From: Candidatus Omnitrophota bacterium
GTDB lineage: Bacteria > Omnitrophota > Omnitrophia > Omnitrophales > Aquincolibacteriaceae
Length of the DNA stretch: 51,592 nucleotides
Direction of reading: 5' to 3'
Assembly (NCBI GenBank): GCA_043803685.1
Contig: JAZDJU010000034.1
Coordinates: 1-51,592 of the forward strand
Part shown: positions 1 through 51,592 of the stretch, one piece after another
Numbering within the stretch: position 1 is the first letter of the stretch
How the letters are laid out: every line of letters starts with the position of its first letter
Position numbers and translations under genes: made by a program
Notes under the pieces: generated by a model
Seen by the model: only the letters and a program-made list of their open reading frames with translations
What the model was told of the DNA's origin: nothing
Databases searched by the model: none

Positions 1-1
1 C

Positions 2-379
2 CGCGCGAAGGAGCAGGAGATCGAGGAAACCCAATGGGCCGAGGATATCCGTATCCGGGAGCATGAGCGTGAGGTCAGGCGTCTTTTCCATGAGACGAAG
101 GCTCTGCGCCAGAAGATAAGGATGACGGACGCTTTTCTCAAGGAAAATGAGGAAAACTACAAGAACGAGAAAACGCGTCTTGTCACGGGCGGTAAAGGCG
201 CTGGGGAACTTCTGGGATCCTTTATTGCTTTAGAAGAGGCGCGCTCGGCGTCTGTCCAGGCGGTCGCGGAATACCGGATACAAATGGCGCGTCTTCAGCG
301 GACCCGGGCTTTTAAACCCGCGGCAATAGAAACGCTCCCGGAGAAGAGTGTTACGGATCTTGAGGAGGATCGATCGTGA
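2..379 (+). CDS. C-terminal part of a TolC-like outer-membrane efflux protein (5' end outside window)
   Basis: Frame is open from base 2 (RAKEQEIEE...EVRRLFHE...ENYKNEKTRLVTGGKGAGELL...ALEEAR...AVAEYRIQMARLQR), the helical pattern of an OEP C-terminal repeat. A HlyD adaptor lies two genes downstream and the stop overlaps the next GTG. Confidence 0.6.
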   Translation, partial: RAKEQEIEETQWAEDIRIREHEREVRRLFHETKALRQKIRMTDAFLKENEENYKNEKTRLVTGGKGAGELLGSFIALEEARSASVQAVAEYRIQMARLQRTRAFKPAAIETLPEKSVTDLEEDRS

Positions 380-1965
380 GATCTCTTCGAGCGATCCCGA
401 GAGGCCGCTTTCCGCTGAGTCCGGAGGCGAGGACCGCGATATTGCTTGGCGCGGTCGCGCTCCTGACAGGCCTTGCGGTGTGGCTCGTGTCATCGGCGAT
501 CGTATGGACGGAGGAATCCCTTTGGTTCGGGATCCTCTGGGTCGCGGGCTTCGGATTTTTGTTCTTTGACGTGGCGTTCCTTTTTTCTTTGAGCGTTCTG
601 CGGCCTTTCCTTAAAGAAACGGCGCTCAAGGGTGCCTTCATCAAAGAATTTCCGAAGACCGCGATCGTCTATCCCGTCCGAAACGAATCCCATGGTCTTT
701 TCGAACGGATCGGGTATTCCTTTTCGGGGAATAAGCTTCCGGATACCGATCTTTGGGTCCTGTCCGATTCTTCGGCCGAGTTTGAGTCGTATGAACGGGA
801 GATCGTCGCAAAACTTTCAGCGAGTTATACGGATCGTATTTTTTACAGACGCAGGGAAGTTCCCGTTGAACGAAAACAGGGAAATATCGCGGAGTTTCTG
901 AATTCGCACCCCGAATACGTCTATCTCTATGTTTGCGACGCCGACGGGATGATCCCCAAGGGGACGCTTCTCAAACTGCTCAGAAAGGCCGAGGATCCGG
1001 AGAACAAGGACATCGCGATCTTTCAGGCGTTCATCAGGATCGCACACGCCACTAGCTGGTACGCCCGTTTCGAAAAGATCGGGACAAATTTCGCCCAGCG
1101 ATTCAATTTCGCTTCCTTTCAGGCGATCTTTGGCCGGACCATTTCCTTTGGGCATCATCACCTCGTGCGGGCCGGACTTCTTTCGAGGATCAAGCTTCCG
1201 AGGGGACTGCTTTCCCATGATAACTGGGATACGGTCCTCTTGGACAAAATGGGATACCGTGTGGCGTTCTGCGCGGATGTTCATGCGTATGACGAAGCGC
1301 CGCCCAGCTATCTTGAGGCGAGGGCGAGAGCTCGACGGTGGGCTCGAGGGACGCTGCAAGGTATCCCGCTTATTTTTATGCCGAAGATCAGCCTCGCCTC
1401 GCGGTTCCTCGCGTTCTTTGGAATCTATCTTTATGCGGCGGATGTCGTGTTCTTCTTTTGGCTCATCTTCGGTCTTCTCGCCCATTCCTGTCTTGCGGGC
1501 GAGCTTATCCATTTCGAGATCGATTCCATCTGGCTCGGCGCCTGCACGAACAGCAAACTTAAGTGGACACTCATTTTCAGCGTTGCCGTAGTTTATTTCC
1601 ACAAACTCTGCCTGCTGAAAAACTTGAAGGACCTGAAGGATTTTCTCTACGAACTGGTTGTTTCGACCTTCCTCACCCTGAACAATGTTTTCTACACGCC
1701 TCTGGACATCGCAAGCATCCCGCTCGGGAAACTCCACTGGAAGCCCATGGCGAAAGATCCTTTCGCCAAGGTGAACCTTCAAAATACCGCGAAGGTCCTT
1801 TGGCCGGGGACCGTCGCGGGTCTCTCAGGTCTTTATTTCTGTTTGTTTCTAACGCCTTACTTCATCTGGCAGGCGACGCCCCTTTTGACAAGCCTGATCC
1901 TTTCCATTCCCGTTGCGTACTGGACCGCAAGATCGGTTCCGGAACGGTGCAAGGCATGGATCTAA
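376..1965 (+). CDS. OpgH/MdoH-like membrane glycosyltransferase family 2
   Basis: LSDS, YRRR..RKQGNIAEF, DADG, LLSHD and RARRWARGTLQ match the OpgH motifs (RKAGNI, DADS, LSHD, RRWCQGNLQ). TM helices at both termini. Confidence 0.8.
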   Translation: MRSLRAIPRGRFPLSPEARTAILLGAVALLTGLAVWLVSSAIVWTEESLWFGILWVAGFGFLFFDVAFLFSLSVLRPFLKETALKGAFIKEFPKTAIVYPVRNESHGLFERIGYSFSGNKLPDTDLWVLSDSSAEFESYEREIVAKLSASYTDRIFYRRREVPVERKQGNIAEFLNSHPEYVYLYVCDADGMIPKGTLLKLLRKAEDPENKDIAIFQAFIRIAHATSWYARFEKIGTNFAQRFNFASFQAIFGRTISFGHHHLVRAGLLSRIKLPRGLLSHDNWDTVLLDKMGYRVAFCADVHAYDEAPPSYLEARARARRWARGTLQGIPLIFMPKISLASRFLAFFGIYLYAADVVFFFWLIFGLLAHSCLAGELIHFEIDSIWLGACTNSKLKWTLIFSVAVVYFHKLCLLKNLKDLKDFLYELVVSTFLTLNNVFYTPLDIASIPLGKLHWKPMAKDPFAKVNLQNTAKVLWPGTVAGLSGLYFCLFLTPYFIWQATPLLTSLILSIPVAYWTARSVPERCKAWI

Positions 1966-1989
1966 TTCAAATAAGGAGAGATCAAGAAT

Positions 1990-2919
1990 ATGACGCAGAA
2001 AGAAATTCACGCTCAGGAAAAAGCACCCGCTCTTTTTGAAGAGACAAAAGAACCTCCTAAAAAAGGGAGGGTGAAGATGTTTATTTTAGTTCTGGCCGTT
2101 CTTTTAGGTGCTTTCTTCTGGCCGAAGCCGGTCATTAAGGGGGAAGCGATCCTTCAGGCGGAGCGATTCGCGAGGATCGGTCTTTCAAGTCCCGGAATGC
2201 TCAAGGAACTTCTTCACCAGAAGGGTGACCGGGTAAAAAAAGGGGAAGTGATCGCCCGCTTCGAAAACCTCAATATCAAACAGCGTTTGGAGGAGAAGAA
2301 ACTCGCTCTTGAGATCTTAAAGCTGGATAAGGATCGGCTTGCGAAGAAGGCGGGGTTTTTGACGCAGGAGAAGGACCGCAGCGACATTCTCTTTGAGAAC
2401 GGAGTGATCGGACAGACGGAACATGAGCGCACCGTTTACGGACTTGAAGAGTTGGAGCAGACGATCTCGATTAAAGCGAAAGAAATGGAATCCGCCGAGG
2501 CCGAGATCGGATTTCTCACGACGCAAGTGGAGGCGTTGGAGCTCAAAGCGCCGTTTGACGGGATTCTGCTTACGGACCCAAGCGAGCAAATCGGAAGCCC
2601 GCTTAAGGAAGGGGAATTCGTGCTCGAGTTCGCGGATCCGGGAACGTATTTCCTTGAGATGCTGATTCTCGAGAACATGATCCCGAAAGTTTCACTTGGG
2701 GATCCGGTGATGGCGAAATTCAACGCATTTCGCGGGAAAACCTTTTCGGGAGAAGTGATCCGCATTGCTCCTCGGGCAAGGGACGAGGTTGAAAAGGTGT
2801 TCAAGATCAAGCATGTCGTTGCCTGCGCGATCCGTCTTAAGGAAATGCCCCCTGACATTAAATACGGCATGCGGGCGGAGGCGGAGATATCGCCCGCGAA
2901 GGAAGGGTGGCGGAAATGA
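1990..2919 (+). CDS. HlyD-family membrane fusion (periplasmic adaptor) protein
   Basis: N-terminal TM, lipoyl half-motifs (GDRVKKGEVIARF; LKAPFDGI) flanking a coiled coil, and C-terminal GMRAEAEI. RBS AAGGAG upstream. Confidence 0.85.
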   Translation: MTQKEIHAQEKAPALFEETKEPPKKGRVKMFILVLAVLLGAFFWPKPVIKGEAILQAERFARIGLSSPGMLKELLHQKGDRVKKGEVIARFENLNIKQRLEEKKLALEILKLDKDRLAKKAGFLTQEKDRSDILFENGVIGQTEHERTVYGLEELEQTISIKAKEMESAEAEIGFLTTQVEALELKAPFDGILLTDPSEQIGSPLKEGEFVLEFADPGTYFLEMLILENMIPKVSLGDPVMAKFNAFRGKTFSGEVIRIAPRARDEVEKVFKIKHVVACAIRLKEMPPDIKYGMRAEAEISPAKEGWRK

Positions 2920-3104
2920 TACCCGAGGATCTCCATGAAGAGAACGACCGGTCGTTTGAAAGCGAGCTTGCGATGCTCTTTCACAAGGTCAGCGATGGGC
3001 GGCGGATACAGGATTTGAGAGTGTCTTTAAATTCAGTCAAGGAAAGCATGTGCTGGTGTCTACCCATCCAATTCGAACCCCAGGAGGAATCTTTCACTCT
3101 ATGA
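2916..3104 (+). CDS. Small hypothetical protein (62 aa)
   Basis: ATGA start/stop overlaps with both neighbours (2916-2919 and 3101-3104), consistent with translational coupling. Confidence 0.5.
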   Translation: MIPEDLHEENDRSFESELAMLFHKVSDGRRIQDLRVSLNSVKESMCWCLPIQFEPQEESFTL

Positions 3105-3856
3105 AAGCCATCATTCTCGCCGCCGGTTTTGGAACAAGACTCTATCCTCTTACGCGGAATATTCCCAAAGCGCTTTTAAAGCTCGGGGATAAGACTCTGC
3201 TGGATCATCTGGTCGGGAAGCTTGATCGTTTTCCGATCATTGACGAGATCGTTATCGTTAGCAGTAAACGCTTCTTCCAGAATTTCAAGAGATGGAAGAA
3301 AGACGCTTTTTATCAAAAGCCGATCCGTATCATCCATAACGGGGCTAATGATCCTGAAAAGTGCCCGGGGGCCGTGCGCGACCTGGAGTTGTCGCTTAGG
3401 CCGTCCCGGGGAACGCCGGAGAGTTTTCTTGTCTTTAGCGGAGATAATTATTTCGACTTTCCGATCGGGTATTTTCTACTGCCGTGTTTGGGGCATTCCC
3501 GGTGCACGTTCATAGGTCTGTATGACGTGGGGGAGAAAGCCTTAGCGTCCCAATACGGTGTGTTTGAAATGGGCGAGACCGGAAAGATCATCCGCTTTGA
3601 CGAGAAACCGGCTGCCCCGGCCTCCACGAAGGTAAGTGTGGGCGTTTATTACATGTCCCCGGAAGCACGTCTCAGGCTCTATGAGTACCTCGATATTGAA
3701 AAACGGAACCCTGAACGCATTGGAGATTTCTTTGCCTGGTTGACTGGCAAGGAACCTGTTTTCGGGGTGGTTTTCGAGGGGGCATGGTTTGACATTGGCA
3801 GTAAGGAATCTTATGAAGAAGCTACGAGACATGTTTGTCATGCACCGATCCGTTAA
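3101..3856 (+). CDS. Sugar-phosphate nucleotidyltransferase (NTP_transferase family)
   Basis: MKAIILAAGFGTRLYPLT..PKALL, GDN, FDEKP and WFDIGS motifs. Confidence 0.9.
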   Translation: MKAIILAAGFGTRLYPLTRNIPKALLKLGDKTLLDHLVGKLDRFPIIDEIVIVSSKRFFQNFKRWKKDAFYQKPIRIIHNGANDPEKCPGAVRDLELSLRPSRGTPESFLVFSGDNYFDFPIGYFLLPCLGHSRCTFIGLYDVGEKALASQYGVFEMGETGKIIRFDEKPAAPASTKVSVGVYYMSPEARLRLYEYLDIEKRNPERIGDFFAWLTGKEPVFGVVFEGAWFDIGSKESYEEATRHVCHAPIR

Positions 3857-4391
3857 CGCACTTATCCTATTCGCTACTCTTGCGGCGCTGAACGGCTGCG
3901 GAACAACGCCGGTGCCTCTTCCGGTCTTTTCGGGTGATGCTCGCGCCGAACATATTAAATCCGTTGCTCAGGCTCCGCCCAGCCATCTCGCGACCGTGAT
4001 GAAGTGTATTGCAGAGAACCTCGAGGAAAATGCCGGACTCAAGATCGCCGGAGTGATTTCAGAGGAAGGGGAATCGCCGTATGTTATTGCGACTCCTGAG
4101 AAGTCGGGCGGATTACTTGTGATGCGAATCAAGGAGATCGGTATCGCTGACCCATCCTCTGGGATTCGGATGACGCTGCAATTAAGAGTGTTCGATGGCT
4201 TGGGCGAACATATTTACACCAGAAGCATTACGGGTGTCTCAGGGGCTAACCCGCCCCAAAACCCGTCTCCCGGCATCGAAGAGGCGCTCCGGACTGTCAC
4301 GAAGGATATTCTCCGGCAATATGCCAAAGATCCCACTCTTCGTCCGCTTATTCTCAAATACAAGCTCGGTTCCTTGCTGAAGTTTGGCTAA
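3840..4391 (+). CDS. Putative lipoprotein
   Basis: Signal peptide with lipobox (MHRSVNALILFATLAALNG-C). Alternative ATG at 3831. Confidence 0.6.
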   Translation: MHRSVNALILFATLAALNGCGTTPVPLPVFSGDARAEHIKSVAQAPPSHLATVMKCIAENLEENAGLKIAGVISEEGESPYVIATPEKSGGLLVMRIKEIGIADPSSGIRMTLQLRVFDGLGEHIYTRSITGVSGANPPQNPSPGIEEALRTVTKDILRQYAKDPTLRPLILKYKLGSLLKFG

Positions 4392-4408
4392 CACCCGTTG
4401 AGGAGGAT

Positions 4409-5449
4409 ATGAGTAAAGCGGTTGTCATTCTCGGGGCCGGGGCTTCGTCTGATTTTGGAGTGCCGACCTTGCAAGGAATCTTCAAGGACAAGTGGGCGAG
4501 GCAGTATCTTAAGCAGGATTCCTTTCTTGCTCAGAAGTTGGACGAGATCTTCTGGGCCCCGCGAGGTCATACTCTCGAATCCTCGGATCAATCTGTGACT
4601 ATCGAGGAGATGCTAACCATACTAAGAGATTGGGAGAACGAACCAAACTGCAGGAAATGTCCCGAGCTTAATCTTTTTGCCGAGTTTCGAAAACGGCTAT
4701 ATGTCCTGATCATGCGTGCTGTCTTTGAAGGGAAGTCGACTAAAGCGGCTCACCTTAACCCGTTAATCCAAGCCTGCGATGAGACATTCGAACAAGTTAC
4801 TTGGGCCTCCTTTAATTGGGACTGCGTTTTTGACGCCTCCTTCTGGTATTGGCAGTCATGGGCCGGTCCGGGGTCAAGATCTAATCCGTCGCTAGCTATC
4901 TCCATAGATAATTGGTACGGAGGCTGGGCGAAACATCTCTTTTTGAAGCTACACGGCGGGATCAACTGGTGGATGATAAATGGACGTCTTACCTATGTTC
5001 GCTTCGCGTCCTCGGGTGACTTGGAGCAGAAATGGAACGAATATTCGAAAGATCGGAATTCCTCAGACCAGCCGGTCATTTTAGAACCCAGCGCCTACAA
5101 ATACTGCGGCGACTTTTATAAGCTTCTTGCGCCCCAGTGGAGCAAATTCTTCGAGAGGTTATGTGAGGCTGATTGCATTGTCATCATTGGGTATTCGCTG
5201 CCGGAAGGGGATGCGCAAGCCAGGTCAAAAATGATGACGGCTTTTAACATAAATAAAAAGTGTAAATGGCTTCTCATTGATCCTTCCGAATCGACATGCG
5301 TCCGGTTTATTCGCCTTATGGGGCAGAAGTCACTGACGGTGTTAAGGAAGGGGCTGGCGGGCTTCAATCATGATGTCCGCGCTGATTTGCAGCAGGCGTT
5401 TCCTGATATTGATTTCTCAGAAGCATCTAAGAGGGAGAGGCCAAATTAA
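4409..5449 (+). CDS. SIR2-like (SIR2_2) NAD-binding protein, probable defence NADase
   Basis: VVILGAGAS..G.P, SFNWD, LKLHGG.NW and IIGYSL motifs. RBS GAGGAGG. Confidence 0.85.
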   Translation: MSKAVVILGAGASSDFGVPTLQGIFKDKWARQYLKQDSFLAQKLDEIFWAPRGHTLESSDQSVTIEEMLTILRDWENEPNCRKCPELNLFAEFRKRLYVLIMRAVFEGKSTKAAHLNPLIQACDETFEQVTWASFNWDCVFDASFWYWQSWAGPGSRSNPSLAISIDNWYGGWAKHLFLKLHGGINWWMINGRLTYVRFASSGDLEQKWNEYSKDRNSSDQPVILEPSAYKYCGDFYKLLAPQWSKFFERLCEADCIVIIGYSLPEGDAQARSKMMTAFNINKKCKWLLIDPSESTCVRFIRLMGQKSLTVLRKGLAGFNHDVRADLQQAFPDIDFSEASKRERPN

Positions 5450-5721
5450 GAATCCTGCTTATGTCGTTATCGTGATTAAATGCGTCGCAAGGTATGGCTT
5501 AAATGGATTCATCAATACCTGCTTAGTTTAAATTTGAAGAAATATTTTTTGATTAGGACGAGGTTCGCCGCGGAAGTATACTACCCAAATAGAGAGAGGG
5601 CTTTTGTGCGGCCTAGCAGTGAAGACGAATTTGAAATAGTTTAATTTTTTTTGAAAAGTAATCAGCTTCTTAAATAGTCCAGTTGCTTAAGAACAGAGAA
5701 GATGCGGGAAAAGAGGCTTTT

Positions 5722-8700
5722 ATGAGTAACGATTTTCGAAAAACAATTTTGTTGGATGACGATCCAGCAGAGCTTGACTATTTCGAATCACATCAATCAA
5801 TTGCTGACGCTATTGATGTATTAATTCAGACTGAGAAAGGGAGGAAATCCATAGCTCTTATCGGTACAAGAGGAAGCGGTAAATCTTCCATCATTAATTT
5901 TCTCTCGAAGATCTTTAATCGAAATAACCATGCCAAAATCTTTACATTTGATGCCTGGTCTCACTCGGGGGATCCGCTGAGGCGTTCTTTTTTAGAGGAA
6001 TTCGTAAAGTTTTTAGAGAAAATCCATTGGGTCGAAAAAAATGAATGGCAAGTAGCGTTAGAGACTCTTAGTAGAAAGAGAGAGGAACGGGATACTAAGA
6101 CGGAGCCAATTTTAACATTACCTGGAAGGCTAATAATTGCTTCGACGATTTTTTTACCTTTGGGGTATGCGCTTTTTGGATTAATTGACAAAGAAGTGCC
6201 TGTTTCCAAGATTGTCTTTGGTTTTACGATTCAATTATGGGCGTTTGGTCTATTCATGGTTTTTCTTCCTGTCATCATTGTATTGTTGACTTGGTTATGT
6301 TGGAGACCTACCTGGAAGTGTTTCAGAAAAGAGTTTTGGACGAAGCACCGAGCCCCACATGGAGCTGATTCATTGTTTTCTTTCTTTATAAATAAAGTAA
6401 GGGAAACTAACAGTGTGACAACAATAAGAACTCCGGATCCGACCACTATTGAATTTCAAAATGTCTTTAAAGATATATTGAATGATGTCTTAGATTTGGA
6501 TGATAGTCGGAAGAATGAACGCAAGCTCGTGGTGGTTATTGATAATTTAGATAGGGTGGATCAGAGCGAGGCTTATTCTATATGGTCAACCATGAGAACT
6601 TTTTTTGATCTGTGGAGTGGACAAACTCAAAAGAATTGGTTGGAAAAATTTTGTTTAATTGTTCCTTTTGCGCCAGAATTTCCAAAGGAGGTTTTTGATT
6701 TTGATGAAGCGGCTGTTGAGCCGGGTAACGATAAACGGCAGCAAGACATTTCCAAAGGGGGGACTGGAGTTTCCTTCGTGGAAAAAACATTCCAAGCGAT
6801 TTTTTACGTACCTCTTCCAGTCTTATCGAAATGGAAAGATTATCTAGTTGCTGAGCTCGGTAAAGCATTCCCGGAGCATAAACAAAGCAAACCGGACGTT
6901 TTTCATCAAATTTATAGGATATATGATATTGCGAAAGTTCAAAAAGATGGTCCTCCAACGCCACGTGATTTGAAACTATTTATAAACAAAATGGGTTCCC
7001 GCAATCGCATTTGGGGAAATAATATAGAATTAGCGCATCAAGCAATTCATGTGCTTTATTTTGATGAGATGCAAAAAGGCCGATCATTTGATCTTATTAA
7101 GTGGTCTGTTATTGAAAAGCGGATTTTGAATATGTTTGACAACGAAGAGCTGCAGCGGAATTTGGCCGCTTTGCATTTTAATGTTAAAGCAGATATCGCA
7201 TTGCAAGCTTTGGCGGGAGGGCAGGTCAGGGCGGCTTTGCAAAAAGGGGACAAGGATAGTCTGAAGCAGTTATCAGAGAACGTTACTGGGTTTTTCACAG
7301 TTCTTGAAAGAGAGGTTACCGATAATTGCATGTCTTGGGTTGAAGCGGAACCTAATACGATACCTATGGCGGCTATGGCGATGGGTGTGTTTGCTGATCG
7401 GTCTGCCCCTGAGTGGAACCGAATCGAAGATCACTTGCAAAGCGCCGCTTCAAAAGTTATTGAATGGCGATCTGTCGATGAACAAGTTGCCGAGGGGCTC
7501 TCAATCGTTATTCAAAGAGCAACTGCCAAAGGTGCTGAATCCGTTCTCGAAAATCTTATTGATAGTATTTCAAGGACAGCACCAGAGCAAAAGTCTGATC
7601 AAGGCAAGACTGTTATACCAAAGCCGATCGAGTTAATTAAACAACACGTCAAGGGACTTGGCCGAATTCTTAAAGCATTTGAACGCACAGGACAAGAGCG
7701 TCTAAGGGGGAGGTTTAGGATCCCTGGGATTGAGAGAACTTATGTTCAAGTGCTGAGTTGCCTTGGGTTGGAGTCAGATGCTAATAATGTTGCGCAGTAT
7801 TTTGTCCCTACAGCTGATGGTGCTAAAGTTGTGGAGGAATTTTCACGAATTTGTAATGAGGGACAGTTTTTAGATATTCATGCTCAATCAATCCGGATGG
7901 CAATTAAGATTGGTCCGGAATGGCCTTGGCATAATTTAATAGGTCCCCTTCATACTCGATTGCAAAATACCAATAATTTAACACCGGTTGAGATAACTGG
8001 ATGTGTTCTTGCTTTTAATTATTTAGTTAATAGCAAGGTTGTCCAAAATGCGGAAACTTCTCTGGAGGAATTATGCAATCAAGGGCATCTTTTCCACCAT
8101 TTAGCAGCCGTATCGAATGATGCAAAGGGTTTTGCCTCATGCTTAGTGCCGTTAACTTATTACAATCCGACCGGACAATTGTCTATACGTCGGCCTGTCG
8201 GGAATGTCGCAAGCGGTTTGCAGGAATATAGAAATGCTCTTGCGAATCCCCTAAGTAAGAAGGATGCTGTCGACGCATTTTCTAACATGTTAGTTGATAT
8301 GAATAAATTAGCCGAGTTTCTAGAAAAAACTCAAAATGTTACCGAGCAACACGCTCTTGTCTCGCATGTTTTTAAAGCAACCTTATCAACTGAAAACGGT
8401 TATAAAAATCTTCCTTCGACCCAGCTAGTAAAAGCTTATCATTGCTACCGTTCACGAATTGATGACGCGTTGTTTGAAAAGCACATTTTGAATCTTGTCG
8501 AAAAAGACAGCCTTATGAAAGTTCTTGGGGAAAATGTATTTGAAAATGAATGCGCGTCGCTATATCTGGAAGTAATTCGAGCTAAAGATAGATGTAAAGA
8601 GCAGGTCGCCTTCTTTATTGATTTTTTATTAAATGGCTTGCGCAATGTCCATGCTGATATCTGGAAAAAGCAGTTGTCGTCTGAAGGCGATATCCTTCGG

Positions 8701-9273
8701 TTGGTCATTGAATTGGCCAAACAAGGAAGTCCAGTCGATTTGGCAGAACATTATCATGAGGCTCTTTTGGACCATGCGCGAGATGTTATGGACGAAAAGA
8801 TTTATCCAAGCAAGTTGGTTGGTGAATGGAACTATGTTTTGCTGGCCTTAAAAGATGATTGGAAAGAAACTTTTTTGAAAAATATGAGGGATAAACTTCT
8901 TATTGAAGCTGAAAATCAGAAAAAAACTAAAATTTTGGAGTTGTATAGTGATGCGTATAAGGATAATCAATTTCTGGAAGATAAATCAGAAGATATCGTT
9001 AGACGAATGTTAACGCATATTGTTAAACGAAGTGATGGGAAAGAGCTCGCTACAATAGAAGGCTTTCTTAAGTTCAAGGCGGACCTTTTTAAGAAAGCTC
9101 CGAAAACAGTGCGAAGTATTTTCTCTGAAGTTCTCTGCGATGCCCTGCAGGGTTCGAAAGAATCTGCAGATGACAGCAAAGCGAGGTTGTCAAATATAGC
9201 CGCTTTATTAGGGATTCAAAAGTCCGGGAATCCAAAATCTTCAGATGAAAACGTGGCCCCTCCCGCGGCTTAG
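5722..9273 (+). CDS. KAP-family P-loop NTPase with two TM helices and a long helical C-terminus
   Basis: Walker A GTRGSGKS, FDAW, two TM segments inserted in the NTPase, Walker B VVVIDNLDR, FVEKTF and TPRDLK. ATG 5722 follows AAGAGG. AT-rich coding sequence. Confidence 0.85.
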   Translation: MSNDFRKTILLDDDPAELDYFESHQSIADAIDVLIQTEKGRKSIALIGTRGSGKSSIINFLSKIFNRNNHAKIFTFDAWSHSGDPLRRSFLEEFVKFLEKIHWVEKNEWQVALETLSRKREERDTKTEPILTLPGRLIIASTIFLPLGYALFGLIDKEVPVSKIVFGFTIQLWAFGLFMVFLPVIIVLLTWLCWRPTWKCFRKEFWTKHRAPHGADSLFSFFINKVRETNSVTTIRTPDPTTIEFQNVFKDILNDVLDLDDSRKNERKLVVVIDNLDRVDQSEAYSIWSTMRTFFDLWSGQTQKNWLEKFCLIVPFAPEFPKEVFDFDEAAVEPGNDKRQQDISKGGTGVSFVEKTFQAIFYVPLPVLSKWKDYLVAELGKAFPEHKQSKPDVFHQIYRIYDIAKVQKDGPPTPRDLKLFINKMGSRNRIWGNNIELAHQAIHVLYFDEMQKGRSFDLIKWSVIEKRILNMFDNEELQRNLAALHFNVKADIALQALAGGQVRAALQKGDKDSLKQLSENVTGFFTVLEREVTDNCMSWVEAEPNTIPMAAMAMGVFADRSAPEWNRIEDHLQSAASKVIEWRSVDEQVAEGLSIVIQRATAKGAESVLENLIDSISRTAPEQKSDQGKTVIPKPIELIKQHVKGLGRILKAFERTGQERLRGRFRIPGIERTYVQVLSCLGLESDANNVAQYFVPTADGAKVVEEFSRICNEGQFLDIHAQSIRMAIKIGPEWPWHNLIGPLHTRLQNTNNLTPVEITGCVLAFNYLVNSKVVQNAETSLEELCNQGHLFHHLAAVSNDAKGFASCLVPLTYYNPTGQLSIRRPVGNVASGLQEYRNALANPLSKKDAVDAFSNMLVDMNKLAEFLEKTQNVTEQHALVSHVFKATLSTENGYKNLPSTQLVKAYHCYRSRIDDALFEKHILNLVEKDSLMKVLGENVFENECASLYLEVIRAKDRCKEQVAFFIDFLLNGLRNVHADIWKKQLSSEGDILRLVIELAKQGSPVDLAEHYHEALLDHARDVMDEKIYPSKLVGEWNYVLLALKDDWKETFLKNMRDKLLIEAENQKKTKILELYSDAYKDNQFLEDKSEDIVRRMLTHIVKRSDGKELATIEGFLKFKADLFKKAPKTVRSIFSEVLCDALQGSKESADDSKARLSNIAALLGIQKSGNPKSSDENVAPPAA

Positions 9274-9326
9274 CCAACCAGCTGTAATGTCGTAATTTTC
9301 CTTAGGCGCGAGATTAATACGGCCAT

Positions 9327-9755
9327 ATGACTGAAATCGAATCTTATCTAGCATTATTAACAGGAACCCATCCCTCGATTCAATCTATTTGGCTAATTGG
9401 ATCAAGAGCTAATGGCGCATCAAATGTTAATTCCGATTGGGACTTGATTGTATTTGCAACGGAAGATATTTTACAAAATCTTCAGAGCTGTAGATCGATT
9501 CATGTGAGAGAAATAGATCTTCTCGTTGTCTATAATTGCAAAGGTGATTTTAAGAAACCGTGGGCTGAGCAGGACGGAAATTTCAAAACCGGCAATCTTG
9601 AAGATTGGGGTTGGCAGGAACAATCGGAAACAAAAGCTACGTATAGGCAACAATGGCGGAAAAAAGGGCCGACCACAGTTGATGGCTTTACTGAATTGGA
9701 TTATTGTGATGAAAGGTTAATAGCCCAAAAGGTATGGCCTCAACGAACCTGTTAG
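9327..9755 (+). CDS. Minimal nucleotidyltransferase (Pol-beta superfamily, MNT-like)
   Basis: IWLIGSRANG....SDWDLIV (GS + DxD) and a later IDLLV strand. Confidence 0.75.
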   Translation: MTEIESYLALLTGTHPSIQSIWLIGSRANGASNVNSDWDLIVFATEDILQNLQSCRSIHVREIDLLVVYNCKGDFKKPWAEQDGNFKTGNLEDWGWQEQSETKATYRQQWRKKGPTTVDGFTELDYCDERLIAQKVWPQRTC

Positions 9756-10132
9756 ATCTAAGCGCGTTTTACATAGTGTAATAATGGAATGTCGTTCTTT
9801 ACATAAAACATGAGATTCTTTTGTGAGTGATGAATGAGAAAAAAGAAGCGGAAAAGAGTGGGTGCGAAGAAAGGGGGGGATGCAACCTCCGAAGTTTCTC
9901 GGGACATTCGAGCCCTTCAGAAAGCAATATTAACTGAGGAGGAACGAAAAGGATGAAGCGTCAGATATCTGGGGCTGTCAATATCCATCCCAGGATTTCA
10001 TAATTTGCGTGCATTGCGAGATTGTTCCTATATAGACAGGTGACGACAGAATGGGGCCAGGGATGACCGACTGCCGTCTTTTGCGTCATTGATGTCTGAC
10101 TAAACTGCTTAAATGGAAAGTTCAAAGGAGGG

Positions 10133-10618
10133 ATGATGACGTCTATGGATTGTTCTACCATTGTCACTTCGTTGGTGACCAGCATCGGAGGAACCGGAGT
10201 TTTTATCCTTATTGTTGCGTTCTTTGGGAAAAGGTGGCTCGGTTCAAGAATCGAAGAAGCTATTAAACATGAGTATGGCAAGATGCTAGAAGAATTTAAA
10301 TTTTCTTTTCGACAGCGAGAGCAAGCGGCCGCGATCGCTAAGCTTTTTTCGAAGTGGATTAAATATAATGGGCTGGAGGATAAGTTATTGAAAGAAAGCG
10401 AAAAGCGGGATCATTTCGAAGAAATAAATAGGCTGAATTGGGAATTAGCGATTTGGATTCCTGATGAAGAAATTGTGAAAAAAATAAACGGAAAGCTTGC
10501 TAATAACAATGAAGAAGATATTAGAAGCTTAATTTTGGACGTGAGATCTCTTGTCTTGGGCAAGAAGTCTGATGGCATAAATGGAACTGAGCTGACCTAT
10601 TTTTCAGTAAAAAACTAG
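10133..10618 (+). CDS. Hypothetical protein with an N-terminal TM helix
   Basis: 161-aa ORF after RBS AAGGAGG, with hydrophobic segment GGTGVFILIVAFFG followed by a helical region. Confidence 0.7.
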   Translation: MMTSMDCSTIVTSLVTSIGGTGVFILIVAFFGKRWLGSRIEEAIKHEYGKMLEEFKFSFRQREQAAAIAKLFSKWIKYNGLEDKLLKESEKRDHFEEINRLNWELAIWIPDEEIVKKINGKLANNNEEDIRSLILDVRSLVLGKKSDGINGTELTYFSVKN

Positions 10619-10690
10619 CGCCGAAGTAGTAGTTCATTTGATGTAAAGTCACTTTTTGTGTGAAATGCGAAATTGTTCCTAAGGAAAGAC

Positions 10691-11281
10691 ATGAAAAAAC
10701 AAACGAATAAGATCTGTCAGTTCAGGATCGCGCTTCAGGATGTCAGTCCGCCAATCTGGAGGCGGATCCTTGTGCAAAGTGATATATCGCTTCACCGCCT
10801 CTCATCTACGATCCTGCTCGCGATGGGCTGGAGCGGGGGGCATTTGCATCAGTTTGAGATCAATGAGAAATCCTACGGGATACCTGATGACGATTTTGAT
10901 TCGGATGAGGACATGAACGATGAACGAGGCTTCCGGCTCGACGACTTGGATCAGGGGGCGCTGAAATCGTTCACCTTCGAATATGATTTCGGTGACGGGT
11001 GGCGACACGCGGTCCAGCTGGAGGATGTCTTGGAGCCAGCCAAGGGGCAAAAATATCCTCTTTGTATTAGCGGCGCCAGGAACTGTCCGCCGGATGATTG
11101 CGGCGGCACGGGAGGCTATGAGGAATTTCTCGCCGCAATCCGGAATCCCAAGCACCCGGAGCACAAATCCATGACCGAGTGGATCGGAGGTAGGTTTGAT
11201 CCCGAAGCGTTCAATTTGGATCAAGTGAACGGCGTTCTCCAGGATGTGGCGAAATCAGAGAAGCAGTGGTGGGGCTGTTAG
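10691..11281 (+). CDS. Plasmid pRiA4b ORF-3 family protein
   Basis: PPIWRRILV, HLHQF, FEYDFGDGWRH, G.RNCPPDDCGG..GY and FDPE.F signature motifs. Confidence 0.9.
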   Translation: MKKQTNKICQFRIALQDVSPPIWRRILVQSDISLHRLSSTILLAMGWSGGHLHQFEINEKSYGIPDDDFDSDEDMNDERGFRLDDLDQGALKSFTFEYDFGDGWRHAVQLEDVLEPAKGQKYPLCISGARNCPPDDCGGTGGYEEFLAAIRNPKHPEHKSMTEWIGGRFDPEAFNLDQVNGVLQDVAKSEKQWWGC

Positions 11282-11493
11282 AAAGATCGCGCACATCAAG
11301 CCGGGTCTTCCTGCGTTTTAACACTGGCGAGATTGAAAGCTGTCTGCAGGCTGTCACGGAGCAACGAGACCCCGAACGATGTTCGTGACAATTTATTTCT
11401 AGTATAAAAACGTTCGCAAACATTGAACGGACCCTTCTTAACTCCATGTCCCATGAGGGGCTATCTACTATATAGAAGGGAGCTATCCATGAA

Positions 11494-11712
11494 ATGAATA
11501 AGCAAGACGGTATTTCAAGGTGTGAAGTCTCGGGGAAGTTGCTGGATGTCGACGAATTGTCGCAGCGCCTTGGGGTTAAGGTTAAGACCGTGTATTGCTG
11601 GGTCCATGCCCGGCAAATACCCTATGTCAAAGTGGGGCGCTTGGTAAAATTTGATCCTCTGGATATCTCACAATGGGTGGAAAGCAGAAAAGTCAGGTCA
11701 ATCCGGGGTTGA
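11494..11712 (+). CDS. Excisionase-like HTH DNA-binding protein (HTH_17)
   Basis: LLDVDELSQRLGVKVKTVYCWV...IPYVKVGRLVKFDP; lies next to the integrase. Confidence 0.8.
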   Translation: MNKQDGISRCEVSGKLLDVDELSQRLGVKVKTVYCWVHARQIPYVKVGRLVKFDPLDISQWVESRKVRSIRG

Positions 11713-11737
11713 CAAGGTTTAACAATGTTGATAACCT
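11709..11737 (+). promoter_or_regulatory. Putative sigma70 promoter with overlapping dyad, upstream of the HTH-integrase genes
   Basis: TTGACA (11709) - 17 bp - TAACCT with a TG extension. The imperfect inverted repeat AGGTT-TAACA-A-TGTTG-AT-AACCT spans the spacer. Confidence 0.45.
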
Positions 11738-11758
11738 GTACCTGGCTTTGGGAACGAC

Positions 11759-11944
11759 ATGGAAAAAAATAAGCGATTCTATCTTGATGAGGTCGTCAAA
11801 ATGCTCGGGATACCGCGGAGCTCCTATTACAACTGGGAGCGTGCGGGGAAGATTCCTTTGCCGAAGCGTGATCCGATGAGTCATTATCGCTATTGGACGG
11901 AAGAAGACCTTCTGAAACTTAAGAAGGTCACGGGGAGAGGCTGA
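11759..11944 (+). CDS. MerR/AlpA-like small HTH protein (possible recombination directionality factor)
   Basis: EVVKMLGIPRSSYYNWERAGKIP.P.RDPMSHYRYWTEEDL, a MerR-type winged HTH. Confidence 0.8.
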   Translation: MEKNKRFYLDEVVKMLGIPRSSYYNWERAGKIPLPKRDPMSHYRYWTEEDLLKLKKVTGRG

Positions 11945-11945
11945 A

Positions 11946-13190
11946 ATGGGCGTTTTTCAAAAAAAATGCGGAGTTTGTGATGGGTGCCGGGAGGGTCGCG
12001 CCAAGTGTAAGGCGGGGACCTGGTATGTGGATTATTACGTTAACGGCCGTCGTCGCCGCGAAACTGCCCCCAATAAGGCGATGGCAGAGGACCTGTTGAG
12101 CAAACGCAAGATACAGATTAAAGAGAATAAGTATTTCGACATCAGGAAGGAAAGCCGCCTTACGTTTCGTGAGCTTTCAGAGAAGTATCTCAAACATTGC
12201 GAGCTGACCGGAAAAAAATCGTGGAAAAGCACTGATGTTGGCAACATGGAACATCTGGTCGATTATTTCGGGGCTATGCTCGTCAGTGAGATAAGCTCTG
12301 AAGATGTTGAGGTGTACAAGCAAAAGCGTTTGAAAGATGTGAAAATTTCGAAGAGGCGGAAAATCGAAATGCATGTGAAGCCCTCTACGATTAATCATGA
12401 ACTTTCCTGCATGCGAACCGCGATCAATAAAGCGATTTATGAATGGCGTGATCCCGAAAATAAGCGGCTTCCATTGTTTGCAGGTCCCAATCCCGCCGCA
12501 AGGTTTAAAAGACTCAGGGAAATTTCAAGAGACCGTTTTCTGACCAAGGGCGAATTGATAAAGCTTCTCGAGGTAAGTGATCCGGAGCTTCGCCAGTATA
12601 TCCTTGTGGCCGTAAACACGGGTATGCGAAAAGGGGAAATGCAGGGCATGACCCCTGCGGCTGTGAAGCTTGATTTAAATTACATTTTTCTTCCTGAAAC
12701 CAAGAACGGGGAAACGCGGTATGTGCCGACGAACGAAACCGTGAAGTCAATTCTCCGAGGTTCTTTTGATTTTTCATATAACCCGCGGAAGGCCTTTGCG
12801 ACTGCGCTGGGTCGCGCGGAGATTAAGGGCTTGCGCTTCCATGATCTCCGGCATACGTTTGCCAGTTATTTGGCGCACCTTGGGGTGGATCTTTATACGA
12901 TTTCTGTATTGCTTGGACATAAGACCAAGGGGGGCGTATACTCCATCACCGCTCGCTATACCCATTTGCAGCAGGACCATCTTTTGACGGCGGTTAAAAA
13001 ATTGGATACCTATTTGAGCGATGTTTTGCCTGGTTACAGAGAGGGTACATATAATGAAGGGCGGGGCGGATTCAAGACGAAGGAGCCTGGGACTGTTTGG
13101 GCGGTCAAGTACCGTCAATTACCCTCTAAGATGGACACTTTTTGGACACCTGGGCGAAAGCGTAAATCTCTAACTACTTTATTCAATTAG
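11946..13190 (+). CDS. int: Tyrosine recombinase / phage-type integrase
   Basis: Catalytic set intact: TGMRKGE (R), TKNG (K), HDLRH (HxxR), LGH and TARYTH (Y). N-terminal arm-binding beta strand WYVDYYVNGRRRRE and a core-binding domain. Confidence 0.95.
   Translation: MGVFQKKCGVCDGCREGRAKCKAGTWYVDYYVNGRRRRETAPNKAMAEDLLSKRKIQIKENKYFDIRKESRLTFRELSEKYLKHCELTGKKSWKSTDVGNMEHLVDYFGAMLVSEISSEDVEVYKQKRLKDVKISKRRKIEMHVKPSTINHELSCMRTAINKAIYEWRDPENKRLPLFAGPNPAARFKRLREISRDRFLTKGELIKLLEVSDPELRQYILVAVNTGMRKGEMQGMTPAAVKLDLNYIFLPETKNGETRYVPTNETVKSILRGSFDFSYNPRKAFATALGRAEIKGLRFHDLRHTFASYLAHLGVDLYTISVLLGHKTKGGVYSITARYTHLQQDHLLTAVKKLDTYLSDVLPGYREGTYNEGRGGFKTKEPGTVWAVKYRQLPSKMDTFWTPGRKRKSLTTLFN
13132..13149 (+). 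repeat. Tandem TGGACAC repeats, putative integrase arm-type binding sites
   Basis: TGGACAC at 13132 and 13143 (11-bp period), about 50 bp from the tRNA remnant. Confidence 0.45.
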
Positions 13191-13198
13191 GGATAAGG

Positions 13199-13255
13199 GG
13201 ATAGAGCATCAGCCTTCTAAGCAGGGGGTCCCGCGTTCTACTCGCGGCAGGCGCG
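13199..13255 (+). pseudogene. 5'-truncated tRNA-Arg(TCT) remnant, att junction of the island
   Basis: GGATAGAGC-A-TCAGC-CTTCTAA-GCAGG-GGGTC-CCGCG-TTCTACT-CGCGG-CAGGCGC-G gives the D-loop 3' half, anticodon TCT, T-arm and 3' acceptor strand. The 5' acceptor/D-stem strand is absent, the anticodon stem has an A-A mismatch and the T-loop is TTCTA. Confidence 0.8.
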
Positions 13256-13475
13256 TTTTTTCGTGATGTAAAGAAAAAACGTCCTTCCGTTTTTACCTGA
13301 AGCGTATTTGTCCGTGAAGCGAATCCGCTGAGGTTTAATTTTTTTGTTTTAATGCGTTCCCCGCCACAAAGCGCTGGCGGGTCTGTCCAACAGCGCTTTG
13401 CGGACGGGTCCGCCGCGCTGTTTGGCGGAGAATCGCGCCGGGGTCGTAGTTTCTTGAGGACATTTTAGTGGTGCG

Positions 13476-13512
13476 AAAAGCCCAAAGGGGGGGTGCCCCT
13501 TTGGGCTTTTTT
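13476..13512. terminator. Intrinsic (possibly bidirectional) terminator
   Basis: AAAAGCCCAAAGGGG-gggtg-CCCCTTTGGGCTTTT(TT), a perfect stem with A and T tails. Confidence 0.75.
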
Positions 13513-13648
13513 GTCTTATGTGGGGCGAAAAAATAATGTCCAATTGACTAAGTTTAGATGAAATTTCTATTGATAAATGAGTCATTTTTGTCTTAACCGT
13601 ATTGTTTTGAATGAGTTGCGTGATTTAAAAGATAATAACATAGCCATC

Positions 13649-13677
13649 TTGACAAAATTACAATCATTCGACATATT
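13649..13677 (+). promoter_or_regulatory. Putative sigma70 promoter of the large secreted protein
   Basis: TTGACA - 17 bp - CATATT in a very AT-rich intergenic region. Confidence 0.4.
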
Positions 13678-13861
13678 TTTACTGTATGAAGCGATTTAAT
13701 AAATCAAAACATAGCGTTTATATATGAATATAATTTTATGAAGAATAAATCTAAATATAAATTCTCATGGTTTGAAATTTCTAGGGAAGCGTGCTACGTT
13801 TCAGCAGTACGAATTAAGCATGTTTTAAAAGAATTTAGTTGTTAACGTATTGGGAGGCATG

Positions 13862-16800
13862 ATGCTTTCAGGTGGGAATCAAAAACAAGTTAGACGGATC
13901 GTAAGCTTCCTGACGATTTGTTTTTTTCTTGTTTCCCAGGTCTCATTTGCGAACCCTGGGGCAGGGATCGAGGTCGCTGCGAATCGGGAAATGCCCGGGT
14001 TCCTCAGGATCGATATTCCCACGGAGCTGGCAAGTCTTGATGGCATCTGGGAAGCGCCTTCTTCGGTCGATTCCAGGGTCGTCCTGCATATCCAGAATGC
14101 TCACGCCAATTATGGGGCCCAGAAGAAGATCGAAGAGCTTCTGGAGTATCTGAACAAAACTTATGCCATCAATACGATCTTTGTCGAAGGCGCGGCTGAG
14201 GACCTGAACCCCGACTACCTCAAACTCTTCCCTGACAAAGCGCGGAATCTGGAACTTGCGGATCTCCTGGCCCAGCAAGGCGAACTTACAGGCGCCGAAC
14301 TTTATCTTTTAGAAGCAGACTACGGACCACAGACCACAGACCCTAGACAAAAAAGGGATTCAAAGCTTCAGTCTCCAGTCTCCAGTCTCCAGTCTGGCCC
14401 CGTCAGGGGCGTGGGGATCGAGGACGCGGGACTTTACCGCAGTAACTACGAAGCTCTCAAGAAAGTCTTTGGCGCCGAGGCGCTTGTGAACCGTTACCTC
14501 CAGGGGTATGAATCCCGGCTTGAAGCGCTGTCCTCAAAGATCTTCACGAATGATCTCCGAAGAATTCTTGCGGATTGGCAGAAATTCGAGAAGGGACACC
14601 GCGAGTTCATGCCGTATATTCGCAGCCTTGCTGCCGATGCGAAGCGTGTCCTGGATCTCGATCTGGAAAGCCTGTTCTCACAAGTGGAATGGCCGCAGAT
14701 CACGCGCCTTCTTGTCCTTCAGGGGATGGAAAAAGAACTGGATACTGCCAAGGCATTGGAAGAGAAAGATAAGCTCATAAGCTTTTTGAAAGCCAAGGGC
14801 GTTTCCCCGCGAATCATTGCAGAAGTGGAGAATTTCAAGGAACAGCGTTTGAGCGTCCGCCAAGGCGAGGGCGAAATGATGGAACCTCGGGATGTCCTCG
14901 AAGCGCTTGTAAAGGAAGCCGGTCCCAACGGTTTCCGGTTCAGTGAGTATCCCGCGTTCAGCCTTTACGCCGGGTATCTGATCCTCAAAAGCGAACTGGA
15001 TGCCAAAGGGCTTTTTGAAGAGATCAAAGCGCTTTTCGGGAAGATCCTCGGCAAGCTTGCGGAAAGTCCGCAGCAGAAGAGCCTGCTGGAACTTTATCGC
15101 GACGAGGAACTCGCCCGGAAACTCTTGAGCCTCGAACTGAGCCGCCGGGATTGGAAGGATGCTCTCGGGCGTAAGACCGAGATCCAGATGGATTCGATGG
15201 TCTCCCGTCTCAAAGATCTTAGTAGCGCAGTCACAAAAGAAATGAATCTTGCACCCTCCGACCTCGAAACCAGGAAACTCAGCCCGAAATTTCAAGAGCA
15301 GATACTGGATCTTTATGGCTCGGCATTCAGCTTTTATGAGTTTGCCCGCCAGAGAGAATCCATGTTCTATGAGAAGATCAACGCGGTGATGGGGAAAGGC
15401 TCTTCAAGCAAAGCCGTCCTGATCACCGGAGGTTTCCACACCGACGGCATGACCGATCTTTTCCGCGAACATAACATCAGCTACGGTGTTCTTACCCCGC
15501 GCCTTATGGAAAAGAGCGACGAGAAACTCTACCGGAACACCATGCTGCAGAATGAAAAGCAGCTTTTCACGATCTCGTATTTGGAATTGGCGAACGGCGC
15601 CACCTCCCTTGCGACTCGAAAAGATCAGGGGTTTGACCCGTCAAAAGAGCTGGGCGATTTGATCAAGGCTTTTCGCAGCAAGCTTCCTAAAGAATATGCG
15701 ACGGGCCAGGGAGTTGCGGATGCTTTTAATGGTTCAATAGCGGCCAAGGCGTTTGGAATTACACTGGAATTCCAGCCCGAGAAGACATCTGAAACGACTG
15801 GCATCGATACCTATAAGGTCAAAGGTCTCCAAAAGTTCGAGGGCATCGAAGTTCCCGTCTCCCGCTCCGAGGCGCGAAGTTTGTTGGATATTTTTCAGCG
15901 GGGTATTGAAGCCAAAGTTAGTGCGTATTCGAACGGTTATCCGCTATCTCAATCAGCGTTTGATGAGGCTGCTGAGCGGACCCGTGTACTCATGCAAGCT
16001 GACTCGATTTCCGGTACGGTAGATGCCGTGGCGGCGAATTTTTTTACGAGCATCGATGGTTTAACTGATCCTGAGGACACCGCCCTTTTGAATGTCTTGT
16101 TAAAAACAGTTTTATTTGATGAGCAGGGACGTTTTCGCGAAGACCGCGATCGCCAGGCTCGAATCGCGAGTATTGTCTCTGAAGCTCGTCCGGGAGGGGC
16201 GTGGGCGATGCTTTCGAATGAGGCTAAACAGAAACCGTTAAGCCAAGTAGTGACACAAATGATCGGGTTGGTTCAGCCCATTATTAACACTCGCAAGGGA
16301 AAAGCAGGGGTCGATACAGGTCGGCTTGAAGCAGAAATCAGGTTTGCGGGCAATGTTTCTCGCCCATATGAAGTTGCTACCCTGGCTCAAGGGTTAGCCT
16401 CGGAACTCGGCCGTTTGAATTATCTAGCTACACCTGAGCAGACCGAGGCGATTCAAAATGTTGTTGATCAGTTGAAAAAAATTGAAGGCGAATATCGGCG
16501 CCGTTCGGAGGCGAGGTTGGGGGAATTGTACGGCTATATGATGCAGAAAGTGATGTTGCCGGCCGTGCTTGCCATGTGGCTTGCCGTGCCGTCCTTTGCT
16601 GCTGCCGAGAACAGCCAACCCTATAGCGTACGCCTTGATCCCACGATGGGGATGGAGGCCGGAGCTACAAATCTTTACTCGGCTTACAGGGGGCTGAATG
16701 AATTTGTGATCAATCCCGTGACCGCGCACATTCCTTATGTTGAAGATAACGCATTAGGTCGACTTGCTAAATGGGGCACCTTGGATAATATAACCGTAGG

Positions 16801-19800
16801 TTTCGTGGTCGCTCAACACGAGATCTTCGGTCATGGTGCAAGGTCACGAGGGGAAGGGGATTATGGTTCGACGTATGAAATTGAATTTGCCCCCCCCCGG
16901 CAATGGGAGGATTTAAAATGGAGCACGCTCGTGGGTTGGTGGTCGGGAGCTGCTGCGCGGGGCGACATGACGTATACGGTCGATGGATCTCTCGCAACAA
17001 CCGCCGGCGGAATGGAAAGTACCCAAGTGATGTCGGACGAGATCCGCAGAAGCGTGTACCGGAATGGCGGGACTTATCAGGATGGGCTGCTTTACTATCT
17101 TGCGAAACTTGACTTGTCTAATTACATCTTCAATACGTCCAACCCGGGTTCCCACCCAGGCCAACAGCTTTTAAATGGGGGGGGCGCTAGCAATGACGTC
17201 CAGAAGTATTATGAGAATATGGTTAAAAAGTATGGAGAAGATGCAGGGCTTTGGGAGGATATGCAGCGCGTGGCTCTCTGGAACGCGCTCGATCCCACGC
17301 TTTGGATGGCGTTGTGGGAGCAGTTGGATTATGTGGGGAGAGGCAACAAGGATTTCACATTGCCACGGATCCTGCCTTACACCGGGGCCAACCTTACGCC
17401 GCTCGGTCCGGAATATTATCTGGGGGCGAACTTCACTGCGGCCGAACTTTACTGGGACATTTATGGAAGACGAGGTGTCGGTCCATCCGGAGATTTCTAC
17501 GGAGTTGGGTTGCGTGTCGGAGATATCGATTTAGGCAATGGTTACTTTTTAGGGGTGAACCTGGATGGGTGGAAGCAGGAGGGCGAAGTCGGATATTCCG
17601 CAGAAGCGACGATCGGCCGGAATATTACCGATAATCTCAAAGTCGTTTTGGGTGCGGGCTATAAGACGGATGGCGATCTCAAAGGGCAACCCAGCGACGA
17701 AGGTCCGTCGGTATCCATAAAGTTCGAGGTTCCTTTTTCTAAACCTCGCTCCGAGGTGAGGGGGAAGGAGATCGAGGAACTTACGTCGAGTCTTGCCCGG
17801 CTTTCCCCTGAGGTTTTGGGATCGCTTGCCGAGATGTCGAAGCCGTCCTATAGTTTTTTAAGTGCGACACGGCAGAAGGAAAATACGGCCAAACATACTG
17901 CGCTGCTTGATATTTTGAAGAAGAATGGAGTGATCGTGCCCGAGGCGTTGGGGGCGCAATGGCCGGAACAGGGAAGAGGCATGGATGGGGCGTATGTGAC
18001 GGCACCTTTTCTGGAGATCGTCCGAAAGATCGTTACTGACACGATCGACGGACAAAGACTTGCCGAAAGGACGGCGTTTGTTAGGGGGCAGAACCGTCGC
18101 GTAGCACAGGTCCGTGGGCTTGCGGAAGGAGCTGTTTTAGCGCTCGAAAATGAGGAGCTCCGTGGGGGTTCCCTTCCTGGGCAAATGTATGGAACTGCTT
18201 ATACCCCAGCGGTGCCGTTTCCCGCGACGAGTCATTTTGATAAGTTTGAGGAGAGTGTTGCCGGGTTGCCGGCAGAAGTTCTCGCGGAGCTGGAACGATT
18301 ATCGAAAATAACGCCTGCTTCTGTGGAGGCTACGACAAAGAATCATGAGGGGATCCTGGCTCTTTTGGGACAGCAAGGTGTGATTGTACCCCTGGCGTTG
18401 GGCGTCGAATGGCCCAAGGATGATACGAGTGTTAGCGGGGATGGAGTGGACCGGAACGTTGCCGCGCCGTTGTTGGAGCGGATATGGATCGTTCTGGGAG
18501 ATAAAACCAAAGTAGCTAACGCAGTGCTCGAGAAGCAACGGTTTGAGAAAATCGCTGAAGATATCCGTGCCCGGAACCGTCGCGCGGCGCAGGTCCGTGG
18601 GCTTGAGGAGGGAGTAGCCCTCCGGCTCGGAGCGGAAGGAGCGGATTATCCGCAGTTTACGTCGAGTATGGCCGGGCTTTCCCCTGAGGTTTTGGGATCG
18701 CTTGCCGAGATGTCGAAGCAGTCCTATAGTTTTTTAAATGCGACACGGCAGAAAGAAAATACGGCCAAACATGCTGCGCTGCTGGGAGTTTTAGAGAAGA
18801 ATGGAGTGATCGTGCCCGAGGCGTTGGGGGCGCAATGGCCGGAACGTGGGAGAGATATGGATGGGGCGTATGTGACGGCGCCTTTTCTGAATTTCGTTCA
18901 AAAAGTTGTAAGCCAAAATGCTGCTGAACCGGCCGCCTCCCGTTCGGAAGCGAGGGTAACGGCTGTTCGTGAAGCAATCAACCAAGCCGATTTTTCGGTT
19001 GTCGGGGAAGCTAAGCTTGGGACGAATTTCGAGGCGGTTGGAAAGCTGGAGAGCCGGGGAGCGATAGGGTTCGTCATTGTTGCGGCCGTGGCTGGGATGG
19101 AGTTCGACAATAGGACGGATAAATTGAAGCCGGAGCAAATGGCTGACGTCATTGTGCAACTTGCAAGCGCGAGTGTAGCGAAGGCTGCGGGCTGGGTCCA
19201 GGCGATCCGGGATATTTTTGACGGGTTGGCTGCGAAGTTATTTCCAAAGACTGAAAAAGTTTCGATCATGGACAAGCCCGGCGTGGTGTTCGCTCAGCTA
19301 GGCAGGGAAGCTTTGAAAGATATTGGAGCGGGTGACCTAGCGCCATTGGGGAATAAATTTCAGGAGATGGTTTACATCGTACCTGTGCAGAATGAAGCGG
19401 GGAAAAAAGAGGTTCAGCCGCTTATCGATGAGGCCAAGGTTCGCTTGGCCGCTATTCTCAAAGATCTGGATGCGAATAAGCGATTTGACATTGTGCCGAT
19501 GGTGATTGATAAAAACAGATCGAGAACGGCGCGAGCGGCGCTCGCAAAACTCGCAAGTCAGAGAATGAAGACGATCGCGGCGGTTGCGCCCGGCCAGCGT
19601 AATTATGTTCTTATGGGTGCTGGTGAAGGGTTTTTGGATGTTTTTAACGAGGGGGGATTGCTGCCGGCAGTTATGATCAACGAAGGTTATAGCAAGGATG
19701 CCAACCGTCGTGTTGCAACCTCAACTCTCGCATCGATCGTGTCCCAGAGGCTCCTGAGCGCCAGTGAGGTTGATGCGATCAGGGAAGTTCTTAGTGGAAA

Positions 19801-19900
19801 GAAAGATGAAAAAGGCTTCTATTCGTTTAGTGCGGAAGCCCTGAATAAGATGCTGACGATCGCCATGCAGGTGGCTCAATCGATACAGTCCGCCGCATAA
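13862..19900 (+). CDS. Large (~2010 aa) secreted modular protein with RSE[AV]R-delimited modules
   Basis: Uninterrupted ORF (TTG 13850, ATG 13859/13862 after GGAGG). Sec-type signal peptide ending VSFA-N. N-terminal domain with HIQNAH, VEGA, GIED and TGGFH; four RSE[AV]R motifs; internal repeats. Confidence 0.85.
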   Translation: MLSGGNQKQVRRIVSFLTICFFLVSQVSFANPGAGIEVAANREMPGFLRIDIPTELASLDGIWEAPSSVDSRVVLHIQNAHANYGAQKKIEELLEYLNKTYAINTIFVEGAAEDLNPDYLKLFPDKARNLELADLLAQQGELTGAELYLLEADYGPQTTDPRQKRDSKLQSPVSSLQSGPVRGVGIEDAGLYRSNYEALKKVFGAEALVNRYLQGYESRLEALSSKIFTNDLRRILADWQKFEKGHREFMPYIRSLAADAKRVLDLDLESLFSQVEWPQITRLLVLQGMEKELDTAKALEEKDKLISFLKAKGVSPRIIAEVENFKEQRLSVRQGEGEMMEPRDVLEALVKEAGPNGFRFSEYPAFSLYAGYLILKSELDAKGLFEEIKALFGKILGKLAESPQQKSLLELYRDEELARKLLSLELSRRDWKDALGRKTEIQMDSMVSRLKDLSSAVTKEMNLAPSDLETRKLSPKFQEQILDLYGSAFSFYEFARQRESMFYEKINAVMGKGSSSKAVLITGGFHTDGMTDLFREHNISYGVLTPRLMEKSDEKLYRNTMLQNEKQLFTISYLELANGATSLATRKDQGFDPSKELGDLIKAFRSKLPKEYATGQGVADAFNGSIAAKAFGITLEFQPEKTSETTGIDTYKVKGLQKFEGIEVPVSRSEARSLLDIFQRGIEAKVSAYSNGYPLSQSAFDEAAERTRVLMQADSISGTVDAVAANFFTSIDGLTDPEDTALLNVLLKTVLFDEQGRFREDRDRQARIASIVSEARPGGAWAMLSNEAKQKPLSQVVTQMIGLVQPIINTRKGKAGVDTGRLEAEIRFAGNVSRPYEVATLAQGLASELGRLNYLATPEQTEAIQNVVDQLKKIEGEYRRRSEARLGELYGYMMQKVMLPAVLAMWLAVPSFAAAENSQPYSVRLDPTMGMEAGATNLYSAYRGLNEFVINPVTAHIPYVEDNALGRLAKWGTLDNITVGFVVAQHEIFGHGARSRGEGDYGSTYEIEFAPPRQWEDLKWSTLVGWWSGAAARGDMTYTVDGSLATTAGGMESTQVMSDEIRRSVYRNGGTYQDGLLYYLAKLDLSNYIFNTSNPGSHPGQQLLNGGGASNDVQKYYENMVKKYGEDAGLWEDMQRVALWNALDPTLWMALWEQLDYVGRGNKDFTLPRILPYTGANLTPLGPEYYLGANFTAAELYWDIYGRRGVGPSGDFYGVGLRVGDIDLGNGYFLGVNLDGWKQEGEVGYSAEATIGRNITDNLKVVLGAGYKTDGDLKGQPSDEGPSVSIKFEVPFSKPRSEVRGKEIEELTSSLARLSPEVLGSLAEMSKPSYSFLSATRQKENTAKHTALLDILKKNGVIVPEALGAQWPEQGRGMDGAYVTAPFLEIVRKIVTDTIDGQRLAERTAFVRGQNRRVAQVRGLAEGAVLALENEELRGGSLPGQMYGTAYTPAVPFPATSHFDKFEESVAGLPAEVLAELERLSKITPASVEATTKNHEGILALLGQQGVIVPLALGVEWPKDDTSVSGDGVDRNVAAPLLERIWIVLGDKTKVANAVLEKQRFEKIAEDIRARNRRAAQVRGLEEGVALRLGAEGADYPQFTSSMAGLSPEVLGSLAEMSKQSYSFLNATRQKENTAKHAALLGVLEKNGVIVPEALGAQWPERGRDMDGAYVTAPFLNFVQKVVSQNAAEPAASRSEARVTAVREAINQADFSVVGEAKLGTNFEAVGKLESRGAIGFVIVAAVAGMEFDNRTDKLKPEQMADVIVQLASASVAKAAGWVQAIRDIFDGLAAKLFPKTEKVSIMDKPGVVFAQLGREALKDIGAGDLAPLGNKFQEMVYIVPVQNEAGKKEVQPLIDEAKVRLAAILKDLDANKRFDIVPMVIDKNRSRTARAALAKLASQRMKTIAAVAPGQRNYVLMGAGEGFLDVFNEGGLLPAVMINEGYSKDANRRVATSTLASIVSQRLLSASEVDAIREVLSGKKDEKGFYSFSAEALNKMLTIAMQVAQSIQSAA
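14316..14396. repeat. Heptamer-periodic inverted repeat inserted in frame in the large gene
   Basis: CAGACTA CGGACCA CAGACCA CAGACCC TAGACAA ... CAGTCTC x3 CAGTCTG. Confidence 0.75.
17781..18889 (+). repeat. Intragenic direct repeats (~230 bp, 17781-18013 and 18657-18889) with a diverged middle copy
   Basis: Near-identical DNA at an 876-bp offset encoding LSPEVLGSLAEMSK...GVIVPEALGAQWPE...DGAYVTAPFL. A diverged protein-level copy lies near 18245-18480. Confidence 0.9.
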
Positions 19901-19956
19901 CGGTCATTGCTGTAGTTCCTACCGCATACCTAGAAGGTCGCTGTGTGACGGCCTCA

Positions 19957-19965
19957 TGCTATAAT
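19957..19965 (+). promoter_or_regulatory. Extended -10 promoter element upstream of rimO
   Basis: TGCTATAAT ending about 46 bp before the rimO ATG. Confidence 0.5.
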
Positions 19966-20011
19966 GCGCCCTGCTTAAGTTTCTAACTTCCTTTCTTCGA
20001 GGTTCGTACTC

Positions 20012-21349
20012 ATGGATGCAAAAGAGATCAAGGTCGGGATGGTTTCGCTGGGGTGTCCTAAGACGCTTGTGGATAGCGAGACCATTCTGGGGAAGGTCCG
20101 GGGCGCCGGCTATGCGATCGCGAAAGATATCGCGGAAAGTGATGTGGTGTTCCTGAACACCTGCGGGTTCATCCAGGACGCCAAACAGGAATCCATCGAT
20201 ACGCTTCTAAAGTTACTCGAGCTTAAGAAAGAAGGAAAACTGCTCGCGGTGGTTGCGGTGGGGTGTCTCGTCCAACGCTACGTGGAGGAGCTTCAAAAGG
20301 AATTTCCCGAGGTCGACGCCTTTATCGGTTCCGGGGACTACATGCGCATCGCCGAAGTCCTGAAAAAGGTCGCGGATGGAAAGCCATTCGTCAGTGTTCA
20401 TAATGCAGGTTATCTTGCCGACGCAGACGAGGCGCGCGTTTCCCTGACGCCCAAACATTCGCGGTATCTCAAGATCTCGGAAGGGTGCGATCACGTGTGC
20501 TCTTTTTGCGTGATCCCGAAACTTCGTGGACGCTATCGTTCGCGGCGCATCGCGGATCTTCTTCGTGAGGCGAAGCAATTGGCTGACGAGGGCGCGAAGG
20601 AACTTATCGTGATCGGTCAGGACATCACACGATTCGGGTGGGATTATGCCGGGAAATGTCTTTTACCGGAACTCATCGAGGCCTTGGGGACTGTGCGGGA
20701 TGTCAAGTGGGTGCGTCTTCTTTACACGTATCCCGCGACGCTCACCGACGAGATCATTCGCGCGATCGCGAAGTCCAAGCAGGTTTGCCGCTACATAGAC
20801 TTACCGCTCCAGCACATTAATGATAAAATACTCAAAGCCATGCAGCGGGGAGGCTCGAAACGGCAGGCGACCGAGCTGATCCGCAAGCTCCGGGAGATGA
20901 TCCCCGGTGTGGTGATCCGGACTAGTTTTATCGTGGGATTTCCGGGTGAGACGGAAGAAGATTTTGAAGAGCTCCTGGCTTTTATGAGCGAAATTAAATT
21001 CGATCGACTCGGGATCTTTCGCTACTCTCCGGAAGAAGGCTCGGCGGCCGCGGAACTTCCGGGACAGATCCCTGAAAAGATCAAAGAGGAACGCTATCAC
21101 CGGGCGATGCAGCTCCAGCAGACGGTCGCGCGGGAAGCGAATCGCCGTTATATCGGCCGGGAGTTCCGGGTGTTGGTTGAAACACAGGATCCGAAAGACT
21201 TTGGTTCATGGACCGGACGTTCTTCCATGGACGCACCCGAAGTGGATGGTGTTATTCATATCCGGACACAAAGGGACATCACGGCCGGGAAATTCTATAC
21301 GGTCAAGATCACGGACGCTCAAGACTATGACCTCGTGGGACAAATATAA
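20012..21349 (+). CDS. rimO: Ribosomal protein S12 methylthiotransferase
   Basis: SLGCPK..VDSE, NTCGFI..AKQES, radical SAM CDHVCSFC and C-terminal TRAM with APEVDG. Context next to pgsA/cinA. Confidence 0.9.
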   Translation: MDAKEIKVGMVSLGCPKTLVDSETILGKVRGAGYAIAKDIAESDVVFLNTCGFIQDAKQESIDTLLKLLELKKEGKLLAVVAVGCLVQRYVEELQKEFPEVDAFIGSGDYMRIAEVLKKVADGKPFVSVHNAGYLADADEARVSLTPKHSRYLKISEGCDHVCSFCVIPKLRGRYRSRRIADLLREAKQLADEGAKELIVIGQDITRFGWDYAGKCLLPELIEALGTVRDVKWVRLLYTYPATLTDEIIRAIAKSKQVCRYIDLPLQHINDKILKAMQRGGSKRQATELIRKLREMIPGVVIRTSFIVGFPGETEEDFEELLAFMSEIKFDRLGIFRYSPEEGSAAAELPGQIPEKIKEERYHRAMQLQQTVAREANRRYIGREFRVLVETQDPKDFGSWTGRSSMDAPEVDGVIHIRTQRDITAGKFYTVKITDAQDYDLVGQI

Positions 21350-22340
21350 ATATACGTTGCTGAATCCGAACGTGCTGAGTATCGCGCGCGGCTTGATCGG
21401 GCTCTCTCTGCCCTTCCTGATCCTGCGGCCGAGCCCGGTGGGACACCTTTGGGCGTTCATTCTCTTTATCGTGGGCGCGATCACGGATTACCTGGATGGC
21501 TGGATCGCCCGCCACTATAAACTCGAATCCGCTTTCGGGCGATGGGTCGATCCCTTTAATGACAAGATCCTGATCCTGGCGCCGATGGCCGCTTTCGCGG
21601 CGCTTCATTTTTACTCGATCTGGTGGGTGGTCCCGATCTTCATTCGCGAGATCCTGGTGACGTTCTGCCGGACCGGGTGGCTCCTGGGAGGGAACTCTTT
21701 GGGTGCGGAAATGATGGGCAAGCTCAAATTCGGTTTTCAGACCGTTACGGTGTGGATCGCTTTCGCTTATTTGCTTCTGAATCCGTATCCTTCTTTTGAT
21801 GTCGCGACGGGGATCTTTTATTATCTTCTGCCGATCCTCCTGATCACGACGGTGGCGTTAACGCTTGTCTCCGGCGCCATGTTCCTCTGGAACCAGCGGG
21901 CTCATTTCGGGGCCGAGCCGTTCAACCGGTTCGTGCTTGCGGTGGGTGTGGGACTCTTGCCGAAGGCCCCCGGGACTTGGGGAAGTATGCTGGGGGTTCT
22001 CCTGGTTTTTTTGACGCGATGGAACTTCGGACTTTACGCGGCCGCTTTTGTATTTCTACTCGCATGGGGCGCTCTCGCGTACGAACGGATCAAGGACCCG
22101 GACCCGGATCCTCACTACATCGTGGTCGACGAAGTATGCGGTATTTTTGTGACTTTCATGTTCATTCCCATGACCTGGATCTCCGCTCTTTTGGGGTTCT
22201 TGCTGTTCCGTTTTTTTGACGTGTTCAAACCTTTCCCGATCCGGGCCCTTGAACGCATTCCGCGTTACTGGGGCATTATGGCCGATGATCTTGGCGCCGG
22301 GCTCTGCAGCTGGATCATCCTCTTCGTACTCTTCCGATGA
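21327..22340 (+). CDS. Fused CDP-alcohol phosphatidyltransferase (PgsA-like) / phosphatidylglycerophosphatase A (PgpA)
   Basis: N-half: PN.LS..R, TDYLDGWIAR...S.FG..VDP..DK. C-half: PKAPGTWGS, DP..IVVDEVCG, FRFFDVFKPFPI and GIMADD. Confidence 0.85.
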   Translation: MTSWDKYKYTLLNPNVLSIARGLIGLSLPFLILRPSPVGHLWAFILFIVGAITDYLDGWIARHYKLESAFGRWVDPFNDKILILAPMAAFAALHFYSIWWVVPIFIREILVTFCRTGWLLGGNSLGAEMMGKLKFGFQTVTVWIAFAYLLLNPYPSFDVATGIFYYLLPILLITTVALTLVSGAMFLWNQRAHFGAEPFNRFVLAVGVGLLPKAPGTWGSMLGVLLVFLTRWNFGLYAAAFVFLLAWGALAYERIKDPDPDPHYIVVDEVCGIFVTFMFIPMTWISALLGFLLFRFFDVFKPFPIRALERIPRYWGIMADDLGAGLCSWIILFVLFR

Positions 22341-23557
22341 AACCCACCGCGGCCATCCTTTCAGTCGGTAATGAAGTCCTGCGCGGGAGTGTGGTGAACA
22401 CGAACGCCGCGTTCCTCGGGCGGGAGCTTTCCGGTCTTGGGTGCGAAGTTATTTCCCACGGGGTTTGCTCGGACTCCCAGGAAGCGATCCGTTTCCGGCT
22501 GGGCGAGATGCTCCGGCGCGTGGATCTTATCATCATGATGGGAGGGCTCGGACCGACGCCCGATGACGTGACCCGGGAAGGCATTGCCGCGCATTTCAAG
22601 GTGCCGCTCGTTTTTTCAGCCGACCAATATCGACGTCTCCAGAAGGTCTACAAACGTTACAATAAAAAAGTGCCTTTACTTGTGAAGCGCGAAGCCTTTT
22701 ATCCCGAGAACGCCAAGCCTCTCATCAACCGTTTCGGGATCGCACTCGGGTTCTCGATCGAGACCGGGTCCAAGATCGTGATCGCGCTTCCCGGTGTCCC
22801 GTCGGAACTTCAGAATATGTATTTTGATGTGGTCCTGCCGTTCCTGAAAAAGAAAATGGAAGGTCTTTCCCAAAGCCGGAAGTTGGTCGTGAGGATGGCC
22901 GGTATTTCGGAGCCCGATGTCATGAAGAAACTCGGGAAAGATTTTTTCGATGACTCTTTCGATTTCGGGATCTATCCCTCGGCAGGGGAGATCGCGATCC
23001 GGATTCTTGCGGACCGGGCGGATATTCTCGCGCGGCTCCGGAAGAAGATCGCGGCCCGGCTCAAGGACTGGATCTACGGCTGGGATGAAACGCCTCTTTC
23101 CGTTGTGATCGGGAAGCGACTTGGAAAAAAAAGGCAGACGCTTGCCGTCGCGGAAAGTTGCACCGGCGGGCTCCTGGCTTCACGCGTTGCCTCGAACCCT
23201 GGGGCGAGCGTCTATTTTCTTGGGGGTACCGTCGCTTATCACCCAAGCATTAAGATCAAGTTAGGTGTTCCGGCGACGGTCATCAAAAAACACGGGGAGG
23301 TTTCTGAGCAGGTCGCACGAGAGCTCGCGCGGTCGGTTCGCGCCCGGATGGGATCGAGCTTCGGTGTTGCCGTTACGGGAATCGCCGGCCCCGGTGGCGG
23401 CAGTTCCAAAAAGCCGGTCGGTCTTGTTTACATCGGTCTCGCGTCTCCGGACGGAACGGTCCGGGCCTGGAAACATGTTTTTTGGGGGGAACGTCTTCAG
23501 ATCCAGGACAAGGCCGCGACCAAAGCGCTTGAATATCTATGGCGGATGATCCGCTAA
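22337..23557 (+). CDS. cinA: Competence/damage-inducible protein CinA (MoCF domain + NMN deamidase)
   Basis: VGNEVL.G..VNTNA, GGLGPTPDDVT, LPGVP.E, AESCTGG and TGIAGPGGG..KPVGLV. Confidence 0.92.
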   Translation: MKPTAAILSVGNEVLRGSVVNTNAAFLGRELSGLGCEVISHGVCSDSQEAIRFRLGEMLRRVDLIIMMGGLGPTPDDVTREGIAAHFKVPLVFSADQYRRLQKVYKRYNKKVPLLVKREAFYPENAKPLINRFGIALGFSIETGSKIVIALPGVPSELQNMYFDVVLPFLKKKMEGLSQSRKLVVRMAGISEPDVMKKLGKDFFDDSFDFGIYPSAGEIAIRILADRADILARLRKKIAARLKDWIYGWDETPLSVVIGKRLGKKRQTLAVAESCTGGLLASRVASNPGASVYFLGGTVAYHPSIKIKLGVPATVIKKHGEVSEQVARELARSVRARMGSSFGVAVTGIAGPGGGSSKKPVGLVYIGLASPDGTVRAWKHVFWGERLQIQDKAATKALEYLWRMIR

Positions 23558-23619
23558 TACCGCATGACATTAGAAATTATAGAGGTATGCGGTATAGCAC
23601 TGTTAACCCTTAAAATCAA

Positions 23620-24210
23620 ATGAGAACAGTGCTAAAGCGAACCGCGGCGAGGCTGTTCCTCGCATTACCGCTTCACGGGATCTTCTCCCGGGAAATAGAA
23701 CATCTGTTGAGTCCGCTGCGCGAAGAAGTCCCTAGTGTCCGGTGGACCGAACCCCGGAAAGTCCATGTGACCCTTCATTTCTTCGGTTCTGTTCCCACAA
23801 AAGAGATCGAGCCGATCGATTTTTTTTCAAAAAGAATAGCGTCCCTTTTTCAGCCTCTTCAATTGGAGTTGGGCAAGATCGGCGCATTCCCGAGTCTGGA
23901 AAGGCCGGACATTATTTGGCTCGGCATCCTGGAAAACACGGGCCGGCTTCTTTCCTTGCAACGAGCGATCCAGGGAGAAGTCCAGTCACTGGGTTTTAAA
24001 GTCGAAACGAGGCCATTCCAACCGCACGCGACGATCGGTCGTGTGAAATGGAAAGATAAAAACCTGGCAGAACAGTTGGCGAAGGTCCCTTGTGGATTGC
24101 CGTTTCCGACAGGTAGTGCGGACCATTTTGTTCTCTATCAAAGTCATTGTCTTCCGGAAGGCACTCGCTATGAAGTCCTTAAGACCTACCCCTTGTCGAA
24201 AAAAGCGTAA
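23620..24210 (+). CDS. thpR: RNA 2',3'-cyclic phosphodiesterase (2H family)
   Basis: RLFLAL and two HxT motifs (HVTLHF, PHATIGR); follows cinA. Confidence 0.88.
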   Translation: MRTVLKRTAARLFLALPLHGIFSREIEHLLSPLREEVPSVRWTEPRKVHVTLHFFGSVPTKEIEPIDFFSKRIASLFQPLQLELGKIGAFPSLERPDIIWLGILENTGRLLSLQRAIQGEVQSLGFKVETRPFQPHATIGRVKWKDKNLAEQLAKVPCGLPFPTGSADHFVLYQSHCLPEGTRYEVLKTYPLSKKA

Positions 24211-24853
24211 GCTCAAGGCCTCGCAGCTACTCCGGGTCTATGCGGTTCTGCGAAAAGCTTTTGGGCATCAGAAGTGGTGGCCGGGGGATACTCCCTTTGA
24301 GGTCATGGTCGGGGCGATCCTCACTCAGAATACGGCCTGGACGAACGTTGAAAAGGCCATCCTGAATCTCAAAAAGGCAAAGAAGCTTTCGTTCAGAACT
24401 TTGCGCCGCGTTCCGGCGAAAGAGCTTTCACAGTGGATCCGACCCGCTGGTTATTTCAATGTGAAGGCGGACCGGCTCAAATGGTTTACCGATTTTCTGG
24501 ATCGGGAATGCAGGGGAGACCTTGCGAAGTTGAAGCGGCACACGATGCCTTTGCTTCGCGAGAAACTTCTCGCCGTGAAGGGGATAGGTCCCGAGACGGC
24601 GGACTCCATCCTCCTCTATGCGCTCGACAAAACGTCTTTCGTCATCGACGCCTACACCCGAAGGATCTTTTCAAGACACGGACTGGCCGGGGAGCACGAA
24701 GCTTATGATGCGTGGCGGGAGATCTTTATGCGGGCGCTTCCCGGAGACCGGGATCTTTATAATGATTTTCACGCCCAGATTGTCCGGACAGCGAAGGCCC
24801 ATTGCCGGAAGATCCCGCTTTGCGAAGGATGTCCTCTCCGGAGTTTTTTTTAA
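24170..24853 (+). CDS. HhH-GPD / endonuclease III-related DNA glycosylase
   Basis: WWPGDTPFEV.VGAILTQNT.W.NV, KGIGPETADSILLYA and C-terminal CRKIPLCEGCPL. Start codon uncertain. Confidence 0.85.
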   Translation: MKSLRPTPCRKKRKLKASQLLRVYAVLRKAFGHQKWWPGDTPFEVMVGAILTQNTAWTNVEKAILNLKKAKKLSFRTLRRVPAKELSQWIRPAGYFNVKADRLKWFTDFLDRECRGDLAKLKRHTMPLLREKLLAVKGIGPETADSILLYALDKTSFVIDAYTRRIFSRHGLAGEHEAYDAWREIFMRALPGDRDLYNDFHAQIVRTAKAHCRKIPLCEGCPLRSFF

Positions 24854-24933
24854 GCGAGTTGCGAACAAATAACTCAAAATTCTTTGCAACTTGTGCCGTT
24901 ACTTAAAGATAAGTAAACCGAACAAGGGGCGAA

Positions 24934-25377
24934 ATGGGTCCAAAAATTGAAAGAAGGATCGGCGAGATTTTGATCGAGGCTGGGCTTTTATCCAAAGCTC
25001 AGCTAGAGGAGGCTCTTGCCTTCCAAAAGGAAAAAGGGGGAATGATCGGAGAGATCCTTGTCACGAAGAAATTCGTGGATGAGGAGTCGTTGGTGGGCGC
25101 CTTGGGCAAGCAGTTCAAGGTTCCCTATATTCCGCTTAAGAGCTATTCGATCAATCCCGACATGGCTGGGGTGCTGACCGCGGAATTTTGTCATGCTCAT
25201 ACGGCTGTCGCGTTCGACTGTGATCAAAAAAAAGTTTATATCGCGATCGCGAATCCCCCTAGTGAAACGGCCATTGAGAAGATCCGGACGTTGACTGGAC
25301 GCATTCCCCAGGTGTTCCTTGGCAAAGTCTCAGAGATCCTGAACGCGATCTATTTCATCTACCACGAGGAGTCTTGA
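24934..25377 (+). CDS. Stand-alone MshEN/GSPII_N domain protein (c-di-GMP receptor-like)
   Basis: RIGEILIEAGLLSKAQLEEALAFQ plus a second half-repeat, then the GSPII_N beta region (AIANP). No ATPase domain. Confidence 0.8.
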   Translation: MGPKIERRIGEILIEAGLLSKAQLEEALAFQKEKGGMIGEILVTKKFVDEESLVGALGKQFKVPYIPLKSYSINPDMAGVLTAEFCHAHTAVAFDCDQKKVYIAIANPPSETAIEKIRTLTGRIPQVFLGKVSEILNAIYFIYHEES

Positions 25378-25432
25378 TGGAACAGTTGGACTTTTTTAAG
25401 GCGGATCGCGGCGCCCTAACAGGAGAGCGGGC

Positions 25433-27202
25433 ATGACAGACCCCAGTCGAAGTTCTTTGCCAGACCTCCGGGAGATCCTTCTCCAGGCGAGAGTCGTGAG
25501 TTCCGAAGACCTCCAGCAGGCGTTCCAGGAACAGACCAAGAGCCCCAAGAAACTCCATTTTCTGGATATTCTTCTTCAGACCGGGAAATGTGATGAGAAA
25601 AAACTCGCGAATGTTTTTTGTGAAGAGTACGGTTATCGTTTGGCGGTCCTTAAGATGCTCGCGATCGACCGGTCGGTTTTGAAGCTTATCCCGCAGAAGG
25701 TCGCCGAGGCCTATGGGTGTCTTCCGCTGGCCGTCTTTGAAAATACTTTAACCGTCGCCATCGCGAATCCCGCCAATCTCAAGGTCCTGGATGAACTCCA
25801 CACGCTGACTGGAAAGCGGATCCGGGTCTCGGTGGCGGAATATTCCCAGCTTAAGGAACACATCCAAAAGTCTTATCAGGGCGAGGCCGCGCCTCCGGAA
25901 GAACTTGTCGTGGACGAAAGCACCGAAGACCTTGTCAATCTTGCCAACATGGTCGAGAGCGAGGCGACCCTGGATAAGCATGAACAAGTTTCGGACCTTA
26001 TGGAACAGGCCAACCAGGAGCCGGTGGTGAAGCTTGTCAACATGACGCTTGTGGAGGGCGTGCGTCGCCGGGCAAGCGACATCTTTATTGAACCCTGGGA
26101 AGGGTTTGTCCGTGTCCGCATGAGGATCGATGGCATGCTAGAAGAGATCGTGAGACCGCAAAAGAGTTTCGGGGCGGCCATTGTTTCCCGCATCAAGATC
26201 ATGAGTCAGTTGAATATCGCGGAACACCGCGTGCCTCAGGACGGTCGTTTCAAGATCAAGACGCAGGGCCGGGAAGTGGACATGCGCGTTTCCATTCTGC
26301 CTTCCAGCTTCGGCGAAAAGGTTTGTCTGCGTATTCTCGATACCGGTGCTCAATCCCATGATATTGGCAAACTCGGATTCACGGAAGGGGAGCAGGACGT
26401 GATCCGGGCTTCCTCCAAGAAGCCGCACGGGATGATCCTTGTGACCGGGCCCACTGGCAGCGGGAAGACCACGACGCTCTATTCGGTTCTGAAGTATTTG
26501 GACGCTCCTCAGGTCAATATCACGACCGTGGAAGATCCTGTGGAATATCAGATGATCGGTATCAATCAAGTCAATGTCCGGGAAGCCATCGGTTTGACGT
26601 TTCCGGCCGCTTTGCGTTCCATTCTGCGGCAAGATCCCGACATTATCCTGATCGGGGAGATCCGTGATGCGGAGACGCTCGATATCGCTGTGAAGGCCGC
26701 GCTCACGGGACATCTCGTGCTCAGCACGCTTCACACCAACGACGCGGTAAGCTCTGTCACCCGAATGATGAATCTGGGGTTGGAACCGTTTTTGATCGCA
26801 TCGACGGTTCTGATGATCTCGGCCCAGCGTTTGGTGCGTCGCCTTTGTCCTCGTTGCCGGGTTCCCTATGATCTCGAGCCTAGCATGTACGAATTTTTGG
26901 ATCTGGACCCGAAAAAAAAGTTGCAGTTCTGGCGGGCCAAGGGTTGTTCGCAGTGTCGCCAACAGGGGTATCAGGGCCGGAGTGTGGTGACCGAGATCCT
27001 GGAAATGAAACCGGACATTCTGGAGATGGTCATGCAGGGCGTATCCGCCGATCTGATCAAGGCGAAGGCGCGGGAGCATGGGATGAAAACCCTTCGGGAG
27101 TCCGCGATTCAAAAAGCCCTGACGGGAGAGACGTCGCTTGAGGAAGTTTTTCGCGTCACGATCGCGGATAATAAAGCGCCTGCCGGAGGGAACGTTTCAT
27201 GA
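25433..27202 (+). CDS. pilB: Type IV pilus assembly ATPase PilB/GspE, copy 1
   Basis: ASDIFIEP, PQDGRF, Walker A GPTGSGKTT, TVEDPVEY, LRQDPDIILIGEIRD, GHLVLSTLHTN and a tetracysteine motif. Confidence 0.9.
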   Translation: MTDPSRSSLPDLREILLQARVVSSEDLQQAFQEQTKSPKKLHFLDILLQTGKCDEKKLANVFCEEYGYRLAVLKMLAIDRSVLKLIPQKVAEAYGCLPLAVFENTLTVAIANPANLKVLDELHTLTGKRIRVSVAEYSQLKEHIQKSYQGEAAPPEELVVDESTEDLVNLANMVESEATLDKHEQVSDLMEQANQEPVVKLVNMTLVEGVRRRASDIFIEPWEGFVRVRMRIDGMLEEIVRPQKSFGAAIVSRIKIMSQLNIAEHRVPQDGRFKIKTQGREVDMRVSILPSSFGEKVCLRILDTGAQSHDIGKLGFTEGEQDVIRASSKKPHGMILVTGPTGSGKTTTLYSVLKYLDAPQVNITTVEDPVEYQMIGINQVNVREAIGLTFPAALRSILRQDPDIILIGEIRDAETLDIAVKAALTGHLVLSTLHTNDAVSSVTRMMNLGLEPFLIASTVLMISAQRLVRRLCPRCRVPYDLEPSMYEFLDLDPKKKLQFWRAKGCSQCRQQGYQGRSVVTEILEMKPDILEMVMQGVSADLIKAKAREHGMKTLRESAIQKALTGETSLEEVFRVTIADNKAPAGGNVS

Positions 27203-28893
27203 TCGAGCGAAAGATCATCAAGGCGTGGACGGAAGGGTTCAAACTCTCGGACGAGGAATACGCGCGTTTGGAGCAGGTCGCTCAGAAACGCAATGAAAGC
27301 ATCTTCAAACTCTTGCTGGAAGAAAAGATCCTGACAGAAGAAGAGGTGATGGATTTTTTAAGCGCCCAACTTGAAATCCCCACGCTGAATCTTCACGGAA
27401 TGCAGTTCGGCCAGGAACTCCTCGGGATCATTCCCAGGAAATTCATTGAGCAGCATCACGTGTTTCCGGTGGGCCGCATCGGAAAGCTCCTGACCCTGGC
27501 CACGAGCGATCCTCTCAAGTTGAGGATCCTGGATGATGTCATGCGTTTGACGGGATGCGACGTGAATCTGGTGCTTGTGACGCCCACCAAGATTCTGGCC
27601 GCGATCGCCGATCATTACGCGGAAAGCAAGAATTTTTCAGAATTCATCATGGAAAAGGACGCGGACAGCCTGGAGCTTGTGGACGAGAATGAAAAGGGAC
27701 CGTCCTCGGTCGTGCAGGTCGGGGCGGATGACGCGCCGGTTATCAAGATGGTCAACTTTATTCTTGAGAAGGCCCTCAAATCACGCGCCTCCGACATTCA
27801 TTTTGAACCCTATGAAAAAGAGTTCCGTATCCGTTATCGCATCGACGGCTCTTTGAAAGAATCATTCTCGCACACTCTGGAGCTTTATCCCGCGCTCGTG
27901 GCGCGTACGAAGATCGTTTCGCTTCTGGATATTACCGAAAAGCGTTTGCCTCAGGACGGGCGGTTCCGGTTGTTGCTCAAGGACCGTCAGATCGATTTTC
28001 GCGTTTCCGTGTTGCCGACCTATTATGGAGAGAAAATGGTTTTGCGGGTACTGGACCGGAGCGGGATCCGGTCAGGACTTGATAAGCTCGGCTTTACGGA
28101 AAAACCGACGCGAGCTCTCGCCGAGGCGGTCAAGAGACCTTACGGGATGATCCTCGTGACCGGCCCGACCGGTAGCGGGAAATCGACGACGCTCTACTCG
28201 ATCCTCAATTCTTTGAACACGCCGCAAAAAAATCTGATGACCGTGGAAGATCCCGTGGAGTACCAGGTCGAAGGGATCACTCAAACCCAGGTGCAACCGG
28301 AGATCGGTCTTACTTTCGCGAGCGGGCTGCGCGCGCTTTTGCGGCAAAGTCCAGATATTGTGCTTGTGGGGGAGATCCGCGATTCGGAGACGGCGGATAT
28401 CGCCGTGAAAGCCGCATTGACGGGGCATTTGGTGTTCAGTACGCTCCACACCAACAGCGCGGCGGGGGCCATGACGCGTCTCATGGATATGGGCGTCGAG
28501 CCGTTTTTGATCGCGTCATCGGTCGTGTGTGTCAGCGCCCAGCGTTTATTGAGGAAGATATGCCCGCATTGCAAAGCCCCGGCCGCGATTCCACCGGAAG
28601 TTTTGGTGCGTTGTAATCTTCCTAAGTCAGAACTGGACCGGGTGGCCTCGTTCCGCGGAAAGGGTTGCGTTCAGTGCAATATGACAGGCTATTTGGGAAG
28701 AACGGGTGCGAGCGAGGTGTTTTTGGTGGATCCGGAGATCCGGGAACTCGTGATCCAAAAGAAATCGAGTAATGTTATTCACCGGCTTGCCGTTGAGAAG
28801 GGTATGGAGACGCTCTTCGAGAATGCCCTTCAGCTCTTCAAGTCCGGAGTGACCACGCTCGAGGAAGTGCTTCGCGTTTCTAGCCGGGAGTAA
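27199..28893 (+). CDS. pilB: Type IV pilus assembly ATPase PilB/GspE, copy 2
   Basis: ASDIHFEP, PQDGRF, GPTGSGKST, LRQSPDIVLVGEIRD, GHLVFSTLHTN and CPHC...CVQC. Confidence 0.9.
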   Translation: MIERKIIKAWTEGFKLSDEEYARLEQVAQKRNESIFKLLLEEKILTEEEVMDFLSAQLEIPTLNLHGMQFGQELLGIIPRKFIEQHHVFPVGRIGKLLTLATSDPLKLRILDDVMRLTGCDVNLVLVTPTKILAAIADHYAESKNFSEFIMEKDADSLELVDENEKGPSSVVQVGADDAPVIKMVNFILEKALKSRASDIHFEPYEKEFRIRYRIDGSLKESFSHTLELYPALVARTKIVSLLDITEKRLPQDGRFRLLLKDRQIDFRVSVLPTYYGEKMVLRVLDRSGIRSGLDKLGFTEKPTRALAEAVKRPYGMILVTGPTGSGKSTTLYSILNSLNTPQKNLMTVEDPVEYQVEGITQTQVQPEIGLTFASGLRALLRQSPDIVLVGEIRDSETADIAVKAALTGHLVFSTLHTNSAAGAMTRLMDMGVEPFLIASSVVCVSAQRLLRKICPHCKAPAAIPPEVLVRCNLPKSELDRVASFRGKGCVQCNMTGYLGRTGASEVFLVDPEIRELVIQKKSSNVIHRLAVEKGMETLFENALQLFKSGVTTLEEVLRVSSRE

Positions 28894-28896
28894 ATC

Positions 28897-30135
28897 ATGC
28901 CATCATTTGAATATTGGATCAAAGACAAGACGGGCAAAGATATCAAGGGCTTTCAGGACGCTCAGGACGTTCAGGACCTCGTTCATCAGTTGAAGGCCCA
29001 GGGTTATCTTGTCGTTCGCGTCGAGCAGACCAAAAAGGCTCCCTCCATTCTGAGCGTCCAAAAAGGGACGACTGCCAAGAAGGCTCAGGGGAAATCCGGG
29101 AACGTGAAGCTTGACGATCTCGTTATCTTTTCAAGGCAGATGGCCACGCTTGTCGCGTCGGGGATCCCCTTGATCCAGGCCCTGGACATTCTGGCGACGC
29201 AGGTGGATAAGGCGAAATTCAGGATGATCCTTCAAAAGATGCACGGGGATGTTCAAAGCGGTAAGAGCTTCTCCGAAGCCATGCAATTGCATCAGAAGAT
29301 CTTCTCGCCGCTCTTTATCCACATGGTCCGCGCGGGGGAAAGTAGCGGGAAACTTGAAGAGATCCTGGACCGGGTGGCCCACTATTTTGAAAAGTCGAGC
29401 GCCCTTCAGAAAAAGGTCAAGTCGGCCTTGATGTATCCCGCGGCGGTTTCGACCATGGCTTTCGCCATTACGTTCTTCATGCTTGCTTTTGTGATCCCCC
29501 AATTCGCGACGATCTTTGATGGCCTCGGGGCGAAACTGCCGGCGCCAACCCAGATATTGATCAATGTCAGCAATTTTCTTGCGGTCCATTGGTGGTGGAT
29601 CCTCGCTGTGCTGGGAGGCTTCATTTTTTTGTTCCGAAGGTTCGTTGCGTCTCCGATGGGCCGGCTGTCTTGGGATTCTTTCACGCTGCGCATGCCCATT
29701 TTTGGCCCCATCATTTTGAAGGTTGCGGTCAGCAAGTTCGCGCGCACGCTCTCCACCCTGGTGCGTAGCGGCGTGGCGATCATCGCGGCGTTAGAGATCG
29801 TTTCCAAAACATCGGGGAATGCCCGGATCGAAAAGATCATCACGGACCTTATGGGAGCTGTGAAGCGCGGGGAAAGCATCGCCGGACCTCTTGAAAGAAG
29901 CGATATTTTTCCTTCGATGGTCGTTCGCATGATCGCGATCGGGGAGGAGACCGGAGAGCTTGAGGAAATGCTAACGAAGATCGCGGATTTTTACGATACC
30001 CAGGTGGATTCCGCGATCTCTGGTCTTACGTCGCTGATCGAGCCCGTCATTATAGCCTTCCTGGGGATCGTGATCGGCGGTATTGTCATCGCCCTCTTCC
30101 TGCCCATTTTGACCCTAACCCAAGCGATCAAGTGA
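28897..30135 (+). CDS. pilC: Type IV pilus platform protein PilC (GspF family)
   Basis: FSRQMATLV.SG, AGESSG.L, SALMYP, IGEETGEL and LIEP.II. Confidence 0.92.
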   Translation: MPSFEYWIKDKTGKDIKGFQDAQDVQDLVHQLKAQGYLVVRVEQTKKAPSILSVQKGTTAKKAQGKSGNVKLDDLVIFSRQMATLVASGIPLIQALDILATQVDKAKFRMILQKMHGDVQSGKSFSEAMQLHQKIFSPLFIHMVRAGESSGKLEEILDRVAHYFEKSSALQKKVKSALMYPAAVSTMAFAITFFMLAFVIPQFATIFDGLGAKLPAPTQILINVSNFLAVHWWWILAVLGGFIFLFRRFVASPMGRLSWDSFTLRMPIFGPIILKVAVSKFARTLSTLVRSGVAIIAALEIVSKTSGNARIEKIITDLMGAVKRGESIAGPLERSDIFPSMVVRMIAIGEETGELEEMLTKIADFYDTQVDSAISGLTSLIEPVIIAFLGIVIGGIVIALFLPILTLTQAIK

Positions 30136-30297
30136 CCTCTGGGCCATGCGCTAAAGGCGTCTGGACACTTTTTAAAATTTTTGGATATAACTCTAATAGC
30201 AAAAAAACTAGTTTAGTTATCCATCTTGTTGCCGTATTATTTAGAGTAGTTTAGACTAGCATTAGGCAGTGGCAAACATAGAAACAGGAGGAATAAC

Positions 30298-30777
30298 ATG
30301 TTTATCAAATTAAATAGGAAGGGCTTTACGCTCGTTGAGATTATGATCGTCGTTGCGATCATTGGGCTCTTGGCGGCTATCGCCATCCCGAATCTTCTCC
30401 GGGCACGTATCAATGCGAATGAAGGCGCTGTGAAGTCGGATCTGAGAACATTCAGCGGAGCCAACGAAAGTTATCGCGCTGCGCAGAACCCTCCGACTTA
30501 TGCGGCTGATATTGCTACGTTGACCACGCCCCCGGCAACGGGTCCCGCGTATCTCGATGATTCGTGGGTTGAAGCGGGTGTGAAGCACGGTTTTACGATC
30601 ACCTACCTCGTAGCGGCGGCACCTGCCAGCACGTATTCGTTGCTCGCGACGCCTACGGCTGCTGCGGAGAACACCTATTGCATTGACCAGGCCGGTGTTG
30701 TTTATGGTCCGACGGCGGGTGTAGCGCCGACGGCCGCGGATACTGGTTGCGCGGGTGGTACGGCTATTGGTGGTTAG
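30298..30777 (+). CDS. pilA: Type IV major pilin
   Basis: Prepilin cleavage motif KG|FTLVEIMIVVAIIGLLAAIAIP and a C-terminal Cys pair. Own RBS (CAGGAGG) and terminator. Confidence 0.88.
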   Translation: MFIKLNRKGFTLVEIMIVVAIIGLLAAIAIPNLLRARINANEGAVKSDLRTFSGANESYRAAQNPPTYAADIATLTTPPATGPAYLDDSWVEAGVKHGFTITYLVAAAPASTYSLLATPTAAAENTYCIDQAGVVYGPTAGVAPTAADTGCAGGTAIGG

Positions 30778-30807
30778 TTCGTAAGAAATACGAAAGTGTG
30801 TTTTTTG

Positions 30808-30845
30808 ACCCGCCCTGCCGGAAGAAGGCAGGGCGGGTTTTTTTT
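30808..30845 (+). terminator. Rho-independent terminator after pilin
   Basis: ACCCGCCCTGCC-ggaagaa-GGCAGGGCGGGT followed by a T-run. Confidence 0.9.
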
Positions 30846-31006
30846 CGCCGTCCTGATTTTAAATTCAGTAAGATCGATGTGAATTGAGGACTGCGCTTGT
30901 CTTGATTTTTTTGGAATGGCGACAAGTGCTGCCCCAATTTCAAGTTCTTGAAATTGAAAAGAATTGGGACTGTTTTTCTTAAGGATTTTCTGATAATCTC
31001 TCTGCC

Positions 31007-32104
31007 ATGACTGATAGCCCTATAAAACCGTTTTCATTAATTCAGCATATTTCCGGCTCCCTGGAGGGGGTTGTCTCGGCGGTGATGCCGAAGAAGGCGT
31101 CCGCTGACAGGGTTACCGTGTGCGATCTCGGGCGTACGCGCACGGTGTTGCTCGATCTCGAGAAACGTGCGGACCATCTTTTTATCCATCACATCGATAT
31201 CATCAAGAACGCTTCCCAGGACCAGAAGCCTTCCCTTACTTTGAAGCCCTTTTTGGACGGAAAAAAATTCCGGAGGGACGGAGTTCGCGTGGCTCTCAAA
31301 GGACATGGCGTGGTGATCCGGTTCATTCCTTTTCCCAAGATGAAGCATGAAGATCTTCGCAGCGCCATGCAATACGAAGCCGAGCAGTACATTCCTTTCG
31401 AAATGAATGACGTCGTACTCGACTGCGCTGTGGTGGAAGATGCGCTCAGGACCGAGGAAGGCGTGAAGATGGAAGTGATGCTGGTCGTCATCAAACGACA
31501 GGAGCTCGAACCGACACTAGAGGTCTTTCGTAATCTTGAATGCCGGTTGTCGGTCGTGGATGTCGATATCCTTTCAGCGATGGCTGCGTTGGAATACTTT
31601 CATCCTGATGATTTTGGGCGGCACAGCGCTCTTCTGGATCTTGGCACTGAGATCTCGACCCTCGGGATCATTCGCGACGGAAAACCCCGTTTTGTCCGGG
31701 ATATTTCTTACGGGGCGTTCGATCTTTATAAGCGGTTCAAGACCCGCTCAAATCTCGGGGACGATAAGATCGAGAAACTTTTCGAGAAAAATGAAACGCC
31801 GACCCCCGAGGAGGCCCAGGCGATCACGGAAAGTCTTGAGGGATTGATCCGTGATCTTCGCGTTTCTTTTGATTATTATCACGACCAGTCGGGGCAGTCG
31901 AAATCGGTCAGCAAGCTTTTCTTAAGTGGCGTGGTGTCGCATCCCGTCGTTTTGAAAGCCTTAAGCGAGGGATTGCAGGTTCCCGTGGCGACGATGGATG
32001 TTCTTTCGAAGATCCAATCAGATCCCGGTGTGGATGCCGCCCTGCTCAAAGAGAACCAGGCATTACTCCCAGTGGCGCTCGGGTTGGGGCTTCGCGAAGT
32101 ATGA
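31007..32104 (+). CDS. pilM: Type IV pilus assembly protein PilM
   Basis: Actin-like fold: EAEQYIPF...DVVLD, VVDVD..., LLDLG, SFDYY and C-terminal VALGLGLR. Confidence 0.88.
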   Translation: MTDSPIKPFSLIQHISGSLEGVVSAVMPKKASADRVTVCDLGRTRTVLLDLEKRADHLFIHHIDIIKNASQDQKPSLTLKPFLDGKKFRRDGVRVALKGHGVVIRFIPFPKMKHEDLRSAMQYEAEQYIPFEMNDVVLDCAVVEDALRTEEGVKMEVMLVVIKRQELEPTLEVFRNLECRLSVVDVDILSAMAALEYFHPDDFGRHSALLDLGTEISTLGIIRDGKPRFVRDISYGAFDLYKRFKTRSNLGDDKIEKLFEKNETPTPEEAQAITESLEGLIRDLRVSFDYYHDQSGQSKSVSKLFLSGVVSHPVVLKALSEGLQVPVATMDVLSKIQSDPGVDAALLKENQALLPVALGLGLREV

Positions 32105-32688
32105 TCAAGATCAATCTTTTACCCCAGGAGCTCCGGAAGAACACCGCGAACGCGACGCGCATCCCTTATATCCCGCTAGCCCTCTTGGCCGTCGTACTTT
32201 TTCTTTTGATGACCTTGTTCTTTTATGGGGATTATCTCAGGGCTCGCTCGACTTACAAAGAGGTGCATAAGGAATGGATGAGGTTGAACCCTCTTATGGC
32301 ACAGCTCAAGACGTTGGAGCAGCAGGTGACCGTTGAGATGAAGGGCGAGAAGGATTTTCTGGAAAAGAATGTGCTCAATACAGAGGCGATGACCCACATC
32401 ATGTTGTGGGCGAGCGCTTTTCTGCCTCCTCGGGGGTGGCTGATGGAAATGAAAGCCGATCGTGAAGGGGAGGGGTGCCGGTTGACCTTGAGAGGTGTCG
32501 TGCTGGCTTCGCACACCCAAACAGGCATCGAGCAGATCGAGGAATATTTTCAAAAGTTGAAGACCAAGCTACCTCCCGAAACCGTGGTCGCGCTCACTAC
32601 TTCCAAGGAAATCCAGGGCTCCGGAAAAAAAGTGGAAGGGACTGCGTTCTCCGCCCAGCTTGAATGGAGGGTGCCGCGCAAACCATGA
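32101..32688 (+). CDS. pilN: PilN-like protein
   Basis: MIKINLLP motif, TM helix and coiled coil; follows pilM. Confidence 0.8.
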   Translation: MIKINLLPQELRKNTANATRIPYIPLALLAVVLFLLMTLFFYGDYLRARSTYKEVHKEWMRLNPLMAQLKTLEQQVTVEMKGEKDFLEKNVLNTEAMTHIMLWASAFLPPRGWLMEMKADREGEGCRLTLRGVVLASHTQTGIEQIEEYFQKLKTKLPPETVVALTTSKEIQGSGKKVEGTAFSAQLEWRVPRKP

Positions 32689-33341
32689 AGCCGATCAAAG
32701 CTTTGCCCATGGCCAATGTCGTCGCCTTTCTGCGGAGTTTCGACAAGCAGACCTGGTTGATCATCGTTCTGGGAACGGGGATCTTCCTCCTGAGCCTGTT
32801 CTTTTTAGCCATTCCGGCGTGGATCGAGCGTCCCGCGCTTCGTCGCGATATTCAAAGTATGAGCGGGCAGATCCGACAGGTCAACGAGTTGAACAAAAAC
32901 CGCGCCCGGTGGGAAGAAGACCGGAAGATGTTCAGCGCGCTCATTGAGACGACCCGGGCGCGTGTTTTTTCCAAAGAAGATATGGAACTGCTTCTCGGGC
33001 TTGTTTCGAAAATGGCGAGCGAGGCGCGTGTGGATGTGCTGGCCTCCAAGCCTCTGACCGAGAAAGCGGTTTTTGGCGCGCCCTATCACTTGCAATACCA
33101 GCCGAACGGTTATGAGTTCTCGGTCCAGGGCGGCTATCATCATCTGGGAGATTTTTTGAGCCGCATCGAAGCACACGATAAGCTTCTGAGGGTCCGTAGT
33201 CTCGAGATCATTCCCGCGGAAAAAACGCCGGACCGGCATATCGCGAATCTGACGCTTTGGGCGATCATCAAGGCTCCGCCTCCGCCCCCGCCGCCGGCGA
33301 AAAAGGCTCCGAAAGGAAAAAATGTTCCAAAGAAAAAATAG
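32685..33341 (+). CDS. pilO: PilO-like protein
   Basis: TM + coiled coil + GGYHHLGDFL..IE motif; operon position. Confidence 0.8.
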   Translation: MKPIKALPMANVVAFLRSFDKQTWLIIVLGTGIFLLSLFFLAIPAWIERPALRRDIQSMSGQIRQVNELNKNRARWEEDRKMFSALIETTRARVFSKEDMELLLGLVSKMASEARVDVLASKPLTEKAVFGAPYHLQYQPNGYEFSVQGGYHHLGDFLSRIEAHDKLLRVRSLEIIPAEKTPDRHIANLTLWAIIKAPPPPPPPAKKAPKGKNVPKKK

Positions 33342-33690
33342 AACGGTCACGCCATGGTTTTTCGGCATCTTGGCCGCCACAGCCATTCTGACGTCGAATG
33401 CGTTCGCCGAAACAGAGATCCGTTACGATTCCGGCGGCCGGAGGGATCCTTTTGTTCCGCTTTCCGGGGAGAGTAATACGATCGTGACTCCGTCTTCTTC
33501 CGGCGTCAAACTGGAGGGGATCATTTACGATCCGGGGGGGCGCTCCATGGCGATCCTGAACGGGAAGACCTATCAGAAGGGCGAAGTCGTGGGGGATGCG
33601 ACCGTGGTTAAGATTCTGAAGGATCATGTCGTAATCACGGTAGAGAAGGAAGAAAGAACTTTACGCCTAAGGGAAGAAGAAAAAGCATAA
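33322..33690 (+). CDS. pilP: PilP-like protein
   Basis: RRDPFVPL, LEGIIYD....AILNG....GE; lies between pilO and the secretin. Confidence 0.7.
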   Translation: MFQRKNRTVTPWFFGILAATAILTSNAFAETEIRYDSGGRRDPFVPLSGESNTIVTPSSSGVKLEGIIYDPGGRSMAILNGKTYQKGEVVGDATVVKILKDHVVITVEKEERTLRLREEEKA

Positions 33691-33729
33691 ATATTATGAT
33701 CTGTGATACAATGCGCACCCGTGGACTTC

Positions 33730-35346
33730 ATGAAACGACCATCTCATAAACATCTTTTTTGGGCAGGATTTTTTTGCCTATTCGCCGTGACCGGCGTTGT
33801 GTCAGCCGCCGATCCCGTTCCGGTCCCGGCAACGGAGGCTGCGGCCGCGCCGGAAGCAGCACCCGCCGCGCAGGTTCCCGCCGTTCCCGAAGTCTCTGGG
33901 GTTCCCGAGGTCGCTAAGCCGGAGGACACGATCAGTCTTGATTTCAAGGACGCAGAGATCGGAAGCGTGCTCCGGGTCCTTAGCCTGAAAAGTAACGTCA
34001 ATATCGTGACGGGTCCGGAAGTGAAGGGCCTTGTGACCGTGCGGCTGGACAATGTTCCCTGGGAAAAGGCCCTCGATGTGATTTTGAGGACCTACAATTA
34101 CGTCTATGAACGGGATGGGAATATCATTCGCATTACGACACGCGATCAGATGAAACTGGAGCCTGTCGAGACAAAAACTTTTATTTTGAATTATTCCAAG
34201 GCCAAAGAGATCCAGGCTTCGATCATGGATATGCTGAGCGAACGGGGGAAGGTGAAATCCTCCGAGCGCACGAATATGCTGGTCGTCACCGATATTCCGA
34301 CCAATCTCTACCGCATCGGGGAAGTGATCAAAAAACTCGACAAAGTGACCAACCAGGCTTTCATCGATTCCAAGATCGTGAGAACCCAAATGGGGACAGC
34401 TGAAAACCTGGGCATCGACTGGAATGTTGTGGGGGGGCTTACGCAGGGAGCTGCGCGACCGACGACTTTTCCATTTTCGGCAGTTCGTGATCAGGGATCG
34501 GCCTTTGGCGTAAAAGAATTTTTCCCCATTCAATCCGGTACGGCGCTTGCGCCAGCTTCTGCGGTGAATGCGTCGGATCCTCGTTCGTTTCCTAATACGG
34601 CAACAGGGACAGGTTTTACTTACGGGACGCTGAGTTTTACGGATTTTTCAGCGGTGCTGAATCTTTTGGAAGCACGGACTAATTCGAAGATCGTTTCCAA
34701 TCCCAGGATCGTGGTGCTCAATAATCAAAAGGCCAGTATCCAGGTGGGATCGGATTATCCCATCCCCAATTTTGAAAGGAATGAAACGACCGGCAGTATG
34801 GAAGTGTCGGGTTATAATTACCGGCAGTTGGGTATTGTTTTAAATGTCACGCCGCACATTAATTCAGCCGAGGAGATCCTGGTGGATCTTAAGCCGGAGA
34901 TCAGCAGCGCGGGAGCCATGATCGAGTTTATCCCCGGCGCTGGGGGTCTGAGCGCGCCTTCTTTCAACGTGACGAAGGCGACGACCCAGGTGTTGATCCA
35001 CAGCGGGCAGACGATCGCGATCGGCGGATTGATGTCGGACAACACGGGTTCTTCGGAAAACAAGGTCCCTTATTTGGGCGATATCCCGCTCGTCGGGAAA
35101 TTGTTCCGCTCCAAGCGCCAGACGGCTGGAGATGAAAATTCCAAGATCGAAACGCTCTTTTTTGTAACAGTTACTACGGTGGATTCGCAGGGACAGCCTG
35201 CGGGTGCCAAAGTTGACGGGAAGAATCACCAGTCACAAGATGATCAGGCCCAGAAAAAACCGGCTGCAACGGATGCCGCTTTGGGCGTGAAAGATTCTGA
35301 GAAGGTCGTTCCTTCGGAAAACGCGAACAAAGACAAACCGGCCTAA
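33730..35346 (+). CDS. pilQ: Secretin PilQ/GspD family
   Basis: Signal peptide, ISLDFKDA, V.L.NVPW..ALD.IL, SNPRIVVLNNQKA.I.VG, L.VTPHI and KVPYLGDIPLVG.LF. Confidence 0.9.
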   Translation: MKRPSHKHLFWAGFFCLFAVTGVVSAADPVPVPATEAAAAPEAAPAAQVPAVPEVSGVPEVAKPEDTISLDFKDAEIGSVLRVLSLKSNVNIVTGPEVKGLVTVRLDNVPWEKALDVILRTYNYVYERDGNIIRITTRDQMKLEPVETKTFILNYSKAKEIQASIMDMLSERGKVKSSERTNMLVVTDIPTNLYRIGEVIKKLDKVTNQAFIDSKIVRTQMGTAENLGIDWNVVGGLTQGAARPTTFPFSAVRDQGSAFGVKEFFPIQSGTALAPASAVNASDPRSFPNTATGTGFTYGTLSFTDFSAVLNLLEARTNSKIVSNPRIVVLNNQKASIQVGSDYPIPNFERNETTGSMEVSGYNYRQLGIVLNVTPHINSAEEILVDLKPEISSAGAMIEFIPGAGGLSAPSFNVTKATTQVLIHSGQTIAIGGLMSDNTGSSENKVPYLGDIPLVGKLFRSKRQTAGDENSKIETLFFVTVTTVDSQGQPAGAKVDGKNHQSQDDQAQKKPAATDAALGVKDSEKVVPSENANKDKPA

Positions 35347-35547
35347 GTTCAGGTCTGTTTTCGGGTTCTTTGGGGAAGGCTCTCGACAGGCCTTAAGGTT
35401 CGTTCAAGCTCCGCCTCGGAATCAGTTGACGTTTTTTCTTTCCCGCAAGACTTGTACCCGCCCAGACGCTCTTCGATCCCACTCTAAACAATGACCATCC
35501 AGTCCGTCTCTTTGGCGGCAATGGTTTCAAGAGAGGAAACGCAGTTT

Positions 35548-37338
35548 ATGGAAAGACAGATCTTAATTTCACAGGACGCGAATGAAAAACAGGTTGCTAT
35601 TCTCGAGGACGGCCGGCTCGAAGAGTTCTATATCGAGCGAGGGGATTCGAAGAAGCTTTTCGGGAATATCTATGAAGGGATCGTCAAGACCGTGATCCCG
35701 GGGATCGATGCCGCTTTCGTGGACATCGGGACCGGGAAAGATGGGTTTCTGTACGTCGGCGACGCGCTCCGTTCGCCGCTCGATCTCGATGCGGAATTTG
35801 ACGAGGGCGAAGAAAAGAAAACAGAAGGAGTGGCCGCCGAAGTAAAGCCTCCCGCGGGTGTTGTGATCGAGGGGAATCTTCAGGCGCCCGGACAACCTCT
35901 TGTTGAGGCACAACCGCATGAGTCGACTCCCGCCCCGGCGCAAGGGCCCGTTCAACCGCCGGTACAACCTCAGGGACAACAGGGACGAAGCCAGGGGCAA
36001 GGCCGTGGCCAAGGACGGCATGGGGGGCGGAATCGTGGACGTGGAGGCAATCAGCAGGGAGGGCGCCAGGGCGGCCGGAATCAGGCACCGTCACAGCATC
36101 AATCCCATCATCAGCCGCACCAGCGCCGTCCGAGGATCGAAGAAGTCCTGAAAGTCGGTCAAAAGGTCATCGTCCAGGTCGTGAAAGAACCGCTGGGCAA
36201 CAAAGGGCCGCGCCTTACGACGCAGTTCTCGATCCCGGCGCGTTATCTTGTCATGATGCCCGGCGAATCGAAGATCGGTATTTCGCGGCGCGTGGAAAGC
36301 CGCTCGGAACGCGAGCGCATCCGCGGTATTTTCCGGAGTTTGGAGATCCCGAAAGGTGTCGGGTTCATCGTCCGTACGAACGCCGAAGGGAAGAGCGACG
36401 CCGATTTTACGCGGGATATTCGCTATCTCATACGGCTTTGGAAAAAGATCCACGGAATGATCTCGGCCAAGAAAGCTCCGGTCATGATCCATCAGGAGCT
36501 CGGACTTGTGGAACGCGTGGTTCGTGATTACGTGAACGAAGAGACGACGAAGATCGTGGTGGACCATCCCGAGATCTTCAAGAAGCTCAAACGTTTCACG
36601 TCGGTTTACATGCCGGGGCAGGACCTGAATATCGAGTTCGCGAAGGAAAAGGGAAGTCTTTTTGAGCGTCACGGGATCGAAAAAGAGATCGAGCGAACAT
36701 TTCAAAAGAATGTTTATCTCAAGTCGGGCGGTTATGTCGTGATCGAGCAGACCGAAGGGCTTGTGGCGATCGACGTGAACACCGGAAAATTCACCGGCAA
36801 CAACAAGGGGCTTGAAGAGACGGTGTATAAGAACAACGTCGAGGCCGCGCAGGAGATCGCGCGCCAGCTCCGGCTCCGCGATATTGGCGGGATCGTCGTG
36901 ATCGACTTCATCGATATGGAGCAGGGACAGCATCGCCGCAGTCTCTTCAATATCTTTAAAGAAGCGGTGAGCAAGGACCGCGCTAAGACCCATCTGGTGC
37001 AGGTCTCGGAGCTTGGATTGATCCAGATGACGCGGCAGAGGATGCGCCCGTCACTTGAGAGTGCGGTTTACGACACCTGTCCGTACTGCGAGGGCAAGGG
37101 AAACATCAAATCGACCGCCACGATGTCGATCCAGGTCATCCGGGAACTCCGCAAGTCCCTGAAGGATTCCAGGAACCGGATCGTGAACGCGTATGTGCAT
37201 CCCGACGTCGCGGAACGCCTGCTCCAGCAGGAGAAAAAGGCACTCCAGTATCTCGAGAAAAGCACGGGAAGCCGCATCGCGGTCTATTCCGAGCCCACCG
37301 CGCATCGCGAAGATATCAACATTACGTTCATTAAATAG
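35548..37338 (+). CDS. Rne/Rng family endoribonuclease (RNase E/G) with an insertion in the S1 domain
   Basis: GNIYEG.V..V.PGIDAAFVDIG, VQVVKEP.G.KGPRLT, IDVNTG, LRLRDIGGIVVIDFIDM and Zn-link CPYCEG. ATG 35548 follows GAGAGG. Confidence 0.92.
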   Translation: MERQILISQDANEKQVAILEDGRLEEFYIERGDSKKLFGNIYEGIVKTVIPGIDAAFVDIGTGKDGFLYVGDALRSPLDLDAEFDEGEEKKTEGVAAEVKPPAGVVIEGNLQAPGQPLVEAQPHESTPAPAQGPVQPPVQPQGQQGRSQGQGRGQGRHGGRNRGRGGNQQGGRQGGRNQAPSQHQSHHQPHQRRPRIEEVLKVGQKVIVQVVKEPLGNKGPRLTTQFSIPARYLVMMPGESKIGISRRVESRSERERIRGIFRSLEIPKGVGFIVRTNAEGKSDADFTRDIRYLIRLWKKIHGMISAKKAPVMIHQELGLVERVVRDYVNEETTKIVVDHPEIFKKLKRFTSVYMPGQDLNIEFAKEKGSLFERHGIEKEIERTFQKNVYLKSGGYVVIEQTEGLVAIDVNTGKFTGNNKGLEETVYKNNVEAAQEIARQLRLRDIGGIVVIDFIDMEQGQHRRSLFNIFKEAVSKDRAKTHLVQVSELGLIQMTRQRMRPSLESAVYDTCPYCEGKGNIKSTATMSIQVIRELRKSLKDSRNRIVNAYVHPDVAERLLQQEKKALQYLEKSTGSRIAVYSEPTAHREDINITFIK

Positions 37339-37343
37339 AGCCG

Positions 37344-37405
37344 CAGACCTGAGACGGCAGACGCGTTCGATCGTCTGCTGTCTTATGTCTGTTGTCTCAG
37401 GTCTG
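37344..37405. repeat. Heptamer-periodic inverted repeat (intergenic)
   Basis: CAGACCT GAGACGG CAGACGC ... TCGTCTG CTGTCTT ATGTCTG TTGTCTC AGGTCTG. The ends form a perfect 12-bp inverted pair, CAGACCTGAGAC/GTCTCAGGTCTG. Confidence 0.75.
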
Positions 37406-37424
37406 TTTTGGGTATAATCCGCTC

Positions 37425-38501
37425 ATGAGTGAACCTCTTTTGATCGTCATCACGGTTGCGGCATCTATTCTCGGCCTTGCCGTTCTTCTCTGGATCTTCC
37501 GCCATTTGTTCCAGCGCCCCGTTTCCGACGAAAAAAACTTCCAGCCGTTCCTGCAGCTTCAGCAAGAGCTCCACAATCTCAATACGACCCTGCAAGACCA
37601 GATCCGGACGCTAGCGGGTCAGATGAACGACCAGATGAAGCAGAATTCCCAGTTCCTTCAGGAGAACCAGCAAAATTACCGTCAGGTCATGGGAGATGTC
37701 CAACACCGCTTGGGGGTTTTGCAGCACGCCACGCAGTCCATGATGGATGTCGGTAAGGACATCTCGTCCCTCCACGACATTCTCCGAGCTCCCAAACTGC
37801 GCGGTGGGATGGGCGAGCTGTTGCTTGCGGAACTTTTACGTCAGATCCTCCCGGAGGACCATTTTTCACTCCAGTATCGGTTCGCGAACGGTTCTCAGGT
37901 GGACGCGATCATCCGTCTTGGCGAGGGACTGATCCCGGTCGATGCGAAATTCCCGCTGGAGAATTTCAAACGCATCCTCGAAGCGGGGAGCGACGAGAAA
38001 CAGGCCGAGGCCCGCAAAGGGTTCTGGCGGGACGTCAAAAAACATATTGATGATATCAGCACGAAATACATCCTTCCGGAGGAGGGGACTTTCGAGTTCG
38101 CCCTCCTGTATATTCCGTCCGAAAGCATTTACTATGAAACCATCATCAAGGACGATGCGCAGAATGAAAGTCTCTCAGCCTACGCGATGAAGCGCAAGGT
38201 CATTCCGGTCTCGCCGAATAGTTTCTATGTGTACCTCCAGTCGATCGTCCGCGGGCTCAAAGGCATGCGGATCGAACGCTCGGCACAGATTATCCTCGAA
38301 AACCTGGGGCAGTTGGAAGTGGACCTCGAGCAATGTCTGACAGATTTTGAGAAGATCGGTGGACACCTGGCCCATGCCCGTACGGCCTATGAAAAGACCG
38401 AACAAAGGTTCCAGAAGTTGCGGAACCGTCTGAACGTCCTGGAACAGCATCAGGGAAAAGTCGTGGGGTCTGAGAAGATCGTTGAGACAGAAATTCCTTA
38501 A
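37425..38501 (+). CDS. rmuC: DNA recombination protein RmuC
   Basis: N-terminal TM and coiled coil, PK.RG..GE..L, VDAKFPL, HI.DIS.KYI.P..T.EFALLYIPSE and VSPN. Confidence 0.9.
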   Translation: MSEPLLIVITVAASILGLAVLLWIFRHLFQRPVSDEKNFQPFLQLQQELHNLNTTLQDQIRTLAGQMNDQMKQNSQFLQENQQNYRQVMGDVQHRLGVLQHATQSMMDVGKDISSLHDILRAPKLRGGMGELLLAELLRQILPEDHFSLQYRFANGSQVDAIIRLGEGLIPVDAKFPLENFKRILEAGSDEKQAEARKGFWRDVKKHIDDISTKYILPEEGTFEFALLYIPSESIYYETIIKDDAQNESLSAYAMKRKVIPVSPNSFYVYLQSIVRGLKGMRIERSAQIILENLGQLEVDLEQCLTDFEKIGGHLAHARTAYEKTEQRFQKLRNRLNVLEQHQGKVVGSEKIVETEIP

Positions 38502-38531
38502 ACCGTTTCATCATTCACCGGAGGTGGACAC

Positions 38532-39023
38532 ATGAAATTTCTGAAGAAGCTCGGTAAGGCACTCTTTGGTTCAGGGAAGGCGAAGAAGGTTAAGAAATCC
38601 ATCAAGTCCAAGACGAAGCCTGCCAAGAAAAAAGTGGCCAAGCCCGCCAAAAAGAAGACGATCAGATCTGCCGCCCAAAAAACCGCGAAGAAGAAAGCCC
38701 CGGCGCCTAAAAGGAAGTCCGCCAAGAAAAAAGTTTCCGCAAAGGCCGGGAAAGGGATGATCAAAGCCGCGCTGAAGGCCCTGCCCACCGCGGAGGTGAC
38801 ACATTATTTCCCGCACGTGAATGCCGCGGTGCTCAAGATCAAGACGGGGGAGATCCGGATCGGGGATGAACTTTTGTTCAAGGGACATACCACGGATTTC
38901 AAGCAAAAGGTCATTTCCATGCAGATCGACCACCAGCCGGTATTGATCGCCAAGAAGGGTGATGATTTTGGCGTTCAGGTGAAGTCCCGCGTTCGCGCGG
39001 GGGACCTTGTTTTTAAAAAATGA
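38532..39023 (+). CDS. Lys/Ala-rich N-terminus + translation-factor-like beta-barrel domain protein
   Basis: Histone-like PAKKK repeats, then VTHYF....A.L....G.I..GD...FKG.TTDF.Q.V.SMQIDH......G...G......VR.GD.VF. Confidence 0.7.
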   Translation: MKFLKKLGKALFGSGKAKKVKKSIKSKTKPAKKKVAKPAKKKTIRSAAQKTAKKKAPAPKRKSAKKKVSAKAGKGMIKAALKALPTAEVTHYFPHVNAAVLKIKTGEIRIGDELLFKGHTTDFKQKVISMQIDHQPVLIAKKGDDFGVQVKSRVRAGDLVFKK

Positions 39024-39030
39024 CAGGAAC

Positions 39031-39192
39031 TGTCATCCCCGAATGTTTGAATCGGGGATCCAAAATACAGATCTAGCTCTGGATTCCCGCACTGAACAGC
39101 CGATAAAGCTTCATAGGAAGTTTAGTGCGGCACTCGCTTTCAATTAGATTTTTGACGAGAGCCAGTGCCTCTAAAGACATGCGGGAATGACA
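39031..39192. repeat. REP-like palindromic element (TGTCAT.CCC...GGGAATGACA) with a nested two-hairpin insert
   Basis: TGTCATCCCCG..CGGGGATCCA ... TGGATTCCCGC [insert] GCGGGAATGACA. Confidence 0.7.
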
Positions 39193-39213
39193 AACACAAT
39201 CGGAACAGCATCG

Positions 39214-39534
39214 ATGACCCAACATTATCTGCGTACTTTCAAACCCTTTGTGCTCGAAGAGGTCAAAAAAAGTCTCATCATCATTGGCGACCTTTCGGGG
39301 AATTGCGCTTCCTGTAACGAGCTTGGGATCAACGCCTATGAGGCCAAGGCCTGTCCGCAATGCGGGACGGTGTTCAAATATATCGCGAGTCGGCGGCTTG
39401 AGACGCATCCTTCGGAGCGGTTCCAGCTCGCCAAACGTCTTGGCGAGAAACGACCGGATCTTCTTTTGATCGATTATCTGGATTATCAGAAATCCGCGGG
39501 CGACAAAGCGGCCCGCGATTTTTTCAGTTTGTAG
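39214..39534 (+). CDS. Small zinc-ribbon hypothetical protein
   Basis: CASC...CPQCG. ATG 39214 preferred because the ATG at 39187 lies inside the repeat. Confidence 0.7.
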   Translation: MTQHYLRTFKPFVLEEVKKSLIIIGDLSGNCASCNELGINAYEAKACPQCGTVFKYIASRRLETHPSERFQLAKRLGEKRPDLLLIDYLDYQKSAGDKAARDFFSL

Positions 39535-39551
39535 CCGAAAAACGGAGCGAC

Positions 39552-40892
39552 ATGGACTCGGGACCGATGGACCTCAGCGATTCGAAGGGCCGGATCGCGC
39601 GCGAGATCACGAAGACCTTGAAGGACAAGGGATTCACGGCGTATTTCGCTGGCGGCTGTGTCCGGGACCACCTGAGGGGAGAAAAGCCCCAGGATTTTGA
39701 TATTGCCACGACCGCGACTCCCGACGAAGTCGAAAAGATCTTTCGCAGGACGATCCCCGTTGGCAAACAGTTCGGTGTGATGATCGTGGTCGAAGAAGAG
39801 ATCCCTTTCGAAGTCGCGACCTTCCGCTGCGAGGGAGGATACCAGGACGGCCGCCATCCCTCCCATGTTTCGTTCACCCAACCCGAAGTAGACGCTAAGC
39901 GCCGGGATTTTACGGTGAACGGCATGTTCTATGACCCATTCACTGAAAAGGTGATCGATTTCGTGGAAGGGATGAAGGACCTTCCCAAGAAGCTGATACG
40001 GGCCATCGGCGATCCCTTGGAACGCTTCGAAGAAGACAAGCTCAGGCTGCTCCGGGCGATCCGTTTCGCGTCAACGCTCGGGTTTGAGATCGAAGAGAAC
40101 ACCTGGAAGGCGCTTTGCAAAGAGGCCCCCAAGATCCGCGAAGTGAGTCCCGAACGCATCCGTGAGGAGCTAGTGAAGATCTTCACCCGGTCCGGCGCGG
40201 CACGTGGGTTTGTGCTTCTTTCAAAATCAGGGCTGATGAAAGAGGTCCTGCCGGAGGTGGAGGTAATGCGCGGAGTGGAGCAACCGGAGAATTTCCATCC
40301 CGAAGGCGATGTTTATGAACACACCCGGCTTCTTCTCGAGAATCTCCATCCTCCTGTCTCTACTGTTCTCGCATTTGCCGCGCTCTTTCATGACATCGGA
40401 AAACCCAAGACCTCCGCGATCCGCAAGGGCCGCCTGACCTTCTATGAACATTCCGAAGAAGGGGTCAAGATCGCCCGTGAGATCATGAGGCGCTTGCGTT
40501 TCTCCAACGAGGAGATCGATGCGGTGTCAGAGTGCGTGGCCAACCATATGAAATTCATGGATGTGCAAAAAATGAGGGCCGGAAAGCTCAAGCAATTCGT
40601 CAGTCGTCCGTATTTTGAAGAGGAGATGGAGCTTCACCGCGTGGATTGCGTATCGAGCCACGGCATGCTCGACAATTTGACGTTCCTTCGCGCGAAGCTC
40701 GAGGAATATTCGCACGAAGAGCTGAAACCTCCGCCGTTCCTCAGCGGACACGATCTCATGGCGCTCGGCATGAAGCCCGGCAAAGAGATGAAGCCTATTT
40801 TGGAAGAAGCGTTCGTACTGCAGCTAGAAGGTCGTTTTAAAAACAGGGAAGATGCCTTAGAATGGCTCAAAGGTCATATTTCCAAGTCTTAA
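39552..40892 (+). CDS. cca: CCA tRNA nucleotidyltransferase with HD domain
   Basis: AGGCVRD.L.G..P.DFDIAT, DAKRRDFTVN, RFEED.LRLLRAIRF, SPERI.EEL, HPEGDV..H and LFHDIGKP. Confidence 0.9.
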   Translation: MDSGPMDLSDSKGRIAREITKTLKDKGFTAYFAGGCVRDHLRGEKPQDFDIATTATPDEVEKIFRRTIPVGKQFGVMIVVEEEIPFEVATFRCEGGYQDGRHPSHVSFTQPEVDAKRRDFTVNGMFYDPFTEKVIDFVEGMKDLPKKLIRAIGDPLERFEEDKLRLLRAIRFASTLGFEIEENTWKALCKEAPKIREVSPERIREELVKIFTRSGAARGFVLLSKSGLMKEVLPEVEVMRGVEQPENFHPEGDVYEHTRLLLENLHPPVSTVLAFAALFHDIGKPKTSAIRKGRLTFYEHSEEGVKIAREIMRRLRFSNEEIDAVSECVANHMKFMDVQKMRAGKLKQFVSRPYFEEEMELHRVDCVSSHGMLDNLTFLRAKLEEYSHEELKPPPFLSGHDLMALGMKPGKEMKPILEEAFVLQLEGRFKNREDALEWLKGHISKS

Positions 40893-40910
40893 CCGCATAA
40901 GGAGGATCTG

Positions 40911-41366
40911 GTGAAAAAACATTTCTTGAAATGGAGTGCCCTTGGGATGCTTGCCGTGATGCTTTCCGGTTGTATGTCGCTTACCCAATCGGAAAAGAAC
41001 GCGGTCTATGAGCTCAAATCCTACGGGGTCAAGAATTGCTCTATGAAGATCAAAGAACCCTCGACCGCCGCGTGGCTCAACTTGCTTCCGGGCGTCGGGC
41101 ATTTCTATCTCGCGACAGGGTCCGAGGAAAAACAGCTGTGGGGTATGGCTTTCTTTAACCTCTTTACCTATCCCTTGTCCTGGTGCTGGGGCATTCCAGG
41201 CGCCTATAGTGACGCCAAGGTCCTGAATAAGAAGGAATGGGTCCGTTTTTACCAGTATACGCCCGCGGGTCAGGACGAGCTGAAAGCTCTTAGGGAAAAA
41301 CACCGGACGGTCGACCTTGGGTTGAGTGAGATCGATTCGAATGACGGAAGGGTCAGAGCATCGTGA
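40911..41366 (+). CDS. Putative membrane lipoprotein (TM2-like)
   Basis: Lipobox LSG-C and K.P..AA.L..LPG.GHFY motif. RBS AAGGAGG. Confidence 0.65.
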   Translation: MKKHFLKWSALGMLAVMLSGCMSLTQSEKNAVYELKSYGVKNCSMKIKEPSTAAWLNLLPGVGHFYLATGSEEKQLWGMAFFNLFTYPLSWCWGIPGAYSDAKVLNKKEWVRFYQYTPAGQDELKALREKHRTVDLGLSEIDSNDGRVRAS

Positions 41367-41827
41367 GATCCACGAGCCGGTGCTTGCTCTGGCTACTGAC
41401 GGGGCTGTGTTTTTTTTCATCGGTCCTTTATGCCGAGCCCGTGGCCGCGGTTGAGAATGACGGGACTTTGACGCTTGAGAGCGGCAAAAAAATATTCCTG
41501 GTCGGGCTCCGGATGGACTCGGAAGGGATCTCCGTGCTTCGGGTGCTCGCGCAGAAGCAAGATCTGAGGCTCGAATTGATCGCCAATCCCAAGCCGGGAG
41601 CCCCCGAAGCTGCCTATGCCTATCTCCAGGCGAAGTATCTGAAATTCCCCGTCAAGCCGAACGGGATCCCCGACGAAGAGGAAGTGCTTCTCAATGAATT
41701 TCTGGTGAAGACCGGCGCGGCCAAGGTGGCCGAGGACCAGGACTTCGGCCGCAAACCCAATTTCCTGAAGATCCAGGAAGAAGCCAAGGCCAAAGGCGAA
41801 GGCGTTTGGTCTTACGAGGTCTCTTGA
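41363..41827 (+). CDS. Thermonuclease (SNase)-like secreted protein, degenerate
   Basis: Signal peptide; DGTLTL.....I.LVG, LLNE.LV..G.A and EEAKAKGEGVWS, typical of an SNase C-terminus. Confidence 0.65.
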   Translation: MRSTSRCLLWLLTGLCFFSSVLYAEPVAAVENDGTLTLESGKKIFLVGLRMDSEGISVLRVLAQKQDLRLELIANPKPGAPEAAYAYLQAKYLKFPVKPNGIPDEEEVLLNEFLVKTGAAKVAEDQDFGRKPNFLKIQEEAKAKGEGVWSYEVS

Positions 41828-43335
41828 AATTCCTCGGCGTTCTTCTCCTCCTATTCTTGATCCTCGGAGTCGTTGTTGGAGCCGTCGCCTACTTTTCGTT
41901 CCGCAACTTCGATCCCAACATGTTTCGCGCGGAATTCGAGAAACAGCTTTCCCGCCAAACGGGTTTTCGAGTGGAATTGGGCGATGTCCAGCTTCAGTGG
42001 GGGCTTCAGCCGCAACTCGAAGTCGCCGGACTCAAGTTCTATCATCCCCAGAGCGCTGAAAAGATCCTGCAAAGTGGCCCGGTCCGGATCGATCTCGATC
42101 TGACGGCCATCCTTCAAAAACATTTTGGCGTTTCTGAGATCATGATCCAAAGCCCGGAGGTTTTTTTACGCCGCGGCCGGGAAGGGATCTGGAATTGGGA
42201 GATCGCCCGAGGATCCACCCCTTCGATCCCGGCGGCTGTGAGCGCGGATCATTCCAGGGGCGGTCTTATTCCAGTTGCTGAAGCTGCGGAAGCGCCGCAA
42301 AGGGCTCCGGCGAAGGATGTGGATCGCTTTACTCAAGGGTGGGAAGTTGGATTCGGAAAGATCTTGATACAAGACGCGACCGTTCACTTTACCGACGAGA
42401 CGGTGGAGCCGGCTTATCGGTTAGATATTGAAAAGCTCGAAGCTGAGGCGCGCGAGCCCTCACTTCAGAAGGCATTTCATTTTACGGCGGGCGGGACGAT
42501 CTTTCACGCTACGAAAAGGAATCTCGAGGTGGAAGGTGACTTGGACCTTGTCGCGCAGTCGCTCGATTTTTCGCTTCGCTACGGTCCTGAAACAGCGATG
42601 CTCAAAGGACGTCTCAAGGTCCTCAAGGCATCGCCGCATTTTGAAGGTACGATCGAAGTTCGGGATCTGGATATGGAGTCCGTGACCCCCGCGGCTTACA
42701 AAAAGAGCGAACACGTGACAGGCCGGCTTAGTGTCAAAGCTCAGATCGCGCTCGACGGCGCAAATCCCGATGCTCTCAAGCGGTCTTTGCAGGGCCAAGG
42801 AACGGCCGAGATCCTGGACGGAGCTCTCCGGAACCGGAACCTGATCAAGGAGGTTTTTGATCGTCTTTCTCCGGCGATGGCGGTCACGAGCGCTTTAGGC
42901 GGGGAGTTGCCTCCGGAAATGAACGAGATGTTGGCGGATCGCGATACCCCGTTCCAATCGCTCAAGGTTGCGTGTGAGGTTCAAGCGGGGATCGTGAAAG
43001 TCGGCAATTTCCGGCTCTCACATTCCAATTATCAGTTGTCCGGGCAAGGGACTTATGGATTGCTGGACGATCGGATCAGTAGCGCTCTGCAGTTAATGCT
43101 CTCCAAGAGCATTTCCGCCTACTTGATGAAAAAAATCCGGGAAATGGAACTCCTCGCGGACGGAGTGGGTCAGGTCGTGATCCCGTTCCGTTACAGTGGA
43201 GTTTTCCCGAACGCCTCGGCCCAGCCGGACCTGAACTATATTGGCGCGAAATTGTTGCAGGGGGGGGCGGATCAGCTTCTTGACCGGGGGCTTGAACAAC
43301 TATCTAAATATCTGGAGCGAAAGAAGAAAAAATGA
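41824..43335 (+). CDS. AsmA family protein
   Basis: N-terminal TM, ..E..LS..TG..V.LG, beta-rich body and SLQGQG...I.DG. Start uncertain (TTG 41824). Confidence 0.75.
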   Translation: MKFLGVLLLLFLILGVVVGAVAYFSFRNFDPNMFRAEFEKQLSRQTGFRVELGDVQLQWGLQPQLEVAGLKFYHPQSAEKILQSGPVRIDLDLTAILQKHFGVSEIMIQSPEVFLRRGREGIWNWEIARGSTPSIPAAVSADHSRGGLIPVAEAAEAPQRAPAKDVDRFTQGWEVGFGKILIQDATVHFTDETVEPAYRLDIEKLEAEAREPSLQKAFHFTAGGTIFHATKRNLEVEGDLDLVAQSLDFSLRYGPETAMLKGRLKVLKASPHFEGTIEVRDLDMESVTPAAYKKSEHVTGRLSVKAQIALDGANPDALKRSLQGQGTAEILDGALRNRNLIKEVFDRLSPAMAVTSALGGELPPEMNEMLADRDTPFQSLKVACEVQAGIVKVGNFRLSHSNYQLSGQGTYGLLDDRISSALQLMLSKSISAYLMKKIREMELLADGVGQVVIPFRYSGVFPNASAQPDLNYIGAKLLQGGADQLLDRGLEQLSKYLERKKKK

Positions 43336-43883
43336 AAAAAATACTGATCACCGTGAGCGGCAAGGACCAACCCGGTATTATCGCGAAAGTGAGCGGCCTG
43401 TTGTTCGCCCGGGGGTGTAATCTCGAAGATGTCAGCATGACCCTTCTGGAAGGGCAGTTCGCCATGATGATGACCGTTTGTTTGCCTTCGCCGGCGTGCA
43501 GGATCCGGGTTATGCAGGGTCTGGAGCTCCTCGGGAGCATTCCGTGGTCCTTGGACTGTCACGTGACCGAGCTCCAGGGAAAGACTGCTCACGGAAAAAA
43601 ACATGCGAAGGGATCATCGCCGCATATGATCACAGCGTTCGGCAAGGATCGCACCGGGATCGTGTATGAAGTGAGCCGCGCGTTGGCGGGGACGCACGTC
43701 AATATCACGGACCTCGACAGTCGTATCCTGGGGAAGGGCGCCAAGACCACGTACGCGATGCTTTTGGAGGTGGACGTCCCGGGTCGTGTTGTTTCCGCGA
43801 AGCTTAAGGCTCTTCTGGCGAAGGTCGCGAAGAAGCTGAAGATCGAGATCCAGATCAAGCCATTGGAACGCGTTTCTCTCTAA
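43332..43883 (+). CDS. Double-ACT domain protein (GcvR-like)
   Basis: ITVSGKDQPGII..VS..L...GCNLED and ITAFGKDRTGIV..VS..LA...VNITDL. Confidence 0.85.
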   Translation: MKKILITVSGKDQPGIIAKVSGLLFARGCNLEDVSMTLLEGQFAMMMTVCLPSPACRIRVMQGLELLGSIPWSLDCHVTELQGKTAHGKKHAKGSSPHMITAFGKDRTGIVYEVSRALAGTHVNITDLDSRILGKGAKTTYAMLLEVDVPGRVVSAKLKALLAKVAKKLKIEIQIKPLERVSL

Positions 43884-43889
43884 TTCTCG

Positions 43890-44384
43890 ATGAAATCCGC
43901 GCCTCTTCGGATCTTTCCGGATCCGGTTCTCAGAAAAAAAACGCAAGCCATTACGGTCTTTGACCGTTCGCTCCTGAAATTGGTGGCCGCGCTCGTCCGT
44001 GTTATGAAGCGCCAGCCGTACGGGATCGGCATTGCCGCGCCGCAGATCGGGGTCGCGAAGGCCGTCGCCCTTGTGGATGTGTCGAAGCGCGACCCGCAGG
44101 CGAAGCGTCTCATCCTGGTCAATCCCGTGATCCTTGAAAGAAGGGAGCCGGAAACGCGGAAGGAAGGGTGTATGAGCTTCCCAGATTATACGGCGTTCCT
44201 GAAACGCCACCGGTGGGTGCGCCTTCGCTGGCAGGACGAGCGGGGCAACTTTTCCGAAAAGGTTTGTACGGGGATCGAGGCGATCTGCGTCGAGCACGAG
44301 GTGGACCATCTTCAGGGAGTCCTTTTCATCGACCATGTGACATGCCTGAAGACAGACCTTTTTCCGCGGGCTACCAGGAGATGA
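43890..44384 (+). CDS. def: Peptide deformylase
   Basis: GIGIAAPQIG, EGCMS and HEVDHLQG motifs. Confidence 0.93.
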   Translation: MKSAPLRIFPDPVLRKKTQAITVFDRSLLKLVAALVRVMKRQPYGIGIAAPQIGVAKAVALVDVSKRDPQAKRLILVNPVILERREPETRKEGCMSFPDYTAFLKRHRWVRLRWQDERGNFSEKVCTGIEAICVEHEVDHLQGVLFIDHVTCLKTDLFPRATRR

Positions 44385-44405
44385 AGGGGTAGGTACGATG
44401 AAGTT

Positions 44406-44523
44406 TGTCATCCCCGTCCCGTGTCTCTGTCATCCTCCGGCTTGACCGGAGGATCCATGCGCGAGATAAACTCCAGCGGGGATTCAGAGAGTGGATTCCC
44501 GATAGAGGCATTCGGGAATGACA
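44406..44523. repeat. Nested REP-like palindromic elements
   Basis: Outer TGTCATCCCCG...CGGGGATTCA..TGGATTCCCGA..TCGGGAATGACA and inner TGTCATCCTCCGG-CTTGA-CCGGAGGATCCA (44428-44457). Same family as 39031-39192. Confidence 0.7.
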
Positions 44524-44686
44524 TTAGTGGAACATAAATAAAAAGTTTAGGCAGTTCCAATACCTTTCATTCCGCCCGAGGCGGGATGGGACAGCCCCAA
44601 CTACCTTAATGGAAATAAATAAAAAGTTTGGGCGGGAAGGGCCCTATGCTATAATTTCCCGCCTTAAAACCATTGCAAGTGAGATC

Positions 44687-45316
44687 GTGAGCACTATCAA
44701 GAGCAGCCTGCAGGTCTTTCAGCGTCGGGTTTTGGACGGGATCGTCAGGCATTTTGCCCATGGCGCGCTTGAGGCACGGGCAGAGAAGGTCGTCCAGCTT
44801 TTTGAAAACCAGATCTTGCAGGGAAGCCGGGTCCTGGATCTTGGAGGGGGTTGGGGGTTTTATGCCGAGCCGCTCAAGAAAAGGGGACATGAACACCTGG
44901 TCCTGGATGTCGTTGATCCGGGGTACAAGAAGGCACCGGTGGTGCTGTATGACGGCCAGAGGATCCCGTTCCCGGATCAAAGCTTTGATGTGACGATCCT
45001 TGTGACCATGCTTCACCATGTGCCGGACCCCGAAGCGCTTTTCAGGGAAGTTTACCGGGTGACGCGCCGTAAGGTCGTGGTCGTGGAGGATCTTTACCAT
45101 CACGCGTTAGGCCGGTTCTGGACCCTTTGTCGTGACCGGATCCTGAACGTGGAGTTCATGGAACATCCGCACCAGTTCCGGAAAGACGGATCGTGGCGGG
45201 ATTTTTTCAGGGCCGCGGGTTTTGAGGTTGGTTCTTTTAAAAGTTTTTATACCTGGCTTTCGGGGCTTCGCATTTTGAACGGGGTCTACGTCTTAGAAAA
45301 ACAGGGTAAAGGGTAA
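44687..45316 (+). CDS. Class I SAM-dependent methyltransferase
   Basis: VLDLGGGWG, YDG.RIPFPDQSFDV, LHHVPDP...RE..RV. GTG 44687 preferred because TGCTATAAT (44647-44655) lies upstream. Confidence 0.85.
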   Translation: MSTIKSSLQVFQRRVLDGIVRHFAHGALEARAEKVVQLFENQILQGSRVLDLGGGWGFYAEPLKKRGHEHLVLDVVDPGYKKAPVVLYDGQRIPFPDQSFDVTILVTMLHHVPDPEALFREVYRVTRRKVVVVEDLYHHALGRFWTLCRDRILNVEFMEHPHQFRKDGSWRDFFRAAGFEVGSFKSFYTWLSGLRILNGVYVLEKQGKG

Positions 45317-45373
45317 CGGGAAACGCCGAACGTGGAGTGGAATCGTTCCCCGTTCAACGTTGGCCGTTTCCCG
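45314..45373. repeat. Heptamer-periodic inverted repeat (AACG/CGTT core)
   Basis: TAACGGG AAACGCC GAACGTG ... TCGTTCC CCGTTCA ACGTTGG CCGTTTC. Confidence 0.65.
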
Positions 45374-45383
45374 GATTTAAATT

Positions 45384-45791
45384 ATGACAACACTCTCGGT
45401 TGAAAAAGTGCTTTGGATGAAAGAGGGCGAGGGGATCACGGCCTGTGGGCGTATCCCTGAGGATTCCGAATTCTTCAAGGATCACTTTCCGGGATTCCCG
45501 GTGCTTCCCGGAGTGCTGGCGCTGGAGATGCTCAAGCAGACCGCCGAACGGTACCTGGCGTCGCTTACGAGCGGTGAGGGGCAGCATTATTTTTTGAAGC
45601 AGATCCGCGCGACGCGTTTCACGAAGTATCTGAAGCCGGGCGACGAATGGGAAAGCCGTCTGACGCTCACGAAAAGCGAGGGCGAAGAGACGGTGTGGGA
45701 CGCAAAGTTGTTTTATCGCGGCGAAGTCGCCGTCTCGGCCAAGTTGACGCTTGCCCGAGTGAAGAACCCGCAATCATCAGCATTGTCTTAA
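45384..45791 (+). CDS. FabA/FabZ-like hot-dog dehydratase
   Basis: FFKDHFPGFPVLPGVLALEM.KQ and F.K...PGD. Confidence 0.85.
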   Translation: MTTLSVEKVLWMKEGEGITACGRIPEDSEFFKDHFPGFPVLPGVLALEMLKQTAERYLASLTSGEGQHYFLKQIRATRFTKYLKPGDEWESRLTLTKSEGEETVWDAKLFYRGEVAVSAKLTLARVKNPQSSALS

Positions 45792-45813
45792 ACAACTTAG
45801 GAAGGACTCGAGA

Positions 45814-46227
45814 ATGACCATGGATAAAGAATTCTTTACGAAGGTGCAACAAACACTTGCTGGAGCCCTGGGCGTGGACGAGTCAGAAGTCACGCCGGAA
45901 GCTTCCCTGAAACGGGACCTCGGCGCGGAATCCATCGATTTTATCGATATCGTGTTCCGTCTTGAAAAGGCCTTCGACCTCAAGATCCCCGCGGGGTACC
46001 TTTTCCCGAGCAATCTTCTTAATGACGAGCGTTTTGTCAAAGAAGGCATGGTTACTCCCGAGGGGCTCGCGGAATTGCGCGTGAAGCTGCCTTACCTTGA
46101 GCTTGAGGAATTCACCAAAGATCCCCAGATCACGAAGCTCGCGGATTGTTTTACGGTGAAGATGCTTCTCCGTTATCTGAGCGATCGCCTGAGCAAGAGC
46201 TCCTGCTCCGATCAATGTTGCTCGTAA
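45814..46227 (+). CDS. Extended acyl carrier protein
   Basis: V...LA.ALGVDE.EVTPEASL..DLGAES*IDFIDIVFRLE..F (Ser attachment site in ESID), with a ~50-aa insertion before FTV. Confidence 0.85.
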   Translation: MTMDKEFFTKVQQTLAGALGVDESEVTPEASLKRDLGAESIDFIDIVFRLEKAFDLKIPAGYLFPSNLLNDERFVKEGMVTPEGLAELRVKLPYLELEEFTKDPQITKLADCFTVKMLLRYLSDRLSKSSCSDQCCS

Positions 46228-46619
46228 AGCAAGGACCCGCGCGAGACGCGGGGCGGACGGCCACGCTTCGCGGTATTGGCGTTGATGTGGTGTCCCGAAG
46301 CCGCATCAAAAAATTTCTCTCCCGCCATAAGGATTATATCCGCGAGCGTTTCTTGAACGCCGCCGAACGCCGCTCCTTCAAACGTCTTTCTTTGCAGGAT
46401 TTCGCCGAGCTTTTTACGGCCAAGGAGGCGTTTTTCAAGGCTTGTGGGGAGTCCTGGATGGGACTCGAAGGATTCCAGGGCATGCGGATGAAACGTCGTG
46501 AAGGGGATTGCTTTCAAATGGAATGGCGTACCGGGGGCACCAGGAAATTCTATCGCGGGGAAGGTCATTTTTTCCGAAGCGGGGACCTGGTCGGCGCTCA
46601 GGCCATGATCTGGAGATAA
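46215..46619 (+). CDS. acpS: Holo-ACP synthase (AcpS-type PPTase)
   Basis: GIGVDVV..SRI, RFL...E and FTAKEAFFKA. Confidence 0.8.
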   Translation: MLLVKQGPARDAGRTATLRGIGVDVVSRSRIKKFLSRHKDYIRERFLNAAERRSFKRLSLQDFAELFTAKEAFFKACGESWMGLEGFQGMRMKRREGDCFQMEWRTGGTRKFYRGEGHFFRSGDLVGAQAMIWR

Positions 46620-46627
46620 CAAATAAC

Positions 46628-47065
46628 ATGCGTTGGCTGCTTCTCGATAAGGTCCATTCGATCCACAAAGGCAAGAAGGCCGTGGCCTTCGCCAAAGTCC
46701 CCAAGGCGCCCTACAGCTCGGAAGTTCTTTTTCTAGAGATGATGGCGCAGACCGGTGGGCTTCTGGTGGGCGCGGAAAGCGACTACGCCAAAGACCTCAT
46801 TTTCGCGAAGATTGAACACGCCACCATTCTCCATGTTCCAGCATCCGGGACATCGCTACAGGTCGAGGCCTGGTCTGAAAGTCTCGGGACGGAGGGGGGC
46901 TGGCTCGAAGCTACGATCAGCTGCGCCGAAGGTCCGGTCGCCCGGGCGAAGTTACTCTTGATGGCCGTGAGTGGTCTTTCCAAAGATCAGACACAGTCCA
47001 TCACCTTCCACAAGGCTTTCATGGACCACTTTAGCGTTCGTGAAAAGGTCGTGCCTCTGACATGA
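46628..47065 (+). CDS. Second FabZ-like hot-dog protein lacking the catalytic His motif
   Basis: MRWLLLDKV...LEMMAQTGGLLVG; no HFP motif. Confidence 0.7.
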   Translation: MRWLLLDKVHSIHKGKKAVAFAKVPKAPYSSEVLFLEMMAQTGGLLVGAESDYAKDLIFAKIEHATILHVPASGTSLQVEAWSESLGTEGGWLEATISCAEGPVARAKLLLMAVSGLSKDQTQSITFHKAFMDHFSVREKVVPLT

Positions 47066-48348
47066 GCGAACGTCGCCGCGTTGTGATCACAGGTTTTGGG
47101 GTCATAACGCCCTGCGGGAACGGTTGGGAATCCTACTGGGATGCCGCGCTCCACGGACGTTCCTCGATCCGGAGCTCTGAACCGCTTAAGCTTCATGGCC
47201 CCTCATTCAAATATGCCGGGATGCTTTCCGGATTCGAGCCCAAGGAATTCATCGAGAACCGGAAATCCATCAAGTTGATGTCCCGTGAGATTCAGATGGC
47301 CGTTGCCGCGAGCCGCCTCGCACTAGGGGACGCCAAACTTTCCCCGGAACATTATGACCCGACGCGCATCGGCGTGACGTTGGGTACTGGCATCATCAAT
47401 AATGATCTCGACGAGATCGGAGTGGGGTTCCGGAACGGCCTGGACGAGAACGGACATTTTTCCATGCCCAAATTCGGGCAGGACGGGATCCGCTCGCTTT
47501 TTCCGCTTTGGTTCCTGAAATATCTTCCGAACATGCCGGCTTGTCACATCTCGGTCGCGCACCACCTCCGCGGGCCGAACAACACTATCACGACGTCTTC
47601 TGCGGCGGCAACTCAGGCGATCGGAGAGGCTTACCGTGTCATCGAACGCGGCGACGCGGACATCATGCTCGCGGGCGGCACCGATTCCAAACTGAACGCG
47701 ATGGGGGTGTCGCGCTTCCAGCTTCTCGAACTTCTTTCGACGCGGGACGCCTCTCCGGAAAAAGTCTATTGTCCTTTTGATAAAAAACACGATGGGATCG
47801 TCCTGGGGGAAGGTTCGGGGATCCTCGTCCTGGAATCGCTCGAGAGCGCTAAAAAACGAGGGGCCGAGGTCTATGCCGAGATCGCGGGGTATGGGTCTTC
47901 TTCGGATTTTAATTACGATCCCCGTGACCCCGATGATTTTACGGGCAAGCGTGTCGCGATCCGCAGGGCTCTTGAAGATGCCGCGCTCGAACCCGCGGAT
48001 GTCGATGTTCTTGTCGCCAACGGGAGTGGGATCCCTCAGGAGGACGTCCAGGAATCGCTCGCGGTCCATTCTTTTTACGCGTCCACTTTCAAGAAGCTTC
48101 ATGTCACGGCCGTGAAACCCGTGACCGGGAACCTGGTCTACGGGACCGGGAGCGTGGAGGCCGTGGTCGCGGCGCTCACCACAAAAAAAGGGCAGGTGCC
48201 GCCGGTGACGAATCTTGAAAGTCCGGATCCTGAATGCGCGTTGCCGTTCGTGAGGGACCGGGCCGTGTCCTGCGAAGTGAACGTGGCCGTCCTCAATACC
48301 TTCGGGTTGGGTGGCCAGAACGCGTCGTTGGTGTTCAAAAAATGGTAA
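47062..48348 (+). CDS. Ketosynthase-like, catalytically inactive (chain-length-factor-like)
   Basis: KS fold (RRVVITG.G, LPNMPA, GEG.G..VLE, NTFGLGGQNA), but Cys->Ser (TTSSAA), HGT->NGS and GH->GN. Confidence 0.85.
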   Translation: MSERRRVVITGFGVITPCGNGWESYWDAALHGRSSIRSSEPLKLHGPSFKYAGMLSGFEPKEFIENRKSIKLMSREIQMAVAASRLALGDAKLSPEHYDPTRIGVTLGTGIINNDLDEIGVGFRNGLDENGHFSMPKFGQDGIRSLFPLWFLKYLPNMPACHISVAHHLRGPNNTITTSSAAATQAIGEAYRVIERGDADIMLAGGTDSKLNAMGVSRFQLLELLSTRDASPEKVYCPFDKKHDGIVLGEGSGILVLESLESAKKRGAEVYAEIAGYGSSSDFNYDPRDPDDFTGKRVAIRRALEDAALEPADVDVLVANGSGIPQEDVQESLAVHSFYASTFKKLHVTAVKPVTGNLVYGTGSVEAVVAALTTKKGQVPPVTNLESPDPECALPFVRDRAVSCEVNVAVLNTFGLGGQNASLVFKKW

Positions 48349-49640
48349 AGCGTCGAGTGGTGGTAACGGGAACGGGCGCTGTGACGCCCCTTGGGAATTC
48401 GGTGCGCGATACCTGGCTTCGCCTGACGCGCGGAAAATCCGGGATCGGTCCCATTACGCTTTTTGACGCGAGCCGTTTTCCGACGCGCATCGCGGCGGAG
48501 GTGAAGGGGTTCTCGTTCGAAAAATGGCTTGAGCGGAATCCTCCACTCGCGTGCGCGGGACGGAGCACTTTTTTCGCGCTCCAGGCCGCGGCCGAAGCTT
48601 ATAAGGACGCGATGCTTGAGCCGCTAGCCGTGAACCCGAATCGTTTTGGCATTTATTTTGGCGCTGGTGATAGCGGAATCGATTTTGCTCCCTTCATCAA
48701 GACCATGGTGGCGTCCTTTACGAAAGATGCCTCGGAGGTTGTGGATAAGGGGAAATACCTTGAGCATGCAAGCAAGAACATGAGCGCTCTTCGGGAGCTT
48801 GAGAATCAGCCGTTCATGACCGTGACGCATCTGACGCGTCTCTTTGATATTCGCGGGCCGGTCTCGAATTGTCTCACGGCGTGCGCGGCATCGTCGCAGG
48901 CGGTGGGCGAGGCCTTTGAATGGATCCGTCGCGGGGACGCCGATGTCATGATGGCCGGCGGCTCTCACTCCATGATCTATCCCATGGGCGTGGCGGGATT
49001 CAGTTTACTCACGGCGCTTTCCACCCGTAACGATGATCCTGAGAAGGCGTCGCGGCCCTTCGACAAAAAGCGGGACGGGTTCGTGATCGGAGAAGGCGCG
49101 GGGGTGCTGATCCTGGAGGAACTGGAGCACGCGCGCAAGCGCAAGGCCCCGATCCACGGAGAGATCGTGGGCTATGGCTCGACGGCAGACGCGTATCGCC
49201 TCACGGATATGGACCCCGAAGGCCGTGGCGCGGCGCGTGCGATGGAGATCGCGATGGAAAAAGCTTGCGTTAAGCCCCAAAATATTGATTATATCAATGC
49301 GCACGGCACTTCCACCGCAGTGAATGACTCGCTGGAAACCCTCGTCATCAAAAAAGTGATGGGCGAGCACGCTCCGAAGATCCCTGTGAGCTCGACGAAA
49401 TCCATGTTGGGACACATGATCGCGGCGGCGGGCGGAGTGGAGGCGATCATTTGTTTGATGGCCATGCGCGATTCCGTGATCCCTCCCACGATCAATTACG
49501 AGGAACCGGACCCTGATTGCGATCTGGATTATGTGCCGAATACGGCACGGCGCTCGGACGTTCATGTGGCGCTTTCCAATTCGTTCGGGTTCGGGGGACA
49601 GAACATTTGTTTGGCTTTAAGGAGATATGATGGCACATGA
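48342..49640 (+). CDS. fabF: Beta-ketoacyl-ACP synthase II (active KS)
   Basis: Cys-His-His triad: TACAAS, NAHGTST, KSMLGHM; also SNSFGFGG. Confidence 0.88.
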   Translation: MVKRRVVVTGTGAVTPLGNSVRDTWLRLTRGKSGIGPITLFDASRFPTRIAAEVKGFSFEKWLERNPPLACAGRSTFFALQAAAEAYKDAMLEPLAVNPNRFGIYFGAGDSGIDFAPFIKTMVASFTKDASEVVDKGKYLEHASKNMSALRELENQPFMTVTHLTRLFDIRGPVSNCLTACAASSQAVGEAFEWIRRGDADVMMAGGSHSMIYPMGVAGFSLLTALSTRNDDPEKASRPFDKKRDGFVIGEGAGVLILEELEHARKRKAPIHGEIVGYGSTADAYRLTDMDPEGRGAARAMEIAMEKACVKPQNIDYINAHGTSTAVNDSLETLVIKKVMGEHAPKIPVSSTKSMLGHMIAAAGGVEAIICLMAMRDSVIPPTINYEEPDPDCDLDYVPNTARRSDVHVALSNSFGFGGQNICLALRRYDGT

Positions 49641-50724
49641 TCTGATCTTTATGACCGGCGCGACAGGCGTGCTTGGGCAGGACCTCGTGAAGGAACTGCT
49701 CCGGACCACGCGCTCCGAGATCGCGCTTCTGGCCCGCGCGAAAAATCGTACTTCTCATGCCGACCGCGTCAAAAAAGTGCTCAAGTCGGTCGGTATCGAT
49801 TCGCATCTGGGTTCTCGCGTGCATGTGATCGAAGGGGATGTGACCCATCACAAATTTGGCATCAAGAAGGCCGACCTCGAATACCTCGAACGCGAATGCA
49901 AAGTGTTCTACCACATCGCGGCGCTTACCGCTCTGAACGGGACCGAAAAGGAATGTCAGCAGATCAATGTCGGCGGCACGGAGCACGCGCTGGAGCTGGC
50001 CTGGGACCGTCGCAAGAAGGGGAAGCTCGAACGGTTCATCTATTTCAGCACGGCTTTTGTGGCCGGGAGCGTGTGGAACCATTGTTCCAAAGAGGATGAA
50101 CTTCCAACCAAGCCTGTCTTCGCCAATTATTATGAGTCGAGCAAATACAAGGCCGAAACCAAGGTGCGCGAAGCGATGGCGAAGGGTCTTCCGGTCACGA
50201 TCATTCGTCCCAGTATTGTCGTGGGACATTCCGAGACCGGCGAGGTTTCGGATTTCAACGTGATCTATCCCTTCATCAAGCTTTTCGCCCACGGGGTGCT
50301 CTCCAAGATCCCCACGCATCGCGAGAATACGTTCAATATCGTGCCCATCGATTTTGTGATCCGCGCCACTTGCGCGATCGTCAAAGACCCGCGCAGTATC
50401 AATAAGGCTTTTCACGTGGTGTCTCCCAAGCCGCCTTCGATCGGCATGCTTTTGCGTGTCGGAGAAGAGGAGTATTCGGCCATTCCTCCGATCGAGGTGA
50501 TCGATCCCAAGCATTTCAAGAAAAGCAAGATGGGAGAGCAGGAGCAGATGGTGTTCGCGATGTTGGAACCGTACCTCGGTTATTTGAACGGGCAGTTGAC
50601 GTTCGATACCACGAATACCCGGGAGATCCTTCGCGGAACGGGGATCCCGATGCCGAAGACCGACCACGCTTTCCTCAAGACCTTGATCCGCTATGCCGTT
50701 AAAGTCGGTTATCTCGCTATTTAA
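49627..50724 (+). CDS. Extended SDR, thioester/fatty acyl reductase-like (NAD_binding_4)
   Basis: TGATGVLG, GDV....G, HIAA, NV.GT, STAFVAG, YESSK, RPSIVVG and NIVPIDFV. Confidence 0.85.
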   Translation: MMAHDLIFMTGATGVLGQDLVKELLRTTRSEIALLARAKNRTSHADRVKKVLKSVGIDSHLGSRVHVIEGDVTHHKFGIKKADLEYLERECKVFYHIAALTALNGTEKECQQINVGGTEHALELAWDRRKKGKLERFIYFSTAFVAGSVWNHCSKEDELPTKPVFANYYESSKYKAETKVREAMAKGLPVTIIRPSIVVGHSETGEVSDFNVIYPFIKLFAHGVLSKIPTHRENTFNIVPIDFVIRATCAIVKDPRSINKAFHVVSPKPPSIGMLLRVGEEEYSAIPPIEVIDPKHFKKSKMGEQEQMVFAMLEPYLGYLNGQLTFDTTNTREILRGTGIPMPKTDHAFLKTLIRYAVKVGYLAI

Positions 50725-50761
50725 AAAGTACTACAGTCATTAACCTTCAAGGAGAATTTTG

Positions 50762-51202
50762 ATGAAAAAAGTATCGATCTCGATCATGATCCTGGCCGCT
50801 TTGACCCTGGGAGCTCCGAACGTACGCGCGGAGATCACCGAAGACCTGGACCCGATGGTTACCCCGGATTCCCAGACGATCATGACCGATGACAGTTTTA
50901 CGAATTACGCGACGGGTAGCGAGACGACCGGGACAGTGCCCGCGACCCCAAGCGCTTCCGTTCCCGTAACGACGACTGAGACGACGGCCGCGGTTCAGGA
51001 AACAAAGAAAACGGAAGAAACGAAGGAAGCGAAAAAAGAATCCAAGAAAAAGAAGTCGAAGAAAAAATCCTCGAAGAATTCCGAGAAGAAATCCTCTTCC
51101 AAGAAGAGCTCGAAATCGACTTCCAAGAAATCCAAGGCCAGCAAGACCGCCAAAGCGAAAGCGGGCAAGGCGGCAAAGACGAGCGCGGATAGTTCTAACT
51201 AA
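50762..51202 (+). CDS. Secreted low-complexity protein (Thr-rich middle, Lys/Ser-rich tail)
   Basis: RBS AAGGAG, signal peptide ending VRA-E, and a KKSKKKSSK-type tail. Confidence 0.7.
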   Translation: MKKVSISIMILAALTLGAPNVRAEITEDLDPMVTPDSQTIMTDDSFTNYATGSETTGTVPATPSASVPVTTTETTAAVQETKKTEETKEAKKESKKKKSKKKSSKNSEKKSSSKKSSKSTSKKSKASKTAKAKAGKAAKTSADSSN

Positions 51203-51308
51203 GAAAATTCGCTTCGCGAAGGCGTTGTTTCTGGCGCAAGCCCGGGACAACGCCTTTTCATTTGATCCCCCTCCACCCAAGGTCTTCCGCTATTTCTGGA
51301 ATCTATTC

Positions 51309-51461
51309 GTCATTGCGGGCGAAGCGCTTGGCTTTCTTAAAATTTATACTGGGAGCCAATGCAGCACTTGTCTCTCATATTTTCAAAAGAGGACAAGTGC
51401 GAAGCAATCTCGTTTCGATAAAGCAAGATTGCCACGGCTCGCTTGCGGCGGCCTCGCAATG
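51309..51461. repeat. REP-like element (GTCATTGCG...GCAATCT / AGATTGC...CGCAATG) with a nested two-hairpin insert
   Basis: GTCATTGCGGGCGAAGC [insert] GAAGCAATCTC...AGATTGCCACGGC...CTCGCAATG. Confidence 0.65.
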
Positions 51462-51592
51462 CGCATAATGGTCAAAAAGTGTTGCTCGCTAATTTCGTAA
51501 CTATCTTATTTCCAGTATGATAGCGCTATTTTGAACTGAGTTTATTGAAACCGTTCAATAAAGGGCCCTTAAGAATGCTCAAAAAAGCACTG

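What the first reader, a model, noticed from the sequence alone, without database searches (positions are those of the whole stretch)
14078..15560. N-terminal domain has TIKI/TraB/ChaN/EreA-like motif order: possible built-in protease
Seen: VLHIQNAH (His ~14087 and ~14102), a helix, IFVEGA, later VGIED, RQRESMF and AVLITGGFHTDG (His 15437), interrupted by a long helical insertion. Established: the EreA/ChaN/TraB/TIKI superfamily, which includes the Tiki and RRSP endopeptidases, uses the order strand-E/xH, strand-E, R..M and strand-GxxH. Inference: this domain could be the metallopeptidase that cuts the RSE[AV]R sites, or a degenerate ligand-binding chassis.
Basis: partly seen in the sequence, partly recalled or inferred. 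Interest (0 to 1): 0.75.

Follow-up and report, generated by a model that had tools for sequence, protein, structure and literature searches.

The report
Candidate leader protease of bacterial polyproteins
The first 640 residues of a 2016-residue Omnitrophota protein form a conserved, unannotated enzyme-like domain that heads thousands of long, polyprotein-like proteins punctuated by a short repeated motif, so it is a testable candidate for the enzyme that cuts such giant proteins into pieces.

Summary
All five motifs sit where stated in ORF 13850-19900. H85, E113, E191, R502 and H530 are conserved in 162-163 of 163 aligned homologues.

A confident AlphaFold2 model (pLDDT 86) puts each His/Glu just after a beta-strand of a beta-alpha-beta core. 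R502 lies in the last helix of a ~320-residue helical insertion that splits the core.

Homology to TIKI/TraB/ChaN/Ere is not statistically shown:
- Pfam and NCBIfam gave no hit.
- hhalign against TraB was not significant.
- Foldseek found nothing at E<=0.001; the Ere-family protein BcR135 appears only at ranks 24 and 33.
- Two sub-threshold Pfam hits (ChaN, DUF5694) fall on the C-terminal motifs.

The context is strong. The domain is N-terminal and single-copy in 180 of 180 relatives, all named ones from Omnitrophota. R[SAP]ExR occurs about 14 times more densely in these ORFs than in neighbouring ones, brackets Pfam domains and avoids the N-domain. A sub-lineage uses [AG][AS]SLG instead.

Best reading (confidence ~0.45): a divergent TIKI-like His/Glu hydrolase acting as a polyprotein leader protease. 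Cleavage itself is inferred, not shown.

The parts
13850..19900 (+). Whole ORF, 2016 aa: N-terminal hydrophobic leader, conserved N-domain, then four or five cargo segments separated by (R/V)SE[AV]R
13898..13954 (+). Hydrophobic leader (residues 17-35), preceded by K/R/R and ending SFA|N. Signal peptide or signal anchor (inferred).
   Evidence: Kyte-Doolittle scan; sequence
13955..15865 (+). N-terminal module, residues 36-672. The conserved domain is ~45-575; residues 576-672 are a poorly conserved tail.
   Evidence: Conservation profile; AF2 pLDDT 86.1 and pTM 0.86; 6720 cluster representatives at E<=1e-3
14078..14104 (+). Strand b1 (residues 77-82) followed by invariant H85. H80 is only 60/67.
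14174..14191 (+). Strand b2 (residues 109-112) followed by invariant E113-G114, 28 residues after H85
14405..14422 (+). Strand b3 (residues 186-189) followed by invariant E191 (G189 also invariant)
14426..15397 (+). All-helical insertion, residues 193-516, with invariant Q278, R286, R347, E382, E391. Its last helix (479-516) carries R502.
14687..14707 (+). EWPQITR motif (residues 280-286), the most conserved stretch of the insertion. W281 and Q283 are the positions that differ in relatives using the SLG-type linker motif.
   Evidence: (used as search pattern)
15347..15367 (+). RQRESMF: invariant R502, E/D503, F506
15410..15448 (+). Strand b4 (residues 521-526) followed by invariant G527-G528-F529-H530
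15479..15499 (+). Strand b5 (residues 544-550), last strand of the core
15863..15877 (+). First RSEAR (residues 672-676), the boundary between the N-module and the cargo
16175..16189 (+). VSEAR (residues 776-780), a relaxed form of the motif
16502..16516 (+). RSEAR (residues 885-889), followed at 901-919 by a signal-peptide-like hydrophobic stretch ending AAA|E
17747..17761 (+). RSEVR (residues 1300-1304), four residues after a ...KFEVPF end that resembles an outer-membrane-protein C-terminus (resemblance recalled, not tested)
18941..18955 (+). RSEAR (residues 1698-1702), before the C-terminal module

Best explanation
Residues ~45-575 form a catalytic hydrolase domain. Its beta-alpha-beta core carries a His/Glu/Glu/Arg/His site of the TIKI/TraB/Ere type and is split by a conserved ~320-residue helical lobe.

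The domain is the obligatory first module of a large Omnitrophota family of polyprotein-like proteins. It most likely acts as their leader endopeptidase. It would recognise the short linker motif R-[S/A/P]-E-x-R (here RSEAR/RSEVR at 672, 885, 1300 and 1698, and a relaxed VSEAR at 776), release itself at the first site, and separate the downstream cargo modules, in cis and possibly in trans.

Shown:
- the residues and their invariance
- the strand-then-residue topology in a confident model
- the strict N-terminal, single-copy position
- the family-wide enrichment of the motif and its placement between domains

Inferred:
- homology to TIKI/Ere
- that the residues form one site
- that the motif is cleaved
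- that this domain does the cutting
- the compartment where it happens

Metal dependence is open. According to PMC6254334, Tiki is metal-dependent while RRSP and Ere are not.
For: (1) Invariance. H85, E113, E191, R502 and H530 are conserved in 162-163 of 163 N-domains down to ~29% identity.

(2) Structure. The AF2 model built with 67 sequences has pLDDT 86.1 and pTM 0.86. The 10-residue blocks holding the five residues score 93-97. The order is b1-H85, helix, b2-E113, helices, b3-E191, helical lobe with R502 in its last helix, b4-GGFH530, helix, b5. PMC6254334 describes the TIKI core as a parallel sheet flanked by helices with 2His/2Glu near the strands. The His-to-Glu spacing of 28 matches RRSP and BcR135.

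(3) Weak pointers to the superfamily:
- PF04187 'Tiki superfamily, ChaN', E=0.028: L073 residues 338-425 against profile 126-204/213.
- PF18950 DUF5694, E=0.022: L066 residues 436-476 against profile 134-173/185.
- These are 2 of the 19 hits at E<=0.05 among 71 N-domains, and both cover the R...GGFH region co-linearly.
- BcR135 chains are at Foldseek ranks 24 and 33 of 350,542 chains.
- A local hhalign puts R502 and GGFH in register with the R and GALH of E. coli YbaP, though not significantly.

(4) Position. My HMM finds the domain in 180 of 180 family proteins. The implied start is within 98 residues of the N-terminus and there is never a second copy. Several paralogues occur per MAG.

(5) The motif:
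- RSExR occurs 520 times in 408,503 aa, against 8.85 in shuffles. RAExR occurs 218 times against 13, and RPExR 32 against 7.2.
- Within the same loci, density is 1.95 per 1000 aa in 84 N-domain ORFs and 0.139 in 664 other ORFs. Of the 34 sites in the other ORFs, 23 lie in 6 ORFs next to N-domain genes.
- Sites avoid the N-domain: 0.167 per 1000 aa before the catalytic His against 2.39 after it.
- Sites bracket Pfam domains, for example site | HPr | site. Only 1 of 80 sites falls inside a best Pfam stretch.
- TM or signal-like segments are about 3-fold enriched just downstream of sites: 14.4% of 721 against 5.4% at random positions.

(6) Cargo is not conserved while the N-domain is.

(7) Motif classes are mutually exclusive. 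Of 107 long proteins, 94 use only RxExR, 8 use only [AGS][AS]SLG, 0 use both and 5 use neither. In the alignment, the 7 SLG-class domains differ at the otherwise 99%- and 90%-conserved W281 and Q283.
Against: - No significant homology to any TIKI-superfamily member was obtained: Pfam and NCBIfam, PDB sequence and profile searches, hhalign against YbaP/TraB with probability <1%, and Foldseek with 0 hits at E<=0.001 and BcR135 at E=0.83 and 1.2 with rmsd ~16 A.
- The Glu/Gly usually found before the first His is N/D-A here.
- Convergence of the residues on one site was not measured.
- No cleavage data exist.
- The leader looks like a Sec signal, which would put the domain in the periplasm. Yet some cargo modules are typically cytoplasmic (HPr, PGM, Pyr_redox), and at least one segment of this protein carries its own signal-like start. 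That start would need a cytoplasmic cut to function.
- About nine complete ~1000-aa relatives have 0-1 strict motif, so the domain can exist without multiple sites in cis.
- Codons at the sites are biased (CGY-TCC). This hints at a nucleotide-level constraint or shared descent that a pure protease-site model does not predict.
- The SLG-class difference rests on 7 proteins that may form a single clade.
Confidence: 0.45

Rival explanations
1. The N-domain is an active TIKI/Ere-like or other hydrolase exported to the periplasm, and it acts on some other substrate (peptide, ester or envelope component). The R[SA]ExR linkers are cut by a different protease or not cut at all. On this reading the N-domain is simply the module that carries the export signal for the chain.
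For: - The leader looks like a signal peptide.
- Many known superfamily members are extracytoplasmic (recalled).
- Complete ~1000-aa relatives have 0-1 motif.
- An M48 membrane peptidase lies downstream in 4 of the 86 flanking ORFs scanned: L005, L009, L014, L033.
- The Ere family shows that this kind of active site can hydrolyse esters (PMC6254334 passages).
Against: - No protease is a universal neighbour, and none is adjacent in the window.
- This reading does not explain why every motif-bearing chain starts with its own copy (180 of 180).
- It does not explain why the motif is nearly confined to those ORFs.
- It does not explain why motif class tracks N-domain subtype.
Confidence: 0.25
2. 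R[SA]ExR is not a protease site. It is a linker or junction signature kept at the nucleotide level (a recombination or module-shuffling junction, or an mRNA signal). The chain stays intact, with the N-domain as an enzymatic or anchoring head.
For: - Codon choice at the motif is non-random and specific to the motif. R1 is CGC/CGT in 189 of 236 RSExR sites (80%; background 44%). Ser is TCC in 133 of 236 (56%; background 22%).
- RSE-not-xR (n=68) and RS-not-E (n=523) show background usage.
- S, A and P at position 2 are single-base neighbours (NCC).
- Cargo is shuffled between relatives.
Against: - The amino-acid pattern is kept across different codons. R5 uses all six Arg codons near background, and E uses GAA and GAG.
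- Signal-like segments are enriched right after sites.
- In this protein one segment ends with an outer-membrane-like ...F just before a site and another begins with a signal-like sequence. This suggests separate mature proteins.
Confidence: 0.15
3. The core is an unrelated Rossmann-like or SLOG-like alpha/beta fold. The TIKI-like motif order is convergent or coincidental, and the chemistry could be something other than hydrolysis.
For: - Foldseek and hhalign are not significant.
- PF18185 STALD (a SLOG family) gives weak hits over the b2 region in 11 of 72 N-domains (best E=0.0016, below the gathering score).
Against: - The STALD matches cover only ~30-65 profile positions of 211, around one strand.
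- Five separate invariant residues fall in the TIKI order with TIKI-like spacing.
- The only sub-threshold hits covering the C-terminal motifs are to ChaN (named 'Tiki superfamily' by Pfam) and to DUF5694, whose membership of that clan I only recall.
Confidence: 0.1
4. The HExxH-bearing third segment (HEIFGH, residues 990-995) is the protease that processes this protein.
For: It carries a zincin-like HExxH motif inside the same chain.
Against: - This segment has no homologue in the other 179 family proteins (blastp, E<=1e-5), although those proteins carry the same linker motif.
- It has no Pfam hit and no PDB hit.
Confidence: 0.03

Closest known systems
TIKI/TraB/PrgY/GumN family (Pfam PF01963; e.g. 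E. coli YbaP, vertebrate Tiki1)
   Same: - Same order of motifs: strand-xxH, strand-E, strand-E, R in a helix, strand-GxxH. In YbaP these are GSIH, IVEAD, IELEG, QRN and GALH.
- Comparable spacings, and a local alignment of the R...GxxH part falls in register.
- Tiki is a site-specific endopeptidase (PMC6254334 passages).
   Different: - No significant profile similarity, and PF01963 does not hit.
- About 320 conserved helical residues sit between the third motif and the Arg, against ~70 in YbaP.
- The first motif is (N/D)-A-H rather than G-T/S-x-H.
- It is fused to the head of polyprotein-like chains.
Erythromycin esterase family / BcR135, BcR136 (PDB 3B55, 2RAD)
   Same: - These are the only enzyme-like PDB entries among the top 50 Foldseek hits (ranks 24 and 33, ~200 aligned columns).
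- The His-Glu pair is 28 residues apart, numbered H85/E113 in BcR135 as quoted in PMC6254334. The identical numbers here are a coincidence, but the spacing is the same.
- That family is also said to carry a large helical part (recalled).
   Different: - E-values of 0.83 and 1.2, TM ~0.15 and rmsd ~16 A are not significant.
- Ere enzymes are esterases, stand alone, and use GExH.
RRSP (MARTX effector domain, TIKI superfamily endopeptidase)
   Same: - A 2His/2Glu site on strand ends.
- A site-specific endopeptidase that needs an appended helical lobe for activity.
- It resides in a multi-domain autoprocessed protein (PMC6254334 abstract and passages).
   Different: - RRSP is cargo and cleaves host Ras. 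The MARTX chain is processed by a separate cysteine protease domain (recalled).
- No sequence match here.
ChaN (PF04187) and DUF5694 (PF18950)
   Same: One sub-threshold hit each, over the R...GGFH region and at the co-linear end of the profiles.
   Different: - Both are below the gathering scores (14.8 against 27.7 bits; 15.6 against 27.5 bits).
- ChaN is a haem-binding lipoprotein rather than an enzyme.
- That DUF5694 belongs to the same clan is recalled, not tested (one search gave no cross-hit).
Viral leader and polyprotein proteases; MARTX and other autoprocessing toxins (functional analogues)
   Same: A protease module in the same chain, short recurring junction motifs between independently folding modules, and variable cargo.
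   Different: - A chromosomal bacterial gene family with several paralogues per genome.
- A different fold and a different motif.
- Processing is not demonstrated.
Omnitrophota giant proteins (West-Roberts et al. 2023 preprint; 2026 complete-genome preprint)
   Same: Same phylum. Very long multi-enzyme, signal-peptide-bearing proteins for which cleavage into products has been proposed.
   Different: - In the passages I read, the N-terminal regions are said to 'generally lack identifiable domains' apart from C39 and S8 peptidases, and cleavage points are said to be unknown.
- The 2026 text contains no 'cleav' or 'polyprotein'.
- Neither paper mentions this domain or the motif in the passages searched. 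Their supplements were not seen.

Membership tests
TIKI/TraB/ChaN/Ere superfamily | Central parallel beta-sheet flanked by helices (five-strand core) | tested here: inconclusive
   The AF2 model (pLDDT 86) has five core strands joined by helices as b-a-b units, which implies a parallel sheet. Strand order and geometry could not be checked because coordinates are not exposed.
TIKI/TraB/ChaN/Ere superfamily | His just after the first core strand (GxxH / ExH motif) | tested here: met
   H85 lies 3 residues after strand 77-82 and is present in 162/163. The preceding residues are Q-(N/D)-A rather than G/E-x.
TIKI/TraB/ChaN/Ere superfamily | Glu at the end of the second strand, pairing with the His | tested here: met
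   E113 directly follows strand 109-112 and is 163/163. The spacing of 28 matches RRSP and BcR135. Spatial pairing was not measured.
TIKI/TraB/ChaN/Ere superfamily | Conserved Arg in the helix before the last motif, and GxxH after a late strand | tested here: met
   R502 is 163/163. G527-G-F-H530 follows strand 521-526 and is 163/163. That these are defining motifs is partly recalled (Sanchez-Pulido & Ponting 2013, not read).
TIKI/TraB/ChaN/Ere superfamily | Significant sequence or profile similarity to a member family (PF01963, PF04187, PF05139, PF18950) | tested here: not met
   - No hit at the gathering score in 1 + 40 + 72 domain scans.
- The best hits were ChaN at E=0.028 and DUF5694 at E=0.022.
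- hhalign against 98 YbaP-like TraB proteins gave probability <1%. That profile was narrow (Neff 2.3).
- HHpred against Pfam or PDB was not available.
TIKI/TraB/ChaN/Ere superfamily | Significant structural similarity to a solved member | tested here: inconclusive
   Whole-model Foldseek against PDB gave 0 hits at E<=0.001, with BcR135 at ranks 24 and 33 (E 0.83 and 1.2). The 320-residue helical lobe dominates the query, and a core-only search could not be run.
TIKI/TraB/ChaN/Ere superfamily | Hydrolytic (peptidase or esterase) activity dependent on the His/Glu residues | not testable with these tools
   Needs biochemistry.
Autoprocessing polyprotein with built-in protease (viral or MARTX-like logic) | Candidate protease module within the same chain as the sites | tested here: met
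   The N-domain is present at the N-terminus in 180 of 180 proteins. The motif is 14-fold denser in those ORFs than in neighbouring ORFs.
Autoprocessing polyprotein with built-in protease (viral or MARTX-like logic) | Recurring short motif at the boundaries of independently folding modules | tested here: met
   - 79 of 80 sites lie outside the best Pfam stretches in 7 relatives, for example flanking HPr, Methyltransf_4 and Pyr_redox. Only best stretches were used, so this is a coarse test.
- The N-domain itself is spared.
Autoprocessing polyprotein with built-in protease (viral or MARTX-like logic) | Demonstrated cleavage at the motif | not testable with these tools

The most novel reading that the evidence does not exclude
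Omnitrophota encode a phylum-wide system of chromosomal polyproteins. Each long or giant gene is an operon-equivalent headed by its own TIKI-like leader protease. That protease cuts at R-[S/A/P]-E-x-R (or at [AG][AS]SLG in one lineage) and releases enzymes, secreted proteins and outer-membrane proteins, each with its own targeting signals. This would give the first defined protease and cleavage code for bacterial giant proteins.
Probability: 0.35. Interest if true: 0.9.

Novelty: new variant of a known kind. Interest (0 to 1): 0.78.

Why it matters
Whether the very long proteins of Omnitrophota work as single chains or are cut into products is an explicit open question. In the passages I read, the 2023 preprint says cleavage points are unknown and that the N-terminal regions mostly lack identifiable domains.

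This analysis supplies three testable things:
- a defined, invariant candidate active site (H85, E113, E191, R502, H530) in a domain that heads every member of a family with more than 6,700 cluster representatives
- a candidate cleavage code, R[SAP]ExR, with an alternative [AG][AS]SLG class
- a boundary map that lets giant proteins be split in silico for structure prediction and annotation

If confirmed, it would extend the TIKI/Ere fold to polyprotein processing. It would also show a virus-like gene-expression strategy in cellular genomes.

Tried and rejected
- Single-sequence AF2 gave pLDDT 37 and was unusable.
- Whole-model Foldseek against PDB and BFVD gave no significant hit.
- phmmer/hmmsearch against PDB with the protein and with profiles A1, A3 and A4 returned nothing relevant.
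- Pfam and NCBIfam on the whole protein, on core pieces and on 40 + 72 relatives gave nothing at threshold.
- The ESM Atlas, queried with the whole domain and with residues 20-165, returned only unnamed Omnitrophota clusters.
- hhalign against YbaP alone and against 98 TraB-family proteins was not significant. The YbaP search returned only close enterobacterial relatives, so that profile was poor.
- YbaP and three relatives did not cross-hit other clan families, so the clan membership of DUF5694 stayed unverified.
- Complex prediction (N-domain with a 40-residue RSEAR peptide) was unavailable, so nothing was folded.
- PDB searches of cargo segments 890-1300 and 1703-2016 found nothing.
- No second copy of the domain exists in the window. 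No tRNA lies in the window.
- I considered an internal Shine-Dalgarno plus start codon reading of RSE(V/M/L)R and rejected it. R1 is CGY and Ser is TCC, so no GGAG is formed.
- I considered a dedicated neighbouring protease. None is universal.
- The HExxH segment as a general protease is rejected because it is not shared with relatives.
- Not checked: the metagenome contigs and viral contigs collections (closed), bioRxiv supplements (closed), and model coordinates.
Full report
WHAT IS THERE

The finding lies in one long ORF, window 13850..19900 (+), 2016 aa. The listed TTG start is followed by GGGAGG and two ATG codons at 13859/13862, which are more likely starts. I number residues from the TTG.

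- VLHIQNAH, residues 78-85
- IFVEGA, 110-115
- VGIED, 188-192
- RQRESMF, 500-506
- AVLITGGFHTDG, 522-533

The protein begins with a hydrophobic leader (residues 17-35). It is preceded by K/R/R and ends SFA|N.

The window is a bacterial chromosome segment with all genes on one strand:
- upstream, a lower-GC island with a KAP NTPase, a PRiA4_ORF3 protein and an integrase
- downstream, a MiaB-like enzyme, phospholipid genes and a type IV pilus cluster

RELATIVES AND CONSERVATION

Neither Pfam nor NCBIfam recognises any part of the protein.

The N-terminal 637 residues (36-672) have 52 word-indexed relatives. The named ones are from Candidatus Omnitrophota, apart from one record labelled Verrucomicrobiae. 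An exhaustive HMMER scan of 1.84 billion cluster representatives gives:
- 6720 hits at E<=1e-3
- 4066 hits at E<=1e-10
- 761 hits at E<=1e-30
The 150 listed proteins range from about 200 to 7498 aa.

A genome scan found 424 confirmed loci. Of the 76 kept, every record that names a taxon is an Omnitrophota MAG and the others are titled only 'uncultured bacterium'. Several paralogues occur per MAG.

Invariance:
- In a 67-sequence alignment (23-55% identity), H85, E113, G114, G189, E191, E391, R502, G527, G528 and H530 are invariant.
- In 163 N-domains, H85 is 162/163 and E113, E191, R502 and H530 are 163/163.
- The conserved domain spans about residues 45-575. Residues 158-185 are an insert specific to this protein, and 576-672 is a variable tail.

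FOLD

A single-sequence AF2 run failed, with pLDDT 37. With the 67-sequence alignment the model is confident: mean pLDDT 86.1 and pTM 0.86. The 10-residue blocks that hold the five key residues score 93-97.

Secondary structure, in protein numbering:
- strand 77-82, then H85
- helix 88-105
- strand 109-112, then E113
- short helices
- strand 186-189, then E191
- an all-helical lobe, 193-516, whose last long helix carries R502
- strand 521-526, then G527-G-F-H530
- helix
- strand 544-550

So each catalytic-type His or Glu sits just past the C-terminal end of a strand in b-a-b units. PMC6254334 describes this layout for the TIKI superfamily: a parallel sheet flanked by helices, with 2His/2Glu near the strands (passages). 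The His-to-Glu distance of 28 residues equals that in RRSP (H3902/E3930) and BcR135 (H85/E113), as quoted there.

I could not measure whether the residues meet in space, because the tools do not expose coordinates.

HOMOLOGY TESTS

The homology tests were mostly negative.
- Foldseek of the whole model against 350,542 PDB chains gave no hit at E<=0.001. Long helical proteins fill the top of the list.
- The Ere-family protein BcR135 is the only enzyme-like entry, at rank 24 (2rad_A, E=0.83, 208 columns) and rank 33 (3b55, E=1.2). TM is ~0.15 and rmsd ~16 A. I did not compute a probability for that ranking.
- BFVD gave nothing.
- PDB sequence and profile searches gave nothing relevant.
- hhalign of the trimmed family profile against E. 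coli YbaP (TraB family, fetched) and against 98 YbaP-like proteins was not significant. That template profile was narrow (Neff 2.3).
- One local alignment did put R502 and GGFH in register with YbaP's R and GALH.
- Scanning 71 N-domains from the loci against Pfam gave 19 hits at E<=0.05. Two are to PF04187 ('Haem-binding uptake, Tiki superfamily, ChaN', E=0.028) and PF18950 DUF5694 (E=0.022). Both cover the R...GGFH region at the co-linear end of the profiles.
- Weak STALD/SLOG hits over the second strand occur in 11 of 72 domains.

Taken together, the motif and topology evidence fits the TIKI/Ere pattern well, but membership is not statistically established.

WHY THE DOMAIN MATTERS: CONTEXT

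It always lies within 98 residues of the N-terminus and never occurs twice.

The cargo behind it is not conserved:
- None of this protein's segments 677-885, 890-1300 or 1305-1698 has a homologue in the other 179 proteins.
- Only the C-terminal module matches one protein (P0057, 55% identity).
- The variable tail matches two close relatives.
- In relatives the cargo includes WD40, DUF218, methyltransferase, Pyr_redox, HEAT/TPR, nucleotidyltransferase, HPr and PGM domains.

The motif seen here as RSEAR/RSEVR is a family property.
- RSExR occurs 520 times in 408,503 aa, against a mean of 8.85 (maximum 18) in 20 shuffles.
- RAExR occurs 218 times against 13.0, and RPExR 32 against 7.2.
- Position x is V, A, L, M, S, T or I.
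- Within the same loci, 84 N-domain ORFs carry 1.95 sites per 1000 aa. The 664 other 5'-complete ORFs (which include non-coding shadow ORFs) carry 0.139.
- Of the 34 sites in those other ORFs, 23 lie in six ORFs next to N-domain genes.
- One example is L011, where a 1073-aa N-domain ORF overlaps the start of an ORF of at least 2906 aa with four sites.
- Sites avoid the N-domain itself: 0.167 per 1000 aa before the catalytic His against 2.39 after it.
- The first site lies a median of 156 residues after the His. In this protein it is 142 residues after.
- In seven relatives with Pfam-annotated cargo, 79 of 80 sites fall outside the best domain stretches and often bracket them, for example 1086 | HPr 1103-1182 | 1218.
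- Hydrophobic, signal-like 17-mers are enriched in the 45 residues after a site: 14.4% of 721 sites, against 3.6% upstream and 5.4% at random positions.

This protein shows the same logic. RSEAR at 885-889 is followed by a signal-peptide-like stretch, 901-919, ending AAA|E. That segment ends ...KFEVPF just before RSEVR at 1300.

A SECOND MOTIF CLASS

Of 107 family proteins of at least 1200 aa:
- 94 have at least 2 R[SAP]ExR sites and fewer than 2 [AGS][AS]SLG
- 8 have the reverse
- none has both
- 5 have neither

The catalytic-type residues are kept in both classes. The seven SLG-class N-domains included in the alignment differ at W281 (Y/F) and Q283 (S/A) of the EWPQ motif, and at F362. These positions are 99%, 90% and 94% conserved in the other class. 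This would be expected if the helical lobe reads the linker motif. However, seven proteins that may form one clade cannot show co-evolution.

MECHANISM AND DOUBTS

The most economical reading is a leader endopeptidase that releases itself and separates the cargo at the motif. Four points count against it or remain open.

(i) Homology and the geometry of the site are unproven.

(ii) The leader looks like a Sec signal. Yet some cargo is typically cytoplasmic, and some segments have their own signal-like starts, which would need a cytoplasmic cut. The compartment and timing are therefore unclear.

(iii) About nine complete ~1000-aa relatives have 0-1 strict site. Some of them have relaxed K/V-SE-x-R forms just after the domain.

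(iv) The sites show a codon bias specific to the motif.
- R1 is CGC/CGT in 189 of 236 RSExR sites (background 44%).
- Ser is TCC in 133 of 236 (background 22%).
- The bias is absent from RSE-not-xR (n=68) and RS-not-E (n=523).
- A pure protease-site model does not predict this. It may reflect shared descent of the junctions or an RNA/DNA-level constraint.

An internal Shine-Dalgarno reading is excluded by those same codons. No dedicated protease is a constant neighbour. Of the 86 flanking ORFs scanned:
- upstream, 23 are UvrD-type helicases and 8 are MgsA
- downstream, 4 are M48 peptidases and 5 are acyltransferases

NOVELTY AND LITERATURE

I read searched passages, not the whole texts.
- The 2023 giant-gene preprint says the N-terminal regions 'generally lack identifiable domains' except C39 and S8 peptidases. 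It also says cleavage points are unknown.
- The 2026 complete-genome preprint contains no 'cleav', 'polyprotein', 'TraB' or 'erythromycin'.
- A full-text search for 'Omnitroph' plus 'polyprotein' returned one unrelated paper.
- A search for Omnitrophota, giant and protease listed six of the seven papers that hold all three terms, and none is on this domain.
- bioRxiv supplements were closed, and they could contain domain tables that bear on novelty.
- Sanchez-Pulido & Ponting 2013, Bazan et al. 2013 and Morar et al. 2012 are recalled, or seen only as citations in PMC6254334.
- Predicted leader-peptide cleavage by Tiki/TraB peptidases in RiPP loci is mentioned in PMC8939145 (passages).

VERDICT

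- Observation: confirmed.
- Interpretation: partly supported.
- The domain is a new, unannotated family, most likely a divergent TIKI/Ere-type hydrolase with a large conserved helical lobe.
- Its constant position at the head of motif-punctuated polyprotein-like chains makes it the best candidate for their processing enzyme.
- Confidence in that mechanism is ~0.45. Interest is 0.78.

Noticed in passing
window 15863-15877, 16502-16516, 17747-17761, 18941-18955; loci L001-L076: Codon bias specific to the linker motif. R1 is CGC/CGT in 80% of RSExR sites (background 44%) and Ser is TCC in 56% (background 22%). The bias is absent in RSE-not-xR and RS-not-E controls, and Ala at position 2 favours GCC. 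The window's sites read CGC-TCC or CGT-TCG. Unexplained.
   Followed up: partly
proteins P0138, P0139, P0148, P0153, P0162, P0164, P0173, P0179: A sub-lineage of the family has no R[SAP]ExR. It repeats (Q)-[AG]-[AS]-S-L-G-x-(E) instead. The two motif classes are mutually exclusive: 94, 8, 0 (both) and 5 (neither) of 107 long proteins.
   Followed up: partly
window 16517-17749 (residues 890-1300): The third segment starts with a signal-peptide-like stretch (901-919, ...SFAAA|E), contains HEIFGH (990-995, a zincin-like HExxH) and ends ...KFEVPF like an outer-membrane beta-barrel protein. It has no Pfam or PDB hit and no homologue among the 179 relatives.
   Followed up: partly
window 18956-19897 (residues 1703-2016): The C-terminal module is 55% identical to the last ~300 residues of P0057, a 6270-aa relative. 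It is the only cargo module of this protein shared with another family member.
   Followed up: no
L011 9923-13144 and 13123-21840: A 1073-aa N-domain ORF with no strict site overlaps by 22 nt, in another frame, the start of an ORF of at least 2906 aa carrying four sites. This is either a split gene, a frameshift, or a case of action in trans. L007 and L025 show similar broken arrangements.
   Followed up: partly
loci L003-L056: Conserved synteny around family members. A UvrD-type helicase lies upstream in 23 of the 86 flanking ORFs scanned and MgsA in 8. An M48 membrane peptidase lies downstream in 4 (L005, L009, L014, L033) and an acyltransferase in 5. The window copy has a different context: an integrase upstream and a MiaB-like gene downstream.
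   Followed up: partly
window ~5683-13190: A lower-GC stretch (0.40-0.47 against ~0.53) with a 1196-aa KAP-family P-loop NTPase, a PRiA4_ORF3 protein and a tyrosine integrase. It is probably an integrated element ending just upstream of the polyprotein gene. No tRNA was found in the window.
   Followed up: no
window 14123-14230 (residues ~94-129) and relatives: Weak, sub-threshold Pfam matches to STALD (a SLOG family) over the second core strand in 11 of 72 N-domains (best E=0.0016). This is probably generic Rossmann-like strand-Gly similarity.
   Followed up: partly
window 17762-18940 (residues 1305-1698): By eye, the fourth segment contains a ~90-residue unit repeated three times (beginning ...LSPEVLGSLAEMSK...). 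blastp self-comparison did not report it.
   Followed up: no
window 25433-35346: A type IV pilus / T2SS-like cluster: two PilB-type ATPases, PilC, a prepilin, PilM, PilO and a secretin. All are on the same strand as the polyprotein gene.
   Followed up: no

Follow-up and report, generated by a model that had tools for sequence, protein, structure and literature searches.

A recurrent R-[S/A]-E-x-R motif at module junctions in a candidate self-processing polyprotein family of Omnitrophota

Introduction

The window analyzed here is a 51,592-nt stretch of DNA from a Candidatus Omnitrophota bacterium. One of its genes encodes a protein of about 2,000 residues in which the pentapeptide RSE[AV]R recurs four times, and the question raised by this locus is what so short a peptide does in so long a chain. 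The original prediction held that the motif separates exchangeable cargo modules, carried between fixed terminal domains and released by cleavage at the motif in a manner analogous to MARTX toxins.

No published description of this polyprotein family or of its delimiter was found in the literature. The giant ORFs of Omnitrophota (archaeovorin-type and others) resemble the protein in being from the same phylum, long, signal- or membrane-bearing, poorly conserved and rich in enzyme-like Pfam domains. The papers on them, including 10.64898/2026.06.07.730766, discuss peptidase domains of the C39 and S8 types and proteins at least 10,000 aa long. These papers make no mention of the N-domain, C-domain or any delimiter motif described below, and 10.64898/2026.06.07.730766 has no occurrence of cleav-, motif or proteoly-.

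Results

The window gene and its delimiters

The gene begins with an ATG at 13859; an in-frame TTG at 13850 is an alternative start that would give a product of 2016 aa as compared to 2013 aa. Promoter-like sites (13607-13677) lie upstream of the gene, 3' of a strong terminator-like hairpin (13475-13511). An identical 2013-aa protein is present in the protein collection as P0002. The gene is laid out as follows.

13859..19900, + strand: whole gene, 2013 codons from ATG, stop codon at 19898-19900
13859..13951, + strand: Sec-type signal sequence; basic K and RR, then a hydrophobic stretch and ...VSFA before NPG
13952..15862, + strand: N-domain, conserved and family-defining; candidate TIKI/TraB-like hydrolase
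15863..15877, + strand: delimiter 1, RSEAR (motif scan)
15878..16501, + strand: module B, 208 aa, without relatives
16502..16516, + strand: delimiter 2, RSEAR (motif scan)
16517..17746, + strand: module C, 410 aa, a complete pre-protein; signal-like stretch at about 16538-16606; HEIFGH motif
17747..17761, + strand: delimiter 3, RSEVR (motif scan)
17762..18940, + strand: module D, 393 aa, internally repeated
18941..18955, + strand: delimiter 4, RSEAR (motif scan)
18956..19897, + strand: C-terminal domain (block E), 314 aa, conserved, ending ...SIQSAA

This layout reproduces the predicted block order and sizes, with 668 aa from the ATG to the first delimiter, then 208, 410, 393 and 314 aa and an end of AQSIQSAA. 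The predicted signal peptide was likewise confirmed by sequence inspection, as the basic region, hydrophobic core and small-x-small pattern are all present. A hydrophobicity heuristic also gave a Sec-type layout for the N-termini of 47 of the 52 family ORFs taken from genome loci. The window protein matched no Pfam or NCBIfam family at E <= 1, except for a chance-level HAD match.

All four RSE[AV]R copies are exact and carry the codons originally quoted for them. When the window was scanned in six frames with the pattern RSE[AVLMIG]R, just two further matches appeared. One, at 41560-41574, is in a frame that differs from every ORF of at least 30 aa listed there (worked out by hand), and the other, at 17426-17440, is antisense within the ORF that holds the four copies. 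Given the amino-acid composition of the protein, RSE[AV]R should occur 0.0063 times, as compared to the four copies observed (P(>=4) ~6.5e-11). In 20,000 shuffles of the protein, 126 contained at least one copy and none contained more than two. The four-copy motif is a confirmed observation.

The delimiter across the family

Among 174 relatives, RSExR was observed 565 times against 10 expected, and RAExR occurred at 240 sites. Permuted or altered control patterns gave counts of 2-26, with the exception of R.ESR (80), which also matches RSESR. The scan of relatives that had been proposed as a check located RSExR in 27 of 29 close relatives; it was present in 33 of 64 genome loci. In most relatives the first motif falls at about residue 580-730, the same place as delimiter 1 of the window. 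Outside family ORFs, R[SA]ExR was found at background level (41 sites in 243,684 residues), and 29 of these 41 sites belong to just seven ORFs, which are tandem paralogues, pieces split by a frameshift or ORFs truncated at the 5' end. Every motif-carrying ORF with a visible N-terminus has the N-domain.

The 866 unique R[SA]ExR sites share more than the invariant residues. Position x is most often V (268), A (172), M (91) or T (67), and D, E, K, R and P are nearly absent there. Pro at +1 is depleted (14 versus 41 expected). The three positions before the motif (-3 to -1) favor the small residues S, A and P, and on its C-terminal side A, S or T leads into an acidic stretch. Two members, P0003 and P0012, contain arrays of 59-84-aa repeat units with RSExR bounding each unit. 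The motif is absent from 12 of 23 members of about 1000 aa that join the N- and C-domains. The minimal members mostly lack it, and the motif belongs with the inserted modules and not with the chassis.

In a tree of N-domains, a fully supported branch separates motif-bearing from motif-less halves; the motif-less clade also has equally long multi-domain tails. A sister clade carries a different delimiter, [GA]xSLG (57 observed versus 2.4 expected). The two types are exclusive, with 87 proteins of R-type, nine of G-type and none with both. Seven of eight G-type N-domains fall in one clade (support 0.96). Two alignment columns only (L95/I and N196/D) tell R-type and G-type N-domains apart, and no obvious specificity pocket emerged from this column comparison. 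Shared descent alone could explain the covariation of delimiter and N-domain.

Modules between the delimiters

The motifs had been placed at junctions of unrelated blocks, and both module clustering and homology-block edges bear this out. Of 340 tail homology blocks, 104 begin no more than 20 aa past a motif, as compared to 28.5 when motifs are placed at random (at most 43 over 200 trials). Block ends lie no more than 20 aa ahead of a motif in 36 of 172 cases, as compared to 14.6. Blocks running through a motif numbered 142 of 340. As for domain boundaries, the best-scoring Pfam stretches of motif-bearing relatives are all free of motifs. Together with the enrichment above, these results support R-[S/A]-E-x-R as a selected, protein-level mark at the junctions of unrelated modules.

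The string of modules between N- and C-domains is hypervariable, ranging from none to about 20. Clustering of 1014 modules gave 93 clusters that span at least two proteins at >=70% mutual coverage. The swappable middle of the original prediction is well borne out: 594 of 851 inner modules are singletons, and orthologues with ~70% identical N-domains have no middle module in common. Within the window protein, module B had no match among 39 relatives or the 1014 modules and none in Pfam or NCBIfam, and module D had no relative among the same 39 relatives and 1014 modules. Module D is indeed a repeat block, containing a 247-nt direct repeat (17781-18027 and 18657-18903, 90% identity, 876 nt apart) with no delimiter between the two copies.

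Module C was thought to resemble a whole exported protein, and its second signal-like stretch and end-to-end match to stand-alone secreted proteins agree with this. Its stand-alone relatives, P0176-P0178, are 392-456 aa long and have their own signal peptides and the motif HE[IA]FGHG. A BLASTP alignment to P0177 covers residues 26-420 of 424, beginning just past the signal sequences and ending six residues before delimiter 3. Across the family, export signals were seen directly at module starts: Tat-like in 14 of 700 (control 0.25), Sec-like in 39 of 700 (control 11) and lipobox in two of 700 (control 0.2). Other modules hold cytoplasm-type domains (CMP kinase, HPr, receiver, HATPase, APH and ARMT1), with no membrane span between them and the N-terminal signal. 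In P0026 a response-regulator receiver (716-833) fills one module between motifs at 696 and 837, and in P0029 HPr (1103-1182) fills one module between motifs at 1086 and 1218. As judged from these sequences, some inter-motif units are complete proteins. No Hint/intein family was detected by Pfam at module borders in the window protein or 39 relatives.

The terminal domains

The idea of a fixed chassis held for the N-domain, which was matched in 39 of 39 relatives, and for the position of the C-terminal domain, which is always last; it did not hold for the sequence of the latter, which is far more divergent. Orthologue comparison gave 25-30% identity for the C-terminal domain versus ~70% for the N-domain. 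The seven largest clusters of last modules are last in their proteins in 22/22, 7/7, 7/7, 7/7, 6/6, 5/5 and 5/5 cases, and a profile made from block E matched 15 modules, every one of them the last in its protein. Block E clusters with the last modules of P0003, P0012, P0043 and L004. The domain was seen only inside family proteins, and most family C-termini end in ...[AS][AS]A. An AF2 model of it was poor (pLDDT 58) and yielded no fold match.

The ~640-aa N-domain family comprises 6,834 representative clusters and has no Pfam model; all of its phylum-named relatives are from Omnitrophota. A set of residues, H82, E110, E188, R499 and GGFH524-527, is kept in 155-157 of 157 N-domains, and includes the following positions.

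14102-14104, + strand: H82, conserved residue
14186-14188, + strand: E110, conserved residue
15353-15355, + strand: R499, conserved residue
15428-15439, + strand: GGFH524-527, conserved motif

As a pattern match only, the order H, E 26-28 residues on, E, R and GxxH is like that of TIKI, TraB, PrgY, ChaN and erythromycin esterase; the TraB/GumN alignment has the same residue order (H41, E67, E159, R228 and GxxH252). The residue spacing of the N-domain was compared with the residues quoted in PMC6254334. In profile comparison by hhalign, the R...GGFH block matched the TraB/GumN R...GxxH block at E = 2e-4 and 1.4e-3 (cross-controls 0.28 and 0.49), the N-terminal catalytic block was not significantly matched to TraB (E = 0.4 and 0.26), and the full profiles gave marginal values (E = 0.015 and 0.036, probability <3%). 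PF04187 (ChaN/Tiki) reached P0039 at E = 6e-6 with 26.8 bits, under its 27.7 cut-off, and P0165 at E = 0.006; at E <= 0.05 it matched just two of 43 members. Sequence and profile searches of PDB with the N-domain gave no match. The N-domain differs from these hydrolases in an E188-R499 insert of ~310 residues, helical by eye, as compared to ~69 in TraB/GumN, in reaching no Pfam cut-off and in an N-terminal block that is not significantly alignable. We regard it as a candidate TIKI/TraB/erythromycin-esterase-like hydrolase.

Discussion

We cautiously consider it probable that the window gene encodes an Omnitrophota modular polyprotein cut at R-[S/A]-E-x-R, with the N-domain as the candidate cis-protease. 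The chain would run from the Sec signal through the ~640-aa N-domain and the variable modules to the fast-evolving C-terminal domain of ~300 aa. A protease would recognize R-[S/A]-E-x-R and most probably cut it behind the second Arg, which would let each module begin with its own N-terminus. The N-domain, encoded in cis, would be the best protease candidate. Cleavage, its position, the enzyme and the compartment are all points that we infer from sequence patterns, and the interpretation in the original prediction is partly supported. As for the predicted MARTX-like release of secreted cargo, modules that open with Sec, Tat or lipoprotein signals of their own and cytoplasm-type enzyme modules are no less compatible with release in the cytoplasm than with export of the intact chain.

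Comparison with known systems gives likenesses and differences. MARTX toxins carry glycine-rich repeats, use type I secretion, are not known to have an N-terminal Sec signal, and contain an inositol-phosphate-activated cysteine protease domain that cuts after Leu. The present family is like them in having conserved terminal regions around variable modules, which would likewise be freed by cuts between modules. RTX/glycine-rich repeats and the cysteine protease domain were not detected by Pfam or NCBIfam in the window protein, which has a Sec-type signal instead; the family is also unlike MARTX in its strict pentapeptide, its full pre-proteins with their own export signals and its environmental Omnitrophota host. 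Viral polyproteins encode a protease in cis and use short conserved cleavage motifs. Those of picornaviruses and potyviruses are similar in placing complete, unrelated proteins in one ORF with a short, lineage-specific motif and a candidate protease in the chain; the motif differs by lineage there, as R[SA]ExR and [GA]xSLG do here. The Omnitrophota family differs in being cellular, with housekeeping neighbors, several paralogues per genome and a module content that is hypervariable and not fixed. Kex2/furin systems belong to the eukaryotic secretory pathway and use dibasic sites and a trans-acting subtilisin-like protease; their precursors (pro-hormones and fungal KEP proteins) resemble P0003 and P0012 in having many units with a short basic motif between. 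The TIKI/TraB superfamily includes site-specific endopeptidases, among them the MARTX effector RRSP, which belongs to the TIKI family and cuts in a sequence-specific manner (PMC6254334). The superfamily has also been proposed to act in peptide maturation (PMC8939145).

The most serious alternative, although an unlikely one, is that a separate protease cuts the polyprotein in the cytoplasm. The ORF would then be a co-expression device, the N-domain merely its first product, and the products would be sorted independently, some staying in the cytoplasm and others entering the Sec, Tat or lipoprotein pathway. The export signals at module starts, the complete pre-protein of module C and the cytoplasm-type domains without a membrane span after the N-terminal signal are all in its favor, and an N-domain with a Sec signal would itself exit the cytoplasm. 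However, the confinement of the motif to the family above background (~0.24 million flanking residues) would be unexpected with a general protease. Nor is any candidate protease gene consistently adjacent to family loci; of the six loci of one context that were scanned on their downstream side, only three have an M48 or MA-type peptidase gene within a few genes. For the N-domain as protease, the same signals raise a point about location. Modules with Tat or Sec signals and cytoplasm-type enzymes would need cytoplasmic release while the N-domain is Sec-borne, so enzyme and some substrates may be in different compartments.

It is less likely still that the pentapeptide is left uncut in one long chain, where it might act as a hinge, serve as a tag for docking or sorting, or be modified (for example at Ser). 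The S/A/P/E-rich flanks do resemble linkers, the long tails of the motif-less clade imply that uncut tails are viable in the family, and cutting itself is something we infer. A plain linker, however, would need neither invariant R, E and R nor an x that almost wholly excludes charged residues and Pro. Ala in place of Ser at 240 sites argues against an obligatory Ser modification, and Tat, Sec and lipoprotein signals right after the motif make little sense in an uncut chain.

The original prediction also held that the constraint is at the protein level. The part that stood is the selected peptide mark; codon use proved not to be free, and a DNA-level component is possible. The first Arg is CGC or CGT at 102 of 120 sites (background 42%) and Ser is TCC at 72 of 120 (background 21%), giving the consensus C CGC TCC GAG GYG MGG G. 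This bias is what would be seen if the 15 nt were primarily a DNA junction (recombination or microhomology) for in-frame cassettes and the peptide a by-product, a reading that may coexist with cleavage. The wholesale replacement of middle modules between close orthologues, the position of motifs at homology breakpoints and the mostly motif-less minimal forms would fit as well. We nevertheless consider a primary DNA function improbable. Arg is encoded by any of its six codons and Ser by codons of both its families, and S alternates with A; synonymous positions hold just 0.37-0.54 bit, with no conservation outside -2..+15 nt; x is selected by amino-acid class; and in the sister clade these places are taken by another peptide. 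Family loci occur in two conserved housekeeping contexts, and no recombinase is consistently adjacent to them.

An RNA or translation signal, whether an internal Shine-Dalgarno-like GAGG pause, ribosome skipping or mRNA processing, is very improbable. The preferred codons do create GAGG(N)GAGG-like purine runs, with G closing the x codon at 66% of 148 R[SA]ExR sites, and 75-nt motif-centered windows fold 3 kcal/mol more stably than controls. This difference vanishes under composition control (z = -0.38 versus -0.24, p = 0.31), however, and the window had no match in an Rfam search. No start codon is consistently placed 3' of the motif, and the sites keep their amino-acid pattern even where they draw on non-synonymous codon families. 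Lastly, a pattern arising by chance, or from neighboring genes wrongly fused during assembly or annotation, could be suspected in that one contig is the source of the window protein. Its likelihood is negligible given the probability calculated above for the window, and it is rejected for practical purposes, as hundreds of independent assemblies contain proteins of this architecture.

A modular polyprotein probably cut at R-[S/A]-E-x-R thus stands as our preferred reading of the locus. The family gives a handle on how the very long proteins of Omnitrophota are built, and perhaps on how they are processed.

The window protein is divided by a pentapeptide

The window gene is a single ORF on the + strand, starting at 13850 (TTG) or 13859 (ATG) and ending at 19900, and encodes 2016 or 2013 residues. 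A six-frame scan of the window recovered RSE[AV]R at 15863, 16502, 17747 and 18941, with codons exactly as listed in the original prediction. The block layout described there was reproduced as well, with a signal sequence and N part of 668 aa in total followed by blocks B (208 aa), C (410 aa), D (393 aa) and E (314 aa). Beyond these four copies, the wider pattern RSE[AVLMIG]R matched just twice in the 51.6-kb window, once antisense within the window gene's ORF and once at 41560, where by reckoning the frame differs from that of every ORF of at least 30 aa listed there. The protein's own composition predicts 0.0063 copies of RSE[AV]R, and the probability of four or more is approximately 6.5e-11. 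Among 20,000 shuffles of the protein, 126 contained at least one copy and none contained more than two. Neither Pfam nor NCBIfam recognized a family in the window protein.

Block D contains two direct 247-nt copies (17781-18027 and 18657-18903; 90% identity, 876 nt apart) and a 41-nt pair (18091-18131 and 18574-18614). These repeats suggest a recent internal duplication, which created no delimiter between the copies. Within a lineage-specific insertion of the N part, a perfect 7-nt tandem repeat (CAGTCTC x 3.9, 14369-14395) encodes ...LQSPVSSLQS....

The N-domain defines a large family

Omnitrophota genomes are rich in very long unannotated proteins. A search with the whole window protein returned 40 proteins, including the window's own, each of which covered only ~30% of the query; all named members among them are Omnitrophota. 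In block-wise BLAST against the 39 relatives, the N part matched 39/39, block E matched only one (P0003), and blocks B, C and D matched none. An exhaustive phmmer search of 1.84 billion representatives with the N-domain gave 6,834 clusters at E <= 1e-3 and 781 at E <= 1e-30, with the longest matching proteins reaching 7,498 aa. With each species represented by a single genome, at least 474 stretches coding for a relative were found. Sixty-four loci were kept, drawn from ~54 assemblies by hand count, several of which supplied two or three loci. Their assembly titles read Omnitrophota/Omnitrophica or 'uncultured bacterium', apart from four that read 'uncultured Planctomycetia'.

Family genes occupy conserved housekeeping neighbourhoods. 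One has the order pheT-rarA-x-GENE, with DUF1844, an LPG-synthase membrane protein, aroQ, accB and accC downstream. Another has the order gcvPB-lipB-x-uvrD-GENE, followed by plsC and an Exo_endo_phos gene. The window copy represents a third context, with an integrase island upstream and miaB-like, pgsA/pgpA and cinA genes downstream. The low-GC stretch directly upstream of the window gene (5683-13511; 0.40-0.47 vs ~0.53) is probably an integrated element, and its features are listed here. No tRNA genes were found in the window.

5683-9273, KAP-family NTPase
10673-11281, PRiA4_ORF3-like gene
11946-13190, phage-type integrase
13475-13511, strong terminator-like hairpin after the integrase

Elsewhere in the window, 25433-35346 is a type IV pilus / type II secretion cluster containing two tandem T2SSE ATPases, a T2SSF protein, a pilin with an N-methylation motif, PilM and a secretin. 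Tandem family copies occur in five loci. At one locus (L059, DCTJ01000069.1, 3-19220), two tandem family genes are fragmented across several overlapping frames, and parts of the N-domain lie at 3-1295, 9989-11263 and 11119-15237; the broken frames reflect either real decay or assembly frameshifts.

The motif is enriched throughout the family

The observation of a motif-segmented protein is confirmed for the window gene and generalizes to its family. RSExR is carried by 27 of 29 close relatives, with up to 13 copies each, and at 33 of the 64 genome loci. In 174 family proteins (430,225 residues) there are 565 copies compared to 10 expected, with at least one copy in 114 proteins and at least two in 91. 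RAExR, the preferred form in some lineages, occurs 240 times in the same 174 proteins, and looser RxExR forms are found in two members (P0010 and P0011). Permuted or altered control patterns gave 2-26 matches, the exception being R.ESR (80), which also matches RSESR. Outside the family, six-frame ORFs of at least 150 aa from the loci and the window (243,684 residues) held 41 R[SA]ExR sites. Twenty-nine of these fall within seven ORFs that are tandem paralogues, frameshifted pieces, or 5'-cut ORFs directly upstream of a family gene, and the remaining sites occur at about the chance rate.

At 866 unique sites, constraint is limited to the five motif residues and their nearest neighbours. The x position is mostly V (268), A (172), M (91) or T (67), with D, E, K, R and P almost absent. 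At positions -3 to -1, S, A and P are enriched. At +1, A, S and T are frequent and Pro is depleted (14 vs 41 expected), and positions +2 to +8 are Glu-rich. The strict R, E and R, the class-restricted x and the Pro shortage at +1 together resemble a protease site.

At the DNA level, every Arg codon and both Ser codon families are present, with skewed usage. The first Arg codon is CGC or CGT at 102/120 sites (42% background), the Ser codon is TCC at 72/120 (21% background) and AGY at 8/120 (35% background), and the x codon ends in G at 66% of 148 R[SA]ExR sites. No nucleotide conservation was detected around the motif outside -2 to +15 nt. Given the codon bias, the motif could have a further role at the DNA level, in cassette exchange. 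Structured RNA at the motif was rejected, since the apparent excess of stability disappeared after composition was controlled.

Module borders coincide with the motif

Splitting family proteins at R[SA]ExR produced 798 non-first modules with a median length of 248 aa. When 851 inner modules of at least 40 aa, locus ORFs included, were clustered, 594 were partnerless; 93 clusters join two or more proteins at >=70% mutual coverage, often with differing ordinal positions. The middles are entirely different between orthologues with ~70% identical N-domains. In motif-bearing relatives, no motif is overlapped by any best-scoring Pfam stretch, and single-domain modules exist, such as the receiver of P0026 and the HPr of P0029. 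Homology blocks in the tails of 101 R-type proteins (delimiter R[SA]ExR) started within 20 aa after a motif in 104/340 cases, compared to 28.5 at random motif positions (maximum 43), and ended within 20 aa before a motif in 36/172 cases, compared to 14.6 (maximum 23). Blocks crossing a motif numbered 142/340 vs 206 at random, which indicates that multi-module stretches are also common to related proteins.

A module can be an entire protein. For module C of the window protein, three stand-alone relatives of 392-456 aa were identified; each has a signal peptide of its own and shares the HE[IA]FGHG motif. The alignment with one of these (P0177) starts right after both signal sequences and ends at P0177 residue 420/424, six residues before RSEVR. 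Among 700 unique modules of at least 100 aa, 14 start with a canonical twin-arginine signal (e.g., SRRDFL followed by a hydrophobic stretch; control 0.25), 39 with a Sec-like signal (control 11) and two with a lipobox (control 0.2). In the case of domains of cytoplasmic type (CMP kinase, HPr, receiver, HATPase, APH, ARMT1 and PGM), no membrane span lies between the N-terminal signal and the domain. Compared to 715 non-family ORFs of the loci, the modules gave five weak matches only. In the remote family member P0039, residues 564-1206 carry the two halves of a cofactor-independent phosphoglycerate mutase in swapped order, with 681-960 matching PDB chain residues 247-507 and 987-1206 matching 5-214.

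The C-domain is the last module. The largest module clusters contain last modules only (22/22, 7/7, 7/7, 7/7, 6/6, 5/5 and 5/5), and all 15 module matches to a block E profile are last modules. Identity between C-domains is only 25-30% among orthologues whose N-domains are ~70% identical. No stand-alone C-domain was found, the single match carrying a partial label. The AF2 model of the C-domain is poor (pLDDT 58, pTM 0.48); no PDB match in Foldseek reached E <= 0.001 (best E = 8.6e-3, TM <= 0.24, generic Rossmann-like), and the ESM Atlas gave no usable match. At the family loci, C-termini mostly read ...[AS][AS]A following an amphipathic helix, and the window protein ends in SIQSAA (19850-19897). 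This ending could be a conserved C-terminal tag, e.g., a degradation or sorting signal. Members of ~1000 aa consist of the N-domain and C-domain, and 12/23 of them have no RxExR whatever, so the delimiter goes with inserted modules. The original prediction of a chassis with swappable, motif-bounded modules is supported by the fixed N-domain (39/39), the terminal C-domain (15/15) and the exchanged middles.

A sister clade carries a second delimiter

In a quick ML tree of 43 N-domains, a fully supported branch divides a clade of 27 from a clade of 16. R[SA]ExR is present in 23 members of the clade of 27, and one of the four exceptions has four RPExR; in the clade of 16, 15 members are without R[SA]ExR. 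A different pentapeptide, [GA]xSLG, is repeated in nine of the 174 proteins (P0131, P0135, P0141, P0144, P0146, P0151, P0156, P0161 and P0168), with 57 copies vs 2.4 expected and 0-5 for permuted controls. Its first copy lies at residues 581-626 in 8/9 of these G-type proteins. The two delimiters do not co-occur, as 87 of the 174 proteins are R-type, nine are G-type and none is both. FastTree placed 7/8 G-type N-domains in one clade (support 0.96) with no R-type member inside. Just two columns distinguish R-type from G-type N-domains, so shared descent may be all that links each delimiter to its N-domain type.

In the most remote, motif-less clade, the long tails contain ordinary enzyme domains, and a search there for a repeated delimiter found none. 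Three loci (L052, L057 and L061) encode tail-less stand-alone N-domains of 516-552 aa, which belong to the motif-less clade and make up a branch of their own within it.

The N-domain is a candidate hydrolase

A Sec-type N-terminus was present in 47/52 family ORFs. Residues H82, E110, G111, E188, Y193, R499 and GGFH524-527 are retained in 152-157 of 157 N-domains. Their order agrees with that of the invariant residues (H41, E67, E159, R228 and GxxH252) in a TraB/GumN alignment of E. coli YbaP with seven plasmid genes. The available text of PMC6254334 describes a 2His/2Glu signature with a His-Glu spacing of 28 residues in TIKI-family enzymes, and the N-domain matches both. PF04187 matched P0039 at E = 6e-6, just below the cut-off, and another member (P0165) at E = 0.006; E <= 0.05 was reached in 2/43 members. 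Whole-profile hhalign of the N-domain against TraB/GumN gave E = 0.015 and 0.036, and the R...GGFH block gave E = 2e-4 and 1.4e-3 (cross-controls 0.28 and 0.49). The N-terminal block against TraB/GumN, and the N-domain against the single E. coli YbaP sequence, were not significant. These sequence comparisons lend modest statistical support to a TIKI/TraB-like N-domain. Sequence and profile searches of the N-domain against the PDB gave no relevant match, the ESM Atlas returned only the protein's own Omnitrophota clusters, and NCBIfam gave nothing relevant for 20 remote family members.

Discussion

The facts presented here fit a polyprotein whose units would be separated at the pentapeptide. We infer from sequence patterns both the cleavage and the responsible enzyme, as well as the fate of the modules. 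Signal peptides start 1-10 residues past the motif, so the cut is likely to fall after the second Arg. The restriction of the motif to chains that begin with the N-domain, together with the hydrolase-like invariant residues, makes the N-domain the prime candidate enzyme, and it may act as a cis-encoded protease for the motif.

The main tension concerns the compartment. The N-domain is exported, yet for Tat or Sec precursors and for cytoplasmic enzymes, release would be expected in the cytoplasm. Three answers are possible. The modules may act outside the producer cell, e.g., in prey, which would be in keeping with the predation or parasitism that the available text of PMC10066038 proposes for Omnitrophota. 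Alternatively, a putative trans-acting cytoplasmic protease may release the modules, or processing may take place ahead of N-domain export.

A broader reading, which we consider rather doubtful in its entirety, is offered tentatively. In a major Omnitrophota clade, cellular genomes may follow a polyprotein strategy like that of viruses. Whole genes (including those for cytoplasmic enzymes and for Sec, Tat and lipoprotein precursors) would be taken up in frame within a host gene, between its head and its tail, and their products would be made as a single chain from which a dedicated TIKI-like protease releases them at the pentapeptide, with R[SA]ExR or [GA]xSLG as cut marks that evolved in different lineages. 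By the same logic, the giant ORFs of the phylum may be strings of separable proteins.

Omnitrophota are described in the available text of PMC10066038 as widespread, uncultured and probably predatory or parasitic. A 2023 preprint on giant genes in Omnitrophota proposes, in its available text, that C39 or S8 domains carry out cleavage, and describes the cleavage points as unknown. A 2026 preprint on long Omnitrophota proteins (10.64898/2026.06.07.730766) contains no occurrence of cleav-, motif or proteoly-, and its available text reports enzyme domains of the same kinds in long proteins that bear signals. No description of the family or motif was found in the openly accessible literature searched.

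This analysis contributes a family of thousands of members, a sharply defined delimiter with an alternative in a sister clade, and a candidate protease within the same chain. Together, these provide a sequence rule by which such proteins can be split into units before structures are predicted and annotations assigned, and make their processing directly testable. If cleavage is real, the family would represent a bacterial counterpart of viral polyproteins and a route for the in-frame shuffling of whole genes.

Follow-up and report, generated by a model that had tools for sequence, protein, structure and literature searches.

The 2013-residue protein encoded on the forward strand of the window (the whole 51.6-kb stretch of DNA that was analysed) carries, between the second and third of four short R-S-E-x-R motifs, a complete copy of an exported protein that normally stands alone. 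Judged from its sequence, this 410-aa block (16517..17746) is a whole gene product and not a domain, and it belongs to an unnamed but widespread family of exported proteins of ~420 aa, whose predicted layout is a signal peptide, a helical domain carrying a metal-site-like HExxGH and, C-terminally, a barrel-like sheet of eight strands with a final Phe. The presence of a whole exported protein as one module of a motif-separated chain suggests cutting into separate proteins, and we consider it somewhat probable that the long protein is a motif-punctuated polyprotein that would be cut at RSExR, its modules then following their own targeting signals.

The gene runs from ATG 13859 to 19900, in a stop-to-stop frame that opens at 13829. 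A Shine-Dalgarno sequence (GGGAGG) lies directly 5′ of this ATG, and a database copy of the protein (P0156) has the same length of 2013 aa as the reading frame counted from it; TTG 13850 is an alternative start. From either codon to 19900 the frame is open throughout (~6 kb at 52% GC). The protein begins with a putative signal peptide (13859..13951), read from a basic n-region and a hydrophobic core ending in VSFA, which appears as a helix in the structural model (residues 10-32) and is present in the consensus over 45 relatives. This segment opens a conserved N-terminal domain (13859..15862; family alignment and AlphaFold2), which we call the chassis together with a C-terminal domain (18956..19897) that ends in QSAA and was aligned to the C-termini of 24 complete relatives. 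Between them, RSEAR motifs 1, 2 and 4 (15863..15877, 16502..16516 and 18941..18955) and RSEVR motif 3 (17747..17761) delimit module 2 (15878..16501, 208 aa), the block, and module 4 (17762..18940, 393 aa, with three internal repeats). No family was recognised for modules 2 and 4, and a Pfam search with the whole protein gave zero matches. A type IV pilus/T2SS-like cluster is located 5.5 kb downstream of the gene.

The initial annotation had proposed that an entire stand-alone gene was captured in frame between two such motifs. The block indeed lies within a single open reading frame between motifs 2 and 3, and capture is supported by colinearity with free-standing proteins from the signal to the last strand. 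A phmmer search returned 331 representative homologues at E≤1e-3; among the best 150 of these, 147 are free-standing proteins of 214-581 aa, and only three are embedded copies, in giants of 5705, 5200 and 2313 aa. The matches commonly cover most of query positions 10-405, with only 23-34% identity between the block and free-standing members. A family profile built from 102 stand-alone homologues matches the block over positions 6-413 of 417 (E 8.6e-100), and it covers at least 90% of the length of 142 of the 147 free-standing homologues, 99 of which had contributed to the profile. At the level of sequence comparison, colinearity with the stand-alone proteins extends over the full length of the block. 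An independent protein of 5705 aa carries the same block, likewise framed by these motifs. Since stand-alone forms are abundant, capture probably proceeded from the free gene into the long one, an argument from abundance and not from a rooted tree. The nearest ESM-Atlas clusters are all labelled 'hypothetical protein', with Pseudomonadota, Elusimicrobiota and Spirochaetota the commonest phyla, and searches of Pfam, NCBIfam and PDB sequences with the block gave no match.

At its N-terminal end the block retains a signal-peptide-like segment, MMQKVMLPAVLAMWLAVPSFA (16538..16600), composed of MMQK, a hydrophobic core and PSFA followed by AAE. As had been noticed, it starts seven codons past motif 2, at about residue 894 of the chain; the assignment as a signal is heuristic. 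The segment lines up with the signal peptides at the N-termini of stand-alone homologues, forms a helix (residues 2-22) of low pLDDT in the model and has a KD 10-mer maximum of 2.09. Among the 143 stand-alone members that reach 350 aa or more, 113 have a hydrophobic N-terminal segment by a hydropathy rule. The methionine of the putative start is conserved in the P0006 copy, which is 62% identical to the block. At the other end, the string VSIKFEVPF was found to finish at 17737, three codons ahead of motif 3. Its phenylalanine (F407 of the block) aligns with the C-terminal Phe of homologues, and 37 of the 147 stand-alone homologues terminate in F, Y or W. In the chain SKP-RSEVR comes next, and even a putative cut would leave 3-8 residues between this Phe and the new C-terminus.

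The AlphaFold2 model of the block (pLDDT 90.1, pTM 0.88) comprises the signal-like helix, a helical domain containing HExxGH, and then eight long antiparallel beta-strands (17369..17737; 10-16 residues each by DSSP) that are barrel-like and run to the terminal KFEVPF. The aromatic/glycine strings from which a barrel-type C-terminus had been suggested all fall within 17414-17737, and the prediction agrees with that suggestion: the first 12 Foldseek matches listed are all outer-membrane beta-barrels with probability 1.00. The Foldseek matches include porins, NspA (1p4t), Opa60 (8qwq), NanC (2wjq) and PagL (2erv), at a best E of 6.6e-4 and with low TM-scores of 0.15-0.46. The helical domain produced no clear fold match and no PDB sequence match. 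It contains HEIFGHG at 16817..16837, where the initial annotation had placed a zinc-peptidase-like motif. In an alignment of 103 sequences, H101, G105 and H106 are invariant and conservation reaches at least 90% at E102, G107, R109 and R111, and HE..GH is found in 139 of the best 150 representatives. The block keeps all family invariants (H-E-x-x-G-H-G-x-R-x-R, G165, D227 and K383/G386). The assignment to a peptidase is only partly supported: the metal-site-like motif is conserved, but peptidase families, Pfam models and solved structures offered no match to the block. Neither the block nor the other 102 family members gave a significant Pfam match, and the sole peptidase match among the 103 was M50, in two members with a best E of 0.055. 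The canonical zincin motif HExxH was also considered and rejected, since HEIFGH spaces its histidines five apart (i, i+5; that is, HExxxH). HEIFGH presumably resembles the HELLGH of DPP III (M49).

RSExR is enriched throughout the family and is placed at module boundaries. RSE[AV]R occurs four times in the window protein, against an average of 0.006 and never more than 1 in 20,000 shuffles, and only two more copies occur elsewhere in the window in six frames. Across 73 family proteins (169,180 aa) there are 250 copies of RSExR compared with 3.65 in shuffles (maximum 14), an enrichment of ~70-fold, and the motif is present in 49 of 53 closer relatives. All six arginine and all six serine codons are used at 208 copies of the motif; this synonymous variation indicates that the signal operates at the protein level. 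RSExR falls inside none of the 20 Pfam domain stretches recognised in 13 proteins, an HPr domain and a receiver domain each occupy one complete inter-motif segment, and the similarity between the window protein and P0006 starts precisely at the motif (885 to 2151) while the adjoining modules are unrelated. Hydrophobic 12-mers start 0-15 aa C-terminal of 25 of 248 motifs (10%), against a background of 400 in 10,898 positions (odds ratio 2.9, p=9e-6); a hydrophobic segment lies just before only 3 of the 248. In a distant branch, 16 of 19 proteins, together with P0009 and P0041, keep the cargo architecture without RSExR, so modular fusion does not need the motif; a search of this branch for a substitute motif found none. 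A literature search found no published description of RSExR.

The N-terminal domain defines a family of 72 proteins (71 besides the entry for the window, with E reaching 0 for the closest), and 562 genomic stretches encode relatives. The host phylum is Omnitrophota and member lengths range from 0.9 to 5.7 kaa. The layout consists of a signal-bearing N-terminal domain of ~620 aa, a C-terminal domain of ~300 aa, and highly variable cargo between them; the chassis also exists without cargo, in relatives of 935-1055 aa with zero or one motif. The N-terminal domain (AF2 pLDDT 79.6) has invariant residues H80, H85, E113 and TGGFH530 (numbered from TTG 13850), and the signature HIQNAH ... VEG ... TGGFH is present in the window protein. 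Foldseek against the PDB gave no match at E≤1e-3, with the erythromycin-esterase-like 2rad ranked 44th at E ~1. PF04187 (ChaN/Tiki) scored 26.8 bits in the distant relative P0225, below the 27.7 cut-off; of 45 close relatives, 2 gave weak matches to it (best E=0.042), and the window copy gave none. The link to ChaN/Tiki, within the Tiki/TraB/ChaN/erythromycin-esterase superfamily, is borderline on these sequence scores and is the only one connecting the domain to a hydrolase superfamily. The C-terminal domain is weakly conserved, with only the final alanine invariant among 24 complete relatives and a family ending of [AS]A. Cargo includes effector-like modules (Fic, NUDIX, ART-PolyVal and protein kinases) and ordinary enzymes (CMP kinase, guanylate kinase, signal peptidase II, hexokinase, PGI and iPGM). 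Paralogues occupy conserved housekeeping neighbourhoods (thrS-infC-pheST-mgsA and lipB-uvrD), with no dedicated secretion genes adjoining.

In the proposed mechanism, a whole exported protein would have entered, in frame and as one of the cargo modules, an Omnitrophota polyprotein in which fixed chassis ends enclose interchangeable modules, each a complete protein, with R-S-E-x-R as the separator. An endoprotease would cut the chain at or beside each motif, a step that the family-wide statistics make plausible, and the released modules would each go by their own address. For the block, cutting would place a Sec signal seven residues after one motif and a Phe-ending strand three residues before the next, and the freed protein would take the route of its free-standing relatives, through export to insertion into the outer membrane. 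The protease candidate is the conserved N-terminal domain, the only universal one that appears enzyme-like; if exported by its own signal, it would be on the wrong side of the membrane for cutting cytoplasmic junctions. That the chain is cleaved, on which side of the membrane and by which protease, and where the block ends up and what it does there, are inferred here. Considerations of topology point in the same direction: based on the positive-inside rule and the stop-transfer behaviour of Sec, two signal-type segments with basic n-regions, separated by ~870 hydrophilic residues, could not both export in an uncut chain.

An unlikely alternative, yet one to be taken seriously, is that the chain stays intact as a multi-domain membrane-anchored protein, in which the block's 'signal' is an internal transmembrane helix, the block a tethered domain, and RSExR a flexible linker, a topogenic positive patch or a binding site. 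The available part of a preprint (10.64898/2026.06.07.730766) regards each multi-enzyme long protein as one polypeptide anchored in the membrane, and fold and Pfam searches with the N-terminal domain yielded no protease. However, a motif of five residues, three of them charged and invariant, with such enrichment exceeds what a linker needs. A stop-transfer helix would be expected to strand the outer-membrane-barrel-like domain in the cytoplasm, the basic flank YRRRSEAR would face outside, contrary to the positive-inside rule, and the module retains a signal and a terminal-Phe strand that make sense only for a free protein. Less probable still, and improbable on the sequences at hand, is a delivery route akin to that raised by the initial annotation, in which the polyprotein would reach a host or prey bacterium by secretion or injection and be cut there, the block then using the Sec and BAM machineries of the prey to reach the prey outer membrane. 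The putative signal peptide of the whole protein, the effector-like cargo and the downstream pilus/T2SS-like cluster are compatible with this route, as are proposals, in the portions of the literature available to us, that Omnitrophota are host-dependent or predatory; but the paralogues lie in housekeeping neighbourhoods without adjacent dedicated secretion genes, and the ordinary cellular enzymes among the cargo fit self-use at least as well.

The initial annotation had also offered internal initiation, at ATG 16538 or 16541 as the preserved start of the captured gene, which would make N-terminal proteolysis unneeded. The methionine shared with the P0006 copy fits such a start, and GAGG-like strings are frequent in the motif codons. 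We do not favour this explanation and regard it as very improbable: ATG 16538 lacks a Shine-Dalgarno sequence at normal spacing, the sole purine-rich run (GGGGGA) ending 14 nt ahead of it, whereas real starts in the window carry GGAGG-type sites much nearer the start codon. Moreover, the block has no stop codon, so its C-terminus would still require cutting, and the family-wide motif at the amino-acid level would be left unexplained. That mis-assembly or sequencing errors fused neighbouring genes is suggested by the unusual architecture alone, and the chance of this is negligible given the length of the stop-free frame at its GC content, the same motif-framed block in the independent 5705-aa protein, and the same design among the database relatives and their genomic stretches.

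Beyond this locus, we tentatively suggest that Omnitrophota may generally express ordinary cellular proteins through motif-punctuated polyproteins, in which cytoplasmic enzymes, membrane proteins and Sec/BAM-targeted envelope proteins share one chain between a fixed metalloenzyme-like N-terminal and a fixed C-terminal domain, are cut at RSExR and sort themselves individually; we would put this wider idea at rather less than even. If it is true, the embedded protein, complete from signal to terminal Phe, would be the clearest natural marker of modules meant to be free, and RSExR would provide the cleavage map that has been missing for one class, at least, of long Omnitrophota proteins.

Compared with its unnamed stand-alone family, the block shares full-length colinearity, all invariants, a signal-like N-terminus and the terminal Phe strand, but has neither its own start nor its own stop and is flanked by RSExR within a 2013-aa chain. 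With small outer-membrane beta-barrels and barrel enzymes it shares a C-terminal meander of long antiparallel strands, alternating hydrophobics and an aromatic end; it differs in the ~250-aa helical domain ahead of the strands and in its low TM-scores, and sequence similarity to these proteins was not found. Viral polyproteins and Kex2-type precursors likewise place short consensus sites between complete functional units of one translation product, but the RSExR protein is encoded by a cellular gene of a bacterium, with a housekeeping neighbourhood around it, and its cognate protease was not found. Omnitrophota 'multi-enzyme' long proteins, class 1 of 10.64898/2026.06.07.730766, come from the same phylum, tile unrelated enzyme families along one polypeptide and carry N-terminal signal or transmembrane segments; the accessible sections of that preprint make no mention of cleavage, a motif, a polyprotein, a linker or processing. 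For Omnitrophota giant genes, the available text of 10.1101/2023.11.21.568195 describes the cleavage points of the proteins as unknown and suggests C39/S8 peptidase domains; it, too, reports no motif that punctuates the chain. Set against these long proteins, as far as the available sections describe them, the RSExR family has smaller members (0.9-5.7 kaa) and N- and C-terminal domains of its own that define it. MARTX toxins, in the excerpts of PMC5218395 and PMC3153235 available to us, carry modular effectors, flanked by conserved regions at the N- and C-terminal ends, and free them by an internal protease; the RSExR proteins share the conserved ends and the swappable central cargo of whole modules, proteolytic release being here a proposal. 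They differ in that RTX repeats and a cysteine protease domain were not detected by Pfam in the window protein, in the putative use of RSExR as the cut site, and in a cargo of exported, membrane and housekeeping-type proteins.

The window carries a single open frame at 13829–19897 whose likely start, the ATG at 13859, has GGGAGG just 5′ to it and yields a product of 2013 aa, equal in length to the database copy P0156. A motif search placed four copies of RSE[AV]R in this frame on the forward strand (nt 15863, 16502, 17747 and 18941), against a mean of 0.006 and a maximum of one in 20,000 shuffles of the protein. The block analysed here (16517–17746, forward strand) is the third of the five inter-motif segments. 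It contains, on the same strand, the signal-like MMQKVMLPAVLAMWLAVPSFA (16538–16600), HEIFGHG (16817–16837), aromatic/Gly strands between 17414 and 17737, and VSIKFEVPF, which ends three codons before motif 3. All of the strings quoted in the initial annotation lie where it had placed them, and the embedded block that it observed is real. Scans of the whole polyprotein and its five segments against Pfam, NCBIfam and PHROGs returned nothing usable. The following module (module 4; 17762–18940) contains a unit of ~85 aa in three copies and also a 41-nt repeat pair (18091–18131 and 18574–18614); the duplication is recent, because copies 1 and 3 share 90% DNA identity over 247 nt (17781–18027 versus 18657–18903).

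With the block as query, HMMER searched 1.84 billion representatives exhaustively and recovered 331 relatives at E≤1e-3, 97 of them at E≤1e-10. Among the best 150 of these 331, 147 are proteins of 214–581 aa (median ~420) and just three sit inside giants: P0006 (5705 aa, 62% identical), P0009 (5200 aa) and P0041 (2313 aa). An alignment of the block with 102 stand-alone members (99 from the 147, together with P0003–P0005) showed H101, G105, H106, G165, D227, K383 and G386 to be invariant and E102, G107, R109 and R111 nearly so; the block keeps every one of them and covers positions 6–413 of the 417 in the family profile. Its hydrophobic N-terminal segment aligns with the N-terminal signal peptides of the homologues, and its F407 with the C-terminal Phe of those homologues that end there. 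By a simple hydropathy rule, a signal-like N-terminus is present in 113 of the 143 stand-alone members that reach 350 aa, and the last residue is F, Y or W in 37 of 147. Comparison of the window protein with P0006 by BLASTP showed that the two share the N-terminal domain and the block and nothing else, the block alignment beginning exactly at the motif. When 49 related loci were scanned with an HMM, the window alone contained the block, and a word-indexed search of proteins of 1108–3528 aa returned only the window's own entry. The proposal that a whole stand-alone protein had been captured between the motifs is thus borne out by full-length free homologues whose ends match both ends of the block, and the reading of the block as a captured complete, normally free-standing protein is well supported.

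To place the embedded copies, a FastTree phylogeny was built from 150 rows (146 stand-alone and four embedded; four representatives under 330 aa were dropped). A single clade of 14 rows (SH-like support 96) unites all four embedded copies with 10 stand-alone members; within it, the copies of the window protein and P0006 are sisters (support 100). The tree is unrooted with long branches, therefore the order of events, stand-alone first and captured later, rests on abundance, and one capture is not told apart from several. Unlike most of the block family, which keeps a hydrophobic N-terminus, six of the 10 stand-alone clade-mates have none (P0011, P0012, P0014, P0016, P0097 and P0144); these may use another export route or be mis-called pieces of longer genes.

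The initial annotation had called the block an outer-membrane protein/peptidase, of which the first part fared better than the second. An AlphaFold2 model computed on the family alignment (pLDDT 90.1, pTM 0.88) begins with a low-confidence helix at residues 2–22, corresponding to the signal-like segment, continues to about residue 275 as a helical domain that bears the HExxGH helix, and ends in eight antiparallel strands of 10–16 residues joined by two-residue turns (285–406). Foldseek matches in the PDB were confined to the strand region, with no structural match for the helical domain. The first 12 matches listed were all outer-membrane barrels at probability 1.00, among them BpsOmp38 (E 6.6e-4), OmpU, NspA, VhChiP, PorB and an OmpC model, and NanC, Opa60, PagL and designed transmembrane barrels appeared further down. 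Because the TM-scores were low (0.15–0.46), we consider an outer-membrane barrel likely but not proven. The two histidines of HEIFGH lie five residues apart, so the motif is not the zincin HExxH; the only apparent precedent is HELLGH of dipeptidyl peptidase III. Pfam gave only noise on the block and the other 102 aligned members, NCBIfam no match and PHROGs no meaningful match on the block, and PDB sequence searches, run with the block and with the A1 and A3 profiles, again only noise; the nearest ESM Atlas clusters are all annotated "hypothetical protein". An outer-membrane and metalloenzyme nature is likely, with putative metallohydrolase as far as the data reach, and the family to which the block belongs is unnamed and widespread.

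The host protein, for its part, is a member of a large Omnitrophota family with fixed end domains and variable cargo. Its first 671 residues retrieve 72 proteins of 1.2–3.5 kaa, its own entry included, and the sources named for them are all Candidatus Omnitrophota/Omnitrophica or named candidate genera. Scanning one genome per GTDB species revealed at least 562 genomic stretches that encode relatives, with several paralogues in each genome; 49 loci were kept, 36 titled Omnitrophota/Omnitrophica/Omnitrophus and 13 "uncultured bacterium". Across 45 sequences, 49 positions of the N-terminal domain are invariant, including H80, H85, E113 and the TGGFH530 motif. The C-terminal domain (~300 aa) is weakly conserved and gave no usable match in an ESM Atlas search. 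Complete members typically finish in [AS]A (...VAA, ...SAA, ...KSA or ...ASA, in most of P0157–P0208 and the complete ORFs of L001–L049), endings that presumably resemble AA-ending C-terminal degradation tags. Between the end domains lies highly diverse cargo. It includes HPr, receiver domains and histidine-kinase ATPase, and besides these methyltransferases, NUDIX, Fic and ART-PolyVal; kinases of the aminoglycoside type, protein kinases and those for CMP and guanylate; signal peptidase II; and hexokinase plus PGI, PPDK and iPGM. Some relatives of 935–1055 aa comprise little beyond the two end domains and have at most one RSExR (L049, 9956–12760; L046, 9947–13111; L031, 1660–4707; L033, 6123–9143). 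It seems that the end domains have a function of their own and that cargo was inserted into them.

In all, 73 family proteins (169,180 aa) contain 250 copies of RSE.R, as against 3.65 (maximum 14) in shuffled sequences. V (72) and A (65) are most frequent at the fourth position, followed by M (27), S (27), T (20) and L (19); the residue preceding the motif is most often Ala (60 of 249). A DNA-level recombination site can be dismissed: the 208 copies in the fetched loci draw on each of the six Arg and the six Ser codons, and such free variation indicates selection on the peptide rather than on a DNA site. When 20 Pfam domain stretches in 13 proteins were compared by hand, none was broken by RSExR; an HPr domain at 1103–1182 fills the whole segment between motifs at 1086 and 1218, and a receiver domain at 716–833 that between motifs at 696 and 837. 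In 25 of 248 cases the motif is followed, 0–15 residues on, by the start of a hydrophobic 12-mer, compared with 400 of 10,898 background positions (odds ratio 2.9, p=9e-6), and in only three of 248 does such a 12-mer end just before the motif. Many of the hydrophobic segments look like classical signal peptides that start directly after the motif, including those of the block and its P0006 copy; however, just one tenth of the motifs precede a hydrophobic segment. RSExR is carried by 49 of 53 relatives at ≥38% identity and by three of 19 more distant ones. This distant branch (P0209–P0226, P0009 and P0041), whose N-terminal domain is 21–26% identical and whose cargo includes hexokinase plus PGI, PPDK, iPGM, signal peptidase II, guanylate kinase and Ser/Thr kinases, lacks the motif in 16 of these 19 and yet has the same fused architecture, block carriers P0009 and P0041 included; no enriched 4-mer outside the N-domain was found there as substitute punctuation. 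RSExR is, in the family that carries it, a protein-level boundary mark.

On the most parsimonious reading, a cut would be made at RSExR or right next to it, whereupon every module would act as the free protein it once was; the case for this is strong but unproven. A cut would leave the Sec-type signal of the block seven residues from a new N-terminus, and its Phe-ending strand would lie three residues from the next motif. The branch without RSExR, which is fused in the same way, counts against this reading, as does the small share of motifs that precede a hydrophobic segment. The polyprotein carries a pair of signal-type segments with basic n-regions, ~870 hydrophilic residues apart, and in an uncut chain the second would act as a stop-transfer helix and strand the barrel-type domain in the cytoplasm. 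Topology, judged by the positive-inside rule and Sec stop-transfer behaviour, thus favours cutting. Internal initiation at ATG 16538, which the initial annotation had offered as another way to free the block, is unlikely because no Shine–Dalgarno sequence stands at the usual spacing, and the suggested targeting of the product to a prey cell is unsupported.

A candidate for the cutting enzyme is the N-terminal domain, the only one that has enzyme-like invariants and is conserved in all members. What connects it with the Tiki/TraB/ChaN superfamily, which includes proteases, is thin: PF04187 scored 26.8 bits in one distant relative, below the 27.7 cut-off, weak matches of this type occurred in two of 45 closer relatives, and Foldseek returned nothing for the domain at E≤1e-3. 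Its own signal peptide may also put the domain on the wrong side of the membrane. A dedicated protease or secretion gene beside the family genes was rejected as a candidate: none adjoins the paralogues in conserved slots, where the conserved neighbours are housekeeping genes. One such slot is thrS-infC-pheS-pheT-mgsA-PilZ protein (individual genes in 13–18 loci) and another lipB-uvrD (12–13 loci); the loci concerned are L010, L011, L017, L018, L021, L022, L024 and others (upstream 1–10000), and L003, L004, L006, L008, L014 and L020. Within the window, a type IV pilus/T2SS-like cluster (25433–35346) lies 5.5 kb downstream of the polyprotein gene, with two PilB/GspE-type ATPases, PilC/GspF, a prepilin, PilM, PilO and a secretin. 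Directly upstream, positions 4001–14000 are low in GC (0.40–0.47 versus ~0.53 elsewhere) and encode a SIR2-like ORF (4409–5449), a KAP-family NTPase of 1196 aa (5683–9273), a PRiA4_ORF3-like protein (10673–11281) and a tyrosine integrase (11946–13190). This stretch looks like an integrated defence or mobile island; no tRNA gene was found in the window, and no tRNA attachment site for the integrase.

A literature search, with subscription journals and bioRxiv supplements outside its scope, found nothing on RSExR or this polyprotein family, and the strings RSEAR, RSEVR, RSELR and RSExR led only to papers on alginate lyases and to one unrelated paper. Long Omnitrophota proteins have been described as a "multi-enzyme metabolic cluster" (10.64898/2026.06.07.730766), and in that text "cleav", "motif", "polyprotein", "linker" and "processing" do not occur. 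For giant genes, 10.1101/2023.11.21.568195 proposes cleavage by C39 or S8 domains and calls the cleavage points unknown. It is stated to be an open question whether the long multi-enzyme Omnitrophota proteins act as one chain or are cleaved into pieces, and a statistically overwhelming boundary motif together with a whole exported-type module makes it directly testable. If cleavage is confirmed, this would be cellular, non-viral gene expression through a polyprotein with swappable cargo, and a widespread, uncharacterised family of putative outer-membrane metallo-enzymes would also be brought to notice. The nearest functional analogue is the MARTX toxins, with conserved ends and releasable modular cargo, although Pfam detects no MARTX-defining domain in the window polyprotein. 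The protein is of a known kind, the fused multi-protein chains of Omnitrophota, and what is new here is that a motif explicitly punctuates the chain and that one cargo module, judging by its sequence, appears to retain both of its sorting signals.
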